Source of the DNA: an uncultured Candidatus Saccharibacteria bacterium
GTDB taxonomy: Bacteria; Patescibacteriota; Minisyncoccia; Phycocordibacterales; UBA9973
Length of the DNA stretch: 64,000 nt
Reading direction: 5' to 3'
Assembly: GCA_964482735.1 (NCBI GenBank)
Contig: CAYZYV010000002.1
Location: 22,061 to 86,060 of the forward strand
Below are positions 1 through 64,000 of the stretch, one piece after another. Position 1 is the stretch's first letter. Each line of letters opens with the position of its first letter. Under the pieces are notes generated by a model. It saw nothing but the letters and a program-made list of their open reading frames with translations, had not been told where the DNA came from and searched no databases. Both the position numbers and the translations under genes were made by a program.

Positions 1-21
1 CCCAGAATATTTGAAGCCCTG

Positions 22-423
22 ATGATTCCAATTTTTTCCCTGTTTTCATTGTTTGCTTTCAATAAAGCAAAAGATAATAAAGATAAAGAAGATTCTATTT
101 ATGGGTCTATCACCGGGTTTATCTTTGGAGTCGCCCTTGGGTTATTTTTTGAACTAAAATTTGGACTTGTCTCTGGGTTAGTCTTTGGACTTATTTGTGG
201 AATCATCTTTGTATTATTTTATTACAGACTTGTCTTCGGACTGATATTTGCAATCTCCTTCGGACTGATATCTGCAATCTCCTTCGGACTTGCCTTTGGA
301 CTTGTCTCTGTGTTCGCCCTTGAGCTTATCTTTTTGATTACATTAGTGTTTAAGTTTTTATTTTCCTCAAAAACACTGGAATTAATCTTTGATTGGTTCA
401 TGGCAAAAAAAATAGAAAACTAG
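22..423 (+). CDS. Hypothetical small membrane protein with glycine-zipper (FGLxxGLxFGL) tandem repeats
   Basis: 133-aa ORF. It is very hydrophobic with repeated FGL/GxxxG motifs. The DNA carries ~27-nt tandem repeats at ~231-310. The 5' context is cut by the window edge. Confidence 0.4.
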   Translation: MIPIFSLFSLFAFNKAKDNKDKEDSIYGSITGFIFGVALGLFFELKFGLVSGLVFGLICGIIFVLFYYRLVFGLIFAISFGLISAISFGLAFGLVSVFALELIFLITLVFKFLFSSKTLELIFDWFMAKKIEN

Positions 424-441
424 AGCAGAAAATTCTGTTCT

Positions 442-474
442 AAAAAGGCTGGCGAATTTCGCCAGCCTTTTTTC
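442..474 (+). terminator. Rho-independent terminator (GC stem aaggctggcg/cgccagcctt followed by T-run)
   Basis: Perfect 10-bp GC-rich inverted repeat with a 5-nt loop and T6 tail immediately after the stop of ORF 22..423. Confidence 0.6.
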
Positions 475-570
475 TATTTAATCATGTTTTCCACGCTCTG
501 TTTTTAAAATTGTTATTTTACATATTTCATGTGCTATCGCTTACAAAATATGTAAAAGTAGGATGTAGTA

Positions 571-616
571 AAAAATAAAAAGATGGTTAGTAAATACTAG
601 CCATCTTTTTATTTTT
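571..616 (-). terminator. Bidirectional hairpin terminator downstream of gap
   Basis: Inverted repeat aagatggttag/ctagccatctt flanked by A-run and T-run, just 3' of gap stop (minus strand). Confidence 0.5.
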
Positions 617-628
617 ATTCCATTACTG

Positions 629-1672
629 CTATTTGATTGTCTTCCCTGTCTTGACCACATGGTCCATGAGTGTATGAGTATACCCCATTTCGTTGTCATA
701 CCACCCGAGAACTTTCACTAGATTTCCTCCGACAACACGAGTCATTTCTAGATCAGCGATACAGGCGTGACTTTCAGCTAAGATATCTGAAGATACAAGC
801 GGTTCATTTGTTGCTGTAAACAATTTTTCCCATCGTGGATCACTCGATGCCTTTTTCAATATCTCATTCACCTCCTCTTTTGTAGTATCTCTCTTTGCTA
901 TAAAAGTTATGTCAACGATAGAACCTGCTGGAATGGGCACACGAATAGAAATACCATCAAATAATCCTTTAAGCACTGGAAAGGCCTCTGTAACGGCTAT
1001 GGCGGCTCCTGTAGAGCTTGGAATGATATTCTCGGCTGCTGCACGACCCTCTCTCAAATCTTTCTTGCTTGGGCCGTCTACGAGAGCCTGAGTTGCAGTG
1101 TACCCGTGGACTGTGTTTAAGATAGCCTTCTCTACTCCGATTGCTTCGTGAAGAATAGCAATAAGAGGACTTGCAGCGTTTGTTGTACAAGAAGCATTGG
1201 AAGTAATATCACATGTGCCAAACTTATCTTCATTTACTCCAAGTAGAATGGTTTCCCCTTTTACAGAACTTTCTGCTCCTTTTGAAGGTGCACTGATGAC
1301 AACTTTCTTTGCTCCGCAATCAAGGTGGAATTTTGATTTATCGTATGAGGTAAATGCTCCAGTTGATTCAACTACGACATCTATTCCTAATTCTCCCCAA
1401 GGAAGTTTCGTTGTGTCTTTCTCTTGGATGTACTGTATCTTTTTACCATCTATAATAATGAAAGATTTTTCTCCTTCGTCACCTTTTTCTATTTTGATAT
1501 CATGATTCCATTTACCATAGACAGTATCGTATTTCAAAAGATAAGAAAGGCTGTCAATTGTACCAAGATCATTTATTGCAGTGACCTCTAAATCTTCTCT
1601 TTCCCATGAAAGTTTTAAAAACGCACGACCGATTCTCCCAAAACCATTTATAGCTACTTTTATTTTATTCAT
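629..1672 (-). CDS. gap: Glyceraldehyde-3-phosphate dehydrogenase
   Basis: N-terminal NAD-binding motif INGFGRIGR. Catalytic motif SNASCTTN. 347 aa. Confidence 0.9.
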   Translation of the reverse strand: MNKIKVAINGFGRIGRAFLKLSWEREDLEVTAINDLGTIDSLSYLLKYDTVYGKWNHDIKIEKGDEGEKSFIIIDGKKIQYIQEKDTTKLPWGELGIDVVVESTGAFTSYDKSKFHLDCGAKKVVISAPSKGAESSVKGETILLGVNEDKFGTCDITSNASCTTNAASPLIAILHEAIGVEKAILNTVHGYTATQALVDGPSKKDLREGRAAAENIIPSSTGAAIAVTEAFPVLKGLFDGISIRVPIPAGSIVDITFIAKRDTTKEEVNEILKKASSDPRWEKLFTATNEPLVSSDILAESHACIADLEMTRVVGGNLVKVLGWYDNEMGYTHTLMDHVVKTGKTIK

Positions 1673-1691
1673 ACTTTTTATAAAACTAATT

Positions 1692-1913
1692 TTATTCTTC
1701 TAAAAATTTAAATCTTGGACCTTTATAATTTTCTGTTTCCACATCTTCCATAAACATTTTAATAGGTCTTGCCCAAAGTTGATTTTTTCCATCTTCGTTT
1801 GGGCGGGTGTATATTACGAGTTCTAGATTGGGGACTTCACTATGTTTAGCCACACCTATAACTTCATAAATATGACCTTTATAATGTTTATATTTACCTA
1901 ATTTAATTTCCAT
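1692..1913 (-). CDS. DUF1653-like small protein
   Basis: 73 aa with the KHYKG...YEV...ARP pattern typical of the DUF1653 family. Confidence 0.45.
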   Translation of the reverse strand: MEIKLGKYKHYKGHIYEVIGVAKHSEVPNLELVIYTRPNEDGKNQLWARPIKMFMEDVETENYKGPRFKFLEE

Positions 1914-1927
1914 ACTTCTTTTTTATT

Positions 1928-2266
1928 TTAGTTACTTTTAGACCAAATTCTCTTTTTATTAATATCCTCTTTATCTCTAAAGGCTTTTTCCAAATCGATA
2001 TCAAACTTATTTGCAATAGCACAAACGAGAATAAGAACATCAGCTAGTTCTTCGTCTATTGAACCAAACTTTGAATTATGGTCAATTTGTAGGTTAGTAC
2101 CTTTTCTTATTGCTTTAAATAATTCCCCCACTTCTTCTCCAAGCATAAGACAGTTTTTAAGAACATCTTTTGTAAAACCACGTTCATTTTCTAAATCCAA
2201 TACATATTTTTGGAAATCTTGAATTGTTGGTTTTTCTTTTAAAAAAAGTTTACTTTCTTTATCCAT
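1928..2266 (-). CDS. MazG-like nucleotide pyrophosphohydrolase (small NTP-PPase)
   Basis: EEVGEL and EELADVL metal-binding motifs of the MazG/NTP-PPase fold. 112 aa. Confidence 0.6.
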   Translation of the reverse strand: MDKESKLFLKEKPTIQDFQKYVLDLENERGFTKDVLKNCLMLGEEVGELFKAIRKGTNLQIDHNSKFGSIDEELADVLILVCAIANKFDIDLEKAFRDKEDINKKRIWSKSN

Positions 2267-2270
2267 ACTC

Positions 2271-3686
2271 TTATGCTATTAATTCTTTTAATAATTTCTG
2301 AACAAGAGCAGGATTTGCAGAGCCTTTTGTCTCTTTCATAACTTGCCCAACAAGTGACATTATTGCATTTTCTTTTCCGCTTCGATAGGTCTCAACTATT
2401 GAAGGATTGCTATCAATTATTTTTTGAATGATTTCTTTTAATGCACCCTCATCATTTTTCTGTAAAAGATCTTTAGCTTCGGCGATGGCCATTGGAGAAT
2501 TATCTTCTATGACTATCATAGCTAAAATATCTTTAGCTACTCGAGAGGAAATCTTTCCTTCACTTACCATTTCTATTAATTCGGAAAAGTTTTTGGCGTC
2601 AGGTAATTTAATTTCAAGGTTCGTTTTCTTTAATCCTAAATAATCAGATGTTATGTAGTTAGAAGCGATTTTTATCTTATCGTTATTTTTAAGAGTATTC
2701 GCTACTTGTTCAAACCATAAACCTAATTCTTGGTCAGTAATATAGCTTTCTAAGTCTTCATCTTTAATTCCATAATCATTTTTGTATCTCAATCTCTTTG
2801 CACTAGGTAATTCAGGAAGCTCATTTTTTAATTTTTCTATATCAAAGATTTCAGATAAAAATAGCTTAGGTAAATCAGGATCTGGGAAATATCGATAATC
2901 ATTTGCATTTTCTTTTATTCTTTGAGAGAAGGTTGATTGTTTAGTCTCATCCCAACCTCTTGTCTCTTGCACAATTTTGTCTCCCTCCCCTTTCTCTAAG
3001 AGCTCAATCATTCTTTTTGTTTCGTATTCCGCAGCTCTTTCGACGGCCTTAAATGAGTTTATGTTTTTGACTTCTACTTTAGTTCCGAATTTATTTGGAT
3101 CATCAGAAACAGAAATGTTGAGTTCTACTCTCATTTGTCCCTTTTCCATATTTGCATCAGAAACTCCCAAATATTTTAGAAGTAACTGTAATTCTCTTCC
3201 GAAATCTCCCGCTTCTTTTGCGCTGTGTATAACAGGTTCTGTTACGAGCTCCATGAGAGGTACCCCTGCACGATTAAAATCAATCAAAGAAAAGTCACCC
3301 CTATCATGTTTAGAAGTTGCCGTGTCCTCTTCGAGGTGAACACGAGTAATTTTTACCCCATTTAACTCACCACCTGAAACTATTGGGTGTTTGTATTGAG
3401 AGATTTGATATGATTTTGGAATATCTGGGTAGAAGTAATTTTTACGGTCAAACTCGGTAAAATCTGTGATATTAGCATTTAAGGCTAAGCCAACCTTAAT
3501 TACACTTTTAACAGCTTCTTTGTTTATAACAGGCAAAGTTCCTGGGTGAGCCATACATACGGGGCAAATATTTGTGTTTGGAATTTTTTCATCTGGGTCA
3601 TTTTTGCAACCACAAAACATCTTTGAATTGGTTTTTAGTTCAGCATGTATTTCAAGCCCTATGGTAGTATAATATTCCTTTGACAT
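2271..3686 (-). CDS. gatB: Asp-tRNA(Asn)/Glu-tRNA(Gln) amidotransferase subunit B
   Basis: N-terminus TIGLEIHAELKTNSKMFCGC and DRKNYFYPD motifs. 471 aa. Confidence 0.9.
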   Translation of the reverse strand: MSKEYYTTIGLEIHAELKTNSKMFCGCKNDPDEKIPNTNICPVCMAHPGTLPVINKEAVKSVIKVGLALNANITDFTEFDRKNYFYPDIPKSYQISQYKHPIVSGGELNGVKITRVHLEEDTATSKHDRGDFSLIDFNRAGVPLMELVTEPVIHSAKEAGDFGRELQLLLKYLGVSDANMEKGQMRVELNISVSDDPNKFGTKVEVKNINSFKAVERAAEYETKRMIELLEKGEGDKIVQETRGWDETKQSTFSQRIKENANDYRYFPDPDLPKLFLSEIFDIEKLKNELPELPSAKRLRYKNDYGIKDEDLESYITDQELGLWFEQVANTLKNNDKIKIASNYITSDYLGLKKTNLEIKLPDAKNFSELIEMVSEGKISSRVAKDILAMIVIEDNSPMAIAEAKDLLQKNDEGALKEIIQKIIDSNPSIVETYRSGKENAIMSLVGQVMKETKGSANPALVQKLLKELIA

Positions 3687-3741
3687 ATAAAGAGTATAAC
3701 AGAAAACATAGCTTTTGAGAAATAAAAAAGCAGGAGAGATA

Positions 3742-3778
3742 TTTTTTATTTTTTATTTTTTATTTTTTATGCTATAAT
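3742..3778 (+). promoter_or_regulatory. Candidate promoter for tRNA-Leu: four tandem TTTTTTAT repeats (UP-like) followed by extended -10 TGcTATAAT
   Basis: The sequence attttttattttttattttttattttttatgcTATAAT ends ~20 nt before tRNA position 1. The TG lies at -15/-14 relative to the hexamer. Confidence 0.35.
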
Positions 3779-3798
3779 CCACTTCGTAGTTTGGATTT

Positions 3799-3883
3799 GC
3801 CCGAGTGGCGGAATAGGTATACGCGCACGACTTAAAATCGTGTCTCGCAAGGGATGTGGGTTCGATTCCCACCTCGGGCACCA
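3799..3883 (+). tRNA. tRNA-Leu (anticodon UAA), type II with long variable arm, encoded CCA
   Basis: Manual fold. Acceptor stem is GCCCGAG/CTCGGGC. Anticodon stem CACGA/TCGTG with loop CTTAAAA. 13-nt variable arm. T-arm GTGGG-TTCGATT-CCCAC. 3' terminus ACCA. Total 85 nt. Confidence 0.85.
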
Positions 3884-3884
3884 T

Positions 3885-3911
3885 AAAAAAAGGAGTTCAT
3901 CTCCTTTTTTT
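3885..3911. terminator. Bidirectional hairpin terminator (A7-aggag-ttcat-ctcct-T7)
   Basis: 5-bp stem flanked by symmetric A7 and T7 runs immediately after the tRNA CCA end. Confidence 0.5.
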
Positions 3912-3912
3912 A

Positions 3913-4047
3913 TGGTGCCCGAGAGAAAGCAAACTGCTTTGCTTTCGTGTGGAAATCGAAAGACTTTTCCGTATGAGCGAAGCGAGGTGGAAAAGTACCT
4001 GCCGATGTAATCGGCGATAAGCGAAGTGTTCCCACCTCGGGCACCGA
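3913..4047 (+). other. Structured ~135-nt element bounded by an inverted and a direct copy of the tRNA-Leu 3' end; candidate small RNA or integration scar
   Basis: 3913-3922 (ggtgcccgag) is the reverse complement of the tRNA 3' end. 4030-4046 (ttcccacctcgggcacc) is a 17-nt direct copy of tRNA positions 3866-3882. The interior carries four consecutive stem-loops: agcaaa/tttgct, ctttcg/cgaaag, cttttcc/ggaaaag and gccgat/atcggc. Confidence 0.3.
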
Positions 4048-4048
4048 A

Positions 4049-4079
4049 ATAAAAAACTGAGCAAAGCTCAGTTTTTTGT
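4049..4079. terminator. Bidirectional hairpin terminator (A-run ctgagc-aaa-gctcag T-run)
   Basis: Perfect 6-bp stem with A6 upstream and T6 downstream. It serves the + strand element and the minus-strand ORF 4084..4425. Confidence 0.55.
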
Positions 4080-4083
4080 AATT

Positions 4084-4425
4084 CTACTCCTCTTCTTGTT
4101 CTGTTATTGTTCTGAGTCCACTCTTAAGATTTTTTGTGTCCAACAAATCATCAGCCTTTTCATCCACAGATTTTTGAATTTGATTCAAACCTTGGCTAGC
4201 GAGATCTTTAACCAAATCTCCAGTTTTAGATTTAAAAGGATCAACAATATATTTTTTCCAAAAGTCCTGAATTTTTTCTGTTACATAGTTAATGTTTTTT
4301 TGAAACTGTTCAGACTCTATTTTGTCTTTTATGTCGACTTTAAATAATATAAGACCGAGAATGATAATGATGACCAACCCACCTAAACGTATTTGTATCC
4401 TAGGTTTTTTTGATTCATTTTCCAT
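4084..4425 (-). CDS. Hypothetical membrane-anchored small protein
   Basis: 113 aa with an N-terminal TM helix (LGGLVIIIILGLILF) and an acidic C-terminus. It sits directly upstream of the M23 peptidase gene. Confidence 0.4.
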   Translation of the reverse strand: MENESKKPRIQIRLGGLVIIIILGLILFKVDIKDKIESEQFQKNINYVTEKIQDFWKKYIVDPFKSKTGDLVKDLASQGLNQIQKSVDEKADDLLDTKNLKSGLRTITEQEEE

Positions 4426-4457
4426 ATATTATATTCTACCATTTTAATAAAAATAAT

Positions 4458-5753
4458 CTACTTTTTTAACATAGTTGAAGTTGTCTTTGGTAAATAAAGC
4501 ATAGGATCTAGATAGGATGTACTGGCAGCTATAGGCATGATAAAAGTTTTACCACTACAACTAAGGCTAGGAACTTTATCTACTTTTACCCCATCTGAAG
4601 CATAAACAGTAACGTGGAGATGTGGGCCCGTGGTGTGTCCTGTATTACCAGATAAGGCCACTAAATCCCCAGTTTTAACCCTATCACCAGATTTTGCATA
4701 AATAACAGACAAATGCCCATAAGTGCTAGATAATCCATTATCATATTTAATAAAAACCCACTTACCAAAAGAAGCACCCTTGCAATATATATCTGTATCT
4801 CCTGTCCCCACAACCGTGCCATTCCCCAGGGCGTATGTTTCGGTTCCGATAGGAGCTCTAAAATCTACTCCACTGTGTGTTCCAGAACGATATAATCTAC
4901 CTGAATCAGAGGTATATCCAAAAAGTTGAGTTATGAATATATTTTTAAGAGGCCAAGAGAAAACCACAGTACCTGGTTTTGGTAATTTTTTAGGATTCAA
5001 AATAAACTGTAGTTGGTCTTCGTAACTAGCGAGATCCTTTTCAAAAGCGTCCCTCTTCTTTATTTGTTCTGCTAATAATTTTTGGTAGTTACTTTCTTTG
5101 TTTTGAGTTTCCTTTAGAAGATTATTTTTTTCTTGTTGATTAGAAGCTATTACTTTTTCTTGCTCAGATAAATTTCTTTTAAGGTTATTTAAATTTTGTT
5201 GCTCCAACTCTTTTTCAGTTTTTGAGGCTAGGAGTTTCTCTTTTTTGTCCAGAATTTCATATATTCTATTTTTAACCTCTTGGTTTAAAGATAGGATGTC
5301 GTTATATTCCCTACTAAAATCTGATAATTTTTCACCTGATAAAAGTTTTTCTACTAAAAGAGTGTTGTCACTTTGATGCAAGCTTCTTACAGAATTAGCC
5401 AAAGCCTCTCTCGATATTATTAAAGACTTTTCTTTTGCTCCAATATCGCTAGTAATATCCTTAATTATCAAACCTGTCGCATTAATTTTTTTTTGAATTG
5501 ATTCCCTTTCCTTTACTAACTGGTTTCTTTTTAGGGTTAGCTCCTTGATTGCATTAGATAAACTTTTCTTTTCTTCACTAGTCTTTGCTATTTGATTTGA
5601 TAGATTAGCAATTTCTTTTTCTATTTTAGCAATTTGTTCGTTAGTTTGTTTTATTTGTTCTTTTACTTCTGAAGCAGTCAAGGCTATAGAAACACTTGGC
5701 CCCAAGCTTAAAATAGTAATTATAAAAATAAAATATATAACAAACTTTCGCAT
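4458..5753 (-). CDS. M23 family metallopeptidase with N-terminal coiled coil (EnvC/LytM-like)
   Basis: Signal/TM segment, a long coiled-coil region, and a C-terminal LytM domain with HxxxD, HxH-like GTHSGVDF and GHLHV motifs. Confidence 0.8.
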   Translation of the reverse strand: MRKFVIYFIFIITILSLGPSVSIALTASEVKEQIKQTNEQIAKIEKEIANLSNQIAKTSEEKKSLSNAIKELTLKRNQLVKERESIQKKINATGLIIKDITSDIGAKEKSLIISREALANSVRSLHQSDNTLLVEKLLSGEKLSDFSREYNDILSLNQEVKNRIYEILDKKEKLLASKTEKELEQQNLNNLKRNLSEQEKVIASNQQEKNNLLKETQNKESNYQKLLAEQIKKRDAFEKDLASYEDQLQFILNPKKLPKPGTVVFSWPLKNIFITQLFGYTSDSGRLYRSGTHSGVDFRAPIGTETYALGNGTVVGTGDTDIYCKGASFGKWVFIKYDNGLSSTYGHLSVIYAKSGDRVKTGDLVALSGNTGHTTGPHLHVTVYASDGVKVDKVPSLSCSGKTFIMPIAASTSYLDPMLYLPKTTSTMLKK

Positions 5754-7252
5754 TATTTTTTTAACAAGCTAATAGATATATTGAGTCGGTTTATAGTTTC
5801 TTCTTTACCTAAAATTTCAGATAAGCAAAAAGGATCTGGTGATTTATCCATTCCAGAAAGTGAGTATCTTAAAGGCCAAAGAATATCGCCTCTACCTACT
5901 TCTTCAGCATAAGGCCAAATTGTTTCTTTTACCTTTTCCTTATTGAACTCACTACTATTTATGGTCTGTAAAATTTCTATTACTTTTTCTAGATATTGAG
6001 CTAGTGTGGTATATTTATCACCTTCTATTTTACTTGATTTAAAGAATAATGAATCTCTCTCATAATCAGGTCTAACAAAATAATAATCAAGGTCTTTGTT
6101 CTCGGACATTATATTCATATCTATTCCCTTTTTAATTCTCTCCATTATTATAGGGGTTATTTTTCTTACGATTTCTTCATTGTAACCTGCTAAATTTTTT
6201 ATTCTTTCAGGGATAAAAGAAATTACATAATTTTGTTGTTCTTTATCACTCATTTTTTTCAAGTGTTCGTGGTTGATCCAATCTAATTTTTCTTCATTAA
6301 ACATACCTCCGCTTATTTGAATTTGTTTAACGTCAAAAGCAGAAATAATCTCTTCTTTGGTCATTATTTCTCTATTATCTCCAGGGTTCCAGCCAATAAA
6401 AGCCAAGAAGTTAAGCATAGCTTCTGGAAGATATCCATCTTTTGAATATTCTAAAAAGTCTTTTGCGCCATCCCTTTTTCCCAATTTTTTCTTTCCATCT
6501 TTTCCTAAGATTGGTGGCAAGGTGACGAATTCTGGCCTCTCTATTCCTAGGGCTTCGTATAAAGCCAAGAATTTGGGAGTAGAGGCGATAAACTCATCTG
6601 CTCTCATTATGTGAGTTATACCCATTTCGTAATCATCTATGATATGAGCAAAGTTGTAAGTAGGATATCCATCACTTTTAATTAGGATAAAATCATCCAA
6701 AGCTTCTGCTCCTGCTTTTAAATTACCACGGGTTACATCATTCCATTCGCTATTTTTTATATTTGTAATTTTAAGTCTTAAAGGTTTTGTTCCATCCCAA
6801 ACTGGAGGATTTTCTGGTCTGTGATTTCTATACAAAAATGGTTTCTTTTCTTCTTCAGATTTTTTTCTAAAAGACTCAAGTTCTTCTTCTGTGTATGGGT
6901 CAGCATAAGCTAAACCTTTTGCAACTAATTGGTCGGCGTATTTTTTGTATATGTCTAATCTTTTCGATTGGATGTATGATCCCACTGGGCCTTCTTTGTC
7001 GGGACCGTAATCCCAATCTAACCCAACCCACTTAAGTGATTTTATTATATGATCTATTGACCCCGAGACTTCTCTTTCTTTGTCTGTATCTTCTATACGA
7101 AGTATAAATTTACCATTATTTTTTCTAGCCCAAAGCCAAGCGTAAATTGCAGTTCTTACTCCACCTATATGTAAAAATCCTGTTGGAGAAGGAGCAAAAC
7201 GGGTAACTATTTCTTTTTTATTTTTTTCTTCCATATAAAAATTATTCTTCAT
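5753..7252 (-). CDS. gltX: Glutamyl-tRNA synthetase
   Basis: PSPTGFLHIGG (HIGH-class motif) and KLGKRDG (KMSKS-like). 499 aa. Confidence 0.9.
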   Translation of the reverse strand: MKNNFYMEEKNKKEIVTRFAPSPTGFLHIGGVRTAIYAWLWARKNNGKFILRIEDTDKEREVSGSIDHIIKSLKWVGLDWDYGPDKEGPVGSYIQSKRLDIYKKYADQLVAKGLAYADPYTEEELESFRKKSEEEKKPFLYRNHRPENPPVWDGTKPLRLKITNIKNSEWNDVTRGNLKAGAEALDDFILIKSDGYPTYNFAHIIDDYEMGITHIMRADEFIASTPKFLALYEALGIERPEFVTLPPILGKDGKKKLGKRDGAKDFLEYSKDGYLPEAMLNFLAFIGWNPGDNREIMTKEEIISAFDVKQIQISGGMFNEEKLDWINHEHLKKMSDKEQQNYVISFIPERIKNLAGYNEEIVRKITPIIMERIKKGIDMNIMSENKDLDYYFVRPDYERDSLFFKSSKIEGDKYTTLAQYLEKVIEILQTINSSEFNKEKVKETIWPYAEEVGRGDILWPLRYSLSGMDKSPDPFCLSEILGKEETINRLNISISLLKK

Positions 7253-8369
7253 GACTTAATCCGATTTCAATAGCAGATTTGGCTATCTTTTCGGCAGCAT
7301 CGTGATTAGCAAAAGACAGTGCATTCTGGCTCATCCTATTTAATCTTTCTTTGTCAGAAAGGATTCTATCGATTTCTGCCATTAAAACATTGGCTGTTAA
7401 ATTAGATTCTTCGATTACTTGGCAACCACCAGATCTCGCATAGTTGTAAGCATTCTTTCTTTGATGATCTCCGTTTGAATTAGTTATAGGGATTATAATA
7501 GAAGGAATACCCCATGAGGCTATTTCAAAAATGCCAGAACCAGCTCTTGAAATAACTAAATTTGAACAACCGGCAGCCATTCTGATATCTAAATTATTAA
7601 GAAGGGCAAGAGCTTTATACCTCGAAGAGTTTGAATCGTTTTCTAATAAAAATTTTGCTCTCGTTGTAACATCTTCAAAATTTTTTTCCCCAGTTTGATG
7701 AATGACTTGATATTTAGTTAACAGTTTAGGCAAAATATCAACAATGATATTATTTATCTTTTCCGAACCTTGAGATCCTCCTAAGATTAAAATTGTTGGC
7801 ACTTGTTCATCTAGTTTATAGTAACTATGTGCCCCATTAGGATCTCCTCTTAAAATACTTTTTCTTATTGGTTGTCCGGTAAGAGCGGTTTTTTCTTTAG
7901 GTAGATAATCTGCTGCTTCAGGCCATGACACTGCAACTTTTTTTGCGAACTTTGCAGTCCAGACATTTAGCCTTCCTGGAAAAGAATCAGACTCATGAAC
8001 TATAACTGGAATCCCTAATAATTTAGCAGCAAAAACTGCGGGAAAGGCGGCATACCCTCCTTTCGATATAACAACATCGGGGAAAATAAAATACATGACT
8101 ATGATTCCTAAAAATGCGCCCATCGCTGTCTTAAAGATATCAAAGAAGTTTCTAATAGAAAAATAAATTCTCATTTTTCCTGCAGGCACTTGAACAAAAT
8201 TAATCTTATTTTCAAAAAGCATTCTTTTGTCATACGGTTTATCAGACATATAGTAAAGTTTAAGGTCTATAACCTTTTCTTTTTCGGCTTGCTCTATTAG
8301 TTTTTCGGCTATGGCTATAAGTGGATAAAAATGACCTCCTGTCCCCCCTCCTGTAAGTAAGATTTTCAT
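7242..8369 (-). CDS. murG: UDP-N-acetylglucosamine--N-acetylmuramyl-(pentapeptide) pyrophosphoryl-undecaprenol N-acetylglucosamine transferase
   Basis: N-terminal LTGGGTGGHFYPLIA motif. 375 aa. Confidence 0.9.
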   Translation of the reverse strand: MKILLTGGGTGGHFYPLIAIAEKLIEQAEKEKVIDLKLYYMSDKPYDKRMLFENKINFVQVPAGKMRIYFSIRNFFDIFKTAMGAFLGIIVMYFIFPDVVISKGGYAAFPAVFAAKLLGIPVIVHESDSFPGRLNVWTAKFAKKVAVSWPEAADYLPKEKTALTGQPIRKSILRGDPNGAHSYYKLDEQVPTILILGGSQGSEKINNIIVDILPKLLTKYQVIHQTGEKNFEDVTTRAKFLLENDSNSSRYKALALLNNLDIRMAAGCSNLVISRAGSGIFEIASWGIPSIIIPITNSNGDHQRKNAYNYARSGGCQVIEESNLTANVLMAEIDRILSDKERLNRMSQNALSFANHDAAEKIAKSAIEIGLSHEE

Positions 8370-8542
8370 TCCTTTATAAGCGGTGCAAGGTTATTTTTTA
8401 TAATTAGCCCTGCGCGCAAAATTAACTTTATAATATATAAATTATTTTAATTTTTGTTCAAATTAAAAACTTCCACTCCTGCATTATAACCTTTTTTGGT
8501 TATTTTTTCTAGGATAAAAAACAATATAATTTTTTAATAATA

Positions 8543-8571
8543 AAAACCACCCTATAAGGTGGCTTTTAATA
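8543..8571 (-). terminator. Hairpin terminator downstream of lipoprotein gene
   Basis: ccacc-ctataa-ggtgg stem-loop with flanking A/T runs just 3' of ORF 8593..9327 on the minus strand. Confidence 0.5.
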
Positions 8572-8592
8572 TATCTTACTTTTTGAGAGAAC

Positions 8593-9327
8593 TTACTTTC
8601 TTTCAAAAGTGTATTGTGCGTATGTGTAAGTTTTGTCTGATCCAATCACTGGTGGAGCCTTATAAACTAGACGAGTCGCAGAAAGCTCGACTATCGTATA
8701 GTTCGTAGATGAGACCCGTAGGGTATTTTGAGACATAATACTCCAGTCTGCGTAGAAAAATCTAACACCTTCCTGAGTTAGCACTTCAGTGTAACTAGTC
8801 TTAGGGTAATTAAAGTAGAAGAACATATTTCTATTTTTTTCTTCTTGGGTAAGAGGAAAAGTAAAATAGAATGTTCCATTTTCTCTATATATGTCCATTG
8901 ATACATATTTCCACGGAGAAGGATAAAAATTTGTAGAGATTATAAGATTATTTGTCTCCACAAATATGACTTCAACTCTAACATTACTAGTCACATTTTT
9001 TATAGTGTATGACACCTCACTCGAAGAAGGCTGGATCTCCACAGCTACATTATTCACTTTTACAGAGTATAAAGAATACCCTGCTTCAGGAATAAATTTC
9101 ACTGTGATATCACTTCCCAGAGAAATGTTTGCCACCTTGTCCGGATTTACCGACCCTTTACCACTTGTTGTGGAAGAGAGCGTATAGAACACAGGAGCCG
9201 GTCCCGGAGGAACCGGATTCTCCGGTTTTTCACATCCTGTAAACATAAGTGCTAGGATGGTCAAAACCATCGAGAATAATACAATCTTTCTCATGGCTAT
9301 TGTTTTTAAATTACTTTCTTTTATCAA
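8593..9327 (-). CDS. Putative lipoprotein / secreted protein
   Basis: Signal peptide with the lipobox-like FTGC. 244 aa. Beta-rich composition. Confidence 0.5.
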   Translation of the reverse strand: MIKESNLKTIAMRKIVLFSMVLTILALMFTGCEKPENPVPPGPAPVFYTLSSTTSGKGSVNPDKVANISLGSDITVKFIPEAGYSLYSVKVNNVAVEIQPSSSEVSYTIKNVTSNVRVEVIFVETNNLIISTNFYPSPWKYVSMDIYRENGTFYFTFPLTQEEKNRNMFFYFNYPKTSYTEVLTQEGVRFFYADWSIMSQNTLRVSSTNYTIVELSATRLVYKAPPVIGSDKTYTYAQYTFERK

Positions 9328-9376
9328 AGTATAGTATAAAAAATTCTTTTGTCAACAGAAGAATAATTTTCCTTGC

Positions 9377-11428
9377 TTACTTTTCTAATACTGTATAAGC
9401 AGTTGTGGTTTCCGGGTAGTAAAAATCTCCACTCCATTTTTCATAAACGTCACCATCTGAACTCCCACAAGTTCCTCCAGGATATGTACATTCAAAATGT
9501 TTTCCAGAAGCATTTTGAATTGTCCACTTAATCCTTATCGGAGTTCCTTTAGTTACTGTAATTTTACCATCCACTGACTCTTCACCCGTGTTTTCATTTC
9601 TAGCAGTTACTGTTACTGTCGCTTGAGAGGTAGGAATTTCAGGTATAATTACATTATAAGCTAGAGGAATATTTACCGCTATTTCTTGAAGACCATCCAT
9701 ATACGCATGTCCAGAAATAACAATATTACTGGAGTTAGTAGCCGCCGAAAGAAATGTATTCTCAGCGTAGAGTTCATCTCCTCCACATACAATTGATTCT
9801 CCAGAGAAGTCTAGCTTTTGCGTATCTAACTGGTTGGCAGTGGCGTAGAGAGGTATAGTAGAACAATGTCCAACCTTATCATAATAAACAGATGTGTTTA
9901 GTTTTATATCATCCCCATAAGAATAATCACTTTTGTCTAAGTTTGTGTTTAAAACTATTGTTCCATAAGTTGAGCTTGGGTCATAATAAGTATCTACTCT
10001 ATCTGCTGTTATGTAGTACGTCTCCGCCTTAACCACTCCACCTGGAATAAATGAAATAGCTAGAGCGAATAGAATAGCAAGCATAGCTCCTTCAATGTGA
10101 CCACTCTTTGGTTTGTCATCATGGTGATCATCTTTCTTCTTTAGATTCTTAAAGTAGATAACTAATCCTGCGATTACAAGAAGTACAAGGATGATAATAG
10201 CAATGATACCCATCTTACCCGAGAATAAATTAGTCTTTTCATTAGCTTCAAATATCAAAGCTTTTTGATCAAGTATCTTACCTGTAGCATCTAATAGAGA
10301 GATGGTTACTTCTGGATCATCACATGACTTACTAATAGTAACTGGTATCTCTATGAATCCCACTCCTGCCATTTGTGTATTTATTGGACTTTCTATACAA
10401 GATCTCTTATTTTTATTAACTATATCTGCTTGTAGAGAGATAGATGTTAGTTCCTCTTTATTCTTAGCTGATGAAGTCCAGAAGAATGCAATCTTGGCAG
10501 TTTCGTTTGCGTTGTATGAGTTCTTATCCAATGAGACGTTTTGAATTGTGGCACTGAGACCGGAGATGGTGTAAGACATCAATATGTAATTAGATTTAAT
10601 TCCGTTTGTCTCAAAATAAACCTTAGTGATATAACTTTGAGGTACTACTACTTTAGGTAATGTAAGTTTAACTAACTTTTCTTCCAAAGGTCTAAGCAAA
10701 ATGGGATTAACATCTCCACCTAGTTGAGAAACTTCTTCCCCATAAATTGTCCTATAGTGAGTTTCAAAATTAGGGTTAGTTGTTACCTCTTCGTTTAGGT
10801 TATTTTTTATGTAACAAGAAAGCACGATTTTGTCTTCCTTGGAAACTATATTCCCTCTTTCATCTTCTAGTTTGATACTTCCAGCTCTTTCTATTTCAGT
10901 TGAACAAGTTTCGCTCAAGATTTCTAGAGTCTCCATCTGTTTTGTAAAACTAACCGCCCCAAGATCTGCAATACCTAAAGGAAGACCACTATAATTACGA
11001 GCAGATATGAATACATTGTAGGTACCATCTAAATTAACTGGTGCGGTGTATTTAACAGTTTTAGAAATACTAGAATTGGCAGCTACACTTAGAACTTCAG
11101 GAAATACGTATTCATCTATAGTTTTTTGGACTTTGCTTTCTTTATCTACTACACGAATACCATACTTAACACCAGATTGTGCTCCTTGTTTATTGTTAAT
11201 ATTAAAAGAAATTTCCAAGGTGTTTCCTGTTTGGGATATTATTTTAGCGTCTTGTACGTTAATTTCAGCAAGTACGATTGTCTTGCCCTCTAGTTTTTTT
11301 TCTGTGGAGATTTTTTCTTCCGCCATTACCTTTATTGAAAAGGCAAATGAAAAAATTAGAACGATTGCTATTAAAGAGAACTTTGTTAATTTCATATTTT
11401 TAAAAATTAAAACTAATAATATAAACAA
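9377..11428 (-). CDS. Hypothetical cell-surface protein (signal peptide, internal TM plus second signal-like segment)
   Basis: 683 aa. It has an N-terminal signal peptide. A central TM (IIAIIILVLLVIAGLVIYF) is followed by KNLKKKDDHHDD. Then comes a second signal-peptide-like stretch MLAILFALAISFIPGGVVKA. Confidence 0.5.
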   Translation of the reverse strand: MFILLVLIFKNMKLTKFSLIAIVLIFSFAFSIKVMAEEKISTEKKLEGKTIVLAEINVQDAKIISQTGNTLEISFNINNKQGAQSGVKYGIRVVDKESKVQKTIDEYVFPEVLSVAANSSISKTVKYTAPVNLDGTYNVFISARNYSGLPLGIADLGAVSFTKQMETLEILSETCSTEIERAGSIKLEDERGNIVSKEDKIVLSCYIKNNLNEEVTTNPNFETHYRTIYGEEVSQLGGDVNPILLRPLEEKLVKLTLPKVVVPQSYITKVYFETNGIKSNYILMSYTISGLSATIQNVSLDKNSYNANETAKIAFFWTSSAKNKEELTSISLQADIVNKNKRSCIESPINTQMAGVGFIEIPVTISKSCDDPEVTISLLDATGKILDQKALIFEANEKTNLFSGKMGIIAIIILVLLVIAGLVIYFKNLKKKDDHHDDKPKSGHIEGAMLAILFALAISFIPGGVVKAETYYITADRVDTYYDPSSTYGTIVLNTNLDKSDYSYGDDIKLNTSVYYDKVGHCSTIPLYATANQLDTQKLDFSGESIVCGGDELYAENTFLSAATNSSNIVISGHAYMDGLQEIAVNIPLAYNVIIPEIPTSQATVTVTARNENTGEESVDGKITVTKGTPIRIKWTIQNASGKHFECTYPGGTCGSSDGDVYEKWSGDFYYPETTTAYTVLEK

Positions 11429-11474
11429 TTATGAATTGATATAATTATACCACAAAATAATAATGCAACAAAAA

Positions 11475-12602
11475 TTATTTACTGATATTTTTCTCTTCCA
11501 AAGTCTTACTCTTATATTGAGAAATATTTAAAATTACCCCAACTACCCCTAGAGACAGCAATAAGGCTGTTCCTCCGTGAGATATAAAGACGAGCGGGAC
11601 TCCGGTTAATGGAAAAACCCCAATCGAAGAAGCTATATTCATATACGACTGTGCGGTTATGATAGTTACAAAACCAATAACAAGTAGTTTACTAAATGAA
11701 TCCGGAGCGTTTTTGGTAGCTATTCTGTACCCACGTAAAATAAAAGCCAAATACAATAATATAATTAAAATACTACCGATGAAACCAATTTCTTCTCCTA
11801 TTACAGCAAATATAGAATCACCCTGTGGTTCTGGTAAGTAGTTAAATTTTTGAATACTTTGACCTAGCCCACGTCCTGTTATTCCACCAGATCCTATGGC
11901 TATCAAGGATTGTTGAAGTTGGTAAGATTTTGTTTGGCTATTTTCTTGTGGGTTAATAAAAGTCTCTACTCTGTCTCTTAGGTATGGAGTAAAATAAACA
12001 AGTATAGAAAAACCAACAATAGCAATACCAAAAAAGATGGCTAGATGTTTAATTGGAGCACCGGATACAAAAAGCATAATAAGAGCTGTGGTGGTTATTA
12101 AAATTAAACTCTTGGTGTCAGGTTGTTTTAGTAAGATGGCCGCTATTGCCCCTATTAAAATTATTAAGGGTAATATTGAAAAAAGCGGGTTTTTTACTTT
12201 TGTTTTAGCCCATGATAACCAAGCTGAGAAATAAATAATAAATCCTATTTTTAAAAGCTCTACGGGTTGGAACGAATATCCAAAAACACTAATCCACCTG
12301 CTTGCCCCTTTAAATTTCAAACCAACACCTGGTACAAAAACTAAGAGTGTTGCAGCAATAGCTAAAATGAATAGAACCAAAGAATATTTTCTAATAATTT
12401 TGTACGGTATTTTATATCCAATGTATAAAGCGATAAGTCCTCCAATAAAACCTAAAACAAATTGGCTAAAAAGGACATTATTAAATTCAACTTCACTTTT
12501 AGCAAGTATCCCGAGAGATGCAGATGTGAAAGTTATGAGCCCTATAAAAACTAGAGCCATAACTATACCCAAGAAAGTTTTATCTATAGTTCCCTTTTTC
12601 AT
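11475..12602 (-). CDS. ftsW: SEDS-family peptidoglycan glycosyltransferase FtsW/RodA
   Basis: Ten predicted TM helices and the G-x-x-x-x-GASRW SEDS motif. The start is chosen at the internal Met that forms a TAATG overlap with the mraY stop. The longest ORF extends to 12659. Confidence 0.8.
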   Translation of the reverse strand: MKKGTIDKTFLGIVMALVFIGLITFTSASLGILAKSEVEFNNVLFSQFVLGFIGGLIALYIGYKIPYKIIRKYSLVLFILAIAATLLVFVPGVGLKFKGASRWISVFGYSFQPVELLKIGFIIYFSAWLSWAKTKVKNPLFSILPLIILIGAIAAILLKQPDTKSLILITTTALIMLFVSGAPIKHLAIFFGIAIVGFSILVYFTPYLRDRVETFINPQENSQTKSYQLQQSLIAIGSGGITGRGLGQSIQKFNYLPEPQGDSIFAVIGEEIGFIGSILIILLYLAFILRGYRIATKNAPDSFSKLLVIGFVTIITAQSYMNIASSIGVFPLTGVPLVFISHGGTALLLSLGVVGVILNISQYKSKTLEEKNISK

Positions 12603-13660
12603 TAACTTATTATAGAAACGATTACACCTATAACAGAAGTTATAATGCTGATTATCCAATACCTCATGGTTACTTTATATTTTGGCCACCCCCTTGCTTC
12701 AAAATGATGGTGGAGAGGTGCAATTAGAAATACTCTTTTACCGTGTCTAAGTTTAACTGAAAGTATTTGTATAAACGCGGAAAGAGATGTGATGACAAGA
12801 GGAAAAGCAATAATAGGTAAAAGCAAAACGGTATTAGTTAAAAATGCAATGACAGAAATAGTAACTGTTAATCCAATCATTCCTGTTTCTCCCATATAAA
12901 ATCTAGCCGGAGGAATATTGAACCAAAGAAAAGCTAGAATGGCACCAGTTACAACCCCACAAAAAGTTGCAATATCCAATTGATTGTTAAAATAAGCGAT
13001 AAGGGTGTAAGCCATAAAAATAGTTCCTAACACTCCTCCAGACAATCCGTCTATCCCATCTATAATGCTTGTAGACCATAACGATAGCATAACCAACATA
13101 AAGAATGGTATAAAAAGGTAACCCAAACTAATGTACCCTACCCATGGTATATAAAGACTACTAACTCCTAGTTTTACGTAAAACCATAGTCCTATGATTA
13201 ACCCGAGCAACAATATAACTGTTATTTTTAAATAACGAAGGACCATTGGATCCTTACTCCATTTACCCATTCCAAAAATTTGAAGAAAGTCATCTGCTAA
13301 TCCTATGATTGAGGCCACTATCAAAGAAATAAATGGTAATAGCGTTTGGTTTCGGCTAATAAAATTTAATTTTTCAGTAAGTTCATTACCTAAAAAGTAA
13401 TCAGCAACTAGAACTGCTGCAACTGTCAAAATAACAGATACCCAAATTATCATACCCCCTACTCTAGGAGTGGAGATTTCTGAGGCCACATCATGTATCT
13501 TAGAAAACTTATTATTTTCATCATTAATAATATTTTTATCTCTTGAAACTTTTTTCCACATTTTATATTTATAAAAGTAATGTGTGGCTAGTGGAGTTAT
13601 AAAAATTCCAATAGTGAAAGCTGTAACTGCGGGTAAAAATATTTTTAATGCATTAATCAT
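12602..13660 (-). CDS. mraY: Phospho-N-acetylmuramoyl-pentapeptide transferase
   Basis: IIDGIDGLSGG and DDF motifs. Polytopic membrane protein, 352 aa. Confidence 0.85.
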   Translation of the reverse strand: MINALKIFLPAVTAFTIGIFITPLATHYFYKYKMWKKVSRDKNIINDENNKFSKIHDVASEISTPRVGGMIIWVSVILTVAAVLVADYFLGNELTEKLNFISRNQTLLPFISLIVASIIGLADDFLQIFGMGKWSKDPMVLRYLKITVILLLGLIIGLWFYVKLGVSSLYIPWVGYISLGYLFIPFFMLVMLSLWSTSIIDGIDGLSGGVLGTIFMAYTLIAYFNNQLDIATFCGVVTGAILAFLWFNIPPARFYMGETGMIGLTVTISVIAFLTNTVLLLPIIAFPLVITSLSAFIQILSVKLRHGKRVFLIAPLHHHFEARGWPKYKVTMRYWIISIITSVIGVIVSIIS

Positions 13661-14192
13661 TGTTTTCTGTGGTATTGTTAATTTCTAATAATTGAGAACG
13701 GATTTCTTCATAGTTTGGTAAATCTTTAATAGATTTAATTCCAAGATAAGTTAAAGTGTCGAATGTTGGTTTATATAGGAATCTTCGGCTGTCTTTAGGG
13801 TCTATTATTTTTTCGATTAAACCTCTAACCAATAGATTTCTTAAAATAAAGCTAGAATTAACTCCTCTAATATAGTCAATCTCACTTCTAGTCACGCCGT
13901 CTTTGTATATGATAATAGAGAGCGTCTCTAGAGAAGATTTTGTTAACTCTTTAGTTATCTCGTCTTTTCTCATCTCTTCTAGGATAGGGCTAAGTTCTCC
14001 TCTGATACCTAGAATAACTCGATTATCTTTTCTCACTAATATCAAGCCCCTATTAGTAAGAGATTCATCCAAGCGCACAAGAGCTTCTTCTACTTCCGGT
14101 ATCTCTACTTTAAAAATTTCAGCGATTTTCTTTATTTCAAGATCTTCTCCTTTATAAAAGAGCAGCCCTTCTATTTTTGATTCTAGATTCAT
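13653..14192 (-). CDS. scpB: Segregation and condensation protein B
   Basis: N-terminus IEGLLFYKGEDL and a tandem winged-helix pattern. 179 aa. Confidence 0.85.
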   Translation of the reverse strand: MNLESKIEGLLFYKGEDLEIKKIAEIFKVEIPEVEEALVRLDESLTNRGLILVRKDNRVILGIRGELSPILEEMRKDEITKELTKSSLETLSIIIYKDGVTRSEIDYIRGVNSSFILRNLLVRGLIEKIIDPKDSRRFLYKPTFDTLTYLGIKSIKDLPNYEEIRSQLLEINNTTENND

Positions 14193-14208
14193 ATTTAAAT
14201 AATCTCAC

Positions 14209-14991
14209 TTAATTTGTTACTAATTCTTCATTGACCTTATTGTTTTGATTGATTTCAATTTCTCCAAAAGAAGAGTTCTGTATTACTCCGATAACTCCTT
14301 CTCTGACTAATTCTAGCATAGCCAAGAAAGAAATTATAACTTCAGATCTGGCTTCTTCTACGGGTTTAGAACCATCACCCTTTGTTAAATCTCGAAAAGA
14401 GAGTTTTACTGCAGTTTTAATTCTCTCTGTTATATTGTTTATCACTTCTTCGATATTAATGACCTTCTTTACTTCAATCTCTGGTAGACTAATCTCCTTT
14501 TTGGGAGCATTAATTATTGCATTTTTAACGGAAGCCAACATATTTTCTGGTGTGATTAATGGATCAGGAGAAAAAATAGGATCACTCCATATTCTTTCAA
14601 CTGGCATAAAAATAATATCCTTTGCAAAAATTTTATTAACTTCTATTCCTGCAGACTTAAAAATTTGGTAAATTTTTAGTCTTTTTTCTAAATCAGTGAT
14701 ATCTTCTTTCTCGTCTTCTGTTAGTGACAAGTTTGGCAAGAGAGATTTTGATTTAATTAAAATCAAGGTCGAAGCGATAAGAACAAAATAAGAAACATCC
14801 TCTATGTGTTTTTCGTTTGGAATTTCATTCAGAGACTTTAAATAAGAGATGTAATCGTTGGTTACGTCTGCAAGTGATAACTCGTTAATAAAAAATTTCT
14901 TATTTTCTATTAACGAAAGGAGCAAATCGAGTGGCCCCTCGAATGCTCCTGCTCGGACACTATATGGAGATATAATATCCTCTGTGGTCAT
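14209..14991 (-). CDS. scpA: Segregation and condensation protein A
   Basis: FEGPLDLLLSLIENKK N-terminal kleisin motif. 260 aa. Confidence 0.85.
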   Translation of the reverse strand: MTTEDIISPYSVRAGAFEGPLDLLLSLIENKKFFINELSLADVTNDYISYLKSLNEIPNEKHIEDVSYFVLIASTLILIKSKSLLPNLSLTEDEKEDITDLEKRLKIYQIFKSAGIEVNKIFAKDIIFMPVERIWSDPIFSPDPLITPENMLASVKNAIINAPKKEISLPEIEVKKVINIEEVINNITERIKTAVKLSFRDLTKGDGSKPVEEARSEVIISFLAMLELVREGVIGVIQNSSFGEIEINQNNKVNEELVTN

Positions 14992-14992
14992 A

Positions 14993-16417
14993 TTATTTTT
15001 TCGGCTTGATTATTTCTATACTTAATTCTTTTAGTTGTTTTGCTGATACTTCTGAAGGAGATTCCATCATTAAGTCTTTTGCTTCTCCTGTTTTAGGAAA
15101 TGTAATAACCTCTCTTATGTTTGGTTCGTTTTCTAATAGCATTAGTACTCGGTCAAACCCCCAAGCAATTCCTCCATGTGGAGGTGTTCCTGATCCCAAT
15201 GCTCCAAGCATGTGTCCAAAGTTGTGATTGATATCATCTTCTTTGTGTCCAATTATTTCCAAAACTTTCTTAAGCATGTCTGGCTCATGAGCTCTAATAC
15301 TTCCTCCTCCTATTTCAAAACCATTTAGGATAATATCGTATTGAGTAGTTAAAATTTCTCCTATGTTTTTACCTTCCATTAGCCAACCCTTGTGTTCTTT
15401 AACTGGTCCTGAGAAAGGATTGTGTGTAAATGTCCATTCACCTTCTGTGTTTGGATTATCTGATTTGTCTGTTCTTTCAAAAAATGGAAAGTCTATCACC
15501 CAACAAAAAGCCAAAAGGTCTGGATCCTCTTTGTTTTCTCTTATATCAGGTCTATCATTACCGTATTTTTCCATTGCATCCTTATAGGTAATTTTTGGGA
15601 AAGGAATTTGTTGTATTTTTTTATGAGGATACAATTCTTTCACCATTGCTATAAGTAATCTTTCATTTACATCCATAACATCCTCTCTGTCTACGAAACT
15701 CATTTCCATATCCAACTGAGTAAATTCTGGCTGTCTATCACCTCTTGAATCTTCATCTCTCATACATCTTGCTAGTTGGAAATATCTTTCCATTCCAGCA
15801 GACATAAGCAGTTGTTTGTATTGTTGAGGAGATTGAGGTAGAGCGTAAAATGTTCCTTTGTAAACCCTTGAAGGAACGATGAAATCTCGAGCACCTTCTG
15901 GTGTTGATTTTGTTAAAATAGGAGTTTCTATCTCAATGAAATTTTCTTTATCCAAGAAATCTCTGACAAACTTAGCCATTTTGTGTCTATTCCTTATATT
16001 CTTTTGCAAACGAGGTCTTCTTAGATCTATATAACGATATTGAAGTCTACGATCTTCTCCAATTTCTCGTCCATCTGTCGTAACATCAAATTGAGGAGTT
16101 ATGGCCTTATTTAGAACTTCGATATTGGTGATTTCAAGTTCAATATCTCCATTAAGAACTTCTTCTTTTATATTTTTATCAGGTCTCTTATTAACTAGTC
16201 CTGTAATCTTTAAAACCCATTCATTACGAACCTCCTTTACTTTTTCCATTGCTTCTGTGTGATTTGGTAAGACCACGCACTGTACCTTACCAGTCATGTC
16301 TCGCAAGTCCATAAAGACCAACTTACCCTGATCTCTTCGAACATCAACCCACCCAGCAATAACAACTTCTTGACCAACAAAACTACTTAAATCTTTTATG
16401 TATTTTCTTTCTTTCAT
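14993..16417 (-). CDS. aspS: Aspartyl-tRNA synthetase, compact form lacking the bacterial GAD insertion domain
   Basis: N-terminal OB fold. Class II motifs QSPQQYKQLLM and FQLARCMRDEDSRGDRQPEFTQLDMEMSF. Only 474 aa. Confidence 0.85.
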   Translation of the reverse strand: MKERKYIKDLSSFVGQEVVIAGWVDVRRDQGKLVFMDLRDMTGKVQCVVLPNHTEAMEKVKEVRNEWVLKITGLVNKRPDKNIKEEVLNGDIELEITNIEVLNKAITPQFDVTTDGREIGEDRRLQYRYIDLRRPRLQKNIRNRHKMAKFVRDFLDKENFIEIETPILTKSTPEGARDFIVPSRVYKGTFYALPQSPQQYKQLLMSAGMERYFQLARCMRDEDSRGDRQPEFTQLDMEMSFVDREDVMDVNERLLIAMVKELYPHKKIQQIPFPKITYKDAMEKYGNDRPDIRENKEDPDLLAFCWVIDFPFFERTDKSDNPNTEGEWTFTHNPFSGPVKEHKGWLMEGKNIGEILTTQYDIILNGFEIGGGSIRAHEPDMLKKVLEIIGHKEDDINHNFGHMLGALGSGTPPHGGIAWGFDRVLMLLENEPNIREVITFPKTGEAKDLMMESPSEVSAKQLKELSIEIIKPKK

Positions 16418-16437
16418 ATCTTTTAAAATTATAATAA

Positions 16438-16656
16438 TTATTTGTTAACAATTTTATCAAGTTTACCTGCTGGGTAACCAATCAGATATACAAGACTAGC
16501 GACTATCCAATAAAACGGAGCAAATGCATACCATATCACTACATCATCTTTTTCCATTCCCAGATACCATTTTTTTAATTTCTTGAATCCATTTTTAAGT
16601 GGGACGTTGATGAAGTTTAAGATAAACAACACTAGAGAGTATAAAGCATTTTTCAT
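16438..16656 (-). CDS. Hypothetical small membrane protein
   Basis: 72 aa with two hydrophobic helices. Confidence 0.35.
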   Translation of the reverse strand: MKNALYSLVLFILNFINVPLKNGFKKLKKWYLGMEKDDVVIWYAFAPFYWIVASLVYLIGYPAGKLDKIVNK

Positions 16657-16661
16657 ATTTG

Positions 16662-17669
16662 TTAAAAATAAGCTATTTTTATTTTTTCTCTGACCTCTTC
16701 CATTGTACTTCGCGCATATTTTCTCGCCTTCTCTGTTCCCTCCTCTAATATTTTCATGATCTTGTCTGGCTCTTTTGCCAGCTCCTCTCTTCTTTGTCTT
16801 ATCGGACCAATGACACTTTCCATGACTTCTATCAATCTTTTTTTAATCACGACGTCTCCTAGCCCACCTGCTTCGTATTGCTTCTTCAGTTTCTTCACCT
16901 CATCTTTCTCGAGATCAAATATTTCTAAATATTTAAAGACAACATTATTTTTGGTATCTCCTGGATCATTTACATGAATGTGATTTGGATCTGTATACAT
17001 TGACATAACTTTTTTTGATATTTCTTGGTATGTATCTGAGAGATATATAGCATTATCAAGTGACTTCCCCATCTTGGCATTACCATCTATTCCCATCAAT
17101 CTTGGAGTATCACCGACAAGATTTTTTATTTTATCAAAAGTTTTGCCATATAGACGATTGAAATCAATAACAATTTCATTTGCTTGTTCAAGCACTGGCA
17201 ACTGATCTTCCCCGACGGGAATTAAATTACCTCGAAAGGCCAAAATGTCGGCTGCTTGAGAGATCGGATAAGTAAGGAATCCTACAGGCACATTTTCTCC
17301 GAAACCTTTTTGCTTCATTTCGTCTTTGACCGTAGGATTTCTTTTTAATCTAGCTAATGTTACAAGATTCATAAACAATACAGTTAATTCAGCTATTTCA
17401 GGGACTTTGGATTGGATGAACATGACAGTCTTGTCTGGATCAATTCCACAAGCTAAATTATCCAATGCAACTTCAAGCACGTTTTTCCTAACTTTTTCTG
17501 GATTATCGGCATTATCTGTAAGAGCTTGAATATCTGCTATTTCATAGAAGAACAAGTCTGCATCTTTTTGTATTTTTATCCTATTTTGTATAGAACCAAC
17601 AAAATGCCCAATATGCAATCTGCCCGTTGGACGATCTCCTGTAAGTGCTATTGTGCGTTCTTTTTCCAT
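16662..17669 (-). CDS. trpS: Tryptophanyl-tRNA synthetase
   Basis: HIGH motif (RLHIGHFVGS) and KMGKS motif. 335 aa. Confidence 0.9.
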   Translation of the reverse strand: MEKERTIALTGDRPTGRLHIGHFVGSIQNRIKIQKDADLFFYEIADIQALTDNADNPEKVRKNVLEVALDNLACGIDPDKTVMFIQSKVPEIAELTVLFMNLVTLARLKRNPTVKDEMKQKGFGENVPVGFLTYPISQAADILAFRGNLIPVGEDQLPVLEQANEIVIDFNRLYGKTFDKIKNLVGDTPRLMGIDGNAKMGKSLDNAIYLSDTYQEISKKVMSMYTDPNHIHVNDPGDTKNNVVFKYLEIFDLEKDEVKKLKKQYEAGGLGDVVIKKRLIEVMESVIGPIRQRREELAKEPDKIMKILEEGTEKARKYARSTMEEVREKIKIAYF

Positions 17670-17773
17670 AATCTATATAATACCAAAAATAAATAAGTTT
17701 TGCACATTTTAATAACATATTTATCCAAAAAATGGATTTTTGGGTTTCGGGGTGTTGTGTTACAATAATTCTT

Positions 17774-19168
17774 ATGACACAGAAATCACCATCACAAATA
17801 AAAATACCTCCTCAAAATATAGAGGCAGAAAAAGCTATACTAGGGTCTATCATGCTCCGTCCAGGGGCTATTCATGAAGTAACAGATATTATTACCGCTG
17901 ATTCTTTTTACACTTCTAAGCACTCTCAGATTTTTAAAGTAATGCTTGAACTTTCTGCCAAAGGAGAACCGATTGATTTGTTGTCAGTTTCTCACAAACT
18001 AGAAGAAAAGAAAATTCTTGATAGTGTTGGAGGAAGTAGCTATCTTGGAGAGTTAACAAACTCTGTTCCCGCTTCTACTAATATAAAATATTATGCTGAT
18101 ATTGTTTTAAAAAAATATGTACTAAGGAGAATAATTGAAGCCGGAGATTTTATCACAGAACTCGGTTTTCAAGATGATGCAGAAAATGTTTTTGAAGTTT
18201 TAGATCAAGCTGAAAAGAAGATGATGAATATCAATACTGGTGGTAATAGTGCAACTTTCCATTCTCTTAAGGATAGTTTGCCTGAAGCCTGGGAAAGATT
18301 AGAAAAACTTCATGAAAATAAAGGAGAAATTAGAGGTATACCAACAGGATTTAAAGATTTGGATGGTTATTTATCTGGTTTACAAAGATCTGACCTAATA
18401 ATTTTGGCAGCTAGACCTTCTGTCGGTAAGACTACTTTGGCTCTTGATATCGCAAGACAAACTGCTTTGAGACACAACGCCTCTGTTGCGGTTTTCTCTT
18501 TGGAAATGAGTACACAACAATTAGTCGATAGGATGTTGGCTGCAGAGTCCAGAGTTAATGCTTGGCATTTGAGAACCGGAAATCTTTCTACAGAATCAGA
18601 ATTTTCTAAAATTAGAGACTCTTTGGATAGATTATCTAAAGCAAAAATATTCGTAGATGATATGGCTGGTAACTCAATAATTAGAATGAGGTCTGTGTGT
18701 CGAAGAGTTAAGGCAGAACATGGATTGGATTTAATAGTAGTTGACTATTTACAGTTGATGTCTACTTCTAAAAATTATGACAATATGGTCAATCAAGTCA
18801 CAGAAATATCTCGATCGCTCAAAGCTCTTGCTAAGGAATTTAATGTCCCAGTTCTAGCCCTTTCTCAACTTTCCCGTGCTGTTGAATCGAGAGGTGGTAA
18901 ACCAAAACTTTCGGACCTCCGAGATTCTGGTTCTATAGAACAAGATGCCGATGTCGTAATGTTTATACATCGAGAAGATAAAGGAAAAGATGAAAGTGAG
19001 AAAACAAATATAGCAGAAATCCTTATTGAAAAGCATAGAAATGGGCCTGTTGGTAAGGTAGATTTATATTTTGATGAAAAGTTCTCTACTTTTACTTCAA
19101 TAGACAAAACAGATAGTGTTGATCGTATTAGCAATCAAATAAAAGAAACAGAGATAGAAGGTTTCTAA
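17774..19168 (+). CDS. dnaB: Replicative DNA helicase DnaB
   Basis: N-terminus PPQNIEAEKAILGSIM. Walker A ARPSVGKTT. The C-terminal RecA-like domain is intact. The start is chosen at the internal Met. The longest ORF begins at 17732. Confidence 0.9.
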   Translation: MTQKSPSQIKIPPQNIEAEKAILGSIMLRPGAIHEVTDIITADSFYTSKHSQIFKVMLELSAKGEPIDLLSVSHKLEEKKILDSVGGSSYLGELTNSVPASTNIKYYADIVLKKYVLRRIIEAGDFITELGFQDDAENVFEVLDQAEKKMMNINTGGNSATFHSLKDSLPEAWERLEKLHENKGEIRGIPTGFKDLDGYLSGLQRSDLIILAARPSVGKTTLALDIARQTALRHNASVAVFSLEMSTQQLVDRMLAAESRVNAWHLRTGNLSTESEFSKIRDSLDRLSKAKIFVDDMAGNSIIRMRSVCRRVKAEHGLDLIVVDYLQLMSTSKNYDNMVNQVTEISRSLKALAKEFNVPVLALSQLSRAVESRGGKPKLSDLRDSGSIEQDADVVMFIHREDKGKDESEKTNIAEILIEKHRNGPVGKVDLYFDEKFSTFTSIDKTDSVDRISNQIKETEIEGF

Positions 19169-19177
19169 AACGGGGGG

Positions 19178-19795
19178 ATGGAAGACTCAATAGAAAAATT
19201 AGCAAAATACTTTAAAGAATTTCCAGGCATAGGAGAAAGACAAGCCAAGCGTTTTGTTTATTTCTTATTACACAAAAATCCTAGTTATGTATCTGAGCTT
19301 GGACACAACATTTTAAATTTAAAGAATAATATTCATCAATGTCCATCCTGTTTTTTGTTTTTTCAATCCCCTGTTGAAGATCTGTGCGAAAATTGTAAAA
19401 ATCCAAAAACAGACAAAAGTTCTCTTTTGGTCGTTGAAAAAGACTCAGATTATGAAAATATAAAAAGAAGTAAAAGTTATAGCGGTTTTTATTTTATACT
19501 TGGTGGGCTAGCTCCTATAATCAATAAAGAGGTTTTAAGCTTTTTGAGAGTAAAAGAATTGTTAAACGTCGTAGAATCTCGAGCGAAGCAAGGAGATCTC
19601 AAGGAAATAATTTTGGCGCTCTCTATAAATCCACAAGGAGAACACACAGATCTTTTCTTGAGAGAAAAGTTATCACCCATCATCCAAAAATATAATATCA
19701 AAATTGTTTCTCTTGGCCGAGGATTATCGACAGGTACAGAACTAGAATATTCAGACAGCGAAACCATCAAGAATGCTCTAAAAAATAGACAATAA
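19178..19795 (+). CDS. recR: Recombination protein RecR
   Basis: HhH motif FPGIGERQAKR. C4 zinc finger CPSC...CENC. A Toprim domain is present. Confidence 0.9.
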   Translation: MEDSIEKLAKYFKEFPGIGERQAKRFVYFLLHKNPSYVSELGHNILNLKNNIHQCPSCFLFFQSPVEDLCENCKNPKTDKSSLLVVEKDSDYENIKRSKSYSGFYFILGGLAPIINKEVLSFLRVKELLNVVESRAKQGDLKEIILALSINPQGEHTDLFLREKLSPIIQKYNIKIVSLGRGLSTGTELEYSDSETIKNALKNRQ

Positions 19796-19830
19796 ACCCC
19801 CTTATCATAAAAACTGATAAGGGGTTTTTA
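19796..19830 (+). terminator. Rho-independent terminator after recR
   Basis: Stem ccccttatca/tgataagggg with a 7-nt loop and T5 tail directly after the recR stop. Confidence 0.6.
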
Positions 19831-20061
19831 GGTCGAGCTAAGAAATAATCCAAACAAATATGCTTATGAATTTTTCATAAACATTAATTTGACCTCGAAT
19901 ATACTCTTGTCTCATAGATCCAATTACTCCACTAGAGCAGTTGTTTACTTCATCTTATAGAGAGGAAAACTCTTTTATTACCTCATCATCTAACTTTGCC
20001 AAGATTTCTTTTTTATTTTTCATGTCAGCACGTTTTTTACAATCGTATTACTCATAAAGCT

Positions 20062-20104
20062 AAAAGTCAATAAAATCCGCTTTAAGCGGATTTTATTGAC
20101 TTTT
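20062..20104 (-). terminator. Long perfect hairpin (19-bp arms) overlapping rplU stop
   Basis: aaaagtcaataaaatccgc-tttaa-gcggattttattgactttt. Confidence 0.6.
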
Positions 20105-20462
20105 ATTTGATTGATGAGATTTTAACTTCTACAAAAGGTTGTCTGTGTCCATTCTTCTTGTGATAACGACTCTTCTGCTTGTATTTAACTACTGTTACTG
20201 TCTTTCCTTTTCCTGTTCTCTGAAATAGTGATTCTACTTTTGCTCCATCTATATAGGGGGCACCAATAGTAGTATCTTTACCGTTATCTACCAATAAGAC
20301 TTTGTCAAAAACGATCTTATCTCCAGTCTTAAACTCTCCTTCTAATTTTTCTACTTTTATAATATCTCCTACTGAGACTTTGTATTGCTTTCCGCCAGTA
20401 AAAATAACAGCAAATTCCTTGCTTTCTAGATCGGTCTTTTTTGTTTTAGTTGATTGAGCCAT
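20103..20462 (-). CDS. rplU: 50S ribosomal protein L21
   Basis: FAVIFTGGKQYKVSVGD core motif with a short N-terminal extension. 119 aa. Confidence 0.85.
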   Translation of the reverse strand: MAQSTKTKKTDLESKEFAVIFTGGKQYKVSVGDIIKVEKLEGEFKTGDKIVFDKVLLVDNGKDTTIGAPYIDGAKVESLFQRTGKGKTVTVVKYKQKSRYHKKNGHRQPFVEVKISSIK

Positions 20463-20535
20463 AATTTTAACTCCTAGGGCTTTAAAACCTAGGTAAAGCT
20501 ATAATACACAAAAATTTTGAAAAAAGCAAGCTAGA

Positions 20536-21081
20536 ATGTATAATAACCTCATGATATCAAAGTATAAGAATAATGGGCTTGTTTGGATAGACTTAACCTC
20601 ACCTCAAAAAGAAGAGGTCGTTTATGTTTTAGATGAGTATCAAATACCCGAAAACATAAGGCAGGAAATTTCTAATCCATCAAAAGAACAAAGCACTTTT
20701 ATAGAAAATGACACCTTATACTCAATAGTTAGGCTTCCTCATCCAGATTTAAAAGAAGATGAAAACAAAGTTATTTTTATTAAAAATCAGAATTTTGTAA
20801 TCACTATTCACGATCAACCAATTAATTCCATAGAACAATTTTCTAGTGAATTAGAATTAGATATGCTTATAGAATCAGAATCTAAGATACGGAATCAAGA
20901 ACTATTGTTTGCTAACCTAATAAGAAAAATGTTAACAGGGTTGCATGATAAGATATTATCTAAAGACATGAGCCTAAACTCCCTAAAAAGAAAATTATCG
21001 AAATTACAAAAAAGATTTTGGGTTTCTATTTCTCTCAACCTTATTTTAATAATTTTATCAATACTTACAATTATTTTATGA
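20536..21081 (+). CDS. Hypothetical protein resembling the CorA N-terminal cytoplasmic domain, single C-terminal TM, translationally coupled to cysS (ATGA overlap)
   Basis: WIDL..P..EE...L sequence pattern typical of the CorA soluble domain. It ends in one TM helix with no GMN motif or TM2. Its stop overlaps the cysS ATG. Confidence 0.3.
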   Translation: MYNNLMISKYKNNGLVWIDLTSPQKEEVVYVLDEYQIPENIRQEISNPSKEQSTFIENDTLYSIVRLPHPDLKEDENKVIFIKNQNFVITIHDQPINSIEQFSSELELDMLIESESKIRNQELLFANLIRKMLTGLHDKILSKDMSLNSLKRKLSKLQKRFWVSISLNLILIILSILTIIL

Positions 21082-22457
21082 GTTTAGTTTTATTTAACAC
21101 CTTAAAAAGACAAAAAGAAGAATTTATACCACTAAAAAATAATGAAGTTGGTATTTATTCATGCGGTCCTACTGTTTACAACAAAATCCATATTGGAAAC
21201 TGGAGAGCTTTTGTCTTTTCTGATATGTTAAGGAGATATTTAGAATACAAAGGTTTTAATGTTAAACATATAATGAATGTTACCGACGTAGATGATAAGA
21301 CTATCAAAACATCTCAATTAAAAAGCCAATCACTAAAAGATTTTACAGAGTATTACACTTCCCTATTTTTCAGTGAAAGAGATTTATTAAATATATTACC
21401 TGCTACAAAATACACCAAAGCCACTGGTTACATCAAAGAAATGCTAGAAATCATAGACGAATTATTAGATAAAGGTTTTGCCTACAAGGCAAAAGATGGT
21501 TCCATCTACTTTAACATTCGTAAATTTAGTGATTATGGCAAGCTTTCTAATTTCAATCTCTCTGATTTAAAGAAAAATGCAGATAACCGTTTGAGTAAAG
21601 ACGAATATGAAAAAGAAAATGCCGAAGACTTTGCCCTTTGGAAAAATTGGGTTCCTGAAGATGGTGAAGTTTTTTGGTTGCCTAGTGAGATTTTGGGAAA
21701 AGAAGTTGAAATAGAAAAAGGTAGACCTGGTTGGCATATAGAATGTTCCGCTATGAGTACGAGGAATCTTGGTAACACTTTTGATATACACACTGGTGGT
21801 ATTGATTTAATTTTCCCTCATCATGAAAATGAAATTGCTCAATCCAAGTGTTCTGTCGGAGGTGATTTTGCCAAATACTTTGTTCACAATGAACACTTAC
21901 TTGTTGACGGTCAAAAGATGAGCAAATCTCTAGGTAATTTTTACATACTAGAAGATTTAATTAAAATGGGTATAGATCCAATAGCCTTTAGAATGTGGTT
22001 ATATAGTTCTAGCTATACAACTCGGGTTAATTTTACCGAAGAAGCTGTTCGTAGCACTCAAACAGCACTCATAAGACTTAGAGACTTCATTATATCTTTA
22101 GGTAGTGTTAAAGGAAAAATAAGTGAAGAATACAAAGATAAGTTTATAGAAGCTATGGATAACAACCTAGAAAGTCCAAAAGCCTTATCTGTTCTTTGGG
22201 ATTTGGTAAAAGATAAAAATGTAAACAATGAAAATAAACTAGCAACGATTTTAGATTTTGATAAAGTTTTTGGTTTTGGTTTAGATAAAATAGAAGAAGG
22301 GAAAATTTCTAATGAAGTTATTAAGGTTGCTGAAGAACGAAAAATAGCCAGAGATAATAAAGATTGGGCGAAAAGTGATGAGTTAAGAAATAAAATAAAA
22401 GATCTTGGTTATGATATAAAAGATACAGAAAGCGGATACAAGATAAATAAAATCTAA
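21078..22457 (+). CDS. cysS: Cysteinyl-tRNA synthetase
   Basis: CGPTVYNKIHIGN (a HIGH variant, HIGN) and KMSKSLGN. The longest ORF starts at 21018. The internal Met at 21078 fits the ATGA coupling. Confidence 0.9.
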   Translation: MSLVLFNTLKRQKEEFIPLKNNEVGIYSCGPTVYNKIHIGNWRAFVFSDMLRRYLEYKGFNVKHIMNVTDVDDKTIKTSQLKSQSLKDFTEYYTSLFFSERDLLNILPATKYTKATGYIKEMLEIIDELLDKGFAYKAKDGSIYFNIRKFSDYGKLSNFNLSDLKKNADNRLSKDEYEKENAEDFALWKNWVPEDGEVFWLPSEILGKEVEIEKGRPGWHIECSAMSTRNLGNTFDIHTGGIDLIFPHHENEIAQSKCSVGGDFAKYFVHNEHLLVDGQKMSKSLGNFYILEDLIKMGIDPIAFRMWLYSSSYTTRVNFTEEAVRSTQTALIRLRDFIISLGSVKGKISEEYKDKFIEAMDNNLESPKALSVLWDLVKDKNVNNENKLATILDFDKVFGFGLDKIEEGKISNEVIKVAEERKIARDNKDWAKSDELRNKIKDLGYDIKDTESGYKINKI

Positions 22458-22461
22458 AAAA

Positions 22462-22492
22462 TAAAACCACTCATAACGGGTGGTTTTATTTT
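22462..22492 (+). terminator. Hairpin terminator after cysS
   Basis: aaaccac-N9-gtggttt stem followed by a T-rich tract. Confidence 0.45.
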
Positions 22493-22503
22493 GATGGTTG
22501 AAA

Positions 22504-23340
22504 TTAATTTGCTTCGGCTAGTTTTCTCTGCACTGATTCTTCGGCGTAAAGTTTTTGAATATCGGAAGCAGAAAGAGAGGATGTAAAGATGCGAACATTG
22601 TCTAAATTTCCTTGGTATTTATTATCATATCCTGAACCTATTTTAGTAAGATATTCTGTAGACCCTCCATAGTATCCTGAGTTTAAATCTTTATAACCTT
22701 CTTCCTTTCCATCTATAAAACAAGTTACTTTTTTATTTTCTCTATCGAAAGAAATGGCCACATGGTGCCACTTGTCATCGTTTACTGTTTTAGTAGTACA
22801 ATTAGTCTCTACATAAGAAGAATCGTTGCCTATTAAAAAAATTAAACTTCCTCCGCCTATTCCAAATCGATATCCTAAAATATTTCCTGCGTTATATACT
22901 ATGTATGCTTGCCCGGTTGAAACAATTGTTTTTATCCACATACTAATAGAAAAATTGCTATCCATTATTCCTAATATTTGATTTAGTTTAATATATGATC
23001 CAAATGGGAAATATAAAGATTTTTTTGAAGTAGATGTATCGTATGTTTCGTTTGACCAGCTGGGTGAACCTACAAACACACCGTTGTCATCACTAGATGA
23101 ATTATATGCGATGTTTCCTGTTCCTTCTTCAAATTTCCACTCAGATATCAAGTAATTTCTAGCACTTACTAACTTATTAACTTCAAACATTTTAGCGGTG
23201 CTCATTCTTGATTTCTCTCTTGCGCTACTAAATGCTACAAAAGCTACGGAAGATAATATCCCTATAATCGCGATAACTACTAGTATTTCTACTAATGTAT
23301 ACCCCCTTTGTTTTTTGTTTTCAAAAAGATTAAAAATCAT
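22504..23340 (-). CDS. Type IV pilin-like protein (prepilin N-terminal methylation motif) fused to a LamG/ConA-like lectin domain
   Basis: N-terminus GYTLVEILVVIAIIGIL (class III signal with an N-methylation site). C-terminal LamG signature includes DDKWHHVAISFD and LDNVRIFTSSLSASDIQKLY. Confidence 0.6.
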   Translation of the reverse strand: MIFNLFENKKQRGYTLVEILVVIAIIGILSSVAFVAFSSAREKSRMSTAKMFEVNKLVSARNYLISEWKFEEGTGNIAYNSSSDDNGVFVGSPSWSNETYDTSTSKKSLYFPFGSYIKLNQILGIMDSNFSISMWIKTIVSTGQAYIVYNAGNILGYRFGIGGGSLIFLIGNDSSYVETNCTTKTVNDDKWHHVAISFDRENKKVTCFIDGKEEGYKDLNSGYYGGSTEYLTKIGSGYDNKYQGNLDNVRIFTSSLSASDIQKLYAEESVQRKLAEAN

Positions 23341-23363
23341 ATTACTATTATAACATTTTCTTA

Positions 23364-23410
23364 TAACAAATAAACCACTCTGTATTTCACAGAGTGGTTT
23401 ATTTGTTATA
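23364..23410 (-). terminator. Long perfect hairpin (21-bp arms) overlapping dnaJ stop
   Basis: ataacaaataaaccactctgt-atttc-acagagtggtttatttgttat. Confidence 0.55.
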
Positions 23411-24485
23411 ATCCTTCTTCTTTTAGTTTTTCTACAAGTTCCCTTTCTTTTTTGGATAACTTTGTTGGAGTGATAATCTCCACTTTGACTATTAAGTCTC
23501 CTCGTCCTAACGCAGAAGGAACTCCCTTACCTCTAACCCTTAATAATTCATTGTGTTTGATACCTTCGGGAATCTTAATCTCTAAATCTTTACCGTCTAA
23601 GCTCTTGAATTTATGAGTAGTACCGAGCAACGAATCAGTTAATTTTATCTTTAATGTCATAGTAAGGTTTATCCCATCTTTTTTGAATAAACTATGGCTT
23701 TTGACTCTTAATCTTAGATATAAATCTCCAGGAATTCCATTCTGAATATATTCTCCACCTTGTGACATTTTTAGAACTTCACCATTTTCAACACCTGCAG
23801 GAATATCTATCTTGATATCTTCTTTTCTATTAACTACTCCATCTCCACGACATCGTCCGCATTTTTCTTCAGGAACTTGTCCACTACCGAAACATTTTTC
23901 ACAAACTCTAGTTGTAGCAAATGATCCCAAGATAGATCTTTTTATCTCTTTTATTTGTCCATTACCACCACAATTCTTACATGTGTTCATTTTTGTTCCA
24001 GGTTTAGCCCCTGTCCCATTACATACATCACACTTAGACTGCTTTTCTATGATAATTGTTTTAGATACTCCAAAAATAGATTCCTCGAAAGACAGATCTA
24101 TTGCCATTTCGATATTCTGTCCTCTTTTTTTTGACCTTCTGTTTGACATTCCACCTCCAAAAAATTCTCCAAAGATGTCTCCTAAATCACCCATATCAAA
24201 GCCTTGAGCATTTTGAAATCCAGAGAAATCAAATCCTCCAAAACCTTGCCCACCATACGCTCCACCACCCATATTTGGGCCAGCAGAACCATATTGATCA
24301 TACATAGCCCTTTTCTTCTCGTCAGATAAGACTTGGTATGCTTCGTTTATTTCTTTGAACTTCTTGTCGTCACCACCATTTTTGTCAGGGTGGTATTTCA
24401 TGGCAAGTTTATGGAAAGATTTTTTGATTTCTTCTTTTGTGGCGTTTTTATTTACTTCTAATGTTTCGTAATAATCTTTTGCCAT
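23406..24485 (-). CDS. dnaJ: Chaperone DnaJ
   Basis: J-domain with HPD (KYHPDKN). G/F-rich region. Four CxxCxGxG zinc-finger repeats. Confidence 0.9.
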   Translation of the reverse strand: MAKDYYETLEVNKNATKEEIKKSFHKLAMKYHPDKNGGDDKKFKEINEAYQVLSDEKKRAMYDQYGSAGPNMGGGAYGGQGFGGFDFSGFQNAQGFDMGDLGDIFGEFFGGGMSNRRSKKRGQNIEMAIDLSFEESIFGVSKTIIIEKQSKCDVCNGTGAKPGTKMNTCKNCGGNGQIKEIKRSILGSFATTRVCEKCFGSGQVPEEKCGRCRGDGVVNRKEDIKIDIPAGVENGEVLKMSQGGEYIQNGIPGDLYLRLRVKSHSLFKKDGINLTMTLKIKLTDSLLGTTHKFKSLDGKDLEIKIPEGIKHNELLRVRGKGVPSALGRGDLIVKVEIITPTKLSKKERELVEKLKEEGL

Positions 24486-24487
24486 TT

Positions 24488-26392
24488 TTAGTTGTTATTT
24501 TCTTTATTTTGATCTTCTTCTTTTACTTCTGCATCTTTTATATTGTCTTCTGGTTTACTTTCCTCTGTCTTGTTTTCAGTATTTTCTCCAGATGCTTTAT
24601 TCATAGCTTCTCCAATTTTAGACATTTCTGAAGTTAGTTCTTCAATAGCTGTTTTTATTGCAACTATATCTTGTCCTTCTTTTGCAGTTTTAACTTTTGC
24701 TATCTTTTCTTCAATAGCTGTTTTTATTTCTGGACCAACTTTGTCGCCGTATTCTTTAAGAGATTTTTCTGCTGTGAATACCATCATATCTGCAGAATTT
24801 TTTTCATCAGCTAATTCTTTCTTTTTCTTGTCTTCTTCTGCGTGAGCTTCGGCTTCGTCTTTCATCTTCTTGATATCTTCATCTGACAAACCAGAGCTAG
24901 CCTCTATCCTTATTGATTGTTCTTTACCAGAAGCTTTATCTTTTGCCTTCACATTCAATATACCGTTAGCATCGACATCAAAAGAAACTTCAATTTGAGG
25001 AATTCCTCGAGGTGCTGGTGGAATACCATCCAAGATAAATCTACCGAGAGATTTATTATCTGTGGCCATTGGTCTTTCACCTTGAACGATATGAATTTCT
25101 ACAGAAGTTTGATTATCGGCTGCAGTCGAAAATACTTGAGATTTAGAAGAAGGTATTGTGGTGTTTCTTTCAATTAGTTTAGTAGAAACTCCTCCTAGTG
25201 TTTCAATTCCTAGTGATAGTGGAATCACGTCTAGTAATAGAACATCTCGTACATCTCCTTGTAATACTCCCGCCTGAACGGCTGCACCCATTGCAACAAC
25301 TTCATCTGGATTGATTGATCTATTTGGTTCTTTACCAAACAATTTTTTAACAGCTTCAACTATTGCTGGCATTCTTGTTTGTCCTCCTACAAGTATAACT
25401 TCATCAATGTCTTCTATCTTAAAAGGGGAAGCGGAGATTGCTCTCTTGGTTATTTCTATTGATTGATCAATATATTCTTGTGCTAAAGATTCAAGAGTTG
25501 CTCTGGTCATCTTCATTAACAAATGTTTTGGACCACTAGCGTCTGAAGTAATAAATGGAATGTTAATTTCTGATTCTAGCGTGGTTGAAAGTTCGTGTTT
25601 AGCTTTTTCTGCAGCTTCTTTTAGTCTCTGTAAGGCGAGCATGTCAGTAGTAACATCTATACCTGTTTCTTTTTTGTATTCATTAGCAATCCATTCAATA
25701 ATTTTTTGGTCAATATCTTCACCTCCCAAATGAGAGTTTCCGTCTGTTGATTTTACTTCAATCACATCATCACCAACTTCTAGAACAGAAACGTCGAAAG
25801 TTCCACCTCCAAAGTCATAAACAACGATTTGTTCATTCTTTTTCTTGTTGAAACCATAAGCAAGAGCTGCAGCTGTTGGTTCATTGATAATTCTTTGTAC
25901 TTCTAATCCAGCAATTTCTCCTGCGTCCTTAGTCGCTTTTCTTTGTGCGTCATTGAAATAAGCAGGAACAGTGATGACTGCACCAGTTATTTTTTCTCCT
26001 AACTTAGCTTCAACGTCTGATTTAATTTTTGCTAAAATTTTAGCAGAAATTTCTTCTGGTCTTTGCCATTGATCTCCGAGCTTAACCTCGACTCCACCAT
26101 TTGCTCCTTTTTGTATCTTATATGGAGTCATCTTGTCATCTTTTTGAATTTCAGGATCATCGTATAAGTGTCCTACAAATCTTTTGATACCATATATGGT
26201 ATTTTCAGGATTTGTTACTGCTTGTCTTTTTGCTAAAAGACCAACCATTCGATCGCCATTTTTGGCAACTGAAACTACTGATGGAGTAGTTCTAGCTCCT
26301 TCAATATTTTCTATTATTTTTGGCTGTCCACCTTCTATGATAGCTACCGCACTATTTGTAGTACCCAAATCTATACCTATTACTTTACTCAT
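24488..26392 (-). CDS. dnaK: Chaperone DnaK (Hsp70)
   Basis: [13 protein letters not shown] and [10 protein letters not shown] motifs. 634 aa. Confidence 0.95.
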
Positions 26393-26542
26393 ATTTTTTA
26401 AAATAAATTAAATTAATAATGTTTTTAATAAATAAAATTTTTGTAGATGGTTTTTTATTATCTACTCTGAAAGATTATACACCCCAATTATTTTTTTGAC
26501 AAGTATTTTGCGACCACGAAAATCTTGTAAAATTCTATAAAA

Positions 26543-27103
26543 ATGTTATATTATAAAAGTATGAATAAAAACACCCCTGTCCAAAAGGTTATACTCAAGA
26601 TATTAGCTCGTAAAAACGTTGTTTGTTTTGAGGACTTAAAAAAAGACGTTCTAAATAGCCTTAAAACAGGCTACAACACTAAAACTAAGCCAGAATATGC
26701 TATTTCCCGGTCTATTAAAAATCTTTCAACTGCGGGGCTTATAGAGTGTTTCCAATCTGACAGACAACCATTTTTTAGGTTGTCAGAAGAAGGCCGTAAA
26801 AAGATAAATAACAATGCCATAGATGCCGATAATGCTATTATTTCTAAAAACTGGGATGGAAACTGGCGAGTTATAATTTTGGATTTACCAGAAGACAGAA
26901 AAAACGAAAGGGATGCCTTACGATATCTATTAAAAAAAGCAGGTTTTGTTTGTGTTAAAAATTCAGTTTGGATTTCTATTTATCCGTATGAAAATCTTTT
27001 TATAAATATAAAAAGAGACTTGGGTTTAACAACCGAAATGATAATTATCGTGACAGATAAAATTGATGATATTACAAATAATCATCTGTTAAATAATTTT
27101 TAG
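26543..27103 (+). CDS. PaaX-family-like winged-helix transcriptional regulator
   Basis: N-terminal wHTH. C-terminal motif NWDGNWRVIILDLPEDRKNERDALRYLLKKAGFVCVKNSVWI matches the PaaX W.G.W...PE..R..R...L...GFG.L..SVW signature. Confidence 0.55.
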   Translation: MLYYKSMNKNTPVQKVILKILARKNVVCFEDLKKDVLNSLKTGYNTKTKPEYAISRSIKNLSTAGLIECFQSDRQPFFRLSEEGRKKINNNAIDADNAIISKNWDGNWRVIILDLPEDRKNERDALRYLLKKAGFVCVKNSVWISIYPYENLFINIKRDLGLTTEMIIIVTDKIDDITNNHLLNNF

Positions 27104-27729
27104 TCTTCAAACTCAAAAATAGAAACTTTGGCAGGGCGAATGGCCTTATCCCCTATTTTGTATCCAATTTGAAAGATTTCACTTACGTGATGATCTTTTT
27201 CTTTTTCCTTGGTTTTTGTTATTTTTATAGATTCATGGAACAGAGGGTTGAAAGGAATATTTACTTCCTCTATTCTTTCTACTCCAAAACTTTTTAGTCC
27301 GCTCAATAGTTGTTTGTATATTGAAATCATACCTGTTCTCCAGTTCTCATCTACTTTTTCCCAATTTATTTTATCTTGAAAAGCTAGTTCAAAACTATCT
27401 ATGGCAGGAATTAGTTTCTCTGTCATTTTTTCTTTGGTTAAATTAGCAATATGAATCTTGGACAAATCTAATTCCTTTTGGAGATTAATATAATCTGCTT
27501 TAGCTCTTTGCCAACCAGTTAAGTATTCTTCCTTTTCTTTCTGTAATTTTTTAATATCTTCTCTTAATTTTTTAGTAACATCTTTGGTTGGAAGAGCTTC
27601 ACCATCTTCTGTACTAGCCACAATATCAATATCTTCGAATGTGTTTTCAGCCATATTTTCTAACTCTTGACCAAGTTCTTTATTTAATTCTTCTTCAGTT
27701 TTGTTTGTTTCTTTTTTATCGTCATTCAT
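27100..27729 (-). CDS. grpE: Nucleotide exchange factor GrpE
   Basis: Acidic N-terminus, coiled coil, and a C-terminal beta domain with IPAIDSFELA and FNPLFHESI motifs. Confidence 0.85.
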   Translation of the reverse strand: MNDDKKETNKTEEELNKELGQELENMAENTFEDIDIVASTEDGEALPTKDVTKKLREDIKKLQKEKEEYLTGWQRAKADYINLQKELDLSKIHIANLTKEKMTEKLIPAIDSFELAFQDKINWEKVDENWRTGMISIYKQLLSGLKSFGVERIEEVNIPFNPLFHESIKITKTKEKEKDHHVSEIFQIGYKIGDKAIRPAKVSIFEFED

Positions 27730-27741
27730 ATTCTAAGTATA

Positions 27742-27777
27742 CAAAAAACCCAGATTTTTTCAAATCTGAGTTTTTTA
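27742..27777 (-). terminator. Hairpin terminator after rpsI
   Basis: A6-cagattt-tttca-aaatctg-T6. It lies between the rpsI stop and the grpE start. Confidence 0.45.
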
Positions 27778-27780
27778 TCA

Positions 27781-28197
27781 TTATCTTTTTGACCACTGTG
27801 GAGACTTTCGAGCTTTCTTTAATCCGAATTTCTTTCTTTCTACCTGTCGAGGATCTCTCTTTAACATCTTTGCTTTCTTTAGAGGAACGCGTAGTTCTTC
27901 ATCAAAGACAACTAGGGATCTTGCGATACCGTGTCTTACAGCTTCTGCTTGAGCATGAATACCTCCGCCTCTTACAGTTGCTACAACTTCAAATTTTTCT
28001 GTTGGGGTTACTGTTTCAAATGCTCCGGTTACTATTTTTCTAAGTTCAGCTGTTTTAAAGTATTCAATTAAATCTTTATCATTAATTTTGTATGAATACT
28101 TAGAAGCTTTTGTTAGTTTAACAGAAGCAGAGGCAGTCTTTCTTCGTCCAACTGCTCGGTAGTACCCTTTTTCTTTTGTATTTGTTTTCTTTTCCAT
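27781..28197 (-). CDS. rpsI: 30S ribosomal protein S9
   Basis: GRRKTASASVKL and a C-terminal PQWSKR. 138 aa. Confidence 0.9.
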   Translation of the reverse strand: MEKKTNTKEKGYYRAVGRRKTASASVKLTKASKYSYKINDKDLIEYFKTAELRKIVTGAFETVTPTEKFEVVATVRGGGIHAQAEAVRHGIARSLVVFDEELRVPLKKAKMLKRDPRQVERKKFGLKKARKSPQWSKR

Positions 28198-28204
28198 AAT
28201 AATA

Positions 28205-28570
28205 TTAATCTCTTATTGTTAATTTTTTCATTATAAGAGGTCTTAATTTGTTTGCTGGTAGCATTCCATATACAGCTAGAGTATACAATTCTTTCCAACC
28301 TTTCTTTTCTATGATGTTAGCGTTGGACTTGAATCTTAATCCTCCTGGAAAACCAGAATATTTTTCATGTAAAGTTGTAGTAAGTTTTTTCTCTGTAGTC
28401 TTTGTCTTGCTAGCATTTTCTATTACAACTGTAACATCTGCTACTTTGTTTGCTACATAATCAGGTAATTTCTTACCCATAAGAGCCTTGGCTGCTTCAC
28501 TAGCTACTCTTCCAAGCGTCTTCCCTTCTGCGTTAATTGTGTACTTTGTTGTCATATTATATAAATTCAA
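28205..28570 (-). CDS. rplM: 50S ribosomal protein L13
   Basis: GKTLGRVASEAAKALMGK N-terminal motif. 121 aa. Confidence 0.85.
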   Translation of the reverse strand: MNLYNMTTKYTINAEGKTLGRVASEAAKALMGKKLPDYVANKVADVTVVIENASKTKTTEKKLTTTLHEKYSGFPGGLRFKSNANIIEKKGWKELYTLAVYGMLPANKLRPLIMKKLTIRD

Positions 28571-28910
28571 TTAATGCCATTTTACTTGCGTCTCCTTGTC
28601 GACGAGGAAGTTTAACTATTCTGGTATAACCACCACTTCTTCCTTTATACTTAGGAGCTATTTCGTCTATTAGTTTAGAAGCTTCACTTGTAAGATTGTA
28701 CAAGCGAGAAATTACTATTCGTCTAGAAGCAACGGTTCCTAGGTTGGCCTTGGTTATTAATTTTTCTATTAAAGGACGAAGTTCTTTTGCTTTTGCTTCG
28801 GTTGTTTCAATTTTTCCATGAGCAATAAGAGAAAGAGCTAAACCCTTCATAAGAGCGTTCCTTTGATTTTTATTTCTTCCGAATTTTCTAACATTATTAT
28901 GGTGTCTCAT
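28557..28910 (-). CDS. rplQ: 50S ribosomal protein L17
   Basis: MRHHNNVRKFGRNKNQRNALMKGLA N-terminus. 117 aa. Confidence 0.85.
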   Translation of the reverse strand: MRHHNNVRKFGRNKNQRNALMKGLALSLIAHGKIETTEAKAKELRPLIEKLITKANLGTVASRRIVISRLYNLTSEASKLIDEIAPKYKGRSGGYTRIVKLPRRQGDASKMALIEFI

Positions 28911-28933
28911 ATTATTTCTGAACTTATTACTAA

Positions 28934-29917
28934 TTATTTGAGGGTTATTCCATATTCACCAAGTACTCTTTTGATTTCTTGGATACCCTTATCGCCTATT
29001 CCATCTATTTCAAGCAAATCTTCTTTTTTCTTTCTAGCAATACCACCAACAGTTCTGATATTTGCTCCTGCTAAGGCATTTAGTGTTCTTGTAGAGAGAT
29101 CTAGTGTATCAATTCTTGTTTTTAAAATGTCTGTAATCTCGCTCTCTTCTTTTTCTTTTTCATCTTCTCCGCCTTCAGCTTCAGTATCTCTATTTGAAGA
29201 TACTTCTATTTTTGGTTTTCGAGCTTCTATTTGATGCCCAACAATGGCTTGGAATTGTTCAACCATTATTGTTATTGATTGTTCAAGGGCATCTTTAGGG
29301 GTTATAGTACCATCTGTTTCGATAGTAATTCTCAAACGATTGTGGTTAGTTTTATCTCCAACGCGCATGTCTTCTACATCATAAGAGACTCTTCTGATAG
29401 GAGTAAAAATAGCATCAACAGAAATAACACCAACTTCATTTTTATTCTTTTGGTGTATATCTTTAGGAATAAAACCAAGTCCTTTTTCAACTGTCATTTC
29501 TATAGATAGACTAGTTTTAGCTGTTATTTCAGCAATATATAAATCTTTATTTAAAACTTCAACTTGTCCTTGTACGCTAATATCCCCAGCTGTTACTTTC
29601 TTAGGGCCTTTTACGTCAAGTTTTATCACTTGAGGCTCGTCAGTATTTAGTCGGAATCTTATTTGCTTTAAGTGTAACAGAATGGTAACAACATCTTCCT
29701 TAACTCCATCAATGGTTGAGAATTCATGATCAACTCCATCTATTTTTAGAGAAGTTATTGCAGCTCCAGGCAAAGAAGATAAAATAATCCTTCTCAAGGA
29801 GTTACCTAGAGTGAATCCATATCCAGGATAAAGTCCATCTATTTCGTAAACACCCTTTGTTTCATCTTCTGAAACAATAGTGAATTTTGATGGTAATAAT
29901 ATATTTAAATCAGACAT
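28934..29917 (-). CDS. rpoA: DNA-directed RNA polymerase subunit alpha
   Basis: GFTLGNSLRRIILSSLPGAAI N-terminal domain. The C-terminal domain has an HhH region. 327 aa. Confidence 0.9.
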   Translation of the reverse strand: MSDLNILLPSKFTIVSEDETKGVYEIDGLYPGYGFTLGNSLRRIILSSLPGAAITSLKIDGVDHEFSTIDGVKEDVVTILLHLKQIRFRLNTDEPQVIKLDVKGPKKVTAGDISVQGQVEVLNKDLYIAEITAKTSLSIEMTVEKGLGFIPKDIHQKNKNEVGVISVDAIFTPIRRVSYDVEDMRVGDKTNHNRLRITIETDGTITPKDALEQSITIMVEQFQAIVGHQIEARKPKIEVSSNRDTEAEGGEDEKEKEESEITDILKTRIDTLDLSTRTLNALAGANIRTVGGIARKKKEDLLEIDGIGDKGIQEIKRVLGEYGITLK

Positions 29918-29982
29918 AGTTATATGATGCTAGAGAACAAAAAGTCCTCAAATTATTTATAAAAATTAACCATATGCTATTC

Positions 29983-30591
29983 TTATCGACTATAAAACTC
30001 GAGCACAGTGTTGAGATCAATAAAGCCCTCAGTGTTTTTTGGTTTACCTTGGATTTTACCTGTTAGGCTCTCAACATTAAATGTTAGCCAGTTAGGACAA
30101 TTATAATCTTTTGTTTTGTTAGCCATATCACTAAACAAAACACTCTTTTTGCTACCTTCTCTTATGGATACAACATCACCAATCTTTACTTTGTGAGATG
30201 GAATAGTTGTTTTAACTCCATTTACAACAATGTGTCCATGGGAAACCATCTGACGTGCTAGTCTTCTTGAGTTAGTTAATCCAAATCTGTAAACTACGTT
30301 ATCTAGTCTGTTTTCTAAACTATCATAAAGAGTATCAACTGCGGATGCACCTTTCTTCTCCACTGCTTCTTTTACGTAATTAGAAAATTGTTTTTCGCTC
30401 AATCCATACATGAAGCGAACTTTTTGTTTCTCGATAAATTGTTGAGCGTAACCAGAAAGAGGCTTAGGTCTTTTATTCTTAGCATTTTTAGCGTGGCGAG
30501 CTTCTGATTGTGCAAACTTAGCAGTTTGACATTTTTCAAAAACGCCAGCTCCTAATCTTCTTCCTATTTTATACTTTTTGACTGTTTTCAT
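29983..30591 (-). CDS. rpsD: 30S ribosomal protein S4
   Basis: KIGRRLG and an S4 RNA-binding domain. 202 aa. Confidence 0.9.
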   Translation of the reverse strand: MKTVKKYKIGRRLGAGVFEKCQTAKFAQSEARHAKNAKNKRPKPLSGYAQQFIEKQKVRFMYGLSEKQFSNYVKEAVEKKGASAVDTLYDSLENRLDNVVYRFGLTNSRRLARQMVSHGHIVVNGVKTTIPSHKVKIGDVVSIREGSKKSVLFSDMANKTKDYNCPNWLTFNVESLTGKIQGKPKNTEGFIDLNTVLEFYSR

Positions 30592-30596
30592 ACTTT

Positions 30597-31043
30597 TTAT
30601 ACTCTTCTAGGTTTCTTAGGTTTAGGTCCATTGTGTGGAACAGGTGTCATGTCTTTAATGTCTGTAATTTCAATATCTAAAGCCATGAAAGCACGAATGG
30701 TAGGTTCACGACCGCTACCTACACCTTTAACGACAACGTTTACGTCTTTGATTCCTAAAGCTTTAGCTTTTTCTCCAACGATTGATCCAGCTTTAGAAGC
30801 AGCAAAAGGGGTTCCTTTTTTTGCACCCTTGAATCCAAGAGAACCTGCTGATGTCCAAAACAAAACATTACCTTCTTTATCAGACAAAACAACTTTAGTG
30901 TTATTGAAAGTAGCTTCTACGTTTAAAGTTCCAGAAACTATTTTTTTCTTAGGAGTTCTAGATGAAGCTTTTGGGGTATTTTCACTCACTACTGAATCAT
31001 CTACTTTGTCTTCTTTTTTTGTTACAATTTTTATCTTTCCCAT
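30597..31043 (-). CDS. rpsK: 30S ribosomal protein S11
   Basis: GTLNVEATFNNTKVVLSDKEGNVLFWTSAG core. 148 aa. Confidence 0.9.
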   Translation of the reverse strand: MGKIKIVTKKEDKVDDSVVSENTPKASSRTPKKKIVSGTLNVEATFNNTKVVLSDKEGNVLFWTSAGSLGFKGAKKGTPFAASKAGSIVGEKAKALGIKDVNVVVKGVGSGREPTIRAFMALDIEITDIKDMTPVPHNGPKPKKPRRV

Positions 31044-31077
31044 AGTTACTAAGTTAATAATAAGATTAAATTAAATT

Positions 31078-31458
31078 CTAAGTTTTTTCAGCCTTTCTTC
31101 TACCGCTTCCCATAGTTTTTCTTGCGTTACCTCGAACGGTTCTAGAATTTGTTTTAGTTCTTTGTCCCTTAGTTGGTAATTTGTGCATATGTCTCAACCC
31201 CCTATATGCTTTAACATCTTTCAATCTTTTTATATTAGCAGCAATTTCTCTTTTTAGAGTTCCCTCGATTGTAAGAGATTCTATTATCTTTCTGATTGCA
31301 TTTTCTTCATCTACAGACAATGTATCTGCTTTTCTATCTTTATCAACTCCTGCATCTTTTAATATCTGTCTAGCTCTTGAAATACCGATACCATAAAGGC
31401 ATGTTAGACCAACGTCAAGATGTTTATTATTCGGAATAGTTATACCTAGTATTCTCAT
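31078..31458 (-). CDS. rpsM: 30S ribosomal protein S13
   Basis: MRILGITIPNNKHLDVGLTCLYGIG N-terminus. 126 aa. Confidence 0.9.
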   Translation of the reverse strand: MRILGITIPNNKHLDVGLTCLYGIGISRARQILKDAGVDKDRKADTLSVDEENAIRKIIESLTIEGTLKREIAANIKRLKDVKAYRGLRHMHKLPTKGQRTKTNSRTVRGNARKTMGSGRRKAEKT

Positions 31459-31466
31459 ATCTAAAA

Positions 31467-31577
31467 TTATTGTTTTTGTTTATGTTTAGGGTTAGAACAA
31501 ATAATACGAAGATGACCACTTCGTTTTACCATTTTACAGTCCTTACAAATTTTTTTTACTGCTGCTTTAATTTTCAT
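31467..31577 (-). CDS. rpmJ: 50S ribosomal protein L36
   Basis: Manually translated 36-aa [39 protein letters not shown]. It carries the C-x2-C...C-x4-H zinc ribbon. It is absent from the ORF track because it is under 60 aa. Confidence 0.8.
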
Positions 31578-31688
31578 AATTTATTTACAAAAAAATGACA
31601 ACAAATACAAAGGTTTTTAACCCTCTATACTTGTTTGAACATACGACTTTTCATACTACACTATTTTTATAAAATAAGCAAGACCTTA

Positions 31689-31904
31689 TTAGGTTCTTTT
31701 GACTATTCGTCCCTTGCCTCCGTACGGATCTATGAGAACATCAACCCTGTCCCCAACTAAAACCTTAATCCTATTCATTCTCATTCTACCTGATAAATAA
31801 GAAAGAACTGTTTTATCATCACCCAAACTGACCCTAAATAAGGTGTTTGGCAATGCTTCTATCACAGTTCCTGATACTATATTATTTTCGTCTTTTTTAA
31901 TCAT
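31689..31904 (-). CDS. infA: Translation initiation factor IF-1
   Basis: S1-like OB fold with the GRMRMNRIKVLVGDRV motif. 71 aa. Confidence 0.9.
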   Translation of the reverse strand: MIKKDENNIVSGTVIEALPNTLFRVSLGDDKTVLSYLSGRMRMNRIKVLVGDRVDVLIDPYGGKGRIVKRT

Positions 31905-31946
31905 TTAGTTTTAGAAGTATAACAAAAATTACAAAACACGTCAAAC

Positions 31947-33290
31947 TTATTGAATTTTTATATTTATTTTAGAAGGATTATTTGGAATATATTTATTCCA
32001 AGGCGGAAAAATCTTGACTAGAGCCTTATCAATACCCCTGTCTTGTCTAAAAATAGGTAGAACTTCATTTTTAGGAGTTCCAGATAATTTACTTTTCAAG
32101 GTTTCTTTGTCGGGATTCCAAACTACTTCGAGTGTCCCCGTTAAACTGAAATCAAAGTTCTCCATATCCTTAGAAATCTCTTGAGCATTTACAAAACTAA
32201 AATTAAGTTCTTTGATTCCATTTATAATAATTTCTTCCATCTCTTTTTCAGTAACGTCTGGCATCGAAACCCTCGTTATATTTTTAATCAAGGAATCCTC
32301 CTTTATCAATACAGCAGAAAGTATTCCTTCTATAGGAACTTTAGCTTCTGCGGTTTCTGATAAAATTCCACTGTCTATCTTGTAATTAAAGTTAATCGAA
32401 CCAGGATACAATATATAACCAGAAGGCAAGAGAGCTTTTATCTTAGAAAATAGTTCATTTTTAAAAGATGATTCTGCTATTTGTTTCAATTTTACGACAT
32501 CTTCTTCGCTGACATAATAGACCATTCCTTGCAATCCTCCTTTTAATTCCTGGTCTAATTTTCCGTAAATTTTACTATACTTAGTTGTTCCTTTAAAAGA
32601 ATTTATAAAGAATTTCTCAGGTGCCCCATTATAGTTTTCTCCAGCCAAGAATGATGTGACACCAACCTTAACCTGCCCAGGTATTTTTTTCTGTTTATCT
32701 ATTTTATAACCAGGAATTACTACTGAGCTGTCCAATCTGTATGTTTTACCTTCTTGATCACTTATATATGTCCCCTTCGATAATTTTTCTGGTTTAGTAC
32801 TAAATTCATTGTATAGAATAATAGAACCTGTGGCCTTAGAAGAAACCTCTTTACTCTCTGTCAAAATATAATCTTTCTGTTTTTTCTCTGATTCTATCAT
32901 TATCTCAAAATCAACAGAGTTCTTATCTAATTTTCTATTAGCCATAAAAACTTTTGACTTGTAATCAATAGTTTGATGCTTTGCAGTGATGGTTACATAA
33001 GCACTACTAAATAGAACTCCAAACCAATAAATTAGTCCAAGAATAAGAGATAGGAAAAATAGAATTTTTAAAAAACCACAAACTGGTTTTCGAGAATGTT
33101 CTCTGGGTGTAATGCTAATCCTTCTTCTGCTTCTAGGTGGCTTTGTCTTGGAAATGGAAACTCCTTCTTTTTTTACAGAATCAGGAATGGCAAAACCGAC
33201 AGTTTCTTCTTTTAGAGTCTGTGCTTTGGGGGTTGTTTTTTGGATAGGAGATTTTTTAATTTTAATGTCCTCTATTAAAATCTTTTTCAT
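31947..33290 (-). CDS. Hypothetical bitopic membrane protein (short cytoplasmic N-terminus, one TM, ~360-aa extracytoplasmic domain)
   Basis: 447 aa with a single TM (ILFFLSLILGLIYWFGVLF). It overlaps the upstream ASKHA ATPase gene by 4 nt. Confidence 0.4.
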   Translation of the reverse strand: MKKILIEDIKIKKSPIQKTTPKAQTLKEETVGFAIPDSVKKEGVSISKTKPPRSRRRISITPREHSRKPVCGFLKILFFLSLILGLIYWFGVLFSSAYVTITAKHQTIDYKSKVFMANRKLDKNSVDFEIMIESEKKQKDYILTESKEVSSKATGSIILYNEFSTKPEKLSKGTYISDQEGKTYRLDSSVVIPGYKIDKQKKIPGQVKVGVTSFLAGENYNGAPEKFFINSFKGTTKYSKIYGKLDQELKGGLQGMVYYVSEEDVVKLKQIAESSFKNELFSKIKALLPSGYILYPGSINFNYKIDSGILSETAEAKVPIEGILSAVLIKEDSLIKNITRVSMPDVTEKEMEEIIINGIKELNFSFVNAQEISKDMENFDFSLTGTLEVVWNPDKETLKSKLSGTPKNEVLPIFRQDRGIDKALVKIFPPWNKYIPNNPSKINIKIQ

Positions 33291-34462
33291 TTTAATTTTT
33301 TAGATAAAGCAACGGCTTCTATCATTATAAAAGGATCATTACAACCTTCTTTTAAATCACACTTGTCTATCATTTCTTCGGTGTCTAAAATAATTGTTTC
33401 AAACTTTTTGCCAAGGGTGATGTTGTTAGAAAACTCGGTTTTTTTGAAAACTTCAAAAAACCACTTTCTCATATCATTATCAATTGTTAAAAACATAACA
33501 CTTGGGAGATTATGGTATTTTGGAATTTTGGTTAAACATTTTTTAAGTTCTTCACTCCAGTATCTTTCGGCTGATTCAAAATGTTTTCTGAATTTTTCTT
33601 GATGATCTAATGTTAGGTTTTTTTGGTAATATAATTTAAAAAGTTCATAAGCATCTCTTTCTTCTATCTTTAATTCGGTTGCTATTTTTTTAAGCAATGT
33701 CTTTTTACCGAACGGAAAAGAGAATTTTTCAGCAAAAATTCCATTGTTAACTACACTTAAATCAGTGGTTTTTCCAGCAATATCTAAAATAAGGTGTGAT
33801 CCGCACCCTGGATAATTATCTCTAATCATTAAGTAAGTTAGTATAGAAAATGCAGAAACAGAAACAGTTGAATTGTGAAATACATCGGTAAGGACTTCTT
33901 TTGCTTTATTTATAAAATCTTTATCAGCAAACGAGTACGACAAGCTTAGATCTAGGAATTGGCATTTTTCTCCAACTGGATTTTCCAAAGGTTTGTCATC
34001 TAGGCTCACTTCTGTAACTAATTTTTCGATGATTTCTTTTTCACTCAAATATCTTTCTTTTAGACTGTTAGAGATAACATATATTTCTTTTTTAAGTAAT
34101 TCATCTAAAATCTTTTTTGTTACCTTAAAAGGAATCTTTTTGCTAAAGTTAATCTTCTTTGTTTCTGAATGACACCATGGAGTCGTAATGACACAGATTA
34201 CTTCATCTAGTTTACCTATCTTTTTATTAAAAAGTTCAAGTGCTGTTCTCTTTAGTGTGTTAATAGCTTCTTTACCGAATTCTTTTTCACTGCCACCTTT
34301 TATATCTCTCATTTCCAGTCTAACAGAATCTAAAACCACAGGAATATCATCTTCTTTGTCCCATTTTAATAAGACACGACTACCACACACACTAGTAGAA
34401 CCAACATCAAAAATGGCAATGATTCTATCTTTTTCTTTTTTAGTTTTGAAAAATATTCCCAT
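33287..34462 (-). CDS. Actin-like (ASKHA) ATPase, PilM/FtsA-like
   Basis: Phosphate-1 motif IAIFDVGSTSV. Phosphate-2 motif LILDIAGKTTDLSVV. 391 aa. Confidence 0.45.
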   Translation of the reverse strand: MGIFFKTKKEKDRIIAIFDVGSTSVCGSRVLLKWDKEDDIPVVLDSVRLEMRDIKGGSEKEFGKEAINTLKRTALELFNKKIGKLDEVICVITTPWCHSETKKINFSKKIPFKVTKKILDELLKKEIYVISNSLKERYLSEKEIIEKLVTEVSLDDKPLENPVGEKCQFLDLSLSYSFADKDFINKAKEVLTDVFHNSTVSVSAFSILTYLMIRDNYPGCGSHLILDIAGKTTDLSVVNNGIFAEKFSFPFGKKTLLKKIATELKIEERDAYELFKLYYQKNLTLDHQEKFRKHFESAERYWSEELKKCLTKIPKYHNLPSVMFLTIDNDMRKWFFEVFKKTEFSNNITLGKKFETIILDTEEMIDKCDLKEGCNDPFIMIEAVALSKKLK

Positions 34463-34504
34463 ACGGAGATATTATACTACATATTTAATAAAAATATTAA
34501 TATC

Positions 34505-36247
34505 TTACTCGATATTTGCTTTTATTCTTCTTATACCTGAAGCTACGGCTTCTTCTTTTAAGATTTTAAAATGTCCTAGCGATGAGATGTCTTCTACGTG
34601 TGGTCCTCCACAAAATTCTTTAGAGTAGATTCTCCCATTTTCGTCTTGAGCAAAATAAACAGATACAACCTCTGGATATTTAGCTCCAAATTCCATTTCC
34701 GCTCCTATTTTAACTGCTTCTTCTAGCGGCATCTCCCTCCTTACCATTTTAAGATTCAAATTTATTTTTTCATTTACCCAATCTTCTACTTTTTGTTTTT
34801 CTTCTTCTGTAAGCTTTCTATCAAAATTAAAATCAAGACGTAGTCTCTCTTCGGTAATATTACTACCTTTTTGTTTGATATCTTGGCTTATTAGATTTTG
34901 CAAAGCTGCTAATAATAAATGATGGGCAGTGTGTAATTTTGTTGTTCTTTCACTGTGATTAGCTAACCCACCTTTGAACATTTGGGTACTTGATTCTCTT
35001 GAAAGATCTTGATGTTCTTTTAATTTTAAATCAAACTGATTTCTGTCTATAGTTAGACATTTTTCTTTTGCTATTTCTTCGGTAAGTTCTATAGGAAAAC
35101 CGTATGTGGTAAATAAAATAAATGGATCTGTGCCTTTTTCAAATTCTTTCAATCCTTTTTCTAGTGTTTTACGGAATTTATTTTCTTCTTTTAATATCTC
35201 GTTTTTAATAAGATCTTTGTTGTTTTTAAGTTCAGTATAAAAATCACCATAATTATTACTAATCAAATCAGATATTTGAGTTAAATCTATATTGAGCTTA
35301 ATTTGATCCTTAAATCTTATGACTCTTCTTAAAATCCTTCTTAAAACATAACCTCTACCACTATTGCTAGGCATAACTCCATCACCTATCATAAAGACAG
35401 CAGATCTCATGTGGTCTGAGATTATTCTTATCACTCGTTCATCTTTTATTTCTGAGTTTTCTTTTATTAAAGAAATAATATTTGTAAATAGATCTGTATC
35501 AAAAACAGTTTTACCGCTTTGTGAGACCATGCAAATTCTCTCTAATCCCATTCCAGTATCGACATTATGCTGTGCTAATTTACCAATAACAACTCCATCT
35601 TTCTTCTCATATTGCATGAAAACATTATTCCATATTTCAATCACCTTACCTTTATTATCAGCTTCTACAAACTCATCGTGCGATAAATTTCCAATTGGCT
35701 CTTCGTTCGTATCATAAAAAATTTCAGTATCAGGTCCACAAGGTCCATTGTCTCCGGCACTCCACCAATTATTTTTTGCTGGAAGATAGTAAATTCTATC
35801 TTTAGGCAAATATTTTTGCCATATAAGAGCTGCTTCTTCGTCTCTCGGAGCATTTTCATCGCCAGCAAAGACTGTCACATAAAGTCGATTTTTGTCTAAA
35901 CCAAGTCCCTCATCTTTATTAGTTAAAAATTCAAAACTCCACTTGATAGCTTCTTCTTTGAAGTAATCTCCGAGAGACCAGTTACCTAGCATTTCAAAAA
36001 AGGTAAGATGTCGATTGTCCCCAACATCTTCAATATCTCCTGTTCTGACGCATTTTTGAACATCAGCAATTCTATTTCCCATTGGATGTTTTTGTCCTAA
36101 TAGATAAGGGACAAGAGGTTGCATTCCAGCAGTGTTAAAAAGCACAGAAGGATCATTTTCTGGTATTAAAGAAGCAGAAGGTATTATTTTGTGGTTTCGG
36201 TTCTTGAAAAAATCAAGAAAACGATTTCTGATATCTATTGAATTCAT
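34505..36247 (-). CDS. alaS: Alanyl-tRNA synthetase, compact form (catalytic + editing, no C-Ala domain)
   Basis: Class II N-terminus FNTAGMQP. Editing-site HTAHHLL and CGGPH motifs. Only 580 aa. Confidence 0.85.
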   Translation of the reverse strand: MNSIDIRNRFLDFFKNRNHKIIPSASLIPENDPSVLFNTAGMQPLVPYLLGQKHPMGNRIADVQKCVRTGDIEDVGDNRHLTFFEMLGNWSLGDYFKEEAIKWSFEFLTNKDEGLGLDKNRLYVTVFAGDENAPRDEEAALIWQKYLPKDRIYYLPAKNNWWSAGDNGPCGPDTEIFYDTNEEPIGNLSHDEFVEADNKGKVIEIWNNVFMQYEKKDGVVIGKLAQHNVDTGMGLERICMVSQSGKTVFDTDLFTNIISLIKENSEIKDERVIRIISDHMRSAVFMIGDGVMPSNSGRGYVLRRILRRVIRFKDQIKLNIDLTQISDLISNNYGDFYTELKNNKDLIKNEILKEENKFRKTLEKGLKEFEKGTDPFILFTTYGFPIELTEEIAKEKCLTIDRNQFDLKLKEHQDLSRESSTQMFKGGLANHSERTTKLHTAHHLLLAALQNLISQDIKQKGSNITEERLRLDFNFDRKLTEEEKQKVEDWVNEKINLNLKMVRREMPLEEAVKIGAEMEFGAKYPEVVSVYFAQDENGRIYSKEFCGGPHVEDISSLGHFKILKEEAVASGIRRIKANIE

Positions 36248-36254
36248 AAAATTT

Positions 36255-36740
36255 TTAGTTAATATCAGGTTCTATAGAATTCTCTTGATATTTTTTAGAT
36301 TTTTTAATAGCTGTTTCTACAAACCAAAGAGCGATAAAAATAAATAAAGTCAGAATAGTTGCGATGATTGCAAGTTTAAATAGACCAAAGCCGACGGCCA
36401 TACCGATACCTGCTGATACCCAAAGACTAGTTGCTGTGGTTATACCTGTTTGTATAGTATCTCTCGAAAAAATAACACCAGTACCAATAAAACCAATACC
36501 GGTAATTATTTGAGAAGCTATTCTCAATGGGTCTACACTTCCAAAACTTGAATAATAATTAGCTATTGTTTGGGAAATTATTATAAAAAGAGCAGAACCC
36601 ATAGATACAAGAGCAAATGTTCGCATCCCGGCTGTTTTCTTAGCCCAAACCCGTTCTACTCCAATAATAACACCTAGTATTAAAGCTACTGATAATTTAA
36701 TAATCATATCTCCTGTGGCTACATTTAATATATTTTCCAT
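36255..36740 (-). CDS. MgtC/SapB family membrane protein
   Basis: LGVIIGVERVWAKKTAGMRTFALVSMGSALF signature of the MgtC family. 161 aa. Confidence 0.7.
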   Translation of the reverse strand: MENILNVATGDMIIKLSVALILGVIIGVERVWAKKTAGMRTFALVSMGSALFIIISQTIANYYSSFGSVDPLRIASQIITGIGFIGTGVIFSRDTIQTGITTATSLWVSAGIGMAVGFGLFKLAIIATILTLFIFIALWFVETAIKKSKKYQENSIEPDIN

Positions 36741-36763
36741 ACATAACTATTATATCAAATTTT

Positions 36764-37852
36764 TTAATCAGCGACACCACCCCCTAGGCAAATATCATTT
36801 TCATATAAAACCAACGACTGTCCTGCATCAATTTTTAATTCATTTTTAAAAGTAACAAGTGCATTATGGTCATCAACATTTTTAACGTAACAATCGACTA
36901 ATTCTCCATGATATCTTATTTGTGCCTGGTATTTTTTCTTCTCGTCTGGTTTATATGATATCCAGTTAGTATTACTTATGTTTATCATAATCAGTCCTTT
37001 TTCTTTACCTGAAAAAACAGGAGATTTCTCAGACACTGTGATGGTATTTGCAGAAATGTTTTTAGATACAACATATAAAGGTTTAGAAGCCTTACACTCT
37101 TTTTTAATTGTAAAACCATGTCTTTCACCTATCGTAAAAAAGACAGCTCCATCGTGAGTTCCTATTGCTTCCCCTTTTTCATTTAAAATATCACCTTGCT
37201 TGGTTTGTATGTAGTGTTGCAGAAAAACTTTCATATCTAATGGACCCAAAAAACATACACCCTGACTATCTTTCTTTTCGGCGTTTGGTAACTTATACTT
37301 TTTAGCCAGAGTTCTTACTTCCTTCTTTTTTAAATCACCTAATGGAAATAAGGCATGTTCCAAATCTTCTTGTTTTAAAGTCCACAAAAAATAAACCTGA
37401 TCTTTCCCTTCGTCTTTATTCTTTTTTAATAGATATTTATTATCTTTTATTTCCTTTTTTACATAATGTCCTGTTGCGATAAAATCTGCACCTTTTTGTT
37501 TGGCAAAATTCCAAAAGACTCCAAATTTAACCTCACGGTTACACATTACATCTGGATTTGGAGTTCTCCCGTTTTTGTACTCATCTATCATATAGTTCGC
37601 AACACCTTTCTCGTATTCTTTTTCAGCATTACACTCTAAAAAAGGAATTTCTAGATAAGCACAGACTCTCATCGCATCTCTCCTCTCATCTCGCCATGTA
37701 CAATTAATAAAATCAGGAGCCCATGTTCGGATAAAAACACCAACTACGTTGTAACCCTGTTGTTTTAGTATCAAAGCGGCTACGGCACTATCTACACCAC
37801 CGGAAACTCCGACAAAAACTGTTTTGTTTTTTACTTTTGTTTTTTTGACCAT
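36764..37852 (-). CDS. mnmA: tRNA-specific 2-thiouridylase MnmA
   Basis: PP-loop VGVSGGVDSAV and catalytic Cys residues. The longest ORF extends to 37870. Confidence 0.85.
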   Translation of the reverse strand: MVKKTKVKNKTVFVGVSGGVDSAVAALILKQQGYNVVGVFIRTWAPDFINCTWRDERRDAMRVCAYLEIPFLECNAEKEYEKGVANYMIDEYKNGRTPNPDVMCNREVKFGVFWNFAKQKGADFIATGHYVKKEIKDNKYLLKKNKDEGKDQVYFLWTLKQEDLEHALFPLGDLKKKEVRTLAKKYKLPNAEKKDSQGVCFLGPLDMKVFLQHYIQTKQGDILNEKGEAIGTHDGAVFFTIGERHGFTIKKECKASKPLYVVSKNISANTITVSEKSPVFSGKEKGLIMINISNTNWISYKPDEKKKYQAQIRYHGELVDCYVKNVDDHNALVTFKNELKIDAGQSLVLYENDICLGGGVAD

Positions 37853-38709
37853 CTTGCAAATATACCACAAGGCAATAAAATATCACTATTTTTCTGTTTA
37901 ATAACTATTTCTCCTCCTTCAATTAACCCATCTTTACCAGAAAAGATTTTTTGTAAATTATTTTGATAAACGATATTGGAATACCCAGCTGTATAACCAT
38001 TAATTAGGAAAAAGATGGGGTTGTCTGATAATAATTGTTTACATAAGTCTAATAATTCTAAAAACCCTTCTTCTATTTTCCATAATTCATCTTTTGGCCC
38101 ATGTCCAAAAGATGGAGGGTCCATAATTATAGCATCGTATCTATTCCCTCTTTTAATTTCTCTTTTAAGAAACAATATAGCATCGTCTATGATCCAACGT
38201 ATTTTTGAATTTTCTAAACCAGATAACTTCGCATTTTCTCGAGCCCATGCAACTGAATTTTTAGAAGCGTCTACGTGACAAACAGAAGCTCCAGCTCTAG
38301 CACACACCATAGAGGCACCTCCAGTGTAAGCAAAAAGGTTTAATACATTTATCTCGTTACGATTTTTCTTCTCTTTTTTTATTATTTCTTCCATCCAAGA
38401 CCAATTAACAACCTGTTCTGGAAATAGTCCGACATGTTTAAATGAAGTGGGTCTTAAGCTAAATATCAAATCAAAATATTTGATATTCCAATTTTTAGGA
38501 GAACCTTGTTTTATCTTCCAAGTACCAGTTTTACCGCTTCTTTCATAATAAAAATCAGAATTTATCCAATCCTTTGTTTCTAAACTCTTTGTCCAAAGAC
38601 TTTCTTTATCTGGTCTTGCTAATAAAAATTTTCCAAATCTTTCTAATTTCTCTCCAAGCCCTGAATCTATTAATTCATACTCTTTTTGTTCTGGTGTAAC
38701 GATTAACAT
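37831..38709 (-). CDS. Class I SAM-dependent rRNA methyltransferase (RlmI/RlmK-like)
   Basis: SAM motif LNLFAYTGGASM, catalytic IMDPPSF, and VDAS..AWAREN. Confidence 0.65.
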   Translation of the reverse strand: MLIVTPEQKEYELIDSGLGEKLERFGKFLLARPDKESLWTKSLETKDWINSDFYYERSGKTGTWKIKQGSPKNWNIKYFDLIFSLRPTSFKHVGLFPEQVVNWSWMEEIIKKEKKNRNEINVLNLFAYTGGASMVCARAGASVCHVDASKNSVAWARENAKLSGLENSKIRWIIDDAILFLKREIKRGNRYDAIIMDPPSFGHGPKDELWKIEEGFLELLDLCKQLLSDNPIFFLINGYTAGYSNIVYQNNLQKIFSGKDGLIEGGEIVIKQKNSDILLPCGIFARWSKKQK

Positions 38710-38712
38710 GTT

Positions 38713-39606
38713 TTATTTTAAATATAGATTGATATTTTTTTTGTGTTCTTCGTAATCTTTAGCATAATAGACATTCCCTTCTTTATCATGGAGATAATAT
38801 AGGTAGTTTGAATCTACAGGATCTATTGCTGCTTTTATTGAACTTAAGCCAGGATTATTTAACGGTTTTTGTGGTAAACCTTTGTTTTTATAAGTTTCTT
38901 TATCTACATCTACCTGCAAAGGCATATTTAAGGTTAATCTTTTCCAAAGAATACCAGAAATAACTCTGTTGTCTTTATCACCGTTAGCTTCTCCCTCAAG
39001 GATAGAAGCCATCACTAAGATATCGTTTAAATTCTTACCAGTTTCTTTTATTTTGTCTACGAGTGGAATAATTCGATTGTTAAAATTATTTTTAAGTTCT
39101 TTTACTATTTCATCTTCTGTAGTAAGCGGAAAGAAAAAGTAAGAGTCTGGGAAAAGTTTACCGTCCAGGTCTTTTGATAATTCAAGGAAGATATTTTTAT
39201 CGAAGTTGTTTAACTTTTGGTCTAATAACTCTGCAATATCCTGATTGCTCAAGCCTTCTCTAATAGTAATCTTAATTGGTTTAATCTTGTGGTTGTTGGT
39301 TTTAAGTTGCAATAAAACTTCTACAAGCGAAGAATTTTTTTCAAATAGATAGTCTCCGGTTCGTAAATTTATGTTAGACACTTTAGCTACCAAAGTAAAT
39401 AGTTTTGGGAATTTAATTACCCCCTTATCATTTAATATCTTTATCGTATCTGTTAAAGGTTGATTGTTCGAAACATGTATTATTTGTTGTTCTTTTACGG
39501 GAGAAAAAAATAGAATAAAACCTAACAACAAGACAAACAAAATCATAAAGAAGATAATTTTGTAAAATCCTAAATTTTTTGTTTTTTTTGTATTATTTGG
39601 TTCCAT
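38713..39606 (-). CDS. mltG: Endolytic murein transglycosylase MltG (YceG-like)
   Basis: N-terminal TM and YceG-domain motifs (IKITIREGLSNQDIAELL, LYYLHDKEGNVYY). Confidence 0.75.
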   Translation of the reverse strand: MEPNNTKKTKNLGFYKIIFFMILFVLLLGFILFFSPVKEQQIIHVSNNQPLTDTIKILNDKGVIKFPKLFTLVAKVSNINLRTGDYLFEKNSSLVEVLLQLKTNNHKIKPIKITIREGLSNQDIAELLDQKLNNFDKNIFLELSKDLDGKLFPDSYFFFPLTTEDEIVKELKNNFNNRIIPLVDKIKETGKNLNDILVMASILEGEANGDKDNRVISGILWKRLTLNMPLQVDVDKETYKNKGLPQKPLNNPGLSSIKAAIDPVDSNYLYYLHDKEGNVYYAKDYEEHKKNINLYLK

Positions 39607-39608
39607 AA

Positions 39609-40859
39609 TTAAATAGGAAGATTAGAAGGAGGCTTTGCAATTTTGGTTTCGACTCTCTTAAAGCTAGGAGTTTCAGAAACCATTCCAGGAAAGTGGTAAA
39701 TACTAGCTAATTCTTCAGAAGATAAGACAAAGACTTTGGGCTTTCCTAGAGGGCTAAAGAATTTTAGATATTTGGGTAAATCCAAACTTAAATAAAAAGG
39801 TGGGTTAAAGAACATTCTTAATCTATAAGAATCTAATATTCTATTTTTATATTTAAATATTGTTGTTCCTAGTGGATCATCCCAAGCGTTGTCAAATTCA
39901 GTTGAATTAATTCTCTCTAATTCGTTTGAGTTTGCCAAAGTAAATTGTCTAAATATCAACTTAGCAGATCTACTTAATCCATTAAATTGATCCTCAGATA
40001 CTATTTTTTTATCTGATAAAGCAACAACTCTTATTCCACATTCAAAGTGAAGTTGCCCTAATTGATCGTTAATAGCTTTTACGACAGGTTCAACAATTTT
40101 AGGAGTTCTAATATCGGTATCAGTTTCTCCTTTTTCATTTTTTTGAATTTTTGTATAAGGTTTTAAGTATTTTAATAAGAATTCAGAAGCTGCTTCGTTA
40201 AAATCAACCTTCTTATCTTTTTTCTCGCTGTAATACTTTTTTGAGGTATTTTTTGCTAGGATTTGAATCCAAAGTTGTTGACCTTTTGTAATAGACCCCA
40301 ACAATTCTATTATAGGTGTAATAGGATCTACTTTAAATTCTTCTTTTGTACCAGCTCTCATCTCTTCCCCATATGATTTATATGTTTTGAGCGGAAAGAA
40401 GTCGTCTTTTTTCTTAGCATATTCGCACCCCCACATATACCAATCACTATCTTTAGAAAATTGAGGAATCTCATAAACATAATCCTCTACTTCTAGAACT
40501 TTAGCTTGAGGATATTGAGCATAAATTTGAGTTTGAACAAGATCTTTAATACTATTTTGAGTCCTAATATAGAAATGAACACGTCCATCTATAGATATCA
40601 TCTCTAAAGAAAACCAAAGTTTAGGATCAAAAGTATTAGAAAAGAATAATTCCATAGCAGAAGGACTTTTTGATATCTCTCTTGGAACTTGAACTTCTAA
40701 AAGGGTCCACTTGGGCTCAAGTTCATTCATTTCTTTTTTATAATAACCCCAATATTTTAGTGCTATTATCGCAAGAGGAATCGGTAAAATAAGTGCAATG
40801 AAAGTTAAAATTGCATTTAAGATATTTGTTCCTTCATTTGCTATTATTGTTTCTACCAT
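39609..40859 (-). CDS. Hypothetical membrane-anchored protein
   Basis: 416 aa with an N-terminal TM helix. No recognised motifs. Confidence 0.4.
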   Translation of the reverse strand: MVETIIANEGTNILNAILTFIALILPIPLAIIALKYWGYYKKEMNELEPKWTLLEVQVPREISKSPSAMELFFSNTFDPKLWFSLEMISIDGRVHFYIRTQNSIKDLVQTQIYAQYPQAKVLEVEDYVYEIPQFSKDSDWYMWGCEYAKKKDDFFPLKTYKSYGEEMRAGTKEEFKVDPITPIIELLGSITKGQQLWIQILAKNTSKKYYSEKKDKKVDFNEAASEFLLKYLKPYTKIQKNEKGETDTDIRTPKIVEPVVKAINDQLGQLHFECGIRVVALSDKKIVSEDQFNGLSRSAKLIFRQFTLANSNELERINSTEFDNAWDDPLGTTIFKYKNRILDSYRLRMFFNPPFYLSLDLPKYLKFFSPLGKPKVFVLSSEELASIYHFPGMVSETPSFKRVETKIAKPPSNLPI

Positions 40860-40884
40860 ATTACTTTCTGTATTATAGCATATC

Positions 40885-40930
40885 TAAAACGATAAAACAC
40901 CTAAAGACTTAGGTGTTTTATCGTTTTAGA
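40885..40930 (-). terminator. Long perfect hairpin (21-bp arms, 4-nt loop) overlapping stop of ORF 40926..42029
   Basis: ctaaaacgataaaacacctaa-agac-ttaggtgttttatcgttttag. Confidence 0.6.
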
Positions 40931-42029
40931 TTAATGTGTATTCTCCGTTCTTATTTTTCTTGAAGTATTTATTGTTTTGTAGATTAACCAAAATTGTATT
41001 TTTCTTTAGGTATCTTTCTTTCATTACTTGTTCTACAATGTCTTCTTTTTTCATAGGGCCATTCTTCTTTAGTAAGTCTCGGATAACATCTTTTACTACT
41101 CCGGTCTTATAACCCCATTCTGCTAAAGCATATATACCTCTACCAACTAGAACAAATCTCTTATCCTTAATCAATTCATTGTGACATGTAGCTGTGTGAC
41201 ATTTCTTTCCAAAGTTTTCAGAAACAGCCTTGGCTACTTCTCTAAAGTGCATGGGTGAACCGTGCTTCTTCATCATAAGGTATGCATAATCTTTTACCCC
41301 TCTTGTTTTAATTCCAGGAGCAGCTGTTTTCCCCCATTCTCCCAAAGGATTCTTGCTTAGTTTCTTAGAGATAGACAACCATCTCTTTGCAATCTCTTCA
41401 TTTCTGTATTGATCAGATATTTCGCTTACTTCGCTTAAAAATCTAGAAACTAAATCTCCTTCTGAGACTAATTGATCATCTGATAGATTTTCATATATTT
41501 TATCTAGAGCTTTTCTTATTTTTTCGGCTGTATCATTATCAATTGTCCAGTGAGTTTTAAAATTATCGTCCTCTTTATGTTTAGAAAAATCATTTCCTAG
41601 TGTTAAAAAGAAGTGCATGTAATTTTGAGTTAACTTGTCTTTAGAAAGATGAGATAGTAATTCTTGCTCAGAAACTATAGCACCCATTGTGTGCATTAAG
41701 TTTTTAAGTTCTTCAAAAATTTGTTTTTCTGTTTGAAAGTTCTCTGATTTTCGAATAAAGGATATTGCTGCATTTTCAATCTGTCTAACCCTTTCTCTTG
41801 TTATTCCATATTTTTTACCAATGGCTTCTAAAGTTTTTCTTTGTGTGTCATCAGATAAACCGAATCTGTTTACTATGACCTCGTAAGCTCTTGGTTGTAA
41901 ACCAGAAAGTATTTTTTTTGTAACCTGTTTAGGTTTGAAAGTTATAGTGCTTGTCATTTTTAGTAATTTTGTTAATAAAAAACTATCTCTTAATAAATTT
42001 ACAATATCATTATTGTCTAATAAAGTCAA
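40926..42029 (-). CDS. DNA-binding protein with sigma-70 region-4-like HTH and C-terminal HARE-HTH-like domain
   Basis: The segment VIVNRFGLSDDTQRKTLEAIGKKYGITRERVRQIENAAISFIRK resembles sigma70 region 4. The C-terminus MHFREVAKAV...RFVLVGRGIYALAEWGY matches the HARE-HTH pattern found in the RNAP delta subunit. Confidence 0.5.
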   Translation of the reverse strand: MTLLDNNDIVNLLRDSFLLTKLLKMTSTITFKPKQVTKKILSGLQPRAYEVIVNRFGLSDDTQRKTLEAIGKKYGITRERVRQIENAAISFIRKSENFQTEKQIFEELKNLMHTMGAIVSEQELLSHLSKDKLTQNYMHFFLTLGNDFSKHKEDDNFKTHWTIDNDTAEKIRKALDKIYENLSDDQLVSEGDLVSRFLSEVSEISDQYRNEEIAKRWLSISKKLSKNPLGEWGKTAAPGIKTRGVKDYAYLMMKKHGSPMHFREVAKAVSENFGKKCHTATCHNELIKDKRFVLVGRGIYALAEWGYKTGVVKDVIRDLLKKNGPMKKEDIVEQVMKERYLKKNTILVNLQNNKYFKKNKNGEYTLI

Positions 42030-42035
42030 TAGTTG

Positions 42036-43853
42036 CTAATTCTCTTGTTTTTTTAAAGCAGATTTAGCTTTAGCTCGATCCGCCTCTTTCAAAATCTTTT
42101 TTCTTAATCTGGTGCTTTTAGGTGTAATTTCTAGATATTCATCCTCAGCCATTATTTCTAGCCCGCGTTCTATCGTTATCTTGTAAGGTGGTTTAACAAT
42201 TATAGCCTCATCGGTACCAGAGGCTCTCATATTTGATAATTGTTTACCTTTCGTAGGATTTACTGTCATTTCATCTCCTTTTGTGACATTACCTATAACC
42301 ATTCCCTCATATACTTCATCACCATGTTCTACGTATAAAGTACCCCTTTCTTGTAATGTCCACAAAGAAAAAGCAATTACTTTTCCAGGGACCATAGAAG
42401 TCATTGAACCAACATCTCTCTTTTTAATCTCTCCAGCGTGTTCTTTAAAACCAATAAAACGAGATGCTAATATTCCCTCACCCCTAGTATCAACTATAAA
42501 TTGATTTCTATATCCTAAGAGGCCTCTTGTTGGTATTTCAATTAAGAGTCTAACAATGCCTTCTTTTTCACTCATATGAGTAATCATTCCACGGCGAGAA
42601 GTTAATTTTTCTATTACTGAACCAGAATATTCGTTGCGTACATCAATAGTAACTTCTTCGTATGGTTCTAATTTTTTTCCATTTTCTTCTTTCACGATAA
42701 CGTGAGGTTGAGATACTTGCAATTCATAACCTTCTCGTCTCATATTTTCTAACAACACAGCAATGTGTAATTCCCCACGTCCGTAGACAAGAAAACCTTC
42801 TCTCTCTTCTTCGTTGTCTTCTTTATTAAAATTAACTCTCAAACCTACGTTCATTTCTAGCTCTTTTTCCAATCTTTCTTTTATTTGTCTGCTAGTTACA
42901 AATTTTCCTTCTCTACCTGCAAAAGGAGAATCGTTGACTAAGAAATTTAAAGAAATAGTTGGTTCATCTATGGTAATAGAAGGTAAAGGTTCGGTGTTTT
43001 CTTTATCACAAATTGTTTCTCCTATATATACGTCTGGTATTCCAGCTATGACCCCTATATCTCCAGAAGTTAAAACACTAGCTTCTTTACGACTAATTCC
43101 TTCAAAAGAAAACATTTTTGAGATTTTTGAATTTCTTGTTTGGCCATCTGCTTTTTTAACTAAAATAGGGCTAGCTGTCTTTATAGAACCTGAATAAACT
43201 CTAACAATAGCCAATCTGCCTAAAAAGTTATCGTATCCAAGATTAAAAACCTGGGCTCGAAAATCTTTTTCTTGGTCTACAGAAGCTTCTTTAACCTCTT
43301 CTAATATAAGATCAAAAAGAGGTGTGAGATCTTTTGATTCGTCTTCAAGTTTTAATTTAGCAACTCCTTCTCGGCTTATTGCATATACTACTTTAAAATC
43401 TAATTGTTCATTACTTGCTCCCAATTCTAAAAATAATTCAAAAACTTCATCTAGAACCCTTTTAGGATTAGCTGCTGGTTTGTCTATCTTGTTTATTACT
43501 ACTATTGGTTTTAATCCTAGTTCTAGTGATTTTTTTAGTACAAAACGAGTTTGAGGCATTGGTCCTTCTTGTGCATCAACTAACAATAAAACAGAGTCTA
43601 TCGCTCTTAAAACACGTTCTACTTCAGAACCAAAATCAGCGTGCCCTGGAGTGTCCACGATGTTAATTTTTGTATCTTTGTAAACAACAGAAGTGTTTTT
43701 AGAATAAATAGTAATACCTCTTTCTTGTTCGAGAGCATTAGAATCCATAGAAACTCCATCTTCTACCATTTTACATTGCTTCATCATCTGGTCAGTTAAA
43801 GTAGTCTTTCCATGATCAACGTGAGCAATAATCGCAATGTTTCTAATTTCCAT
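42036..43853 (-). CDS. typA: Translational GTPase TypA/BipA
   Basis: [18 protein letters not shown]1 motif and DTPGHADF. 605 aa. Confidence 0.9.
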
Positions 43854-43887
43854 AAATAATTTATAGTGATAATAAAAAATAATTTTT

Positions 43888-43922
43888 CGTAAAAAAACAA
43901 AATCGCCTCAAGGCGAATTTAC
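43888..43922 (-). terminator. Weak hairpin terminator after rseP
   Basis: tcgcc-tcaa-ggcga stem followed by a T-run on the minus strand. Confidence 0.4.
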
Positions 43923-43992
43923 ATCTACTCTTATATTATATCATAAATATAATCAAAAGTAAACATTAAATAAGGAACGATTTTGTTTAAAA

Positions 43993-45093
43993 CTAAAATA
44001 GTTTTGTGATGTCATTGTATGTGATAAATAACATCAATAAAATAAGAATTCCAAAGCCAATACTATTAATTAATCCGGCCACACTAGATTTAATTCGGGA
44101 ACCTTTTATTTTTTCTATTAACAAGAATAATAACTTACCTCCATCTAGTGCTGGGAATGGAATGAGATTGATAACTGCAAGGTTGATAGAGATTAGGGCT
44201 GTAAATGACAATAAGTAAATAAAACCAAAATCTGCAGCATCTCCAACAACGCTAACTATACCAACAGGTCCTGAGATAGAAGAAAGATCGCCGTCACCTT
44301 TAATAGAACTTTTAATTAAATCGAAAAATCCAGTAGCTGTTCCTATGAACAAATTTCCTGAAAGTTTAAAGCCTTCATACAAAGCTTGATGTATAGGTAA
44401 TTTCAATTTACCTATCATATCCATAGAAATTCCTAGTTTAGAAGTTTTTTCTTCATCTAAAACAGGTTTTGTACTTAAGGTTAAAGTATCTTTTGCTCTA
44501 GTTATGTTAACCCTAACTTCTTCATTGGGGTGTTTTTTGATAAAATTTTGGACAGCTGTCTGATCAAAATAAGAAGATAATAATAGTGTTGAGTCTGCAT
44601 CTGTTTCTAAATAATTAATCTTATCTCCTGTTTTTAACCCAGCAATGTCTGCGGGTGATCCTTCTAAAACACTTGTAATAGTTAAAGCCTGATCTTTTAT
44701 TCTATTTGTGTTTGAAAACGAACTTGTAGACGAAGGTAATCCAGACATAAAACCAACCGAGAGTAAAAACCAAGCCAAAACAAAGTTCATGGTTACTCCA
44801 GCTACTAGCACTAAAGCCTGGTTCCACCTAGGTTTACTTATAAAACTTCTACTAGCATCTTGTTTTAATGTTTCTTCATCTCCATCTTCACCATATATTT
44901 TTACGTATCCACCAAATGGAACTGCGTTAATGTTGTAATTAGTTTCCCCTACTTTTTTACCTATAATTTTAGGAGGAAAACCAAAAGAAAATTCATCAAC
45001 TCTGATTCCTGACTTTTTAGCAACTATAAAATGACCAAATTCATGGGCTACTACTACAACTAAAAGAATAATAACAAAAATTAAAATAGACAT
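43993..45093 (-). CDS. rseP: RIP metalloprotease RseP (site-2 protease, M50 family) with PDZ domain
   Basis: HEFGH zinc motif in TM1, a PDZ domain (GSPADIAGLKTGDKI), and a C-terminal LDGG motif. Confidence 0.85.
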   Translation of the reverse strand: MSILIFVIILLVVVVAHEFGHFIVAKKSGIRVDEFSFGFPPKIIGKKVGETNYNINAVPFGGYVKIYGEDGDEETLKQDASRSFISKPRWNQALVLVAGVTMNFVLAWFLLSVGFMSGLPSSTSSFSNTNRIKDQALTITSVLEGSPADIAGLKTGDKINYLETDADSTLLLSSYFDQTAVQNFIKKHPNEEVRVNITRAKDTLTLSTKPVLDEEKTSKLGISMDMIGKLKLPIHQALYEGFKLSGNLFIGTATGFFDLIKSSIKGDGDLSSISGPVGIVSVVGDAADFGFIYLLSFTALISINLAVINLIPFPALDGGKLLFLLIEKIKGSRIKSSVAGLINSIGFGILILLMLFITYNDITKLF

Positions 45094-45098
45094 AAAAA

Positions 45099-45635
45099 TT
45101 AGTTATTCATTAAATCCTTCTCCTTTTTGTCAAAGATAGACTCTAGATTATTATTTGTTTCATCAACGCATTTTTGGATATCTTCCTTTGCTCTCTTTAT
45201 TTCATCTTCTGTTAATCCATCAAGGGAATCAATTTCTGACTGCCTTTCTTTTCTAACACTTATTCTAGCGTCTTCTAATTTTTCCTTTAGAACCTTAACA
45301 AGTTTTGCCCTATTTTCTGTGGTAAGCATTGGGAAAATAGCCCTGACTCCATCACTATCAGAAATAATCGATAATCCTAGGTTTGATTCATTGATAGCAC
45401 TTTCTATCAACCTTATTTGGCTTTTATCCCAAGGTGCAATTCTGAGCGTTTTAGGGTCTTCTACCGTAACACTGGCTATATTTTTAATAGGCATTCTACT
45501 CCCATAACTTTCAACCATAACGCTATCTAATATCATAGGTGTCGCTCTCCCTGTATGAACAGCTCCATATTCTTTAGAAAGCCATTCCTCTATCTTTTTT
45601 AAATTGTTTTTAAAATTTTGTGTATTATATTGCAT
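45099..45635 (-). CDS. frr: Ribosome recycling factor
   Basis: RRF family pattern across 178 aa (LRIAPWDKSQIRLIESAI...). Confidence 0.9.
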   Translation of the reverse strand: MQYNTQNFKNNLKKIEEWLSKEYGAVHTGRATPMILDSVMVESYGSRMPIKNIASVTVEDPKTLRIAPWDKSQIRLIESAINESNLGLSIISDSDGVRAIFPMLTTENRAKLVKVLKEKLEDARISVRKERQSEIDSLDGLTEDEIKRAKEDIQKCVDETNNNLESIFDKKEKDLMNN

Positions 45636-45671
45636 AAATATATTTTACTATAAAAAATTAATAATATGAAA

Positions 45672-46370
45672 TTATAAGATTAAAGCAATGTGTTCTAATA
45701 TCATTTTTACAGAAGCTCCTGAAAGGTTTAAATACTTTTTGTTTTTCGCTATTTCTTCTAAAATAAATATATTATTATCCTGGGGTGTCTTTTTAAAATC
45801 TAAATATATTATTTTTTCTATTTCATTAAGTAAATCTATCGCAAAACGTCTAAGGGGACCACTGGAATCATCGCTTTTATTCTTTTTAACTAAATCTGCA
45901 ACTATCTCTAGCTTTAATTTTAATGGGGATTTAATAATTTTTAGTGCAATTTCTTTAATTTCTTTATTTTGTTCATCTTGATATTTTATAGAATGAGTCC
46001 TCGATTTAATTGTTTCCTGAAGAATAGAAATATTTGGGGTAACAATAAAGAAGTGGGTGTTCAATCCCGGCTCTTCTATTATCTTAAGTAAAGCTTGTTC
46101 AGCTTCTCGATTTATAAAATTCGTTTCAATTAAACAAACTTTTTTACCGTGTTCTTTTGCTGGTAGTTTACTGTGCCAATCTTTAATTTCCCTACTGTTC
46201 TGTATAGTTAAAGATTCATATTTTTGATAAAAGAAATCGGGGTCTTTTAAAGTTACTATTTTTCTTTCTATTAGAAAATCTTTCAATAGGGCAGCTGTAT
46301 TATCAGAATTACCCTCCACTAAGTAGCTGTGATATAAATCTTCAGGTAGTAACTTGTTAAAAATATTCAT
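45672..46370 (-). CDS. holB: DNA polymerase III delta-prime-like clamp-loader subunit (no P-loop)
   Basis: The sensor and box motif EAEQALLKIIEEPGLNTHFFIVTPNISILQETIKSRTHSIKY matches the ALLKtLEEPp...TI.SR pattern. Walker A is absent. Confidence 0.65.
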   Translation of the reverse strand: MNIFNKLLPEDLYHSYLVEGNSDNTAALLKDFLIERKIVTLKDPDFFYQKYESLTIQNSREIKDWHSKLPAKEHGKKVCLIETNFINREAEQALLKIIEEPGLNTHFFIVTPNISILQETIKSRTHSIKYQDEQNKEIKEIALKIIKSPLKLKLEIVADLVKKNKSDDSSGPLRRFAIDLLNEIEKIIYLDFKKTPQDNNIFILEEIAKNKKYLNLSGASVKMILEHIALIL

Positions 46371-46382
46371 GTCTTTATTTTA

Positions 46383-47231
46383 CTATAAAGGAAAAATATC
46401 GGAAAGTTCATTTGAATAATAAAAATCATAAGCTAAACCTCCAAAGGTATAATCTTTATTATCTATAGTAATAATTGATCCTCCTACATCTGGACTACTT
46501 TTGGGTTTAGAACGATCGAAACCTATATTGAAAAGTGTCGCATAGACCTCAGGTCGATTCCCAATGTCAAAACCGCTTCTTTGCCATTGCTTCTCTATTT
46601 CTTTTATGTACAAAGCGGTATATAGATATGAATAATAATGATCGTGCTGATCGGTAAATCTCGCCAATCTGTCATCGTCACTAAAATCTACCTCTTTGTA
46701 ATCTAATATGTTTTCATAATCTTTGCCTAAATAAAATATACTCTCTATATTTTTTAAATTCTCCTCAATCTTTTTTGCTGTATCCATTTTAATACCAGAT
46801 ATTCCATAAGAAAACTGGGTGTAAGTTCCAAGTATTTTTAGTGGTTCGAAATATTTTTTAAAGGATTCTCTGTTAGATGTAAAGAATCTTAATTGTTCAG
46901 GAATAATTACTGAAACAATCAATCGAGCCGGCAAATTAGTTTCATTGCTGACCTTTAATATCATTTCTTTATCTTTAATGATTCCATTTTTCAGTGTTTC
47001 CCATTCTGTAGTATTCATCCATTTTGGATTGTTTTTTATTGCTTCAATTTTTACATTCTCATTATCTTTGTTTTGATTAAAAAAAGAATTTCTAGAATCT
47101 ATACTGCCTTTAACATCGGTTAAATGTAGTTTCATTGCTACAAAAACTCCTACGAATAAAAAACCTATTGCTGCAAATAGATACAAGAAAAAACGAAATG
47201 TATTTCGAATGACTTTATGGTTTTTTAACAT
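46383..47231 (-). CDS. Hypothetical membrane-anchored protein
   Basis: 282 aa with an N-terminal TM. It sits between mreB and the holB-like gene. Confidence 0.4.
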   Translation of the reverse strand: MLKNHKVIRNTFRFFLYLFAAIGFLFVGVFVAMKLHLTDVKGSIDSRNSFFNQNKDNENVKIEAIKNNPKWMNTTEWETLKNGIIKDKEMILKVSNETNLPARLIVSVIIPEQLRFFTSNRESFKKYFEPLKILGTYTQFSYGISGIKMDTAKKIEENLKNIESIFYLGKDYENILDYKEVDFSDDDRLARFTDQHDHYYSYLYTALYIKEIEKQWQRSGFDIGNRPEVYATLFNIGFDRSKPKSSPDVGGSIITIDNKDYTFGGLAYDFYYSNELSDIFPL

Positions 47232-47233
47232 TG

Positions 47234-48265
47234 TTATTTCTTACTTAAGATACTCTTTTTATAAGTATCTAGGTGATTCAATGCTTCACCTGTTCCTCTG
47301 GCTACACATAAAAGTGGTTCTTCTGCTACTTTAGCTTTAACTCCAGTCCTTCGATAAACCAAATCTGCAAGATGTCTTAGCTGGCTTGATCCTCCAGTCA
47401 TAATAATTCCGTCATCGATAATATCGGCAGATAACTCTGGAGGAGTCAGCGAGAGAACATCTTTGATGGCCCCTATCATTGTTCTTAATTCTTTATCTAT
47501 AGCCCTAACGATTTCATTTGTAGAAATTACAGCTGTTCTTGGTAATCCTTGAATATAGTCTCTTCCTTTAACTGTAATAGAAATTTCATCTTCTATCGGA
47601 ATAGCTGAACCTATCTTGATCTTAATAATTTCTGCTGTTTTATCTCCAATAGCTAGATTGTATGTTTTTTTTATGTAGTCTGTAATAGCCTGATCTATCT
47701 TATCACCTGCACATTTAACAGAAGTTGATGCAACGATACCACCAAGTGAGATAACTGCTACATCAGTAGTTCCGCCACCAATATCCATAATCATATAACC
47801 ACGAGATTCTTGAATAGGAATTCCTGCTCCTATAGCTGATAAAATTGGTTCTTTAACTACGTAGGCGTTCTTGGCACCTGCCCTTATAGCTGCTTCAATA
47901 ACAGCCCTTCTCTCTGTAGATGTTATACCGGCTGGAACCGATACCATTACGTCTGGCTTGAATAGATTAAACTTACCCAAAGTTTTAGATATAAAATAAC
48001 GAAGCATCGCCTCTGTTACCCGGTAATCAGCTATTACTCCATCCTTCATTGGTCGATAGACAATTATATTTTCAGGTGTTTTCCCAACCATTTCCTTAGC
48101 CAAGGAACCTATGGCTAAAATAGCATTATCTTGCTCAGAAACAGCTACAACAGATGGTTCATTCAAAACTATCCCCTTGCCAGGCAAATAAACGAGAGTG
48201 TTTACAGTCCCCAAATCGATACCTAATTTTTTAGAAAAAATACTCATACGAATAGAATATAGCAT
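47234..48265 (-). CDS. mreB: Rod shape-determining protein MreB
   Basis: LGIDLGTVNTLVY and DIGGGTTDVAVISLGG motifs. 343 aa. Confidence 0.9.
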   Translation of the reverse strand: MLYSIRMSIFSKKLGIDLGTVNTLVYLPGKGIVLNEPSVVAVSEQDNAILAIGSLAKEMVGKTPENIIVYRPMKDGVIADYRVTEAMLRYFISKTLGKFNLFKPDVMVSVPAGITSTERRAVIEAAIRAGAKNAYVVKEPILSAIGAGIPIQESRGYMIMDIGGGTTDVAVISLGGIVASTSVKCAGDKIDQAITDYIKKTYNLAIGDKTAEIIKIKIGSAIPIEDEISITVKGRDYIQGLPRTAVISTNEIVRAIDKELRTMIGAIKDVLSLTPPELSADIIDDGIIMTGGSSQLRHLADLVYRRTGVKAKVAEEPLLCVARGTGEALNHLDTYKKSILSKK

Positions 48266-48300
48266 AATTTTATAAAATTAAAAATGCCCAAAAGACAATT

Positions 48301-50262
48301 TTGTGTTACGATAGATACATGTATATCGTAACAGTAATTCCAATTAAAAAAGGAGTCCGGGGGGAATACCTATCTTATTTTTCCTCTTTTAATCTGGCTC
48401 CTGGAACTATGGTTACCATACCACTCAGGTCTAAACAAGAATCAGCCATCGTAGTTAATTCAGAAGAAGCTTTAAGTTTAAAAAGTGAAATAAAAAATAA
48501 TGAATATCAATTAAAAAAAATAATTAGTTCAAAAGGTTCAACACCTTTTAATAAGAATTTTTTTACTGCTTGCCAAATAGCTAAGAAGTATTTTGTTAGC
48601 AATACAGGAGTTGTTATAAAATCTCTTTTGCCATCAATCTTAATAGAAAAAATAGATAATCTTAAAAAAAATAATCAAATTGAAATAGTACACAATCCTG
48701 ATACACCGAATGAAAAATTTATTTTTCAAGCAAACGAGCAAAATCGTCTAGCTTTTTATAGAACTCTTATTAGGGAATCTTTTGCAAAAAAAGAATCCAT
48801 ATACATTTGTGTCCCAACTAAATATGACATTAATTTATTTTACAACGAACTTTCAAAAGGAATTGAATCTTTTACCTTCCTCTTCCACCTAGAACTTGGT
48901 GGCAAAAAGGTTGTAGAAAATTACAACGAAGCTATTACCAAAGATCACCCCATACTAATGATCGGTACAGGAATGTTTTTTTCAATACCTCGAAACGATA
49001 TTAAAACCATCATCATTGAAAAAGAAAGCTCAGAAGCTTACAAACAATTATCTCGGCCATACCTAGATATCAGGAGTTTTGCTGAAATTTTTTCTTATAT
49101 TAATCACAATAAATTAATTTTAGGAGATACACTCTTAAGACCAGAGACTATCGAAAGATACAATAATGGTGATTTTTATGAAATCTCAGCCCCATCTTAC
49201 AGATTGTTTAAAACTGACAGTTTAGAGATCGTAGATATGACCCAAAAAGAAGAGTCTGTTAAAGACTTTCAAGTAATTTCTAAAGAGGTTTTGTCCTTAA
49301 TAGAAAAAACTATAAAACAAAAAGAATCAGTTTTTCTTTTTACATTAAGGAAAGGACTGGCCCCTATGACTGTTTGTAATGATTGTAAAAAGGTGTTACT
49401 TTGCCCATCTTGTACAACACCTATTGTGTTGTACGGACCCAAACAAAATCAAGAAAATAAAAATGATAGAAGTAGAATTTTTATGTGCAATAAATGTGGT
49501 CGTAAAGAACGAACAGAAATAAATTGCCCGAATTGTCATAGTTGGAATCTTGTTCCTCTTGGTATTGGTATAGACAAAGTGACAGATGAAATAAAAAGTA
49601 TTTTCCCTAGCGTTAAAATTTTCCAAATAGACAAAGAAAATGTAAAAACAAACAATGACGCTAGAAAAATAATTGAGGATTTTAATAAAAGTCCAGGTTC
49701 TATTCTAATTGGAACAGAAATGGCATTTTATTTTATAGAAAATAAAGTTAGCTCAAGTGCCATCATTACTTTTGATGGATTATTTTCTATACCTAGTTTT
49801 AATATTGGTCAAAAAATAATACATTTAGTAGAAAAAATGGTTAGTACAACTTCTGGTAATGTTGTAATTCAAACAAGAATTCCCGAAAATAAAATTTTAT
49901 CTTCCATTGTTAGCGGGAATATGTCTTCTTATCTAAGAGAAGATATTAACGAAAGAAAAATATTTGGTTATCCACCATTTAAAAGACTTATAAAAATAAC
50001 TTTTGAGGGTTCACCTAGAGATACGGAAAAAGCCAGGGACTTTATAGAAAGAACACTGTCTGCTTACGAGCCTCAAGTCTTCAGTGCTTTTGTAAGTAAG
50101 ATTAAAGGTAGTTATATTACTAATACGGTATTAAAAGTTGATACAATCAAGTGGCCTTTACTCGAGAGAGGATCTAAAAAAATAGATGATAATTTACATC
50201 AAAATTTATATAATTTACCTCCTTCATTTTCAGTCAACGTAGACCCAGAAGATTTATTATAG
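48301..50262 (+). CDS. priA: Primosomal protein N' (PriA) homolog with degenerate helicase ATPase motifs
   Basis: N-terminal 3'-DNA-binding domain. The Cys-rich zinc region is CNDCKKVLLCPSC...CNKCG...CPNCH. The Walker A position reads QANEQNRLAFY instead of GxGKTEVY. The Walker B position reads IIIEKESSEAYKQ instead of VIDEEHDSSYKQ. Confidence 0.75.
   Translation: MCYDRYMYIVTVIPIKKGVRGEYLSYFSSFNLAPGTMVTIPLRSKQESAIVVNSEEALSLKSEIKNNEYQLKKIISSKGSTPFNKNFFTACQIAKKYFVSNTGVVIKSLLPSILIEKIDNLKKNNQIEIVHNPDTPNEKFIFQANEQNRLAFYRTLIRESFAKKESIYICVPTKYDINLFYNELSKGIESFTFLFHLELGGKKVVENYNEAITKDHPILMIGTGMFFSIPRNDIKTIIIEKESSEAYKQLSRPYLDIRSFAEIFSYINHNKLILGDTLLRPETIERYNNGDFYEISAPSYRLFKTDSLEIVDMTQKEESVKDFQVISKEVLSLIEKTIKQKESVFLFTLRKGLAPMTVCNDCKKVLLCPSCTTPIVLYGPKQNQENKNDRSRIFMCNKCGRKERTEINCPNCHSWNLVPLGIGIDKVTDEIKSIFPSVKIFQIDKENVKTNNDARKIIEDFNKSPGSILIGTEMAFYFIENKVSSSAIITFDGLFSIPSFNIGQKIIHLVEKMVSTTSGNVVIQTRIPENKILSSIVSGNMSSYLREDINERKIFGYPPFKRLIKITFEGSPRDTEKARDFIERTLSAYEPQVFSAFVSKIKGSYITNTVLKVDTIKWPLLERGSKKIDDNLHQNLYNLPPSFSVNVDPEDLL
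48304..48333. promoter_or_regulatory. ~30-bp near-perfect palindrome in mreB/priA divergent region (candidate operator)
   Basis: tgttacgatagatacatgtatatcgtaaca has 9-bp outer arms and an inner palindrome atacatgtat. It overlaps the first codons of the priA ORF. Confidence 0.25.
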
Positions 50263-51474
50263 TTATCTTTTTGTGAAAGCCTCTTTAGGAGATAATCCTG
50301 CAGCCCTGTGTGCTGGCCACCACCCCGATACAAGACCTATTAAAACAGAGAAAATTAAAATTAAGCCTATAAACCACCAGGGTGCCATAAAAAGCTTGAT
50401 TGAATCTCCCCCGAATTGTTTTGAAAATATAGTGATGAGTAAATTTAGTAATTTTCCACCACCAACCCCTATTATAATACCCCCTATTCCACCCATTAAC
50501 CCCATAATAGAAGATTCAACTAAAAATAAATTTCTAACATCATAATCTGTTGCTCCTATGGATTTTAAAATTCCAACCTCATATATACGCTCAAGAAAAC
50601 CGACAAGCATGGTGTTAAACATCCCTATAGCAGAAACAATCAACGCTGTTATACCAAATACTCCTAAAATAATTGTAACAATGTTAGTAAATTTTCTAGC
50701 TTGAGTAACTAAATCTATACGGGCAGAAACAAAAAATCCATCTTTTTGTAACTTATCTCTTAGAGGTTCCAACACCTCAGTGCTTTTTGCTCTCACCAAG
50801 GCCTTAGTGTAAAAAGGTGGCTCTTCGGTTAAAGAAGAAGAAAACAATACAGCTGTGGGGACCAAAGAATCATCTTCAATGATTCCAGATATCTTTAGCG
50901 GTGTTTTTGTCTTGGACTCAGTGTAGGTATTAGCTATATTGTCTTGATAAAAAACAGTAAAAGATACTTCTTTATTTAAAGACGAAGCATCCGCAGGTAA
51001 GTTCATAGGGGCCAGTGTCTGACTAGTAACAACTATTCCAGGTTCTTTCTCTGATGGAATTTTACCTATGGAAGGAACAGAACCGGACAATCGATAGTAA
51101 GATGGCTCTACGATGGAATTATCTATAAGTATACTTGACTCATCAGACAAAAACATTTCTCCAGAAAAATCTGCAACAGGACTCACTTCAGCTACCTCTT
51201 CGTAGTTTTTAATATTTTCTAAATTAGCTTTTTTGATAAAAAGGTTACTTTCAGAAGGATAAGAAATTTCCATAGTAACCAATGAATCTTCTGTAGTCAT
51301 CAACTTTCCTATCAATATATACTGCAAACCATAACCAAGTGACACTAGTAGTAAAACTGTAGCAATACCAACAGACATACCTAATATAGTTAAAAGAGCT
51401 CTTTGTGGTTTATTCCTAAAAGTACGAAAAGATAAAGAAAATAGTTCACTAAATTTTAATTTTTTATTTTGCAT
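50263..51474 (-). CDS. ABC transporter permease, FtsX/MacB family
   Basis: N-terminal TM, large extracytoplasmic domain, and three C-terminal TMs. 403 aa. Confidence 0.8.
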   Translation of the reverse strand: MQNKKLKFSELFSLSFRTFRNKPQRALLTILGMSVGIATVLLLVSLGYGLQYILIGKLMTTEDSLVTMEISYPSESNLFIKKANLENIKNYEEVAEVSPVADFSGEMFLSDESSILIDNSIVEPSYYRLSGSVPSIGKIPSEKEPGIVVTSQTLAPMNLPADASSLNKEVSFTVFYQDNIANTYTESKTKTPLKISGIIEDDSLVPTAVLFSSSLTEEPPFYTKALVRAKSTEVLEPLRDKLQKDGFFVSARIDLVTQARKFTNIVTIILGVFGITALIVSAIGMFNTMLVGFLERIYEVGILKSIGATDYDVRNLFLVESSIMGLMGGIGGIIIGVGGGKLLNLLITIFSKQFGGDSIKLFMAPWWFIGLILIFSVLIGLVSGWWPAHRAAGLSPKEAFTKR

Positions 51475-52816
51475 TTTTTATTTCATCATCACAAATATTT
51501 TTATCACAGACCTCTTCTTCACAATTCAAAATCAACTCAAGTTTTTCTCCTATAGTAGAAGCAGCTCTAAAAGACAGACCGACTCCAAACTTACTATTAG
51601 ATAAATCCAAGACCTCCACTACTTTTTCGGGTGTAATATTTTCTCTTAAACGATCCGAAACTACTTGATCTATTGCTTTAACTTGAATATCTTTTAAAGT
51701 ACCAGTATACCCTTCTATAAGCCAGTTTCTTATTTCTTCGACTTCTTTATTTATAGGTAATTCTGGTCCTCTTTCTAGTATATCATAAACACAAGCCACA
51801 TTTTTACGCATTTTAATAACTTCTTCTATATAATTAGCAACCTTTTCAGATTTTTTCTTCCATAATCCCAGCCCTCCGTCTTTAAAAGGTTTGTTCAATT
51901 TATCTTTTAAGTTGTTTTTATTAATTTTCTCATCAAAACGCTCATTAACAAGATCTTCAAATCGAGATATTTCTTCTATGGAATAACCACGTAGTAAAAA
52001 GTTAGCCAGTATTCGAGCTGAAATTTTTTCATGACCCAAAACTTGTCTTTCTTTTACAGAGGAAACATCATTTATTTGATCATATAATCTCTTTGATATA
52101 GCATCAACAACGTTGCCTTTACTTACTTTCTCTACTTCCAAAACACTCCCATCTTTTATATGAAAAATTGTTTTGGCATCTTTAAGACTCCAAGCTTCGT
52201 GGGTTACCATAATTACTGTTCTGCCATCTTTTTCATTCAATTCCTTTAAAAATTCTAGTACTATTTTAGCGTTCACAGAGTCAAGGTTACCAAGAGGTTC
52301 GTCTGCAATAATAATTGGTGGATTATTAGCCAGTGCTCTCGCTATACCAACTCTTTGTTGCTGTCCCCCAGATAATTCATAAGGATATCTTGAAGCAAAA
52401 CTAGCAAGGTTTAACCTCTCTAAAAGGTTCTTCGCTTCTTCTTCGGCTCTTTCTGAACTTACCCCGACAAAAAGCATTGGCAATGCTACGTTTTTAAGCA
52501 CAGTAAGAGAAGGAATAAGGTTAAATTGTTGAAAAACAATTCCTATACCTGTTTGTCTAAAAATAGCCAACTCTTGATTTGTGAGTTCTGAAATATCTCT
52601 TCCTTGTATGTAAACATGTCCATCTTGGAATCTATCTATCCCAGAAATAGAATAAAGCATGGAAGTCTTTCCACATCCTGAAGGTCCAAAAAAGGCTACG
52701 TAATCTCCTCTCTCTATTTCTAAATTTATGTCTTTTAGGGCGTGAACTTGATTAGGTTTTCCTTTTTCGTACCAAAGATTAAGATTTTCAATTTTAATTA
52801 TTGAATCCATAAACAT
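51464..52816 (-). CDS. ABC transporter ATP-binding protein (MacB/LolD-type NBD) with ~220-aa C-terminal extension of unknown function
   Basis: Walker A GPSGCGKTS. Signature LSGGQQQRV. Walker B IIIADEP. H-loop. Residues ~230-450 carry no recognisable motif. Confidence 0.85.
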   Translation of the reverse strand: MFMDSIIKIENLNLWYEKGKPNQVHALKDINLEIERGDYVAFFGPSGCGKTSMLYSISGIDRFQDGHVYIQGRDISELTNQELAIFRQTGIGIVFQQFNLIPSLTVLKNVALPMLFVGVSSERAEEEAKNLLERLNLASFASRYPYELSGGQQQRVGIARALANNPPIIIADEPLGNLDSVNAKIVLEFLKELNEKDGRTVIMVTHEAWSLKDAKTIFHIKDGSVLEVEKVSKGNVVDAISKRLYDQINDVSSVKERQVLGHEKISARILANFLLRGYSIEEISRFEDLVNERFDEKINKNNLKDKLNKPFKDGGLGLWKKKSEKVANYIEEVIKMRKNVACVYDILERGPELPINKEVEEIRNWLIEGYTGTLKDIQVKAIDQVVSDRLRENITPEKVVEVLDLSNSKFGVGLSFRAASTIGEKLELILNCEEEVCDKNICDDEIKNAK

Positions 52817-53234
52817 TGTCTGTATAAGTAATTAATTCCTTGGGTAAAAGATTGCCCTTTATCAAAAATCCATCAATTCCTAAATCTTCAAATTTCTTCT
52901 GAATTTTTTTATCTTTTTGGCTAGAGTAAATTATTATTTTAAGATCAGAATACACTTTATTTTTTTTGATTTCAGAAATAAAATCGTATGATCTTCGAAT
53001 CTGACTTTCTATATCGTTTTTATCCCCATTTTTAGAAATTAAAATGTCTAAAAATACAACAGAAGGTCTTGTTTTCTCGTCTTCTATCAATATAGAAGCT
53101 TCTTCTAAGCTAGAGGCTAAGGATACATCGTAAATATCACCTCTTCCGTGAATCCAAAAGATATCTCTAAAGTATATTCTTGTTAATTCGTCATCATCGA
53201 TTAATAGCACTCGGTTCTTTTTGTTTTTATCCAT
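52794..53234 (-). CDS. Stand-alone response-regulator receiver (CheY-like) domain protein
   Basis: Acidic pocket LIDDDE. Phospho-acceptor Asp in VVFLDILIS. Conserved S (IIYSSQ) and K (FLIKG). 146 aa with no output domain. Confidence 0.7.
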   Translation of the reverse strand: MDKNKKNRVLLIDDDELTRIYFRDIFWIHGRGDIYDVSLASSLEEASILIEDEKTRPSVVFLDILISKNGDKNDIESQIRRSYDFISEIKKNKVYSDLKIIIYSSQKDKKIQKKFEDLGIDGFLIKGNLLPKELITYTDNVYGFNN

Positions 53235-53244
53235 AGACTATTGG

Positions 53245-56200
53245 TTACTTTACATTGTTTATAAAATTAAATGTCTCATCAAAATTCTTAAATATAACAT
53301 CTACGATTGATTCTGTCTTCTTCGGAGTAATAATTGTTCTTATTGGTAATTTTGAAGTATTTCCGACGTCATCAGTAGAAGAAACTGTAAATCTGTAAAC
53401 TGCGCCTGGTTTTAAGGCTCCTAGAATTACTACGTGATTTCTTGTTAATTCTAGATCTTCTTGTTTATTGCTAAGCTCTCCTGAAGTACTACCGGAACCT
53501 TCTTCGTAATAAACTATAGACGTAGAAGGTTCATCTGTTTGCCAGGATATTATCGTCTGGACTCTATCGGTTCTTCCTTGAACAAGAGCACTATCAACTT
53601 TAAGATTTGTAACTGATGGGGGTAAGCTATCTGTAGAAGTTTTAACATTTAGTTCCGATCCACTTTCTACGGTATTCCCTTTATTGTTAATACCAGAAAC
53701 TTTTACTACATACGAGGTGCCCGGAGAAAGATTTTCGATCTTTATGGAGTGTGATGTATTTTTTTCTTCATCTACAATTTTTGAGGTTCTACCAGTCTTA
53801 GTATTCTTATATTCAATGATAGAAGTGGTTGGTTCATCTGTGGCCCACACGACCGCAAATGAATCTTTCTTTACATCTATTATTGAAGCTTGAATCTTGG
53901 AAGCTGAAGTAGTAAATATTAAGTCGTCCGATTTTCCTATTACTCCAGGTAGAGAATAAGCTTTTGCTGAATAATGATACTTTGTGTTAGATTTTAATCC
54001 TATTAATTTAATAGAGTGACTGGTGGATTTTTCCAATGTATTAGAGGATTCTCCGTTGTATGGGTTTTCTTTACTTGAATCGTATTTTTCATCTTCTATG
54101 TAGCTAACAACCGGGAATGATTTAACATTTGTTCTGTATTTAATAGTGGCACCACTCTCTGTAATATCAACAACTTCAGGTTTATCTATAAAAGGAGGAA
54201 CTAATGAAGGTAATATAGATTCAATTGTGGTCTCGATCTCTTTCTGGAATTGTTCTACGTTATCTATCTTTTTGAGTTCTGATAAGTCTTCGCTTAGATA
54301 TTTTGTTGTAAACTCTTTGTTTTCCGAATTACCTGTATCATTTGATTTATCCATGGCACTAATCTTGAAATTATAAAGAGTACCAAGACTTAAACCGTTG
54401 AGTTTGATTATATGCCGTTGAGACCAATTATCATCAGCACTCATTAGTCCGTAATTATCTTCTTTTCCGTACTTAATGAAAGCAATAGTATCTTCATTGG
54501 TGTTAAAAGAAATGGAAGCTCCAAAAGCAGTTATGTCAGAAATTTCTATATTGGATATTTCAGGAGCGATAGAATCCAAAGTGCTAAACTTCGCTTTGTA
54601 TGCTTGGTTTTCAGCTAGTAATAAATCATAAAGTTCCTGAGCAACTCCTGTTATTCCACCACCTCCTTTTGAAATAATCACTTTTTCTTTTGCTGTGGTC
54701 TCAAAAGAATACTCATCGGAAGTTGTTTCGTTACCGTTTTCATCGGTGGATTTAATTACATAATAATACTGCGTACTTTCTTCTAGCTCACTAATTGTTG
54801 CTAGGTGATTTGTAACTAGAGTATAAATAAGCTCTGTTTGATTGGTATAATCTCCAGAATTTTTTCCGTACAAAACACGACCATCTGCAGGTTCGTTAGT
54901 TGTCCAAGTTACAGCTACTTGTGAATTAGTTCTTATAGGGGTAGATATATCAGATATAATAGGAGCTGTTTCATCGTCGTTAGTACTGAATGTATAATAA
55001 CTGCCACCATTAGCACTTTCTCCCGTATTACCTAATTCATCAGAACTCATAACTAAAAAGTAGTAGATTTCATTAGGAACTAACCCCGTCAAAGAAACTG
55101 AGTGTTCGGTAGATAAAACTTCATCAGTTACAGTAGAAGGAGACGTCATATCTGGATTGATAGAATAACTAACTACAGAATTAGATGGAATATTTGTCGT
55201 CCATGTAATAGTAGCTCCTGTATCTGTTTCTCCTAGCGAGGCTACACTTGTTATTATAGGTCCTGGTGTAGTAGTAAACTGAGATCTAGAAATAGTTGTT
55301 TCTCCTGCCAAATTTGTAGATGTAGTCCTAAAGTAATAAGTAGTTTCTGGGGTTAAATTATCTATATAAATATTGTGATTTAAGACTTTATCCAACGATT
55401 GTTTTGATACACTGTAAACACCTTCTTCACCTTCTCTAATCGTTCCGTATTCTATCAAACTATCTGTATAATCAGCAGTGGTCCAGACTATTCTAGCACT
55501 CGTTGATTTTACACTTGCTCCATTAATATCACTAACAAGAATTTCATTGTCTAAGATAGAAAAGGCATGAATAATATCAGATCCTAATACTGCGTTTATA
55601 GGATTCGACAAAGTTATTAATACGTTTTCTGTTTCTTCGGAAAGCTCGTCATCAAAAATCACCACTGGAATGTTTACATTAGTTGATCCGGCAGAAATAA
55701 TTCCTTCATATCCTTCTATCAAATAATCAATACCATTGCCATCTGCAGACCCTCCTGTTACAGTGTAGTTAAATTTTATATCTTCAGGATATGGAGAAGA
55801 AATATTAACTAAAATATTTGCCGTATTTACATCTTCTTTTGCTTGACTTGTAAGACTAGCGAAAGATAAAGTTGGGTAAGTATCATTATCTATAATAGTA
55901 TAAGTATAAGTGGTGTTTGAATTCAAATTAGCTCCTGTTGCACCTGTTAATTTTACAATAACAGTTTCATCGTTTTCTTTTTTAGTATCGTCAATTATTA
56001 TTAAATCTATATTAGCTTCATCTTCACCTTTTAGTATTGTGATATTTCCAGAGGCAAGAGAAAAGTCTGATTCACTCGTAGCACTTCCACTTACTTCATA
56101 AGAAATGATAACATCTACCTCTGAAACTTCTGACAAAGTTATTGGTATTTTTACAGAAGTTATATTTTCTGTATTAGACACTGTAGATAAACTAAAACCA

Positions 56201-59200
56201 ACATTTGGATTAGAATCATTATCTTCTACTGTTAAAGTAAATATATTATTTTGACCAATTTGGGCATTTATTGGATTTTTTAAAGTCACCAAAATAGTCT
56301 CAGAATTTTCTTTTACGATATCATCTATTATAGGAATATTTAATGTAGTAGTTGTTGTCCCTGATGGTATGGTTATACTGCCGTTTATCATTGAGTGATC
56401 TAATCCATAAGAAGCCGAGCCTGAAATTGAATAATCTATACTTGCATCAAAAACATAAGGTCTGTCTAAAATAATATTGACTGGAAAATTATTACCATTT
56501 TCACTGGTAGCTATACCGGAAACCTCAAATGATACAGAAGGAGCGGTTAAGTCTAAAGTTTGCAATAAACCATCTTCAGAATAATCATTTTGAGTAGATA
56601 AAGGACTAAAATTAGGCTCACTGTTATCATGCGCAACCACTCTAATCCCTAAATTATCATAATTACCACCCATTAATCCTGTTTCATTAAATGTATTCCA
56701 CAAGATAGACATGTTTTCTCCATCCTCTAGGTAGTAATCACTGTAATCAAAACTATTAGGTGTGGTATTATCAGCCATAACCCAAACAGGAGTACCTGCA
56801 AAAAAGTCAGTATTCTGACGAGTCTCTCTTCCTTCAGAAACCAAATTAGGCCAAGTGCCAAGAACTAAACCACCAATAGTATTATTGTTTCTATTGTTAT
56901 ATTTTATGACTTCATTATTTATTAAAACATAACCACTATCTTTTAAGCCAGAGGAATTAGATAATTTTAAAGAAGTTCCATCGTAAGGATTATCACTCAA
57001 GGTTAATCCATTGTAATAAAACAAATACTCTTCAAAAGAAGGGTTATCTTTTTCATAGACGGTAGAATCTGTTATCTTGTATGTAACTACAACATTTCTT
57101 TCGTTGTTTTGAGCAACAATAACATTATTTATTATTGCAGATTGGTTAAGAACCCCACCACCCCCTTCTCCATAATTTTGTAAACCATCAGCCTTTACTA
57201 TTAAATCATTTCCTTGCCGAACAGAGATATTCCCATAAATATCAACCACTGAAATCAAAAACTTATGTATAAAAGATGGGGTGAGGTTTTTATACAGATA
57301 AAAATCTGTATTAACATCTGAAAGAACTCCGTCTTCCACTTCTCCTTCCTTATAAAAATTGGTTCCATCTGGTGAAATAAATTTCTCTATCTTGAAATGA
57401 GAAAAGTTTTGATATGACATTTTTAACCACCCTAGATACATAGCATAGTAATGGGTTTCCACATTAGAAACATCTTGTACTACAAAAGATTTTTCATAAA
57501 TAGGATCTGGCGATTCAAGGGTTACAATATTATTTGCATCTTCATTATTAAATAAATCTCTAAATCTTACTCCGGCTATCTTAGAATTAATTTGACTATC
57601 AAAAGACCATGGTACAGAAACTTCATCGCCAACCATTTCCACCCACCCTGTATCCATCATTTCTCCATTAGCATTAGATCTAAAATCTACAACTCGATAT
57701 TCTATATAACCAGAACTTTCTATAGGCCTTTTTATTTTAATTAATGCACTATTTTCTACTCCAACAATTCCAGCATCTAATGTTGCTGATAATTTTTCGT
57801 TCTCAAAATAAGGAATCTTGGTGTCTATGGATATCCCTTCACTTGAAGCACTTGATAAATTGTGAATGTTTTCTCCATCATCCACAGTAACTCTAATGAA
57901 GAGATCATCTCCTGATATTGACGAATCGTGTCCTCGAACAATATTTTTTACATCCAAAACAGCTTCGTGTGTAGTATAAGAAGATTCGTTTACTTCTTTA
58001 AGAGAAATATCTCCCTGTCTCAAAATAGGACTACTAGAAAAAACCAAAACAGAGGCATCTGCCCAATCAGAAGATTCTCCTACTTTATATTCTATTTTAG
58101 GAAGAACCTGGCCTGGGTAATTTACACCATGACTAGTATCCACATCTTTTACTTCATAAGTAAGTAAGACTTTTCCAAGATCTGCACTGTTCCTGTCTTG
58201 TATTTGATATGCTAGTACGTTTTTAATCTCAGGAGGTTTGTTCATCTCATAATCTATGCCTACCGATTGAACAACAGGCGTTGAATATCCTTCTGGATTA
58301 ATTTCTAATTTATATTGGAAATATCGATCATCACTACCAGAATTTAGAGGGTGGAGAGAATTCATTACTACACCCTTATTTTCTATTTTAAAATAATCTG
58401 TCTCTTCTCCTGTGCCAGAAAAACCATACCATGAAGACCAATTAGCTTTATCTGAGGATGTTCTAACCTTAATCAAAATTTTAGAAGTCTCTGATTCACC
58501 TGAAGCACTCCAGGACACTTTACTTAATCCAGATTCAGAATCTTCAGTATCAAAAATTGATGATATAAGATATCCATTAACGTATTCACTATAATTAAAA
58601 GTTATAGAATCGAAGGTGGGAGTAACTTCTGAATTGTTAGTAGATAAATTAACTCTATACTGAACGTATCTTTTATTACCCAAAGCTAAAAGGCTTCCAC
58701 CATCCAAAATAGTATTATTCCAATTTGTCCAACTACCATCTACTGTATTTGTATTTCCAGCTCTAACATCCACTGTTATATTTTGACCATTAAGAGTAGT
58801 TGAGTAATTAACTGAATTTAAAATGACTTGTTTTCCAAAATCCACAACAGGAGAAGTGTAAGAACCTTCTGTGTTATATGTATTAGTACCAGCCGACATA
58901 TTAGAATAAGAAACTGAGGCCTTTTTAACTAAAACAGGATAAGCCTTGTTTTCTCTTGTAGTATCACCAAGTTGTCCATAATCATTTCTTCCCCAAGCGT
59001 AAACTGTTCCATCGTTGTTTATGGCATAAACGGTATGCATATCAGACGTCAAAGATTTTATACTTCCTAAATACCCAGAATTATTTTCACCAACCACTTT
59101 AACTGGAACATTTCTATTTGTGGTGGTACCATCCCCTAATTGTCTATTGCTATTATTACCCCAAGAATATACCGTACCATCAGTTTTAAGTGCATAAGCA

Positions 59201-62022
59201 GAAAGTTCTCCAGCTGCCATTTTTGATACACCACTCAAAACACCTGTTCCACCTTCTCCTAAAACCTTGACGGGTGTATTCCTTTGATTGCTTGAACCAT
59301 CTCCTAATTGTCCATAATCATTTCTTCCCCAAGCGTAAACATTACCATTAATATCAATTGCATAAACCGAATTACTCTTGCTAGGAATAATATCTACTAT
59401 ATTAGAAAGGAAACCAGTTCCTCCAACTCCTAAAACTTGAACTGGGGTATTTTTTTTGACATTTGTTCCATCTCCCAACTGACCGGATCCATTGTGTCCC
59501 CACGCGTAAACAGTTCCGTCGTCTTTAAGAGCATAAACAGAGTAAGAAGTTGGAATTATTTTTGTAATCCCTGTTAAATATCCAGTACCTCCAACTCCTT
59601 TTACTTGAACGGGGGTATTATTCTGATCGTATGTACCATTTCCTGATTGACCATCATTGTTTTGTCCCCAGGCATAAACCGTTCCGTCATCTTTAAGAGC
59701 ATAAACTGCATACGTATACATAGAAGGGGCAATTTCTTTTATCCCAGTTAAATATCCAACACCTCCAACTCCTAAAACTTGAATAGGAGCATACTCGTTA
59801 TAAATTGTCCCATTTCCTAATTGTCCATAAACATTTCTTCCCCACGCGTAAACAGTTCCGTCATCCTTAAGAACATAGGCACTTTCTCCTAAAGATTCTA
59901 ATTTTAGAATATCACTTAGATAACCATTATTTCCAACACCTTTAACTTGAACCGGTGTTGATGTAGAAGCATAACTTCCATCTCCTAATTTACTATTATT
60001 GTTGCTCCCCCAAGAAAATACAGTGCCATCAGTTTTTAGAGCAAAAGCAGCAGCACCAGTAGCGCCTGTCCCACCCGACACTAAACTTTTTACACCTGTA
60101 AGATACCCAATATTATTTACCCCTTTAACTTGGACTGCAAAACTTCTGTCATCTAAATCTCCATGACCTAATTGTCCATCGTTATTTCTACCTAAAGCGT
60201 ATACAGAACCATCTTTTTCATATAAAAAAGAATTACCGGAATTATTTCCTGTTGTAATATTTATTTCTGAACTCAGACCTTCTTTGATATTGGTAAAATT
60301 TCCAATATTTTCTAATTGAATATTGACTGGAATGTTTTTACTAACTATAGTAGTATCTCCTAATTGGCTGCCATTATTTTGTCCCCAGGCGTAAATAGTC
60401 CCGTCGTTTTTAATGGCATAAATTGAATTAGATTTTCCAGCTACAATCTGCTTTACATTATTAAGACTACCTTCACCGGTTATATCTTTAACTAATACAG
60501 GTGTTGATCTGTTGGAATTAGTACCATCTCCTAATTTACCATTACTATTACTACCCCAAGAATATATAGTATAGTCATTTCTTAAAATATAAACAGAATT
60601 GGAAGTAGCACTGATTTGTTTAGCATTATCCAAATAACCAGTTCCACCCAACCCTTTAACTTGAACTGGAGTGTTTCTATGGGAAGTAGTACCGTCTCCT
60701 AATTGATAACTACTATTTTGCCCTAAAGAATATATTAATCCACCACTAGATTTAAGTATGGCAAAATTAGTATTGGTAACTATTTGATCTATATTTTCCA
60801 AAACCCCAACACTGTTGACGCCCTTAACTTGAACTGGCGTATTTCTGTCTGTACCAGTTGTTCCATCCCCTAATTGTCCATACCCGTTATACCCCCAAGC
60901 ATAAACTGTTCCATCATCTTTAAGAGCATATGCAAAATTGTTTGCAGATGATAAGTCTATAATATTTGTTAAGTAGCCACTTCCATCTACACCTTTCACT
61001 TGAACAGGAGTATTGCTTTGTGTGGTTGTTCCATCTCCTAGTTGTCCGTTATTATTTTGCCCCCAAGCATAAACTGTTCCATCATCTTTAAGAGCATAAA
61101 CCGCATTACCAGAAGATAATACTTTTTTAACACCCGTTAAAAATCCTACACCTCCAACACTCTTAACTTGTACAGGGGTTTTTGCGTTAGCAACAACAGA
61201 ACCATCTCCTAATTGTCCATAATCATTTCTTCCCCAAGCGTAAACATTTCCATCATTATCTACAGCCAACGTAGTATTTGTGTTTGCAACAACGTCTTTA
61301 ATATTGCTTAAATACCCCACACCAGAAACTCCCTTGACTTGAACAGGAATATTTTTATTTGTAATAGTATCGTCTCCTAGTTGCCCGTATCCGTTATATC
61401 CCCAACCATACAATGTTCCATCATTTTTTAAAACAAAAACAGAAGTGTCTGCTGCCACTATTTTTCTTGCATTGTCTAAATATCCAATACCACTAGAATC
61501 AGTCACTCTTTGGGGTGTAGATCTGTTTGAACTATTAGTACCGCTACCTAATTGTATATTTGTGTTTTTCCCCCATGACCAAACCCCTCCATTGGAATCT
61601 ATTAAGTAAACACCTGTTCCGTTTGAGGTGGTAGTAATCTGAATCTCTGACATACCAGATCTGTCCAATCCAACGGAAGCAGTTTCTCCAGTACTCACTA
61701 TTTCAGTTTGAGAGTTTACACCACCACTAAAATCAGAGTCAGATGTTTGAACTTTAGCACCGGAAGATGTAGAGGCAGAAATATTTTCTCCAATATTTAA
61801 ATTATTATTTTCTGTTATATATGACCAACCAGTTTTGTTCAGTTGATGAGTAGCAATCTCACTAGATTCAAGACCTGACCAATTATTTTGAGTAAAAGAA
61901 TAGGTGGCAGCTTGTGCAATTTGAGTATTAAATATTTGTCCAAAAACTAAAAGCAAAACAAAAACAAAAGAAAGTGATACTTTCCCTACTTTTAAAAGTT
62001 TTTTAAAATATTTTTTGTACAT
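53245..62022 (-). CDS. Giant secreted surface protein (2925 aa): signal peptide, 16 RCC1 beta-propeller repeats, beta-sandwich region, three Calx-beta domains, multiple FN3-like domains
   Basis: Signal peptide ends at AQA-ATY. There are sixteen repeats of the pattern VY[AS]WGxNxxGQLGDGTxxxxxTPVQVKGV. The three Calx-beta modules each carry the DDxxxExxE pattern (IIDDIVKENSE, IIDDTKKENDE, IFDDELSEETE). The C-terminal W...Y..R FN3-like modules follow. Confidence 0.8.
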   Translation of the reverse strand: MYKKYFKKLLKVGKVSLSFVFVLLLVFGQIFNTQIAQAATYSFTQNNWSGLESSEIATHQLNKTGWSYITENNNLNIGENISASTSSGAKVQTSDSDFSGGVNSQTEIVSTGETASVGLDRSGMSEIQITTTSNGTGVYLIDSNGGVWSWGKNTNIQLGSGTNSSNRSTPQRVTDSSGIGYLDNARKIVAADTSVFVLKNDGTLYGWGYNGYGQLGDDTITNKNIPVQVKGVSGVGYLSNIKDVVANTNTTLAVDNDGNVYAWGRNDYGQLGDGSVVANAKTPVQVKSVGGVGFLTGVKKVLSSGNAVYALKDDGTVYAWGQNNNGQLGDGTTTQSNTPVQVKGVDGSGYLTNIIDLSSANNFAYALKDDGTVYAWGYNGYGQLGDGTTGTDRNTPVQVKGVNSVGVLENIDQIVTNTNFAILKSSGGLIYSLGQNSSYQLGDGTTSHRNTPVQVKGLGGTGYLDNAKQISATSNSVYILRNDYTIYSWGSNSNGKLGDGTNSNRSTPVLVKDITGEGSLNNVKQIVAGKSNSIYAIKNDGTIYAWGQNNGSQLGDTTIVSKNIPVNIQLENIGNFTNIKEGLSSEINITTGNNSGNSFLYEKDGSVYALGRNNDGQLGHGDLDDRSFAVQVKGVNNIGYLTGVKSLVSGGTGATGAAAFALKTDGTVFSWGSNNNSKLGDGSYASTSTPVQVKGVGNNGYLSDILKLESLGESAYVLKDDGTVYAWGRNVYGQLGNGTIYNEYAPIQVLGVGGVGYLTGIKEIAPSMYTYAVYALKDDGTVYAWGQNNDGQSGNGTYDQNNTPVQVKGVGGTGYLTGITKIIPTSYSVYALKDDGTVYAWGHNGSGQLGDGTNVKKNTPVQVLGVGGTGFLSNIVDIIPSKSNSVYAIDINGNVYAWGRNDYGQLGDGSSNQRNTPVKVLGEGGTGVLSGVSKMAAGELSAYALKTDGTVYSWGNNSNRQLGDGTTTNRNVPVKVVGENNSGYLGSIKSLTSDMHTVYAINNDGTVYAWGRNDYGQLGDTTRENKAYPVLVKKASVSYSNMSAGTNTYNTEGSYTSPVVDFGKQVILNSVNYSTTLNGQNITVDVRAGNTNTVDGSWTNWNNTILDGGSLLALGNKRYVQYRVNLSTNNSEVTPTFDSITFNYSEYVNGYLISSIFDTEDSESGLSKVSWSASGESETSKILIKVRTSSDKANWSSWYGFSGTGEETDYFKIENKGVVMNSLHPLNSGSDDRYFQYKLEINPEGYSTPVVQSVGIDYEMNKPPEIKNVLAYQIQDRNSADLGKVLLTYEVKDVDTSHGVNYPGQVLPKIEYKVGESSDWADASVLVFSSSPILRQGDISLKEVNESSYTTHEAVLDVKNIVRGHDSSISGDDLFIRVTVDDGENIHNLSSASSEGISIDTKIPYFENEKLSATLDAGIVGVENSALIKIKRPIESSGYIEYRVVDFRSNANGEMMDTGWVEMVGDEVSVPWSFDSQINSKIAGVRFRDLFNNEDANNIVTLESPDPIYEKSFVVQDVSNVETHYYAMYLGWLKMSYQNFSHFKIEKFISPDGTNFYKEGEVEDGVLSDVNTDFYLYKNLTPSFIHKFLISVVDIYGNISVRQGNDLIVKADGLQNYGEGGGGVLNQSAIINNVIVAQNNERNVVVTYKITDSTVYEKDNPSFEEYLFYYNGLTLSDNPYDGTSLKLSNSSGLKDSGYVLINNEVIKYNNRNNNTIGGLVLGTWPNLVSEGRETRQNTDFFAGTPVWVMADNTTPNSFDYSDYYLEDGENMSILWNTFNETGLMGGNYDNLGIRVVAHDNSEPNFSPLSTQNDYSEDGLLQTLDLTAPSVSFEVSGIATSENGNNFPVNIILDRPYVFDASIDYSISGSASYGLDHSMINGSITIPSGTTTTTLNIPIIDDIVKENSETILVTLKNPINAQIGQNNIFTLTVEDNDSNPNVGFSLSTVSNTENITSVKIPITLSEVSEVDVIISYEVSGSATSESDFSLASGNITILKGEDEANIDLIIIDDTKKENDETVIVKLTGATGANLNSNTTYTYTIIDNDTYPTLSFASLTSQAKEDVNTANILVNISSPYPEDIKFNYTVTGGSADGNGIDYLIEGYEGIISAGSTNVNIPVVIFDDELSEETENVLITLSNPINAVLGSDIIHAFSILDNEILVSDINGASVKSTSARIVWTTADYTDSLIEYGTIREGEEGVYSVSKQSLDKVLNHNIYIDNLTPETTYYFRTTSTNLAGETTISRSQFTTTPGPIITSVASLGETDTGATITWTTNIPSNSVVSYSINPDMTSPSTVTDEVLSTEHSVSLTGLVPNEIYYFLVMSSDELGNTGESANGGSYYTFSTNDDETAPIISDISTPIRTNSQVAVTWTTNEPADGRVLYGKNSGDYTNQTELIYTLVTNHLATISELEESTQYYYVIKSTDENGNETTSDEYSFETTAKEKVIISKGGGGITGVAQELYDLLLAENQAYKAKFSTLDSIAPEISNIEISDITAFGASISFNTNEDTIAFIKYGKEDNYGLMSADDNWSQRHIIKLNGLSLGTLYNFKISAMDKSNDTGNSENKEFTTKYLSEDLSELKKIDNVEQFQKEIETTIESILPSLVPPFIDKPEVVDITESGATIKYRTNVKSFPVVSYIEDEKYDSSKENPYNGESSNTLEKSTSHSIKLIGLKSNTKYHYSAKAYSLPGVIGKSDDLIFTTSASKIQASIIDVKKDSFAVVWATDEPTTSIIEYKNTKTGRTSKIVDEEKNTSHSIKIENLSPGTSYVVKVSGINNKGNTVESGSELNVKTSTDSLPPSVTNLKVDSALVQGRTDRVQTIISWQTDEPSTSIVYYEEGSGSTSGELSNKQEDLELTRNHVVILGALKPGAVYRFTVSSTDDVGNTSKLPIRTIITPKKTESIVDVIFKNFDETFNFINNVK
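58990..61640 (-). repeat. Sixteen tandem RCC1-type coding repeats (~150-165 nt each) inside the giant gene
   Basis: Repeated GQLGDG / TPVQVKG peptide motifs. Coordinates are approximate, derived from amino-acid positions ~130-1010. Confidence 0.6.
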
Positions 62023-62076
62023 TTTGATTAATTGTTTTTGTTAATAAAAAAAACAATTTATAAATAATCTTGCTAC

Positions 62077-62106
62077 ATTATATCAATTTAAAAAGATAAC
62101 CGCAAT
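62077..62106 (-). promoter_or_regulatory. Candidate promoter of the giant-protein operon (TTGCGG-17-TGaTATAAT)
   Basis: On the minus strand the sequence is aaTTGCGGttatctttttaaatTGaTATAATg, ~45 nt upstream of the ATG at 62022. Confidence 0.3.
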
Positions 62107-62354
62107 TAAAAAGTTCTTTTTATTTAAAATTTTAAAAAATCACCGCGTAGAAAAAATTATTTTTATGGAAAACAGATAGTTCTGTTTTTCGTACCTTGAT
62201 TATCAATAAAATTAAAACAATTTAATGGTTCATCAAAAAACAATAAACATTTTATCTATAATCTGTAATTTTGTATTCACATAATTTATCTTAAATGTTG
62301 TAAAAATTAATCCATTAATTATTGTTGCTTATTAATGTTTAGTAATGTATAATA

Positions 62355-62612
62355 ATGTTTATGAATGAGAATTTTATACAAATCAAAGAAGCATCAGAAT
62401 TACTGGGGGTCTCAAAACTAACCCTTAGGAATTGGGACAATAGTGGAAAGCTTGTTTCTTACCGACATCCTATTAACAATTATCGTATATATAAGAAATC
62501 TGACATTTTAAAACTTCTAGACAGCTTCCCTCTTTCAAATACTATTAAAAATAAAAAAGTGGAGAAAAAAGAAAAAGTCTACAAATTAAAAGTTATACAC
62601 TTAAAAGATTAA
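62355..62612 (+). CDS. MerR-family-like helix-turn-helix DNA-binding protein (short, no effector domain)
   Basis: IKEASELLGVSKLTLRNWDNSGKLVSYRHPINNYRIYKKSDI matches the MerR N-terminal HTH consensus (TLR.YE..GLL.P.R...gYR.Y...D). 85 aa. Confidence 0.55.
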   Translation: MFMNENFIQIKEASELLGVSKLTLRNWDNSGKLVSYRHPINNYRIYKKSDILKLLDSFPLSNTIKNKKVEKKEKVYKLKVIHLKD

Positions 62613-62632
62613 CTTGCTTTAGGTATAAAAAG

Positions 62633-62902
62633 ATGATAATATCATCTAATATGATAACAGTAATAGAAGTAAAAAAGAATGCCAATGAGAGCAATATGAA
62701 TCTAGTGAGAAGATTCACTCGTAAAGTTCAAGAATCTGGCATCATCCAAAAAGTAAAGAGTAAGAGATATAACAAGCGAGCTGAATCTAAGGTTAAAACA
62801 AAGCAAGCTGCCCTTAAAAAAATCTCTCGCAAAAAAGAATTTGAAAAGCTCTTCAAACTAGGTAAAGAAAACAAAACAGCTAGAAGAGGAATTCGAAAAT
62901 AA
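62633..62902 (+). CDS. rpsU: 30S ribosomal protein S21
   Basis: The ITVIEVKKNANESNMNLVRRFTRKVQESGII pattern and the basic C-terminus match S21. The true start is possibly the internal Met at 62651. Confidence 0.6.
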   Translation: MIISSNMITVIEVKKNANESNMNLVRRFTRKVQESGIIQKVKSKRYNKRAESKVKTKQAALKKISRKKEFEKLFKLGKENKTARRGIRK

Positions 62903-62903
62903 T

Positions 62904-63296
62904 ATGGAGTCAGAATTATTTACAATTCTAAACAAAACAAAAGGCAAGCTTCCACGCTTGCCTTTTGTCTCTGTTAAAAATGAAATACTGGGAGAAAAGT
63001 ATGAACTTGGTTTAACTCTACTTACACCAAAGGAGCAACAAAAAATAAATAAGACCTATCGAGGAATAGACTCTACTACAAATATCTTATCTTTTGTTTT
63101 GGAAAAAGATTCTGGAGAAATTACTCTTGACCCACAAAAGATTAAAAAAGATGCTATACTATTTAATATGACTTATAGCCAATTCTTTATCTTTCTGTTT
63201 ATACACGGATGTCTTCATTTGAAAGGTTTGGAACATGGTAGTAAAATGGAATTATTAGAAAATAAATATTTTAAAATTTTTAATCCTAAAAAATAA
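62904..63296 (+). CDS. ybeY: Endoribonuclease YbeY (rRNA maturation factor)
   Basis: Zinc-binding H-x3-H-x5-H motif HGCLHLKGLEH. 130 aa. Confidence 0.8.
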   Translation: MESELFTILNKTKGKLPRLPFVSVKNEILGEKYELGLTLLTPKEQQKINKTYRGIDSTTNILSFVLEKDSGEITLDPQKIKKDAILFNMTYSQFFIFLFIHGCLHLKGLEHGSKMELLENKYFKIFNPKK

Positions 63297-63298
63297 TC

Positions 63299-64000
63299 AT
63301 GATTAAAGGACCTTATACTTGCGGAATAGATGTCGGCACCAACTATACAAAAGTCGTGGTTGTTAAATATGATAAAGAAAAAAAAGAAAATACAATCATC
63401 GCTTCAGGATCTTCAGAGACAAGAGGTATGAGACAAGGATATGTTATCAATACAGACCAAGTAGCGGACAGTATCAAAAAAGCAGTTAAACAAGCCGAGA
63501 ACATTCTTGGATCTAAAATACATAGAGCATACATTTCTATCGGTGGTATAAGTCTCAGTTCAACAATTTGTTCAGGATCTGTTATGACTACAAAAGCAGA
63601 TCAAGAAATAACACCACTCGATGTTGATAAAGTCTTATCTAATAGTGAAGATAATTTAGATTCTACTAATAAAAGAATTATCCACTCCATACCTATAAAC
63701 TATAAATTAGACGGAAAAGAAATTTACGTTAAACCAGAAGGATTAAAAGGTGCAAAGTTGGAAGTAAAAACTTTATTTATTACTTGTCTAAAGCAAAACT
63801 TAGAAGATTTAATTACTGCTTTTGGATTAGCAAGAATAGGTATCGAGGAGATCGTGGCATCTCCCCTAGTCACAGGAAACCTACTTTTGAATAATAAACA
63901 AAAGGTGGCTGGTTGTATTATGGTTGATATAGGAGCAGAAACTTTATCTACTATTGTTTTTGAAAACAATCTTCCTATGTCACTACACGTTCACCCTATT
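63299..64000 (+). CDS. ftsA: Cell division protein FtsA (5' partial, continues beyond window end)
   Basis: The ORF opens at ATG 63299 and has no stop before the window end. Motifs CGIDVGTNYTKVVV and MVDIGAETLSTIVF are actin-like ATPase phosphate motifs with FtsA topology. Confidence 0.8.
   Translation, partial: MIKGPYTCGIDVGTNYTKVVVVKYDKEKKENTIIASGSSETRGMRQGYVINTDQVADSIKKAVKQAENILGSKIHRAYISIGGISLSSTICSGSVMTTKADQEITPLDVDKVLSNSEDNLDSTNKRIIHSIPINYKLDGKEIYVKPEGLKGAKLEVKTLFITCLKQNLEDLITAFGLARIGIEEIVASPLVTGNLLLNNKQKVAGCIMVDIGAETLSTIVFENNLPMSLHVHPI

Follow-up and report, generated by a model that had tools for sequence, protein, structure and literature searches.

The 64-kb stretch of DNA analyzed here, which we call the window, comes from an uncultured CPR bacterium of the Paceibacteria type and contains a tRNA-Leu gene with a cassette adjoining its 3′ side (Table 1). 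Along the plus strand, the tRNA is followed by terminator 1, an inverted arm, the hairpin HP1, a junction, the helices P3 and P4, a second 17-nt copy of the tRNA 3′ end, and the original terminator of the tRNA. The extended −10 box of the tRNA gene is the sole promoter-like signal upstream of the cassette on that strand, and a scan of positions 3884 to 3925 for promoter-like sites found none.

Table 1. Features of the tRNA-Leu locus, in window coordinates
Feature	Position	Strand	Sequence or content	Basis
tRNA-Leu promoter, extended −10 box	3770..3778	+	TGCTATAAT; 21 nt before the tRNA start	Sequence reading
tRNA-Leu(UAA), host gene with copied 3′ end	3799..3883	+		ARAGORN; Rfam RF00005, 63.3 bits
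DR1, proximal direct repeat	3866..3882	+	Last 2 nt of T-loop, T-stem 3′ strand, acceptor 3′ strand, discriminator, CC	Exact 17-mer, n = 2 in window
Perfect palindrome	3873..3923 (3873-3895/3901-3923)	both	23-nt arms, 5-nt loop	Repeat search, 100% complementary
Insert, 163 nt relative to the empty site	3883..4045 (equally 3866-4028, owing to the repeat)	+		Comparison with L240, L232, L243
Terminator 1, bidirectional hairpin	3885..3911	both	AAAAAAAGGAG TTCAT CTCCTTTTTTT	Sequence and repeat search
Inverted arm (P1 5′ strand)	3914..3923	+	GGTGCCCGAG	Reverse complement of acceptor 3′ strand plus ACC
HP1, 9-bp hairpin, loop CTGC	3925..3946	+	GAAAGCAAA CTGC TTTGCTTTC	Covariation
Conserved junction, beginning with P2 5′ strand	3949..3962	+	GTGG, then AAATCGAAAG	Inverted repeat; alignment A2
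P3, variable insert inside	3963..3996 (3963-3970 with 3989-3996)	+	ACTTTTCC/GGAAAAGT	Covariation
P4	4001..4015	+	GCCGAT GTA ATCGGC	Covariation
DR2, distal direct repeat	4029..4045	+		Exact 17-mer match to DR1
Terminator 2, bidirectional hairpin	4051..4077	both	AAAAAACTGAGC AAA GCTCAGTTTTTT	Inverted repeat; orthologous to the terminator in L240

An earlier, sequence-only reading of this DNA had placed a bidirectional hairpin right after the CCA end of the tRNA and a second terminator at the close of the region, and both are present. Each is built as an A-run, a G+C stem, and a T-run; a simple terminator scan listed neither of them, in our reading because the stem is extended through A:T pairs, so that no T tail was counted. 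Terminator 2 is identical over 35 nt (TTCCCACCTCGGGCACCGAAATAAAAAACTGAGCA) to the first terminator, directly 3′ of the tRNA, in a relative (L240). This identity marks it as the terminator that the tRNA had ancestrally; it would also serve the convergent gene for a 113-aa protein (4084-4425, minus strand). Terminator 1 has no relation to the terminator 3′ of the tRNA in L240 and thus arrived with the insert.

The 17-nt direct copy of the tRNA 3′ end proposed in the sequence-only reading is exact and keeps its full length under exact matching, but it had been placed one base too high (4030-4046). The 17-mer, TTCCCACCTCGGGCACC, occurs twice in the window, and none of 100 shuffles matched it even with 2 mismatches. 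The segment CTCGGGCACC is found three times, twice direct and once inverted, against a chance expectation of 0.01; the inverted copy of the acceptor 3′ strand had likewise been recognized correctly but set one base too low (3913-3922). Two pairing partners are available to this inverted arm, DR2 and, across terminator 1, DR1. Together with terminator 1 and the tRNA 3′ end, it makes up the perfect palindrome, a design that recurs with 1 mismatch in L001 and with 26-nt arms in L084. Pairing of the arm with positions 4036 to 4045 in DR2 forms P1, and pairing of GTGG (3949-3952) with CCAC (4032-4035), also in DR2, forms P2. As a whole, the junction reads as the T-stem 3′ strand and T-loop in reverse complement; within it lies a second inverted piece, GTGGAAATCGAA (3949-3960), which matches the reverse complement of the tRNA T-loop and T-stem 3′ strand at 11 of 12 positions. 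The junction motif occurs once in the window, is common to all A-type copies, and is invariant in alignment A2; other types carry the close variants GGATTCGAAAG and GGGGAATCGAAG.

Comparison of the tRNA-Leu locus among relatives, as the earlier reading had proposed, revealed empty sites, copies with the same core, and different cargo. In L232 and L243/L244, which have the same gene order, tRNA-Leu is followed by one terminator only; the cassette is also absent from the corresponding locus in L229, and a different core lies behind the same tRNA-Leu in L240/L241. Removal of the 163-nt insert in silico restores the tRNA followed by CACCGAAATAAAAAACTGAGC..., as found directly 3′ of the tRNA in L240. 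This comparison shows the window copy, at the level of sequence, to be a 163-nt insert into an ancestral site consisting of tRNA-Leu and its terminator. Since terminator 2 matches that of L240 and empty sites exist, the idea that the direct repeat is an att-type target duplication is supported. The empty sites may equally be secondary deletions between direct repeats, so that the change could have been a gain or a loss. Further loci were reached via the neighboring 113-aa protein and via SmpB. Among the 32 closest gatB loci in GTDB genomes, a tRNA lies beside gatB only in L001, whose copy, at the same locus as that of the window, is 61% identical to the window copy versus 78% to a tmRNA-linked copy in L084.

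The description of the interior as highly structured held up against shuffled sequences (z = −6.2 for the plus strand and −6.7 for the minus strand). Three of the four consecutive hairpins described earlier (HP1, P3, and P4) are kept in relatives, but the conserved fold (−51.3 kcal/mol) differs from the single-sequence minimum free energy (MFE) fold (−55.3 kcal/mol). Covariation was counted in alignment A3, which was fitted to the model; a hand alignment was also used. In these three helices, 21 of 27 pairs had changed on both sides in the model-fitted A3, a count reached by none of 500 shuffles, and 94.5% of cells were paired in the helices versus 39 to 50% in slid controls. All nine pairs of HP1 showed two-sided changes among 13 copies, with 98% of cells paired. 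The closing pair of P3 appears among the copies as CC/GG, CG/CG, and TG/CA, and five of the six pairs of P4 changed on both sides (e.g., GAACAC GTA GTGTTC and GGCGAT GTG ATCGCC). Judging from these alignments, HP1, P3, and P4 are maintained by compensatory changes beyond what shuffles and slid controls produce.

Identity of the core to the window copy is 97.3% in L231 and 95.5% in L228, and the flanking DNA of relatives carrying such 95 to 97% identical cores is less similar (gatB, 80.6%; the M23 gene, 73.6%; the gene for the 113-aa protein, 70 to 77%). The few substitutions between these cores fall in loops or yield G.U pairs. The best reading of this pattern is that the cassette core is under strong purifying selection. 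As to the strand, G.U and A.C counts in the A-type helices stand at 6 to 6, and the tRNA-sense strand is favored only by module B of relatives, in which G.U pairs are kept and the sense strand folds 2 to 9 kcal/mol better than the antisense strand.

No credible open reading frame (ORF) was found in the 163-nt insert. ORFs of 54 to 56 aa were rejected as coding sequences on account of their overlap with the tRNA and of the paired substitutions by which the hairpins change. A degenerate tRNA gene lying inverted on the minus strand was also considered and rejected: what the distal repeat matches is the 3′ end of the tRNA, with continuation into the trailer and terminator, and HP1 would interrupt a continuous 3′ strand.

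The Rfam covariance check called for by the earlier reading matched no family to the structured segment: a search of positions 3884 to 4090 with E values up to 10 gave no match, and Rfam 15, at gathering and permissive thresholds, detected only tRNA and tmRNA in the window, seven related loci, and two larger relatives, its weak matches at permissive thresholds being terminator hairpins. A tRNA-like domain in the cassette was sought with ARAGORN and the Rfam tRNA and tmRNA models, which recognized only the real tRNA-Leu. Neither the copies nor their immediate surroundings yielded an integrase, transposase, or reverse transcriptase, and no recombinase domain was found in neighboring genes or in 20 mid-size window ORFs, all of them housekeeping or of unknown function. 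Three sets of ORFs considered as mobility genes, a 580-aa ORF (L228/L238), a 196-aa ORF (L231), and the ORFs of the L085 insert, lack a recombinase domain; one of them encodes an NYN-domain protein, and the 580-aa ORF of the window is unrelated to that of L228. BLAST searches of phage and plasmid collections gave no match, pattern scans of viral contigs gave chance matches only, in coding or G+C-rich DNA, and the viral, phage, and plasmid collections yielded no free or autonomous parent element. Full-text literature searches found no description of such elements, and the family is apparently undescribed.

Islands integrated by tyrosine integrases classically leave direct repeats of a tRNA 3′ end, beginning in the T-loop, and the locus could on this ground be an inert att scar, the leftover ends of a deleted larger island or prophage, as the sequence-only reading had offered. 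Small NYN-gene cassettes without an integrase, flanked by 15- to 18-nt repeats of the same core, do occur at these sites (L085 and L248-250). In L248, a full repeat and a terminator separate the NYN cassette from the structured cassette, the newest insert being closest to the gene and the older repeats having decayed; the NYN cassette is absent from L251, whose SmpB is identical. We nevertheless regard a scar as very improbable, since the cassette ends a larger element at none of about 20 loci, and decay would be expected of a scar, yet the sequence is 95 to 97% conserved with compensatory changes. The segment between the repeats is the element: complete, recurrent, and covarying.

The window copy is subtype A1 of a family of highly structured, noncoding cassettes of ~115 to 330 nt located at the 3′ ends of tRNA and tmRNA genes in CPR bacteria of the Paceibacteria and Nomurabacteria types. 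The same architecture is found behind tRNA-Leu, -Cys, -Lys, and tmRNA genes in related CPR genomes and metagenomes, and model R1 matched only just 3′ of genes for tRNA-Leu(UAA), tRNA-Leu(UAG), tRNA-Cys, tRNA-Lys, and tmRNA or behind displaced copies of a host-gene 3′ end, as precede the cassette in L082, L085, and L248-250. The direct repeats are 15 to 68 nt long in relatives: in L231 and L089 they span the whole terminator (52 nt), and in L228 the repeat continues into a second partial cassette (~68 nt). Tandem partial copies and target duplications that include terminators occur in relatives. In L087, at least four copies lie within 1.9 kb, compared with one in the 64 kb of the window; one of them sits between tRNA-Cys and tRNA-Leu with no terminator.

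Where examined, the 5′ arm is the exact complement of the 3′ end of each host gene and changes with that gene (TGTGGAGATG behind tmRNA and GTGCCTGGG in L085). The arms of L001, L231, and L081 are complementary to the trailer as encoded in the genome (ACAA...) and not to ACCA, CCA being encoded only in the gene of the window; complementarity to a mature 3′ end including CCA, as in a primer-binding site or an antisense to mature tRNA, was therefore not found in these three. Behind tmRNA, the arm carries an A at the position of the G that the tmRNA 5′ strand contributes to G3.U70. Because it includes the trailer and has A rather than G, the arm appears to copy DNA or a precursor and not the mature tRNA or the 5′ strand. 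The arm ends exactly at the acceptor/T-stem border in independent hosts, and in L240, L255, and L246 the inverted and direct copies share an inner boundary at T-loop position 54. The part that follows HP1 moves together with the core and does not always match the local gene, examples being GCGGG beside the Leu T-stem (L228) and GTGGG beside tmRNA (L084). In L231, L089, and L228, a 2-nt deletion interrupts the acceptor complement next to an intact core, and behind tRNA-Cys in L087 the inverted arm is missing.

Replication template switching at a palindromic terminator would account for much of this anatomy as a DUP-INV-DUP by-product. The nascent strand would fold back at the terminator, copy the tRNA 3′ end in reverse, jump to the paralogous cassette of a different t(m)RNA locus, and return to the original T-stem; such spread would need neither a dedicated enzyme nor a function. 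The exactly host-matched arm, with its trailer and with A3 rather than the G3 of tmRNA, the common inner boundary at position 54, the variable repeat length (17 to ~68 nt) with tandem partial units, the post-HP1 part that moves with the core, and the failure to find a recombinase all fit this scheme. We nonetheless think it improbable, because it leaves the near-invariance of the core across species and the elaborate covarying hairpins unaccounted for. Moreover, random switching would not usually set the end of the arm precisely at the acceptor/T-stem border in hosts that are independent of one another, and empty sites have palindromic terminators too, without extension into the acceptor.

The conservation could instead reflect a resident, nonmobile host noncoding RNA gene acting in cis or in trans on the neighboring tRNA or tmRNA. 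The 5′ region runs antisense to the final 22 nt of its neighbor, from T-loop to trailer, and a read-through transcript might capture the tRNA 3′ half in a long duplex that marks it for processing or decay, for example, by RNase III; in a second mode, a P1/P2 minihelix would recruit tRNA-processing enzymes and so release a small RNA. Such a gene would explain why the core is so much better conserved than flanks at 70 to 80% identity, why substitutions are confined to loops or G.U pairs, why the helices covary, and why no mobility gene lies in or beside the copies or among the 20 window ORFs. It is also consistent with the copy inside a tRNA operon in L087 and with the MFE fold of the read-through transcript 3799-4083, a "swapped" structure (−134 kcal/mol) in which the cassette arm captures the 3′ half of the tRNA, leaving the tRNA 5′ strand to pair with the distal repeat. 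Set against these points is the absence of the cassette from the same locus in the close relatives L232, L243, and L229, which implies that it is dispensable. In addition, different cores occupy one site, one core stands behind unrelated genes, and the tandem partial copies and terminator-including duplications point to turnover at the DNA level. Because damaged or missing arms stand beside intact cores, pairing with the tRNA end does not seem to be the conserved feature. On balance, we consider a resident RNA gene unlikely. The more general suggestion of the earlier reading, that the region is a small structured RNA imitating the acceptor end of the tRNA or pairing with it, is plausible.

The explanation that we moderately favor is a nonautonomous, noncoding structured cassette that occupies a classical tRNA 3′-end integration site and is transcribed with the tRNA. 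To get there, a small unit made up, in order, of a 3′-end copy, a terminator, the inverted arm, HP1, and the core would have recombined with the tRNA gene, the exchange taking place between the 3′-end copy in the unit and the 3′ end of the gene itself. A Campbell-type event of this kind would yield exactly the order seen in the window and would account for a tRNA trailer that now reads CCA next to a distal copy with the ancestral CCG. The candidate junction of a unit-length circle is ...GCGAAGTG joined to TTCCCACCTCGGGCACCATAAAAAAAGG. Because the cassette encodes nothing, the integrating enzyme would have to act in trans. Transcription would proceed from the tRNA promoter via read-through of a weak terminator 1 and, in relatives, through the cassette as a spacer inside a tRNA operon, and the transcript would fold into three hairpins enclosed by P1 and P2, whose stack would correspond to the acceptor and T stems of tRNA. 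That the core hardly varies between species implies a partner that recognizes its sequence. As a counterpoint, the Campbell model gives no account of an inverted arm that matches each new host gene. A selfish element is no better an explanation of such strong conservation than an RNA that benefits the host, and may be a worse one.

Only tentatively, and as unlikely on present evidence, we put forward a mobile noncoding element of a new kind, one that retargets itself. Such an element would take up two copies, one inverted and one direct, of the 3′ segment of the adjoining t(m)RNA gene, a segment beginning at T-loop position 54 or at the acceptor/T-stem border and ending past the terminator; its folded single strand, RNA or DNA, would then always rebuild a duplex copy of its own integration site. 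Hairpin-att recombination or fold-back copying could then proceed with no element-encoded protein, the invariant core serving as the handle for a host factor.

The cassettes share features with several known systems and differ from each. Like tyrosine-integrase islands and prophages, they lie 3′ of t(m)RNA genes, are flanked by repeats running from the T-loop through the 3′ end, have empty counterparts of their sites in relatives, and, in L248, show the newest insert nearest the gene with older repeats decaying. Unlike those islands, they measure 115 to 330 nt, lack an integrase beside the att site and any coding capacity, carry an extra, inverted copy of the target, and have a covarying multihairpin interior that is kept better than the neighboring genes, with one core family in several hosts. 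Miniature inverted-repeat elements (MITEs) and palindromic elements such as REP/BIME, Correia, and Rickettsia palindromic elements are likewise small, noncoding, and strongly folding, and the cassettes resemble MITEs in occupying several loci in one genome (L087), in presence/absence polymorphism, and in the breaking of assemblies at their copies. In contrast to MITEs, their "terminal inverted repeat" (P1) is not element specific but is copied from the acceptor sequence of each target and differs between hosts, the duplication is 17 to 68 nt instead of 2 to 10 nt, copies are confined to the 3′ flanks of t(m)RNA genes, they have no known partner transposase, and orthologous copies appear to be under strong purifying selection.

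In anatomy only, the cassettes recall folded-strand sites such as the CTX-phi attP hairpin used by XerCD and integron attC: both target strands are present as an inverted repeat, the folded strand would rebuild a duplex copy of the chromosomal site, and the order is repeat, loop, inverted copy, body, repeat. Here, however, the target is a tRNA end and not dif or attI, and the arms differ with the host gene. The stacking of P1 on P2 with a continuous 3′ strand, the emergence of HP1 where the D and anticodon arms do, and the location within tRNA transcription units are shared with tRNA-like structures (the tmRNA domain, viral TLS, and mascRNA-type RNAs). The cassettes depart from these in escaping ARAGORN and Rfam, in lacking a T-loop or D-loop analogue, in a P1 that runs through the discriminator and CC, in a 5′ strand that reproduces the 3′ strand in reverse complement (A3-U70 behind tmRNA) instead of copying the 5′ strand of the gene, and in copies whose P1 is damaged or absent.

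CPR bacteria (Patescibacteria) have tiny genomes with very few recognized noncoding RNAs or mobile elements. An RNA-like, t(m)RNA-linked family conserved as strongly as the tRNA itself would matter under either reading, as a new structured RNA whose partner is conserved among these symbionts or as a new route by which DNA colonizes tRNA genes without encoding an enzyme. The covariance model of the cassette is ready for use in annotation. Under both readings, the family would account for the way in which these metagenomes break up in assembly at tRNA and tmRNA loci; short-read contigs of the same species (L234 and L237) start exactly at DR2.

The 17-nt end of the tRNA-Leu(UAA) gene, TTCCCACCTCGGGCACC, is repeated exactly at the distal end of the 163-nt cassette that lies behind it, and shuffled sequences gave zero matches to this repeat with two mismatches tolerated. 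A third occurrence, of CTCGGGCACC, is inverted and forms the outer portion of a perfect palindrome whose arms are 23 nt long and whose centre is terminator 1 (the hairpin between the tRNA end and the inverted arm). The sequence-only reading had described both direct and inverted copies of the tRNA end; both are present, although it had placed them one base off. Within the cassette, GTGGAAATCGAA is the reverse complement (11/12) of the T-loop plus T-stem 3′ strand of tRNA-Leu. The cassette interior has a G+C content of ~47%, versus 33% for the genome, and folds well above shuffles on both strands. The motif GGNAATCGAAAG occurs once in the 64-kb window, which holds this one tRNA gene only. The flanking genes (gap, gatB, M23 peptidase, gltX and murG) have as nearest relatives MAGs labelled Paceibacteria, Nomurabacteria or Moranbacteria (CPR/Patescibacteria). 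A perfect TATTTTT heptamer array abuts the extended −10 box on its upstream side; it could represent either an UP-element-like A/T tract or a product of slippage.

Coordinates of features in the window (bare numbers) and at related loci (L handles)
Feature	Position	Strand	Remark
TATTTTT array	3740-3770		4.4 copies
Extended −10 box TGCTATAAT	3770-3778	+	upstream of tRNA-Leu
tRNA-Leu(UAA) gene	3799-3883	+	ARAGORN, Rfam
17-nt gene end	3866-3882
Palindrome arms	3873-3895 / 3901-3923
Incoming 163 nt	3883-4045
Inverted CTCGGGCACC	3914-3923
GTGGAAATCGAA	3949-3960
Second copy of gene end (distal repeat)	4029-4045
Terminator 2, bidirectional	4051-4077		faces convergent 113-aa gene
580-aa ORF, window	34505-36247
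580-aa ORF, L228	917-2659
580-aa ORF, L238	1848-3333
Inverted tRNA-Leu region, L229	2840-3170
tRNA operon, L087	1-1800	−
NYN-gene insert, L085	3493-4913		tRNA-Leu
NYN-gene insert, L248	about 2851-3740		tmRNA; also L249, L250
Giant ORF	53245-62022	−	2925 aa; close to window end
24-nt tandem repeat	234-290		2.4 copies; within small hydrophobic ORF 22-423

Site states were compared at related genome and metagenome loci ordered gltX-M23-113aa-[tRNA-Leu]-gatB. The empty state, a tRNA with a single terminator, was found at L232 (GatB 81%) and L243/L244, while L231, L089 and L228 carry the window's subtype and L240/L241 have another core at the same position. In the window, the 35 nt TTCCCACCTCGGGCACCGAAATAAAAAACTGAGCA bridge the distal repeat and terminator 2 (the hairpin after that repeat); in L240 they bridge the tRNA and the first terminator behind it. 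Terminator 2 is therefore ancestral and the 163 nt are incoming. Terminator 1 and the A completing CCA evidently came with the insert. The repeat is 52 nt long in L231 and L089 (tRNA end plus the entire terminator) and in L228 extends into a second, truncated cassette; a comparable 1.3-unit array follows tRNA-Lys in L087. Two short-read contigs from the window species (L234, L237) have their first base exactly at the distal repeat, and the tmRNA contigs of close relatives (L252, L254) end at the tmRNA 3′ end or 17 nt beyond. Because repeats break assemblies, these contig ends hint that the tmRNA in the window lineage is likewise trailed by a repeated cassette.

Copies were also present in other genomes. 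L001 (GatB 79% identical) has the layout of the window: tRNA-Leu, terminator, inverted arm, the conserved hairpin HP1, junction, distal repeat, terminator and 113-aa gene. Its HP1 differs by two compensated changes, its 3′ half is longer, and its tRNA-Leu has no encoded CCA, with the inverted arm and distal repeat both matching the genomic trailer ACAA. A junction-motif scan of metagenomes returned six genuine copies and three chance matches. The genuine copies lie behind tRNA-Leu(UAA) (L081, L089), behind tmRNA adjoining smpB (L084), behind tRNA-Cys (L087), 1.4 kb past tRNA-Leu(UAA) with an insert between (L085) and, at a contig end, behind a degenerate tmRNA 3′-end copy (L082). L087 has more diverged copies after tRNA-Leu(UAA), tRNA-Lys and tRNA-Leu(UAG). 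A covariance model built on eight copies found members nowhere but immediately 3′ of tRNA or tmRNA genes or displaced copies of their 3′ ends, and it found zero members in ~40 other CPR loci without tRNAs. Further cassette-bearing tmRNA loci were reached through SmpB homologues (L251, L248-250, L255-258, L246/L247).

The copies share a fold with a continuous 3′ strand: first P1 (the acceptor-sequence helix), next the hairpin HP1, and then P2 (the T-stem-sequence helix), within which lie the junction and the hairpins P3 and P4. Eight copies were aligned and checked by hand; 96.5% of the cells in that alignment were paired, with both-side changes in 12 pairs. In a 13-copy alignment, which was fitted to the model, 94.5% were paired and both-side changes affected 21/27 pairs, including 9/9 in HP1 and 5/6 in P4; 0/500 shuffles were as good, and slid controls were 39-50% paired. 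P3 appears as CC/GG, CG/CG or TG/CA, and P2 (GTGG/CCAC) is weaker (88% paired). For the window copy, the conserved fold has −51.3 kcal/mol versus an MFE of −55.3. Relatives also carry a second structured module, B (AGAC, hairpin, GGGGTCGCGA, hairpin, GTGACCGAA, hairpin), whose long hairpin retains G·U pairs across five copies and is 2-9 kcal/mol more stable when folded as the tRNA-sense strand; A-type helices have equal numbers of G·U and A·C.

The arm 5′ of HP1 matches the local gene in every case: GGTGCCCGAG at the window tRNA-Leu, GTGCCTGGG at that of L085, GGGCAGG at tRNA-Leu(UAG) and TGTGGAGATG at tmRNA. The tmRNA case is telling: there the arm (GGAGATG) complements the 3′ strand of the gene exactly, whereas the tmRNA 5′ strand reads GGGGATG (G3·U70). 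The arm stops where the acceptor meets the T-stem. What follows HP1 moves with the core and may mismatch the local gene: L228 has GCGGG beside the tRNA-Leu T-stem, and L084 has GTGGG next to tmRNA. Copies without HP1 (L255, L246, L240) have an uninterrupted inverted copy of 17-22 nt ending at T-loop position 54, where the direct copy of L240 also starts. The best-supported reading, held with modest confidence, is a family of non-autonomous, non-coding, structured cassettes in a t(m)RNA 3′-end integration site. A unit consisting of a 3′-end copy, terminator, inverted arm, HP1 and core would recombine with the tRNA end, an event that would yield both the order of parts and the CCA/CCG difference seen here. 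Of the rival readings, a resident ncRNA working on the neighbouring gene is unlikely, a template-switch (DUP-INV-DUP) product spreading without an enzyme rather improbable, and an inert scar very improbable.

At the core, the window copy shares 97.3% identity with L231 and L089 and 95.5% with L228, against flank DNA identities of 80.6% (gatB), 73.6% (M23) and 70-77% (113-aa gene); the tRNA itself is 100% identical. The few core differences fall in the HP1 loop or unpaired stretches or produce G·U. Terminator stems vary among genomes, and the two copies are identical within each of L231, L089 and L228. The near-invariance of the core argues for a sequence-specific partner. At the orthologous site, L001 carries a copy with just 61% identity to that of the window but 78% to the tmRNA-linked L084 copy; these identities imply that subtypes have been replaced or have moved.

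The L087 operon runs Cys, cassette, Leu(UAA), truncated cassette, Lys, cassette plus partial tandem copy and, farther on, Leu(UAG) and cassette. It has zero terminators between the first three, so co-transcription of several family members with tRNAs is unavoidable; judged from gene order, cassettes in operons of this type are certain to be transcribed from the tRNA promoter. In the window, transcription of the cassette would come from polymerase reading through terminator 1, which is weak. The predicted MFE structure of that RNA (3799-4083) is a domain-swapped fold of −134 kcal/mol, in which the cassette 5′ arm is predicted to pair with the tRNA from T-loop to 3′ end over terminator 1, and the distal repeat with the tRNA 5′ acceptor strand.

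Small NYN-domain (ribonuclease-like) gene cassettes lie between the tRNA-Leu or tmRNA 3′ end and the terminator plus cassette in L085 and L248-250. Flanked by 15-18-nt repeats of the gene 3′ end, they have no integrase, and the NYN proteins of L085 and L248-250 share only 26% identity; no such insert is present in L251, whose SmpB is identical. Thus, integration at t(m)RNA 3′ ends is active in this clade, and the insert nearest the gene is the newest.

Rfam gave zero family matches to the cassette, phage and plasmid collections gave zero matches, and we did not find such elements described in the published literature. Integrating islands at tRNA genes share its site and repeats, but the cassette has no integrase; MITEs share its size and fold, but it has no element-specific terminal repeats. 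Hairpin-att systems appear alike in anatomy. tRNA-like modules share the P1/P2 stack, but the cassette fails tRNA models. We assign the family to none of these known kinds, though it resembles them.

Other features were observed at related loci. In L081, the tRNA and cassette form a block that lies inverted with respect to gatB, and the locus lacks the 113-aa gene. The tRNA-Leu of L229 is inverted relative to conserved neighbours, with no cassette behind it; at its 5′ end is an 88-nt insert with HP1-like ends (AAACTGCTTT, CAAGCAGTTG), flanked by a repeat of 18 nt, TTTTGTTTGCCCGAGTGG, that covers the leader and the initial 10 nt of the tRNA. In L228 and L238, a 580-aa ORF with zero Pfam matches, unrelated to the window's ORF of equal length, lies between the 113-aa gene and the truncated second cassette copy. 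Elsewhere, the window holds a giant ORF and a short tandem repeat (see the table).

Follow-up and report, generated by a model that had tools for sequence, protein, structure and literature searches.

The four genes described here, from an ultra-small (Patescibacteria/CPR) bacterium, encode a giant surface protein, a stand-alone receiver (REC), an ABC ATPase and a permease. Since dozens of related genomes have the same set of genes, the four probably constitute an undescribed ATP-driven device to hold, move or release a giant adhesin. No description of a REC/ABC/giant FN3 module was found in the searchable full text of the literature. We give an even chance, and no more, to the explanation that we favor, namely a conserved envelope module of Patescibacteria in which a REC-gated type VII ABC mechanotransducer acts on the exported giant protein via its stalk and tail; the contact itself is inferred. 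The window, that is, the whole stretch of 64,000 nucleotides that was analyzed, carries the module and a possible promoter element as follows.

50263..51474, minus strand: MacB-type permease, 403 aa (PF12704 and PF02687), with TM1, an extracytoplasmic MacB_PCD and TM2-4 (FtsX domain)
51464-52816, minus strand: ABC ATPase, 450 aa (Pfam: ABC_tran only)
52794..53234, minus strand: stand-alone receiver REC, 146 aa (PF00072), with the family motif IYFRDIFWIHG
53245..62022, minus strand: giant surface protein gene, 2925 aa, one unbroken ORF (Pfam RCC1, Calx-beta, Pur_ac_phosph_N and fn3)
62077..62085, minus strand: possible promoter, an extended -10-like element TGATATAAT located ~55 nt ahead of the giant ATG, a consensus match only

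The ORF list and the sequence agree on four closely spaced minus-strand genes, exactly where the initial annotation had placed them, and its gap of 10 nt between the giant and REC genes was recovered when the junction was re-read. Its two overlaps were each off by one: the REC/ATPase overlap, given as 22 nt, is 23 nt with the first ATG (52816) or 17 nt with the second (52810), and the ATPase/permease overlap, given as 10 nt, is 11 nt. As 17 nt is also the overlap in the gene calls of three other loci (L001, L003 and L004), the ATG at 52810 is likely the true ATPase start. In another locus (L074), the giant and ATPase genes themselves overlap by 4 nt. The earlier statement that no internal terminator is visible also stands, since a sequence scan with a shuffle control detected no terminator-like site at any of the module's junctions and the total of 8 matches is at the shuffle expectation (6.1 +/- 2.6), with two weak minus-strand matches lying within the giant ORF. 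A promoter match at 53319-53291 is at chance level, and an internal promoter hence cannot be excluded. A single operon of four genes is plausible from this layout but is not demonstrated. The module is flanked by ftsA/ybeY and mreB, as it is in L003. The window also encodes an EnvC-like coiled-coil and M23 protein at 4458-5753, and no second FtsX was seen elsewhere in it.

The linkage of these genes is conserved across related genomes in which the flanking genes vary; had it not been, the initial annotation would have been refuted. REC, the ATPase with its C-terminal extension (C-ext) and the permease occur together in all 12 distinct loci found via REC or the C-ext (L001-L013), and the tail module of the giant protein is also present in 10 of the 11 with usable flanking sequence; in one (L012), the trio has no giant gene nearby. 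When loci were found via the C-terminal 330 aa of the giant protein, the ABC genes were adjacent in 33 of 38 metagenome loci, and the remaining five contained no ABC genes within the available sequence. The C-ext also led to distant loci (L072, L074 and L075), where giant FN3 gene, ATPase and permease again follow one another, and the linkage is retained where gene order is permuted (L013, L044 and L072). Since ~45 other loci repeat the arrangement, the gene adjacency is far beyond chance. Linkage to giant FN3 proteins spans Moranbacteria, Nomurabacteria, Paceibacteria and other Patescibacteria. Relatives of the ABC genes also occur in other settings. In L076, REC, the ABC ATPase and the permease belong to a cluster of type IV pilus genes that lacks a giant FN3 gene, and the ABC family thus has other partners; a C-ext ATPase relative in L071 adjoins a PcsB-like coiled-coil lytic transglycosylase (SLT). 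The initial annotation had asked whether the REC-MacB pair is reproducibly linked to giant RCC1 proteins. The neighborhood comparison supports the linkage to giant proteins, but not the emphasis on RCC1, which is lineage-specific, whereas the FN3 stalk and tail are the conserved partner. Judged by sequence, the conserved core is the FN3 stalk with its tail, the ATPase with its C-ext, and the permease.

The giant protein can be divided into the following parts.

61909..62022, minus strand: Sec-type signal peptide, aa 1-38, with a K-rich n-region, a hydrophobic core and AQA|A
59008..61620, minus strand: variable head, an RCC1 beta-propeller region, aa ~135-1005 (Pfam RCC1 in 16 stretches, and WD40_RLD)
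56533..58992, minus strand: conserved mid region, aa 1011-1830, with no Pfam family and a first half predicted to be all-beta
55423..56532, minus strand: region of three Calx-beta repeats, aa ~1831-2200 (PF03160, 3 stretches)
53314..55422, minus strand: conserved FN3/Pur_ac_phosph_N stalk, aa ~2201-2903, matching FN3 in a PDB profile search
53248..53313, minus strand: C-terminal amphipathic tail ESIVDVIFKNFDETFNFINNVK-COOH, near-invariant even in the most distant loci

The profile searches proposed for the four proteins recovered every expected family (RCC1, Calx-beta, fn3, Response_reg, ABC_tran, MacB_PCD and FtsX). For the giant protein, they returned RCC1 (16 stretches) with WD40_RLD, three Calx-beta, Pur_ac_phosph_N (6 stretches) and fn3 (2 stretches), so that its reading as an RCC1/Calx-beta/FN3 protein holds, and a Sec signal is present. 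Export by Sec is predicted because of this Sec-type signal peptide, which is the sole hydrophobic segment in the hydropathy profile. Directly after it comes a conserved mature N terminus, ATYxFxQxxWSG, and the layout of signal peptide and N-terminal motif is common to L013, L042, L044, L049, L074 and L075. The head consists here of two RCC1 propeller regions and is seen elsewhere only in L029 (54%) and L038 (37%); other heads include Kelch (L075) and Lcl_C (L003). By this distribution, the RCC1 head is a lineage-specific, exchangeable part outside the conserved system. In the mid region, most homologous giant proteins are 25-44% identical; it has no Pfam match, its lone PDB profile match is a weak FN3, and a homologue search with it as query yielded six proteins only. 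At a pLDDT of 43, the AF2 model built on the alignment of six sequences is too weak for a fold search, and all that it conveys is beta-rich structure in the first ~350 aa. The Calx-beta region is kept in many homologues and absent from some.

Conservation increases toward the C terminus; the stalk is 42-79% identical in every linked locus, and the last 330 aa of the protein show the same range between loci (42-79%). The stalk is terminated by the near-invariant amphipathic tail (…SIVDVIFKNFDETFNFINNVK), whose helical hydrophobic moment of 0.35-0.61 exceeds that of 93-99.6% of shuffles and which is amphipathic in eight lineages. By the conservation score, which is the share of homologues that have the same residue as the window, the tail blocks reach ~0.5-0.85, versus 0.53 for the extracytoplasmic domain of the permease. 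A motif scan found neither GGxGxD nor LPxTG in the giant protein, in keeping with the earlier remark that it lacks RTX repeats, and no lipobox was found in the comparison with LolCDE.

Three parts of the ABC proteins need to be distinguished.

50695-51321, minus strand: extracytoplasmic MacB_PCD of the permease, ~210 aa, between TM1 and TM2
52127..52816, minus strand: nucleotide-binding domain (NBD) of the ATPase, aa 1-230 (PF00005)
51464..52126, minus strand: C-ext of the ATPase, aa 231-450, ~220 aa, all-alpha, behind a variable linker

By these domain assignments, the ATPase and permease are a type VII (MacB/FtsX-superfamily) ABC system, and the initial identification as a MacB/FtsX-type transporter is thus borne out by MacB_PCD and FtsX domains, four TM segments and intact ATPase motifs; mechanotransmission itself is inferred from fold and linkage. 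The ATPase matches PF00005 with an E value of 1.5e-33 and satisfies the type VII criterion of Walker A, Q-loop, LSGGQ, Walker B with catalytic Glu, and H-loop, the motifs GPSGCGKT (Walker A), LSGGQQQR, IIIADEP and THE (H-loop) all being present; its NBD has a conservation score of 0.73 over 33 homologues. The permease exceeds the Pfam cut-offs for PF12704 (37.5 versus 27) and PF02687 (66.3 versus 25.5). Its four hydrophobic segments by hydropathy (24-58, 261-295, 316-351 and 358-389), large MacB_PCD and C-terminal FtsX domain satisfy the criterion for a type VII permease. The nearest solved chains are YtrF (9o9x, E 6.6e-27), MacB (E 1e-16 to 1e-21) and Spr0695. No module protein matches ABC_membrane or C39 in Pfam. 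The C-ext has no Pfam or PDB relative, profile searches against PDB sequences having returned only the NBD or FN3, and its identity falls to 25% across deep divergence; it is, as far as such searches can tell, a novel all-alpha domain specific to this ATPase family. Two G-V-G-L motifs occur in it, and their reading as a helix-hairpin-helix is an unsupported lead. Docking of REC cannot be the only role of the C-ext, which is also found in loci where no REC is adjacent (L046, L049, L054, L060, L074 and L075).

REC conforms to its first description as a CheY-like stand-alone receiver, with a receiver fold, a phospho-acceptor pocket and no output domain. The Response_reg match (PF00072) reaches 34.7 bits, with the cut-off at 30.2, and the pocket is intact, with D13, D15, D63 and K126 invariant and S104 at least 90% conserved among 32 homologues; REC thus appears able to be phosphorylated. 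It is found in one large clade (Paceibacteria), and a different REC type occurs, separately, in two distant loci (L072 and L076). In several clades, no REC separates the giant gene from the ABC genes, so that it is an accessory regulator. No histidine kinase was found near any locus in the annotated neighborhoods, to which, rather than whole genomes, the search was confined.

Type VII ABC systems work on extracytoplasmic partner proteins or membrane-embedded anchors (PMC7668044, PMC10694151, PMC12646458). In the mechanism that we propose, the extracytoplasmic domain and transmembrane groove of the permease would engage the exported giant protein at its stalk and tail, and ATP binding and hydrolysis would be relayed across the membrane by mechanotransmission of the kind known from FtsEX-EnvC/PcsB or LolCDE. 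The giant protein might then be held, altered in conformation, or released by extraction of its amphipathic anchor. Phosphorylated REC may bind the ATPase, possibly via the C-ext, and switch its activity, and attachment to a host or substrate would thereby be put under signal control. A bolder version, which is possible but which we advance only tentatively, is that this is an unrecognized surface machine of ultra-small episymbionts, in which a type VII ABC motor, switched by REC via a novel cytoplasmic domain, mechanically actuates or releases a giant adhesin with an exchangeable head by its invariant amphipathic tail anchor. Relatives of this motor would then be connected to type IV pili (L076) and to PcsB-like wall hydrolases (L071).

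To our knowledge, host attachment in CPR/Patescibacteria and its regulation are largely unknown, and most large surface proteins of these organisms are unannotated. The module provides a readily recognized conserved marker (the tail motif, the C-ext ATPase and the REC motif FRDIFWIHG) and yields a testable hypothesis in which a giant adhesin is coupled to a source of energy and to signaling input. If the proposal is true, attachment to and detachment from host cells would be ATP-powered and signal-controlled, and the type VII mechanotransmission family would gain a class of giant FN3 partners, a receiver-domain input and a new cytoplasmic domain.

Among the alternatives, the one that survives best, although we consider it unlikely, is that the ABC pair is the lineage's FtsEX-like regulator of wall or division, with the giant protein as a wall scaffold or hydrolase-regulating partner serving envelope growth and not host contact. 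FtsE is the second-best NCBIfam match of the ATPase (190.7 bits), yet this is far under its cut-off of 264.85, as is the FtsX match of the permease (41.6 versus 255); moreover, the permease carries a MacB_PCD of ~210 aa and is nearest to YtrF/MacB (E 1e-27 to 1e-20), with FtsX matched only at E 1e-4. The position between ftsA/ybeY and mreB in the window and L003 would fit a role in division, as would Ddl, whose full gene adjoins the module in L013, but L004 has only a weak Dala_Dala_lig_C match ~4 kb downstream, and in L004, L005 and L075 the genes around the module have no relation to division. The pairing of a C-ext ATPase with a PcsB-like coiled-coil and SLT protein in L071, the EnvC-like protein in a window with no other FtsX, and the high, housekeeping-like conservation are all compatible with this explanation; the swappable propeller and lectin-like heads, on the other hand, resemble binding modules.

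It is improbable that a small hydrophobic molecule at the adhesin contact site is what the transporter acts on, and not the giant protein itself, with linkage reflecting co-expression only; such a transporter could extract lipids or lipoproteins, or export peptides or drugs as in MacB, YtrEF, YbbAP or Bce. CPR bacteria are generally held to be without lipid synthesis, which would suit such a function, as would the nearest solved relatives, YtrF, MacB and Spr0695. Type VII systems do pull hydrophobic compounds out of membranes (PMC12646458). Co-expression, however, fails to explain a linkage that survives order permutations and deep divergence (C-ext to 25% identity), and it leaves unexplained why the cell-proximal end of the giant protein is conserved as much as the transporter; none of the partners yielded a substrate- or lipid-binding domain, a BceS-like kinase is lacking, and the TM count of the permease is 4, not 10. 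Very improbable is a T1SS-analogous exporter or targeting device whose C-ext recognizes the invariant tail as a cytoplasmic signal: the family-specific tail and cytoplasmic C-ext do co-occur, a giant gene beside ABC genes is usual for T1SS adhesins and the tail lies at the extreme C terminus, as T1SS signals do, but a canonical Sec signal peptide and conserved mature N terminus are present in all lineages checked, the permease has four TM segments and a MacB fold without ABC_membrane, C39 or CLD, no membrane-fusion or outer-membrane partner gene occurs in any locus, and the giant protein lacks RTX repeats.

The mechanotransducer that we favor shares features with several known systems. Giant adhesins of T1SS (LapA-LapBCE and SiiE-SiiCDF) likewise combine a giant repetitive adhesin-like gene beside ABC genes with a conserved extreme C terminus; membership was rejected given the Sec signal and the absence of an ABC_membrane TMD, a membrane-fusion protein, an outer-membrane factor and RTX repeats (GGxGxD = 0), and the initial exclusion of type I secretion, argued from the lack of RTX repeats and of a fused TMD or C39 peptidase, is strengthened by the Sec signal and mature N terminus. 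BceAB-BceRS is similar as a MacB-superfamily ABC system tied functionally to phospho-relay components. BceB has 10 TM, BceR has a DNA-binding domain, and the cognate kinase BceS is encoded alongside; membership was rejected, the module having a permease of 403 aa and 4 TM, a REC without an output domain and no kinase in annotated neighborhoods. Closest by sequence are MacB, YtrEF of B. subtilis and Spr0694-0695 of S. pneumoniae, which have the MacB_PCD and FtsX architecture in common with the module; the module differs in having no MacA-like adaptor gene, an unfused NBD, the C-ext, and linkage to a giant protein and REC. LolCDE and YbbAP-TesA have the module's fold, and the way in which they pull a hydrophobic anchor or compound out of the outer leaflet is a conceptual model for an ATP-driven extraction of the tail anchor (PMC12646458). 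Unlike in LolCDE, the proposed anchor would be a peptide helix, not acyl chains, and its contact is inferred; membership was rejected on TIGR02211 (LolD, 200.3 versus 307.75) and TIGR02212 (LolC/E, 42 versus 362.45). FtsEX membership was likewise rejected (TIGR02673, 190.7 versus 264.85; TIGR00439, 41.6 versus 255; NF038347, 32.9 versus 225). In comparison with FtsEX, the module has a full MacB_PCD, an extra all-alpha ATPase domain and REC, and its partner is an FN3 protein of 1,600-3,300 aa with no hydrolase or coiled-coil domain detected. Nevertheless, FtsEX, with EnvC, PcsB, CwlO or RipC, resembles the module in its separate ATPase and 4-TM FtsX-domain permease with an extracytoplasmic domain, and it needs no transported substrate, an ATP-driven conformational change being passed to a secreted partner docked on the permease (PMC7668044, PMC10694151).

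We show that the giant protein and a type VII-fold ABC system bearing a unique cytoplasmic domain are persistently encoded together, often along with a receiver. In the window, the four minus-strand open reading frames of the initial annotation were recovered exactly:

53245-62022, minus strand, giant protein gene, 2925 aa (RCC1 region at aa ~135-1005 of the protein, Pfam)
52794-53234, minus strand, gene for the stand-alone phospho-receiver (REC), 146 aa
51464-52816, minus strand, ABC ATPase gene, 450 aa
50263-51474, minus strand, permease gene, 403 aa

The tight packing first described holds for the giant gene and REC, which are 10 nt apart; the two overlaps, given as 22 and 10 nt, are corrected here to 23 nt between REC and ATPase with the first ATG (17 nt with a second ATG at 52810, as in the gene calls of the homologous loci L001, L003 and L004) and 11 nt between ATPase and permease. 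A single transcription unit is plausible, because none of the junctions has a terminator-like site, as had been claimed (the overall count of such sites being at chance level), an extended -10 element (TGATATAAT) lies ~55 nt 5' of the giant gene ATG, and the permease stop abuts that of a convergent PriA-like gene downstream; but it is unproven, with no expression data. A promoter match within the 3' end of the giant gene is at chance level only. Upstream, the giant gene and a MerR-type HTH gene (62355-62612) diverge from an intergenic region of 330 nt. It contains a hairpin with a 13-bp stem (62164-62193), which has no Rfam match and may be an operator or attenuator.

The window has a GC content of ~33% and carries housekeeping genes for GAPDH, GatB, MurG, FtsW, MraY, several aminoacyl-tRNA synthetases, MreB, RRF, an M50 protease and BipA. 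In gene order it is closest to L003, a Candidatus Moranbacteria MAG (GCA_010014395), where the module is likewise flanked by MerR, YbeY and FtsA at one end and by PriA, MreB, RRF and M50 at the other; the housekeeping content and this synteny therefore identify the window as Patescibacteria (CPR) chromosomal DNA. No canonical FtsEX is present in the window. An EnvC-like protein, with an N-terminal coiled coil matching DUF3450 and a Peptidase_M23 domain, is encoded at 4458-5753 (minus strand) in the neighbourhood of GltX, MurG, FtsW and MraY. Three sizeable minus-strand ORFs have no Pfam family (9377-11428, 683 aa; 39609-40859, 416 aa; 46383-47231, 282 aa), the last of which comes after mreB, in the position expected of mreC.

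Linkage of the module genes across loci is strong, and the proposal of a module, which a lack of conserved linkage would have refuted, survived a neighbourhood analysis from three independent seeds: REC, the ATPase C-terminal extension (C-ext, aa 231-450) and the giant protein's C-terminal 330 aa. The REC seed retrieved a compact family (97 clusters in 5.8 billion proteins) of ~145-aa stand-alone receivers, the named ones from Moranbacteria, Nomurabacteria or Paceibacterota. The C-ext seed gave 21 close fragments and, by exhaustive phmmer, 138 clusters among 1.84 billion representatives; many matches are fragments, and in most full-length ones C-ext is the C-terminal end of a 415-450-aa protein (~590 aa in some). 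REC, a C-ext ATPase and a MacB-type permease occur together in all 12 distinct loci of the set L001-L013, and in 10 of them a large protein adjoins that shares 42-79% identity with the window's over its last ~725 aa; this count is affected by L007, whose contig lacks the upstream sequence, and in L012 no large protein was found within 2.9 kb upstream or 7.4 kb downstream of the trio. With the third seed, a metagenome scan using an alignment of the 330 aa, REC and/or ATPase plus permease were adjacent in 33 of 38 true homologous loci (a few near-duplicates included), directly downstream on the same strand in 32 and divergent upstream in one (L044), the other five being contig-limited or having a second giant gene in tandem. 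Distant C-ext relatives (25-29% identity) in L072, L074 and L075 directly follow giant FN3 / Pur_ac_phosph_N genes, with a 4-nt overlap in L074.

Neighbouring genes beyond the module vary from locus to locus, and the internal order is permuted in three cases: the divergent L044, L072 (REC, giant gene, ATPase, permease) and L013 (Ddl, ATPase, permease, REC, inserted toxin-antitoxin genes, giant gene). The L013 insertion (10966-13003), comprising two HepT/MNT-type toxin-antitoxin pairs and an aspartyl-protease gene, splits the module without dispersing its genes. REC stands between giant gene and ATPase only in the clade with 57-79% tail identity; L013 and L044, which are more distant, retain it in a permuted position, it does not occupy the place between giant gene and ATPase in L046, L049, L054, L055-58, L059, L060, L074 and L075, and a REC of a different subtype adjoins in L072 and L076. 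One subclade has an extra gene for a ~615-aa CarboxypepD_reg-like secreted protein between giant gene and REC (L005:3241-5088; also L028, L031, L039-L041 and L053).

Pfam searches bore out the predicted RCC1, Calx-beta, fn3, Response_reg, ABC_tran, MacB_PCD and FtsX domains. The giant protein carries a Sec signal; its head varies and its cell-proximal end is conserved. It contains RCC1 (16 stretches), WD40_RLD, three Calx-beta, Pur_ac_phosph_N (six stretches) and fn3 (two stretches) matches; an RCC1 region was found elsewhere only in L029 and L038, other heads being Kelch in L075 and Lcl_C in L003. L003 (2305-9990) represents a head replacement at a chromosomal site otherwise identical to that of the window, and its giant protein is encoded as two ORFs, of 2020 and 519 aa, a split that a frameshift or an assembly error could explain. 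Conserved parts are the N-terminus (a Sec-type signal peptide, then ATYxFxQxxWSGG), a predicted beta-rich mid region without Pfam family, and the FN3 stalk, whose conservation increases towards a near-invariant terminal peptide, RTIITPKKTESIVDVIFKNFDETFNFINNV[KR], recognisable even in the most distant loci (…VVQIIIENFEDAFGWFKNLK in L074). The helical hydrophobic moment of this tail is 0.35-0.61, exceeding 93-99.6% of shuffles, in all eight lineages tested; it does not qualify as a TM segment, and LPxTG is absent from the protein.

REC matches Response_reg and looks able to be phosphorylated, judging from invariant D13, D15, D63 and K126 and nearly invariant S104; a patch invariant in the family, FRDIFWIHG, lies directly C-terminal to the acidic pocket. 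No annotated histidine kinase was found near any locus, whole genomes being outside the scan. The ATPase matches ABC_tran only and has all catalytic motifs intact. Conservation, scored as the fraction of homologues matching the window residue averaged over positions, is 0.73 for its NBD, 0.21 for the linker and 0.50 for C-ext. In L034 (5043-7526), and likewise L035, the ATPase (828 aa) has three Bact_surface_Ig-like domains inserted between NBD and C-ext, unusual for a presumably cytoplasmic linker. In the permease, which matches MacB_PCD and FtsX, the MacB_PCD spans ~210 aa and there are four TM segments; scores are 0.73-0.75 in the TM core and 0.53 in the extracytoplasmic domain. Its nearest relatives are B. 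subtilis YtrF (9o9x, E 6.6e-27), MacB and Spr0695; LolC/E/F are more remote, and the FtsX match is only marginal (E 1e-4).

Rather than carrying substrates through the bilayer, type VII ABC systems either pass ATP-driven motions to extracytoplasmic partners, as FtsEX does with EnvC, PcsB or RipC, or pull hydrophobic anchors or compounds out of the outer leaflet, as do LolCDE, YbbAP-TesA and MacB (PMC7668044, PMC10694151, PMC12646458). Two distant loci bear on partner choice. In L071 (3060-6074), the gene before a C-ext ATPase (27% identical to the window's over the C-ext) encodes a protein with a coiled coil (DUF3450, weak CC_PcsB match) and an SLT_2 lytic transglycosylase domain, by its predicted domains a PcsB/EnvC-like partner architecture. 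In L076 (7795-21551), a 123-aa REC, a MacB_PCD/FtsX permease and an ABC ATPase of 866 aa, in which C-ext is matched only weakly, lie inside a type IV pilus cluster (PilB-like T2SSE, PilC, 749-aa and 203-aa N_methyl pilin-like proteins, PilM, PilN) that has no giant FN3 gene. Taken together, these loci suggest that the motor family works with several envelope partners, a pattern more in keeping with a mechanotransducer than with an efflux pump. For the ABC pair, a role in wall or division like that of FtsEX agrees with some flanks and with L071, but we consider it unlikely, since scores fall short of the curated FtsE and FtsX cut-offs and the permease is MacB-like. It is more doubtful still that the ABC pair is a small-molecule or lipid transporter merely co-expressed with the giant protein, which would leave unexplained both how deep the linkage runs and the partner-like pattern of conservation in the tail. 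About as unlikely is a T1SS-like exporter that reads the tail as its signal, given the Sec signal and the absence of a TMD-fused ABC, MFP, OMF and RTX; the initial annotation had likewise argued against type I secretion.

In our view the giant protein and the ABC system very probably form one functional module. How it acts is inferred, without a complex prediction, and our specific proposal has roughly even prospects: the stalk and amphipathic tail would dock on the permease, or be extracted by it, and ATP turnover gated by phosphorylated REC would hold, reshape or release the giant protein. We found no literature description of a giant FN3 partner with an invariant amphipathic tail, of an all-alpha C-ext, of a receiver translationally coupled to such an ABC system or of an exchangeable head in such a module. 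FtsEX, LolCDE, BceAB and T1SS identities are ruled out by curated model cut-offs or architecture, and by fold the ABC system of the module is a member of the type VII (MacB/FtsX) ABC superfamily.

What the first reader, a model, noticed from the sequence alone, without database searches (positions are those of the whole stretch)
53245..62022. 2925-aa secreted protein with 16 eukaryote-like RCC1 repeats
The gene codes sixteen highly regular RCC1 blades (WG-N-x-x-GQLGDG ... TPVQVKGV), enough for two 7-8-bladed propellers. This is followed by ~900 aa of beta-rich sequence, three Calx-beta modules and about six FN3-like modules. I found no LPXTG motif and no C-terminal TM.

Proteins of this size and architecture in reduced genomes are candidate host or cell-cell attachment factors. 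The DNA is internally repetitive (~2.6 kb of 150-165-nt repeats), which also makes it a hotspot for recombination and assembly collapse.
Basis: seen in the sequence. Interest (0 to 1): 0.65.

Follow-up and report, generated by a model that had tools for sequence, protein, structure and literature searches.

The report
Giant RCC1-headed surface protein, ABC-linked
This is an intact 2925-residue exported surface protein of an ultrasmall (Patescibacteria) bacterium; its RCC1 propeller "head" is ordinary for bacteria, and the notable parts are its conserved rear end and the transporter genes next to it, which recur across the phylum.

Summary
ORF 53245-62022 (-) is intact and encodes 2925 aa:
- a Sec-type signal peptide;
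- 16 RCC1 repeats;
- a 787-aa all-beta stalk with no Pfam match;
- 3 Calx-beta modules;
- 7 FN3-like modules;
- no LPXTG motif and no C-terminal TM segment.

Three points need correcting.
- **"Eukaryote-like":** RCC1 repeats are common in bacterial giant proteins (>5000 homologues).
- **DNA repeats:** the period is 168-192 nt and mean identity is only 52%, so the assembly-collapse risk is low.
- **Blade count:** AlphaFold2 suggests two units of eight blades each.

The protein belongs to a Patescibacteria-wide family defined by its C-terminal ~775 aa: FN3x3, linker, FN3, linker, FN3x3, then an invariant amphipathic tail ES[IV]xD[VI]IFKNFxxxFxF.
- The N-terminal head is swappable. Only about 8 of 38 complete family members carry RCC1.
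- In 47 of 66 genome loci, the gene is followed directly by a receiver protein, a long ABC ATPase and a MacB/FtsX-type permease. The reverse search gives about 46 of 65 metagenome loci.

**Best reading:** a modular adhesin-like surface protein whose variable head binds a partner cell. The conserved tail end probably couples to the ABC machine, but that step is inferred, not shown.

The parts
53245..62022 (-). Whole gene, 2925 aa plus stop codon
   Evidence: Open frame with ATG start. Full-length orthologues P0001 (73% identity, 2923 aa), P0002, P0003, P0004 and P0006.
61909..62022 (-). Sec-type signal peptide, aa 1-38 (K-rich n-region, hydrophobic core, AQA|AT cleavage site)
   Evidence: Read from the sequence. 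It is the only stretch with Kyte-Doolittle hydropathy >1.6 in the protein.
61618..61908 (-). Mature N-terminal region, aa 39-135, starting with the family motif ATYxFxQxxWSGG
   Evidence: The consensus is visible in alignments A1 and A4 and in many family ORFs whatever their head. AF2 pLDDT is <50 over most of it (aa 39-125).
60253..61617 (-). RCC1 unit A, aa 136-590: 8 RCC1 blades
   Evidence: Pfam RCC1 and WD40_RLD. Eight motif anchors at aa 150-546. The AF2 model has 32 blade strands in this unit, pLDDT mostly >90. Foldseek top hits are UVR8, HERC2 RLD and RCC1.
58903..60252 (-). RCC1 unit B, aa 591-1040: 8 RCC1 blades
   Evidence: Eight motif anchors at aa 610-1010. AF2 gives 31 blade strands plus a closing strand, pLDDT mostly >90.
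56545..58902 (-). Beta-sandwich stalk, aa 1041-1826, no Pfam family. The first two modules carry an 'RYxQY' signature
   Evidence: No Pfam hit. AF2 mean pLDDT 80, all-beta. Foldseek matches only tandem FN3/Ig/macroglobulin ectodomains. 1030 cluster representatives match at E<=1e-3, in separable blocks.
55573..56544 (-). Three Calx-beta modules, aa 1827-2150, each with an acidic DDxxxExxE motif
   Evidence: Pfam PF03160, 3 stretches, each above the cut-off when tested alone. Motifs at aa 1898, 2009 and 2122.
54694..55572 (-). FN3-like modules 1-3, aa 2151-2443. The family-wide conserved core starts here
   Evidence: Pur_ac_phosph_N / fn3, 3 stretches. This segment is at least 78% covered in 35 of the 38 complete family proteins.
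54571..54693 (-). Conserved linker 1, aa 2444-2484 (GGGG...GVAQELYDLLLAENQAYKA)
   Evidence: Lies between FN3 hits. 100% covered in all 38 family proteins. 51-75% identical in orthologues.
54307..54570 (-). FN3-like module 4, aa 2485-2572
   Evidence: fn3 / Pur_ac_phosph_N.
54187..54306 (-). Conserved amphipathic linker 2, aa 2573-2612 (KYLSEDLSELKKIDNVEQFQKEIETTIESILPSLVPPF)
   Evidence: 72-90% identical in orthologues whose heads are about 38% identical. Second-highest helical hydrophobic moment in the protein.
53332..54186 (-). FN3-like modules 5-7, aa 2613-2897
   Evidence: Pur_ac_phosph_N / fn3. The last module has many invariant columns in alignment A3.
53248..53331 (-). Invariant C-terminal amphipathic tail, aa 2898-2925 (TPKKTESIVDVIFKNFDETFNFINNVK)
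   Evidence: E, S, D, I, K, N, F, F are invariant across 20 diverse members. The motif sits at the extreme C-terminus of 34 of 268 fetched proteins and in 70 genome loci. Highest helical hydrophobic moment of the whole protein, 0.56.
52794..53234 (-). Stand-alone receiver-domain protein, 146 aa, starting 10 nt after the giant gene's stop
   Evidence: Pfam Response_reg. Present between the giant gene and the ABC gene in 37 of 47 linked genome loci. Conserved FxDxFWxH, S104 and K126.
51464..52816 (-). Long ABC ATPase, 450 aa: LolD/FtsE/MacB-like NBD plus a ~215-aa C-terminal extension of no known family. Overlaps the receiver gene by 23 nt
   Evidence: Pfam ABC_tran; NCBIfam LolD, FtsE and MacB models all below their cut-offs. 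The extension is conserved across loci (PFxxGGxGLW).
50263..51474 (-). MacB/FtsX-type permease, 403 aa: 4 TM segments with a ~215-aa extracytoplasmic domain. Overlaps the ATPase gene by 11 nt
   Evidence: Pfam MacB_PCD plus FtsX. Closest solved chains are B. subtilis YtrF 9o9x (E 7e-27) and MacB. Topology read from the sequence.
62355..62612 (+). Divergent small MerR-type HTH protein, 85 aa. Membership of the module is uncertain
   Evidence: Pfam MerR. Found upstream of the giant gene in several loci with otherwise different flanks (L001, L003, L004, L008, L014).

Best explanation
The gene encodes a Sec-exported, cysteine-free, modular surface protein of a low-GC Patescibacteria (Paceibacteria-like) bacterium.

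**Shown**
- **Architecture:** signal peptide, two RCC1 propeller units of eight blades each (predicted), an all-beta stalk of roughly seven sandwich domains by my reading of the model, three Calx-beta modules, then a ~775-aa core of FN3x3, linker, FN3, linker, FN3x3 and a 22-residue amphipathic tail.
- **Family:** that C-terminal core and tail define a phylum-wide family. The N-terminal heads are exchanged at the same locus (RCC1, BNR/Ycf48-like, EPTP-like, Lcl_C, Ig-like).
- **Operon:** the gene sits in a tight cluster with a receiver-domain protein, a long ABC ATPase and a MacB/FtsX-type (type VII) permease.

**Inferred**
- The rapidly diverging propeller head is the ligand-binding end. It contacts a host or partner cell surface.
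- The Calx-beta and beta-sandwich modules form a Ca2+-stiffened spacer.
- The invariant tail and/or linker 2 holds the protein at the cell by docking to the extracytoplasmic domain of the permease, or to the membrane beside it.
- The ATPase, under control of the receiver protein, could then transmit force or trigger release. This would resemble how FtsEX-type ABC systems act on extracytoplasmic partners without transporting them.
For: - **Domains and export signal:**
- **Propeller and stalk models:**
- **Conservation gradient.** Against orthologues P0002/P0003, the RCC1 head is about 38% identical, FN3 5-7 is 70-72%, linker 2 is 85-90% and the tail is 92%. Even against the closest orthologue, P0001, the head is 59-62% and the tail 100%.
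- **Tail.** It has invariant columns across 20 diverse members and is the most amphipathic 18-mer in the protein.
- **Taxonomy.** The tail pattern retrieved 70 loci from species-representative genomes, nearly all labelled Patescibacteria lineages.
- **Forward linkage.** Of 66 loci with at least 1.5 kb of downstream DNA, 47 have the long ABC ATPase and the MacB/FtsX permease directly downstream on the same strand. 37 of those have the receiver gene in between. Four more loci have the ABC pair upstream.
- **Linkage survives rearrangement.** Flanks and gene order differ in L003 and L005, yet the pairing persists.
- **Reverse linkage.** Starting from the ATPase in metagenomes, 65 loci have enough upstream DNA. 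44 were scored as having a tail-bearing ORF ending directly upstream. L107 was added on inspection. L097 has one gene inserted between.
- **Operon structure in the window.** A 10-nt gap, then 23-nt and 11-nt overlaps.
- **Head swapping.** Only about 8 of 38 complete family ORFs carry RCC1. Other heads were identified by Pfam.
- **Literature.** An RCC1 propeller sits on a surface appendage in Saccharibacteria (PilX2, PMC11623550). Large FN3/Ca-adhesin proteins are proposed as host-contact factors in Patescibacteria (PMC13059738).
Against: - No binding, localisation or expression data exist. The ligand is unknown.
- The link between the tail and the ABC machine is only genomic.
  - 15 of 66 tail-bearing loci, mostly Wolfe- and Yonathbacteria, show no ABC pair within view.
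  - About 15 of 65 receiver-ABC-permease trios lie in other contexts.
- No complex prediction could be run.
- The receiver's acceptor Asp is conserved in only 60-90% of members, and no kinase gene is seen nearby.
- The eight-blade count rests on strand counting in one AF2 model, without coordinates. Foldseek matches to 7-bladed RLDs have TM 0.71-0.76 and rmsd about 4.9 A. That fits a different blade number but does not prove it.
Confidence: 0.6

Rival explanations
1. The MacB-type ABC pair is a post-Sec extractor or exporter. It pulls the giant protein (for example its tail or signal anchor) out of the membrane and releases it through the wall or S-layer, as LolCDE extracts lipoproteins or MacAB/Aat exports periplasmic proteins. 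On this reading the protein is secreted, not held.
For: Uses the same genomic linkage as the main explanation. The permease is closest to YtrF, MacB and LolC/E. The amphipathic tail could sit in the membrane surface.
Against: No membrane-fusion or outer-membrane partner is encoded in the cluster. The protein already has a standard Sec signal with an AxA site. The data do not distinguish holding from releasing.
Confidence: 0.2
2. The adjacency is only co-location or co-regulation. The receiver-ABC-permease trio has its own job (efflux, peptide resistance, or an envelope or division role like FtsEX or YtrBCDEF). The giant protein attaches by other means, with the tail binding wall or S-layer.
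For: The trio occurs without an adjacent tail-bearing gene in about 15 of 65 metagenome loci, and the tail-bearing gene occurs without the trio in 15 of 66 genome loci. In this lineage the locus lies among division and shape genes: FtsZ/FtsA, MreB, mraZ-PBP-Mur.
Against: The linkage is reciprocal at about 70% across many classes and survives changes of flanks and gene order. Start/stop overlaps indicate one transcript. NCBIfam FtsE and FtsX models score far below their cut-offs.
Confidence: 0.12
3. The ORF length or repeat number is an assembly artefact of the repetitive DNA.
For: Sixteen related units cover 2.75 kb, with one 50-nt exact repeat.
Against: The units are only 38-70% identical at DNA level and TRF finds no array of the unit length (only short-period rows). 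An independently assembled 2923-aa orthologue at 73% identity and four more at 2433-2899 aa share the domain architecture. A 100%-identical fragment exists in another collection (P0124).
Confidence: 0.03
4. It is a eukaryote-derived RCC1 effector that mimics a Ran/GTPase exchange factor inside a eukaryotic host, like Legionella LegG1/PieG.
For: RCC1 repeats with fold similarity to RCC1, HERC2 and UVR8. Bacterial RCC1 effectors exist (cited in 10.1101/2023.11.21.568195).
Against: The protein has a Sec signal and extracellular-type Calx-beta and FN3 modules. Thousands of bacterial homologues exist. In the same family the RCC1 head is replaced by unrelated heads. No translocation system is linked.
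Confidence: 0.02

Closest known systems
Bacterial RCC1/BLIP-II-repeat giant extracellular proteins (COG5184 'alpha-tubulin suppressor-like RCC1 family'; Oscillospiraceae RCC1 giants, 10.1101/2023.11.21.568195; repetitive RCC1/BLIP-II propellers, PMC9218822)
   Same: Long arrays of regular RCC1 blades in secreted, anchor-less bacterial proteins. The fold matches solved RCC1-like domains.
   Different: Here RCC1 makes up only the N-terminal third. It is one of several interchangeable heads on a conserved FN3/tail chassis, and each unit is predicted to have eight blades rather than the canonical seven.
PilX2 minor pilin of Saccharibacteria TM7x, with a seven-bladed RCC1 propeller (PMC11623550 / PMC12206443)
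   Same: An RCC1 propeller displayed on a surface structure of a Patescibacteria episymbiont, implicated in host interaction.
   Different: PilX2 is a pilin-associated protein. This protein has a Sec signal, no prepilin motif and no T4P genes adjacent, and it is ten times larger.
FtsEX-type (type VII ABC) mechanotransmission systems acting on extracytoplasmic partners (FtsEX with EnvC, PcsB, CwlO or RipC). Comparison from my own knowledge, not tested here
   Same: A MacB/FtsX-fold permease with a large extracytoplasmic domain and a LolD/FtsE-like ATPase, encoded next to a secreted partner with conserved helical segments.
   Different: Scores to the FtsE and FtsX equivalog models are far below their cut-offs. 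The ATPase has a unique 215-aa extension. A receiver protein is part of the operon. The partner is a giant adhesin-like protein, not a hydrolase activator.
Ca2+-stiffened giant RTX adhesins with dedicated ABC exporters (LapA, SiiE, MpIBP; PMC7493085, PMC6272769)
   Same: A giant protein with tandem beta-sandwich extender modules, Ca2+-binding-type modules, a distal ligand-binding region, and a genetically linked ABC system.
   Different: It has a Sec signal peptide. It has no RTX repeats and no T1SS-type fused ABC, MFP or OMP. The ABC here is MacB-type, in an organism with no evident outer membrane.
B. subtilis YtrF / E. coli MacB permeases (solved structures 9o9x, 5lil)
   Same: Best sequence matches of the neighbouring permease, with the same FtsX plus MacB_PCD architecture.
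   Different: Similarity is mostly confined to the C-terminal TM bundle (E 7e-27 over residues 224-392). The partners and operon content differ.

Membership tests
RCC1 / RCC1-like domain (RLD) beta-propellers | Repeats matching Pfam RCC1 above the gathering score | tested here: met
   PF00415: 471 bits against 21.7, 16 stretches. PF25390: 583 bits against 150.
RCC1 / RCC1-like domain (RLD) beta-propellers | Four-stranded blades, and fold similarity to solved RLDs | tested here: met
   The AF2 model has four strands per repeat at pLDDT >90. Foldseek top hits are UVR8, HERC2 RLD2/3, HERC1 RLD3 and RCC1, E down to 8e-28.
RCC1 / RCC1-like domain (RLD) beta-propellers | Seven-bladed closed propeller | tested here: inconclusive
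   There are eight repeats and about 32 strands per unit, with the wider anchor spacings (64 and 61 aa) falling between blades 8-9 and 9-10. TM to 7-bladed structures is only 0.71-0.76 at rmsd about 4.9 A.
RCC1 / RCC1-like domain (RLD) beta-propellers | Guanine-nucleotide exchange activity on Ran-type GTPases | not testable with these tools
   Unlikely for an exported protein of a bacterium. No evidence either way.
Calx-beta domain | Pfam PF03160 above cut-off, and an acidic Ca2+-site motif | tested here: met
   Three modules score 35.3, 38.1 and 35.8 bits against 27 when tested alone. DDxxxExxE motifs at aa 1898, 2009 and 2122. Ca2+ binding itself was not tested.
FN3-like (fn3 / Pur_ac_phosph_N) | Pfam match above cut-off | tested here: met
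   PF16656: 141.7 bits against 30. PF00041: 60.4 against 25. Seven modules in the segment-wise scan.
Patescibacteria tail-bearing giant surface protein family (unnamed; defined here) | Extreme C-terminal motif ES[IV]xD[VI]IFKNFxxxFxF after a conserved last FN3 | tested here: met
   Alignment A3 has invariant E84, S85, D88, I90, K92, N93, F94 and F98. The window protein ends ...ESIVDVIFKNFDETFNFINNVK.
Patescibacteria tail-bearing giant surface protein family (unnamed; defined here) | Core FN3x3, linker 1, FN3, linker 2, FN3x3 | tested here: met
   Linker 1 through FN3 5-7 of the window protein is 100% covered, and the tail 82-100%, in all 38 complete family ORFs. FN3 1-3 is at least 78% covered in 35 of them.
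Patescibacteria tail-bearing giant surface protein family (unnamed; defined here) | Adjacent receiver, long ABC ATPase and MacB/FtsX permease | tested here: met
   Present in the window with a 10-nt gap and gene overlaps. Found in 47 of 66 genome loci directly downstream, and about 46 of 65 in the reverse search.
Type VII (MacB/FtsX-type) ABC transporter (neighbouring genes) | FtsX TM bundle plus MacB periplasmic core domain, four TM segments, separate LolD/FtsE/MacB-like NBD | tested here: met
   PF02687: 66.3 bits against 25.5. PF12704: 37.5 against 27. Four hydrophobic segments with a ~215-aa loop, read. The NBD's best NCBIfam hits are LolD, FtsE, DarD and MacB.
FtsEX cell-division complex | Equivalog-level match to FtsE and FtsX | tested here: not met
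   FtsE: 190.7 bits against 264.85. FtsX_Gneg: 41.6 against 255. FtsX_Gpos: 32.9 against 225.
Type I secretion RTX adhesins (LapA/SiiE type) | No N-terminal signal peptide, C-terminal RTX GGxGxD repeats, HlyB-type ABC plus MFP | tested here: not met
   A signal peptide is present. No GGxGxD motif. The neighbouring ABC is MacB-type, and no MFP is in the cluster.
Sortase-anchored (LPXTG) surface proteins | LPXTG motif followed by a hydrophobic segment and basic tail | tested here: not met
   No [LIV]Px[TSA]G motif and no C-terminal hydrophobic window.

The most novel reading that the evidence does not exclude
The four genes form a previously undescribed, phylum-wide surface machine of Patescibacteria. 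A type VII ABC mechanotransmission complex, switched by its own receiver protein, holds a giant protein by its invariant amphipathic tail or linker. It uses ATP to deploy, tension or release an exchangeable host-recognition head (here a pair of eight-bladed RCC1 propellers). That would be an energised, regulated adhesin rather than a passive one.
Probability: 0.2. Interest if true: 0.8.

Novelty: new variant of a known kind. Interest (0 to 1): 0.5.

Why it matters
How ultrasmall Patescibacteria recognise and hold on to partner cells is largely unknown. So far the candidates are type IV pili and unspecified "large surface proteins".

The RCC1 protein itself is ordinary. The analysis does, however, delimit a concrete and widespread gene module that can be tested:
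- a conserved chassis and tail;
- a hypervariable head;
- a receiver protein;
- a MacB-type ABC transporter.

The head repertoire could serve as a marker of host range. The tail/ABC pairing suggests a new use of type VII ABC systems. If the eight-blade prediction holds, it would also extend the known geometry of RCC1-like propellers.

Tried and rejected
- **Tandem Repeats Finder** on the gene found no blade-length array. The units are too diverged.
- **Word-indexed homologue search with the stalk region** returned only 3 proteins. This was a sensitivity artefact. The exhaustive HMMER search found 1030 representatives, and BLAST against already fetched proteins found 27.
- **Locus search with the stalk alignment A2** failed for lack of a conserved 7-10-column stretch. 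It was replaced by the tail alignment A3.
- **Fold search of the stalk model** gave only generic tandem Ig/FN3/macroglobulin matches, with no enzyme or lectin fold identified.
- **Promoter/terminator scan** was uninformative, with fewer promoter-like sites than in shuffles.
- **Homologue search with the ATPase C-terminal extension** returned only unnamed fragments and no function.
- **Rejected after testing:** T1SS/RTX adhesin, LPXTG anchoring, FtsEX identity. **Rejected on the evidence gathered:** eukaryote-derived effector, assembly artefact. S-layer (SLH) protein is not indicated, because no SLH hit appeared. See the membership tests and rival explanations.
Full report
**1. The observation**

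The minus-strand ORF 53245..62022 is intact, starts with ATG and encodes 2925 aa.

- RCC1 PF00415: 471 bits (cut-off 21.7) in 16 separate stretches.
- RCC1-like domain PF25390: 583 bits.
- Calx-beta: 78 bits in 3 stretches.
- Pur_ac_phosph_N (an FN3-like fold): 142 bits in 6 stretches, plus fn3.

A motif scan finds exactly 16 'WGxNxxGQLG' anchors. They are 56-58 aa apart, except for 64 and 61 aa between blades 8-9 and 9-10.

Scanning the protein in ten segments gave three results.
- Each Calx-beta module passes the cut-off on its own.
- There are seven FN3-like modules (3+2+2).
- aa 1-140 and aa 1050-1830 have no significant Pfam match.

There is no LPXTG-like motif and no RTX repeat. The only hydrophobic stretch is the N-terminal signal peptide, which has a K-rich start, a hydrophobic core and an AQA|AT site. 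The protein contains no cysteine.

**2. The DNA repeats**

The repeated region is window 58870-61617 (2.75 kb). The unit is 168-192 nt, not 150-165. Ungapped identity between units averages 52% at DNA level (38-70%) and 39% at protein level. The longest exact intragenic repeat is 50 nt. Tandem Repeats Finder reports no array of the unit length, only a few short-period rows.

The gene length is corroborated by other assemblies. An independently assembled orthologue has 2923 aa at 73% identity, and four more have 2433-2899 aa. A 100%-identical fragment exists in another collection. Collapse or mis-assembly is therefore unlikely. The "recombination hotspot" idea rests on a single 50-nt identity.

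**3. Structure**

An AlphaFold2 model of aa 39-1065, built from a 31-sequence alignment, has mean pLDDT 84 and pTM 0.73. The repeats are mostly above 90.
- DSSP shows four strands per repeat.
- There are two units separated by a low-confidence hinge. Unit one is aa ~128-578 with 32 blade strands. Unit two is aa ~597-1041 with 31 plus a closing strand.
- That is eight blades per unit.

Foldseek's best PDB matches are UVR8, HERC2/HERC1 RLDs and RCC1 (E down to 8e-28). TM is only 0.71-0.76 and rmsd about 4.9 A over ~400 columns. This fits an RCC1-type blade in a ring of different size, but I could not inspect coordinates. The eight-blade statement is a prediction.

The stalk, aa 1040-1830, models as an all-beta string of sandwich domains, roughly seven by my reading of the strand pattern (pLDDT 80). 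It matches only tandem FN3/Ig/macroglobulin ectodomains.

An exhaustive HMMER search with the stalk finds 1030 cluster representatives at E<=1e-3. They fall into separable blocks. The stalk is therefore modular spacer material and shows no similarity to any known enzyme fold.

**4. Who has it**

More than 5000 proteins match at E<=1e-10, because RCC1 arrays are common in bacterial giant proteins. Hits that carry a name and share the whole architecture come from Paceibacterota, Moranbacteria, Wolfebacteria and "Patescibacteria group".

The window has about 33% GC and carries ordinary housekeeping genes: MreB, PriA, YbeY, the DNA polymerase III delta' subunit and a tRNA-Leu.

The label "eukaryote-like" is not informative. 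The RCC1/BLIP-II propeller group is described as mostly bacterial (PMC9218822).

**5.

The last 28 residues are nearly identical in orthologues whose heads have diverged strongly. The table gives percent identity to the window protein.

| Region | P0001 (closest) | P0002 / P0003 |
|---|---|---|
| RCC1 head | 59-62 | ~38 |
| FN3 1-3 | 71 | 73 / 62 |
| Linker 2 | 87 | 90 / 85 |
| Tail | 100 | 92 / 92 |

In an alignment of 20 diverse members, the residues E, S, D, I, K, N, F, F of the motif ES[IV]xD[VI]IFKNFxxxFxF are invariant. The tail is the most amphipathic 18-mer of the whole protein as a helix (muH 0.56; protein mean 0.18, 99th percentile 0.43). Linker 2 comes next.

BLAST of the window protein against 38 complete tail-bearing ORFs gave the following picture.
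- Linker 1 through the tail (aa ~2444-2925) is present in all 38. FN3 1-3 just upstream is at least 78% covered in 35 of them.
- The first stalk modules are present in most.
- The last stalk module and Calx-beta occur in close relatives only.
- RCC1 occurs in only about 8.

Other members at the same syntenic locus carry other heads.
- L008: Lcl_C plus five Calx-beta.
- L021: EPTP/DUF6242-like repeats.
- L046: a BNR/Ycf48-like propeller.
- L019: Ig-like and chitobiase-C modules.

RCC1 is therefore one interchangeable head on a fixed chassis.

**6. A conserved operon**

In the window the giant gene is followed, on the same strand, by three genes.
- After 10 nt: a 146-aa receiver-domain protein.
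- Overlapping by 23 nt: a 450-aa ABC ATPase.
- Overlapping by 11 nt: a 403-aa permease with MacB_PCD and FtsX domains.

The ATPase's first half is LolD/FtsE/MacB-like. Its last ~215 aa match no family. The permease's best solved relatives are B. subtilis YtrF and MacB.

The same arrangement appears around P0001, P0002, P0003 and P0006. P0006 has different upstream genes. Around the distant P0060 the order is ABC, permease, giant, among unrelated flanks.

| Test | Loci that can be judged | Linked | Other outcomes |
|---|---|---|---|
| Forward: tail pattern against one genome per species, 70 loci, nearly all Patescibacteria lineages | 66 with >=1.5 kb downstream | 47 have the ATPase and permease directly downstream on the same strand; 37 of these have the receiver between | 4 have the pair upstream; 15 show none in view, mostly Wolfe-/Yonathbacteria, some from genomes with two tail-bearing genes |
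| Reverse: motifs specific to the long ATPase against metagenomes | 65 with enough upstream DNA | 44 scored as having a tail-bearing ORF ending directly upstream; L107 added on inspection; L097 has one extra gene between | About 15 trios lie elsewhere, e.g. after rplL |

The association is reciprocal (about 70% each way) and survives rearrangement, but it is not obligatory.

**7. Mechanism**

*Shown:* export signal, modular architecture, variable head, conserved chassis and tail, operon with a receiver and a type VII ABC pair.

*Inferred:*
- The head binds a surface ligand on a partner or host cell.
- The beta-sandwich and Calx-beta modules carry DDxxxExxE motifs and act as a Ca2+-stiffened spacer, as in other giant adhesins (PMC7493085).
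- The tail and/or linker 2 docks to the ~215-aa extracytoplasmic domain of the permease, or lies on the membrane next to it.
- ATP hydrolysis, gated by the receiver protein, changes the state of the giant protein. This is by analogy with FtsEX-type systems that act on extracytoplasmic partners (my own knowledge).

Conservation of S104 and K126 at >=90%, and of the acceptor Asp in most members, fits a working receiver. The family also has an unusual FxDxFWxH motif, and no kinase is nearby.

*Rivals:*
- The ABC pair extracts or releases the protein rather than holding it.
- The adjacency reflects only co-regulation with an envelope or efflux transporter.
- Assembly artefact and eukaryote-type effector are both poorly supported.

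**8. Comparison with the known, and novelty**

Secreted bacterial RCC1 arrays are known: the Oscillospiraceae giants (10.1101/2023.11.21.568195) and the RCC1/BLIP-II propellers (PMC9218822). An RCC1 propeller on a Saccharibacteria pilus protein is also described (PMC11623550). Large FN3/Ca-adhesin proteins are already suggested as host-contact factors in Patescibacteria (PMC13059738). As an RCC1 surface protein, this is a new member of a known kind.

Five full-text searches turned up no description of three things:
- the conserved tail/linker chassis;
- the head swapping;
- the receiver plus long ATPase plus MacB-type permease operon.

The searches were limited and keyword-based, so prior description cannot be excluded. 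I rate the whole as a new variant of a known kind, with moderate interest (0.5).

The most novel reading not excluded is an ATP-driven, receiver-controlled adhesin machine. I give it about 20% probability.

Noticed in passing
window 61199-61248 and 59294-59343: A 50-nt exact repeat between the DNA of blade 3 and blade 14 (both encode NVYAWGRNDYGQLGDGS). Blade DNA is otherwise about 52% identical. This may be recent gene conversion between distant blades.
   Followed up: partly
window 51464-52170 (C-terminal ~215 aa of the ABC ATPase): A cytoplasmic extension with no Pfam or NCBIfam match. It is conserved across loci (PFxxGGxGLW). The NBD carries a family-specific MVTHEAWSL motif. The word-indexed search found only unnamed fragments.
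   Followed up: partly
window 52794-53234: The stand-alone receiver protein family has an unusual conserved FxDxFWxH motif. S104 and K126 are conserved at >=90%, but the acceptor Asp (D63) in only 60-90% of 106 members. No histidine kinase gene is seen nearby.
   Followed up: partly
window 61618-61908 (aa 39-135): The mature N-terminus starts with a motif, ATYxFxQxxWSGG, that recurs right after the signal-peptidase site in many family members whatever their head. AlphaFold2 confidence there is below 50. Function unknown.
   Followed up: no
window 53245-62022: There is no cysteine in the 2925 residues. S, G, T and N together make up 39% of the protein.
   Followed up: no
L097:6931-9054: In one metagenome locus a 707-aa gene is inserted between the tail-bearing giant gene and the receiver-ABC-permease trio. 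It was not characterised.
   Followed up: no
L045 and L051 (CP011209.1, Wolfebacteria complete genome); also L056/L062, L028/L030, L006/L075: Some genomes carry two tail-bearing giant genes. In CP011209.1 the two are divergent and about 10-15 kb apart, and neither shows an adjacent ABC pair in the fetched DNA. A ~5-kb stretch between the two loci was not fetched.
   Followed up: partly
L011, L017, L018: Three tail-bearing loci are labelled Burkholderiales, Clostridia and Thermoplasmata MAGs. Their sequences are 72-76% identical to the Patescibacteria tail module and carry the same downstream genes. They are probably mis-binned contigs.
   Followed up: no
window 62355-62612 (+): A small MerR-type HTH gene lies divergently upstream of the giant gene. 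It recurs upstream of orthologues even where the other flanking genes differ (L003, L008, L014). It may be a regulator of the module.
   Followed up: partly
window 62633-62902 (+): An 89-aa ORF has a weak, sub-threshold match to ribosomal protein S21 (19.7 bits against 27). It lies between the MerR gene and ybeY, and a gene of similar size (83 aa) sits at the same position in L001.
   Followed up: no
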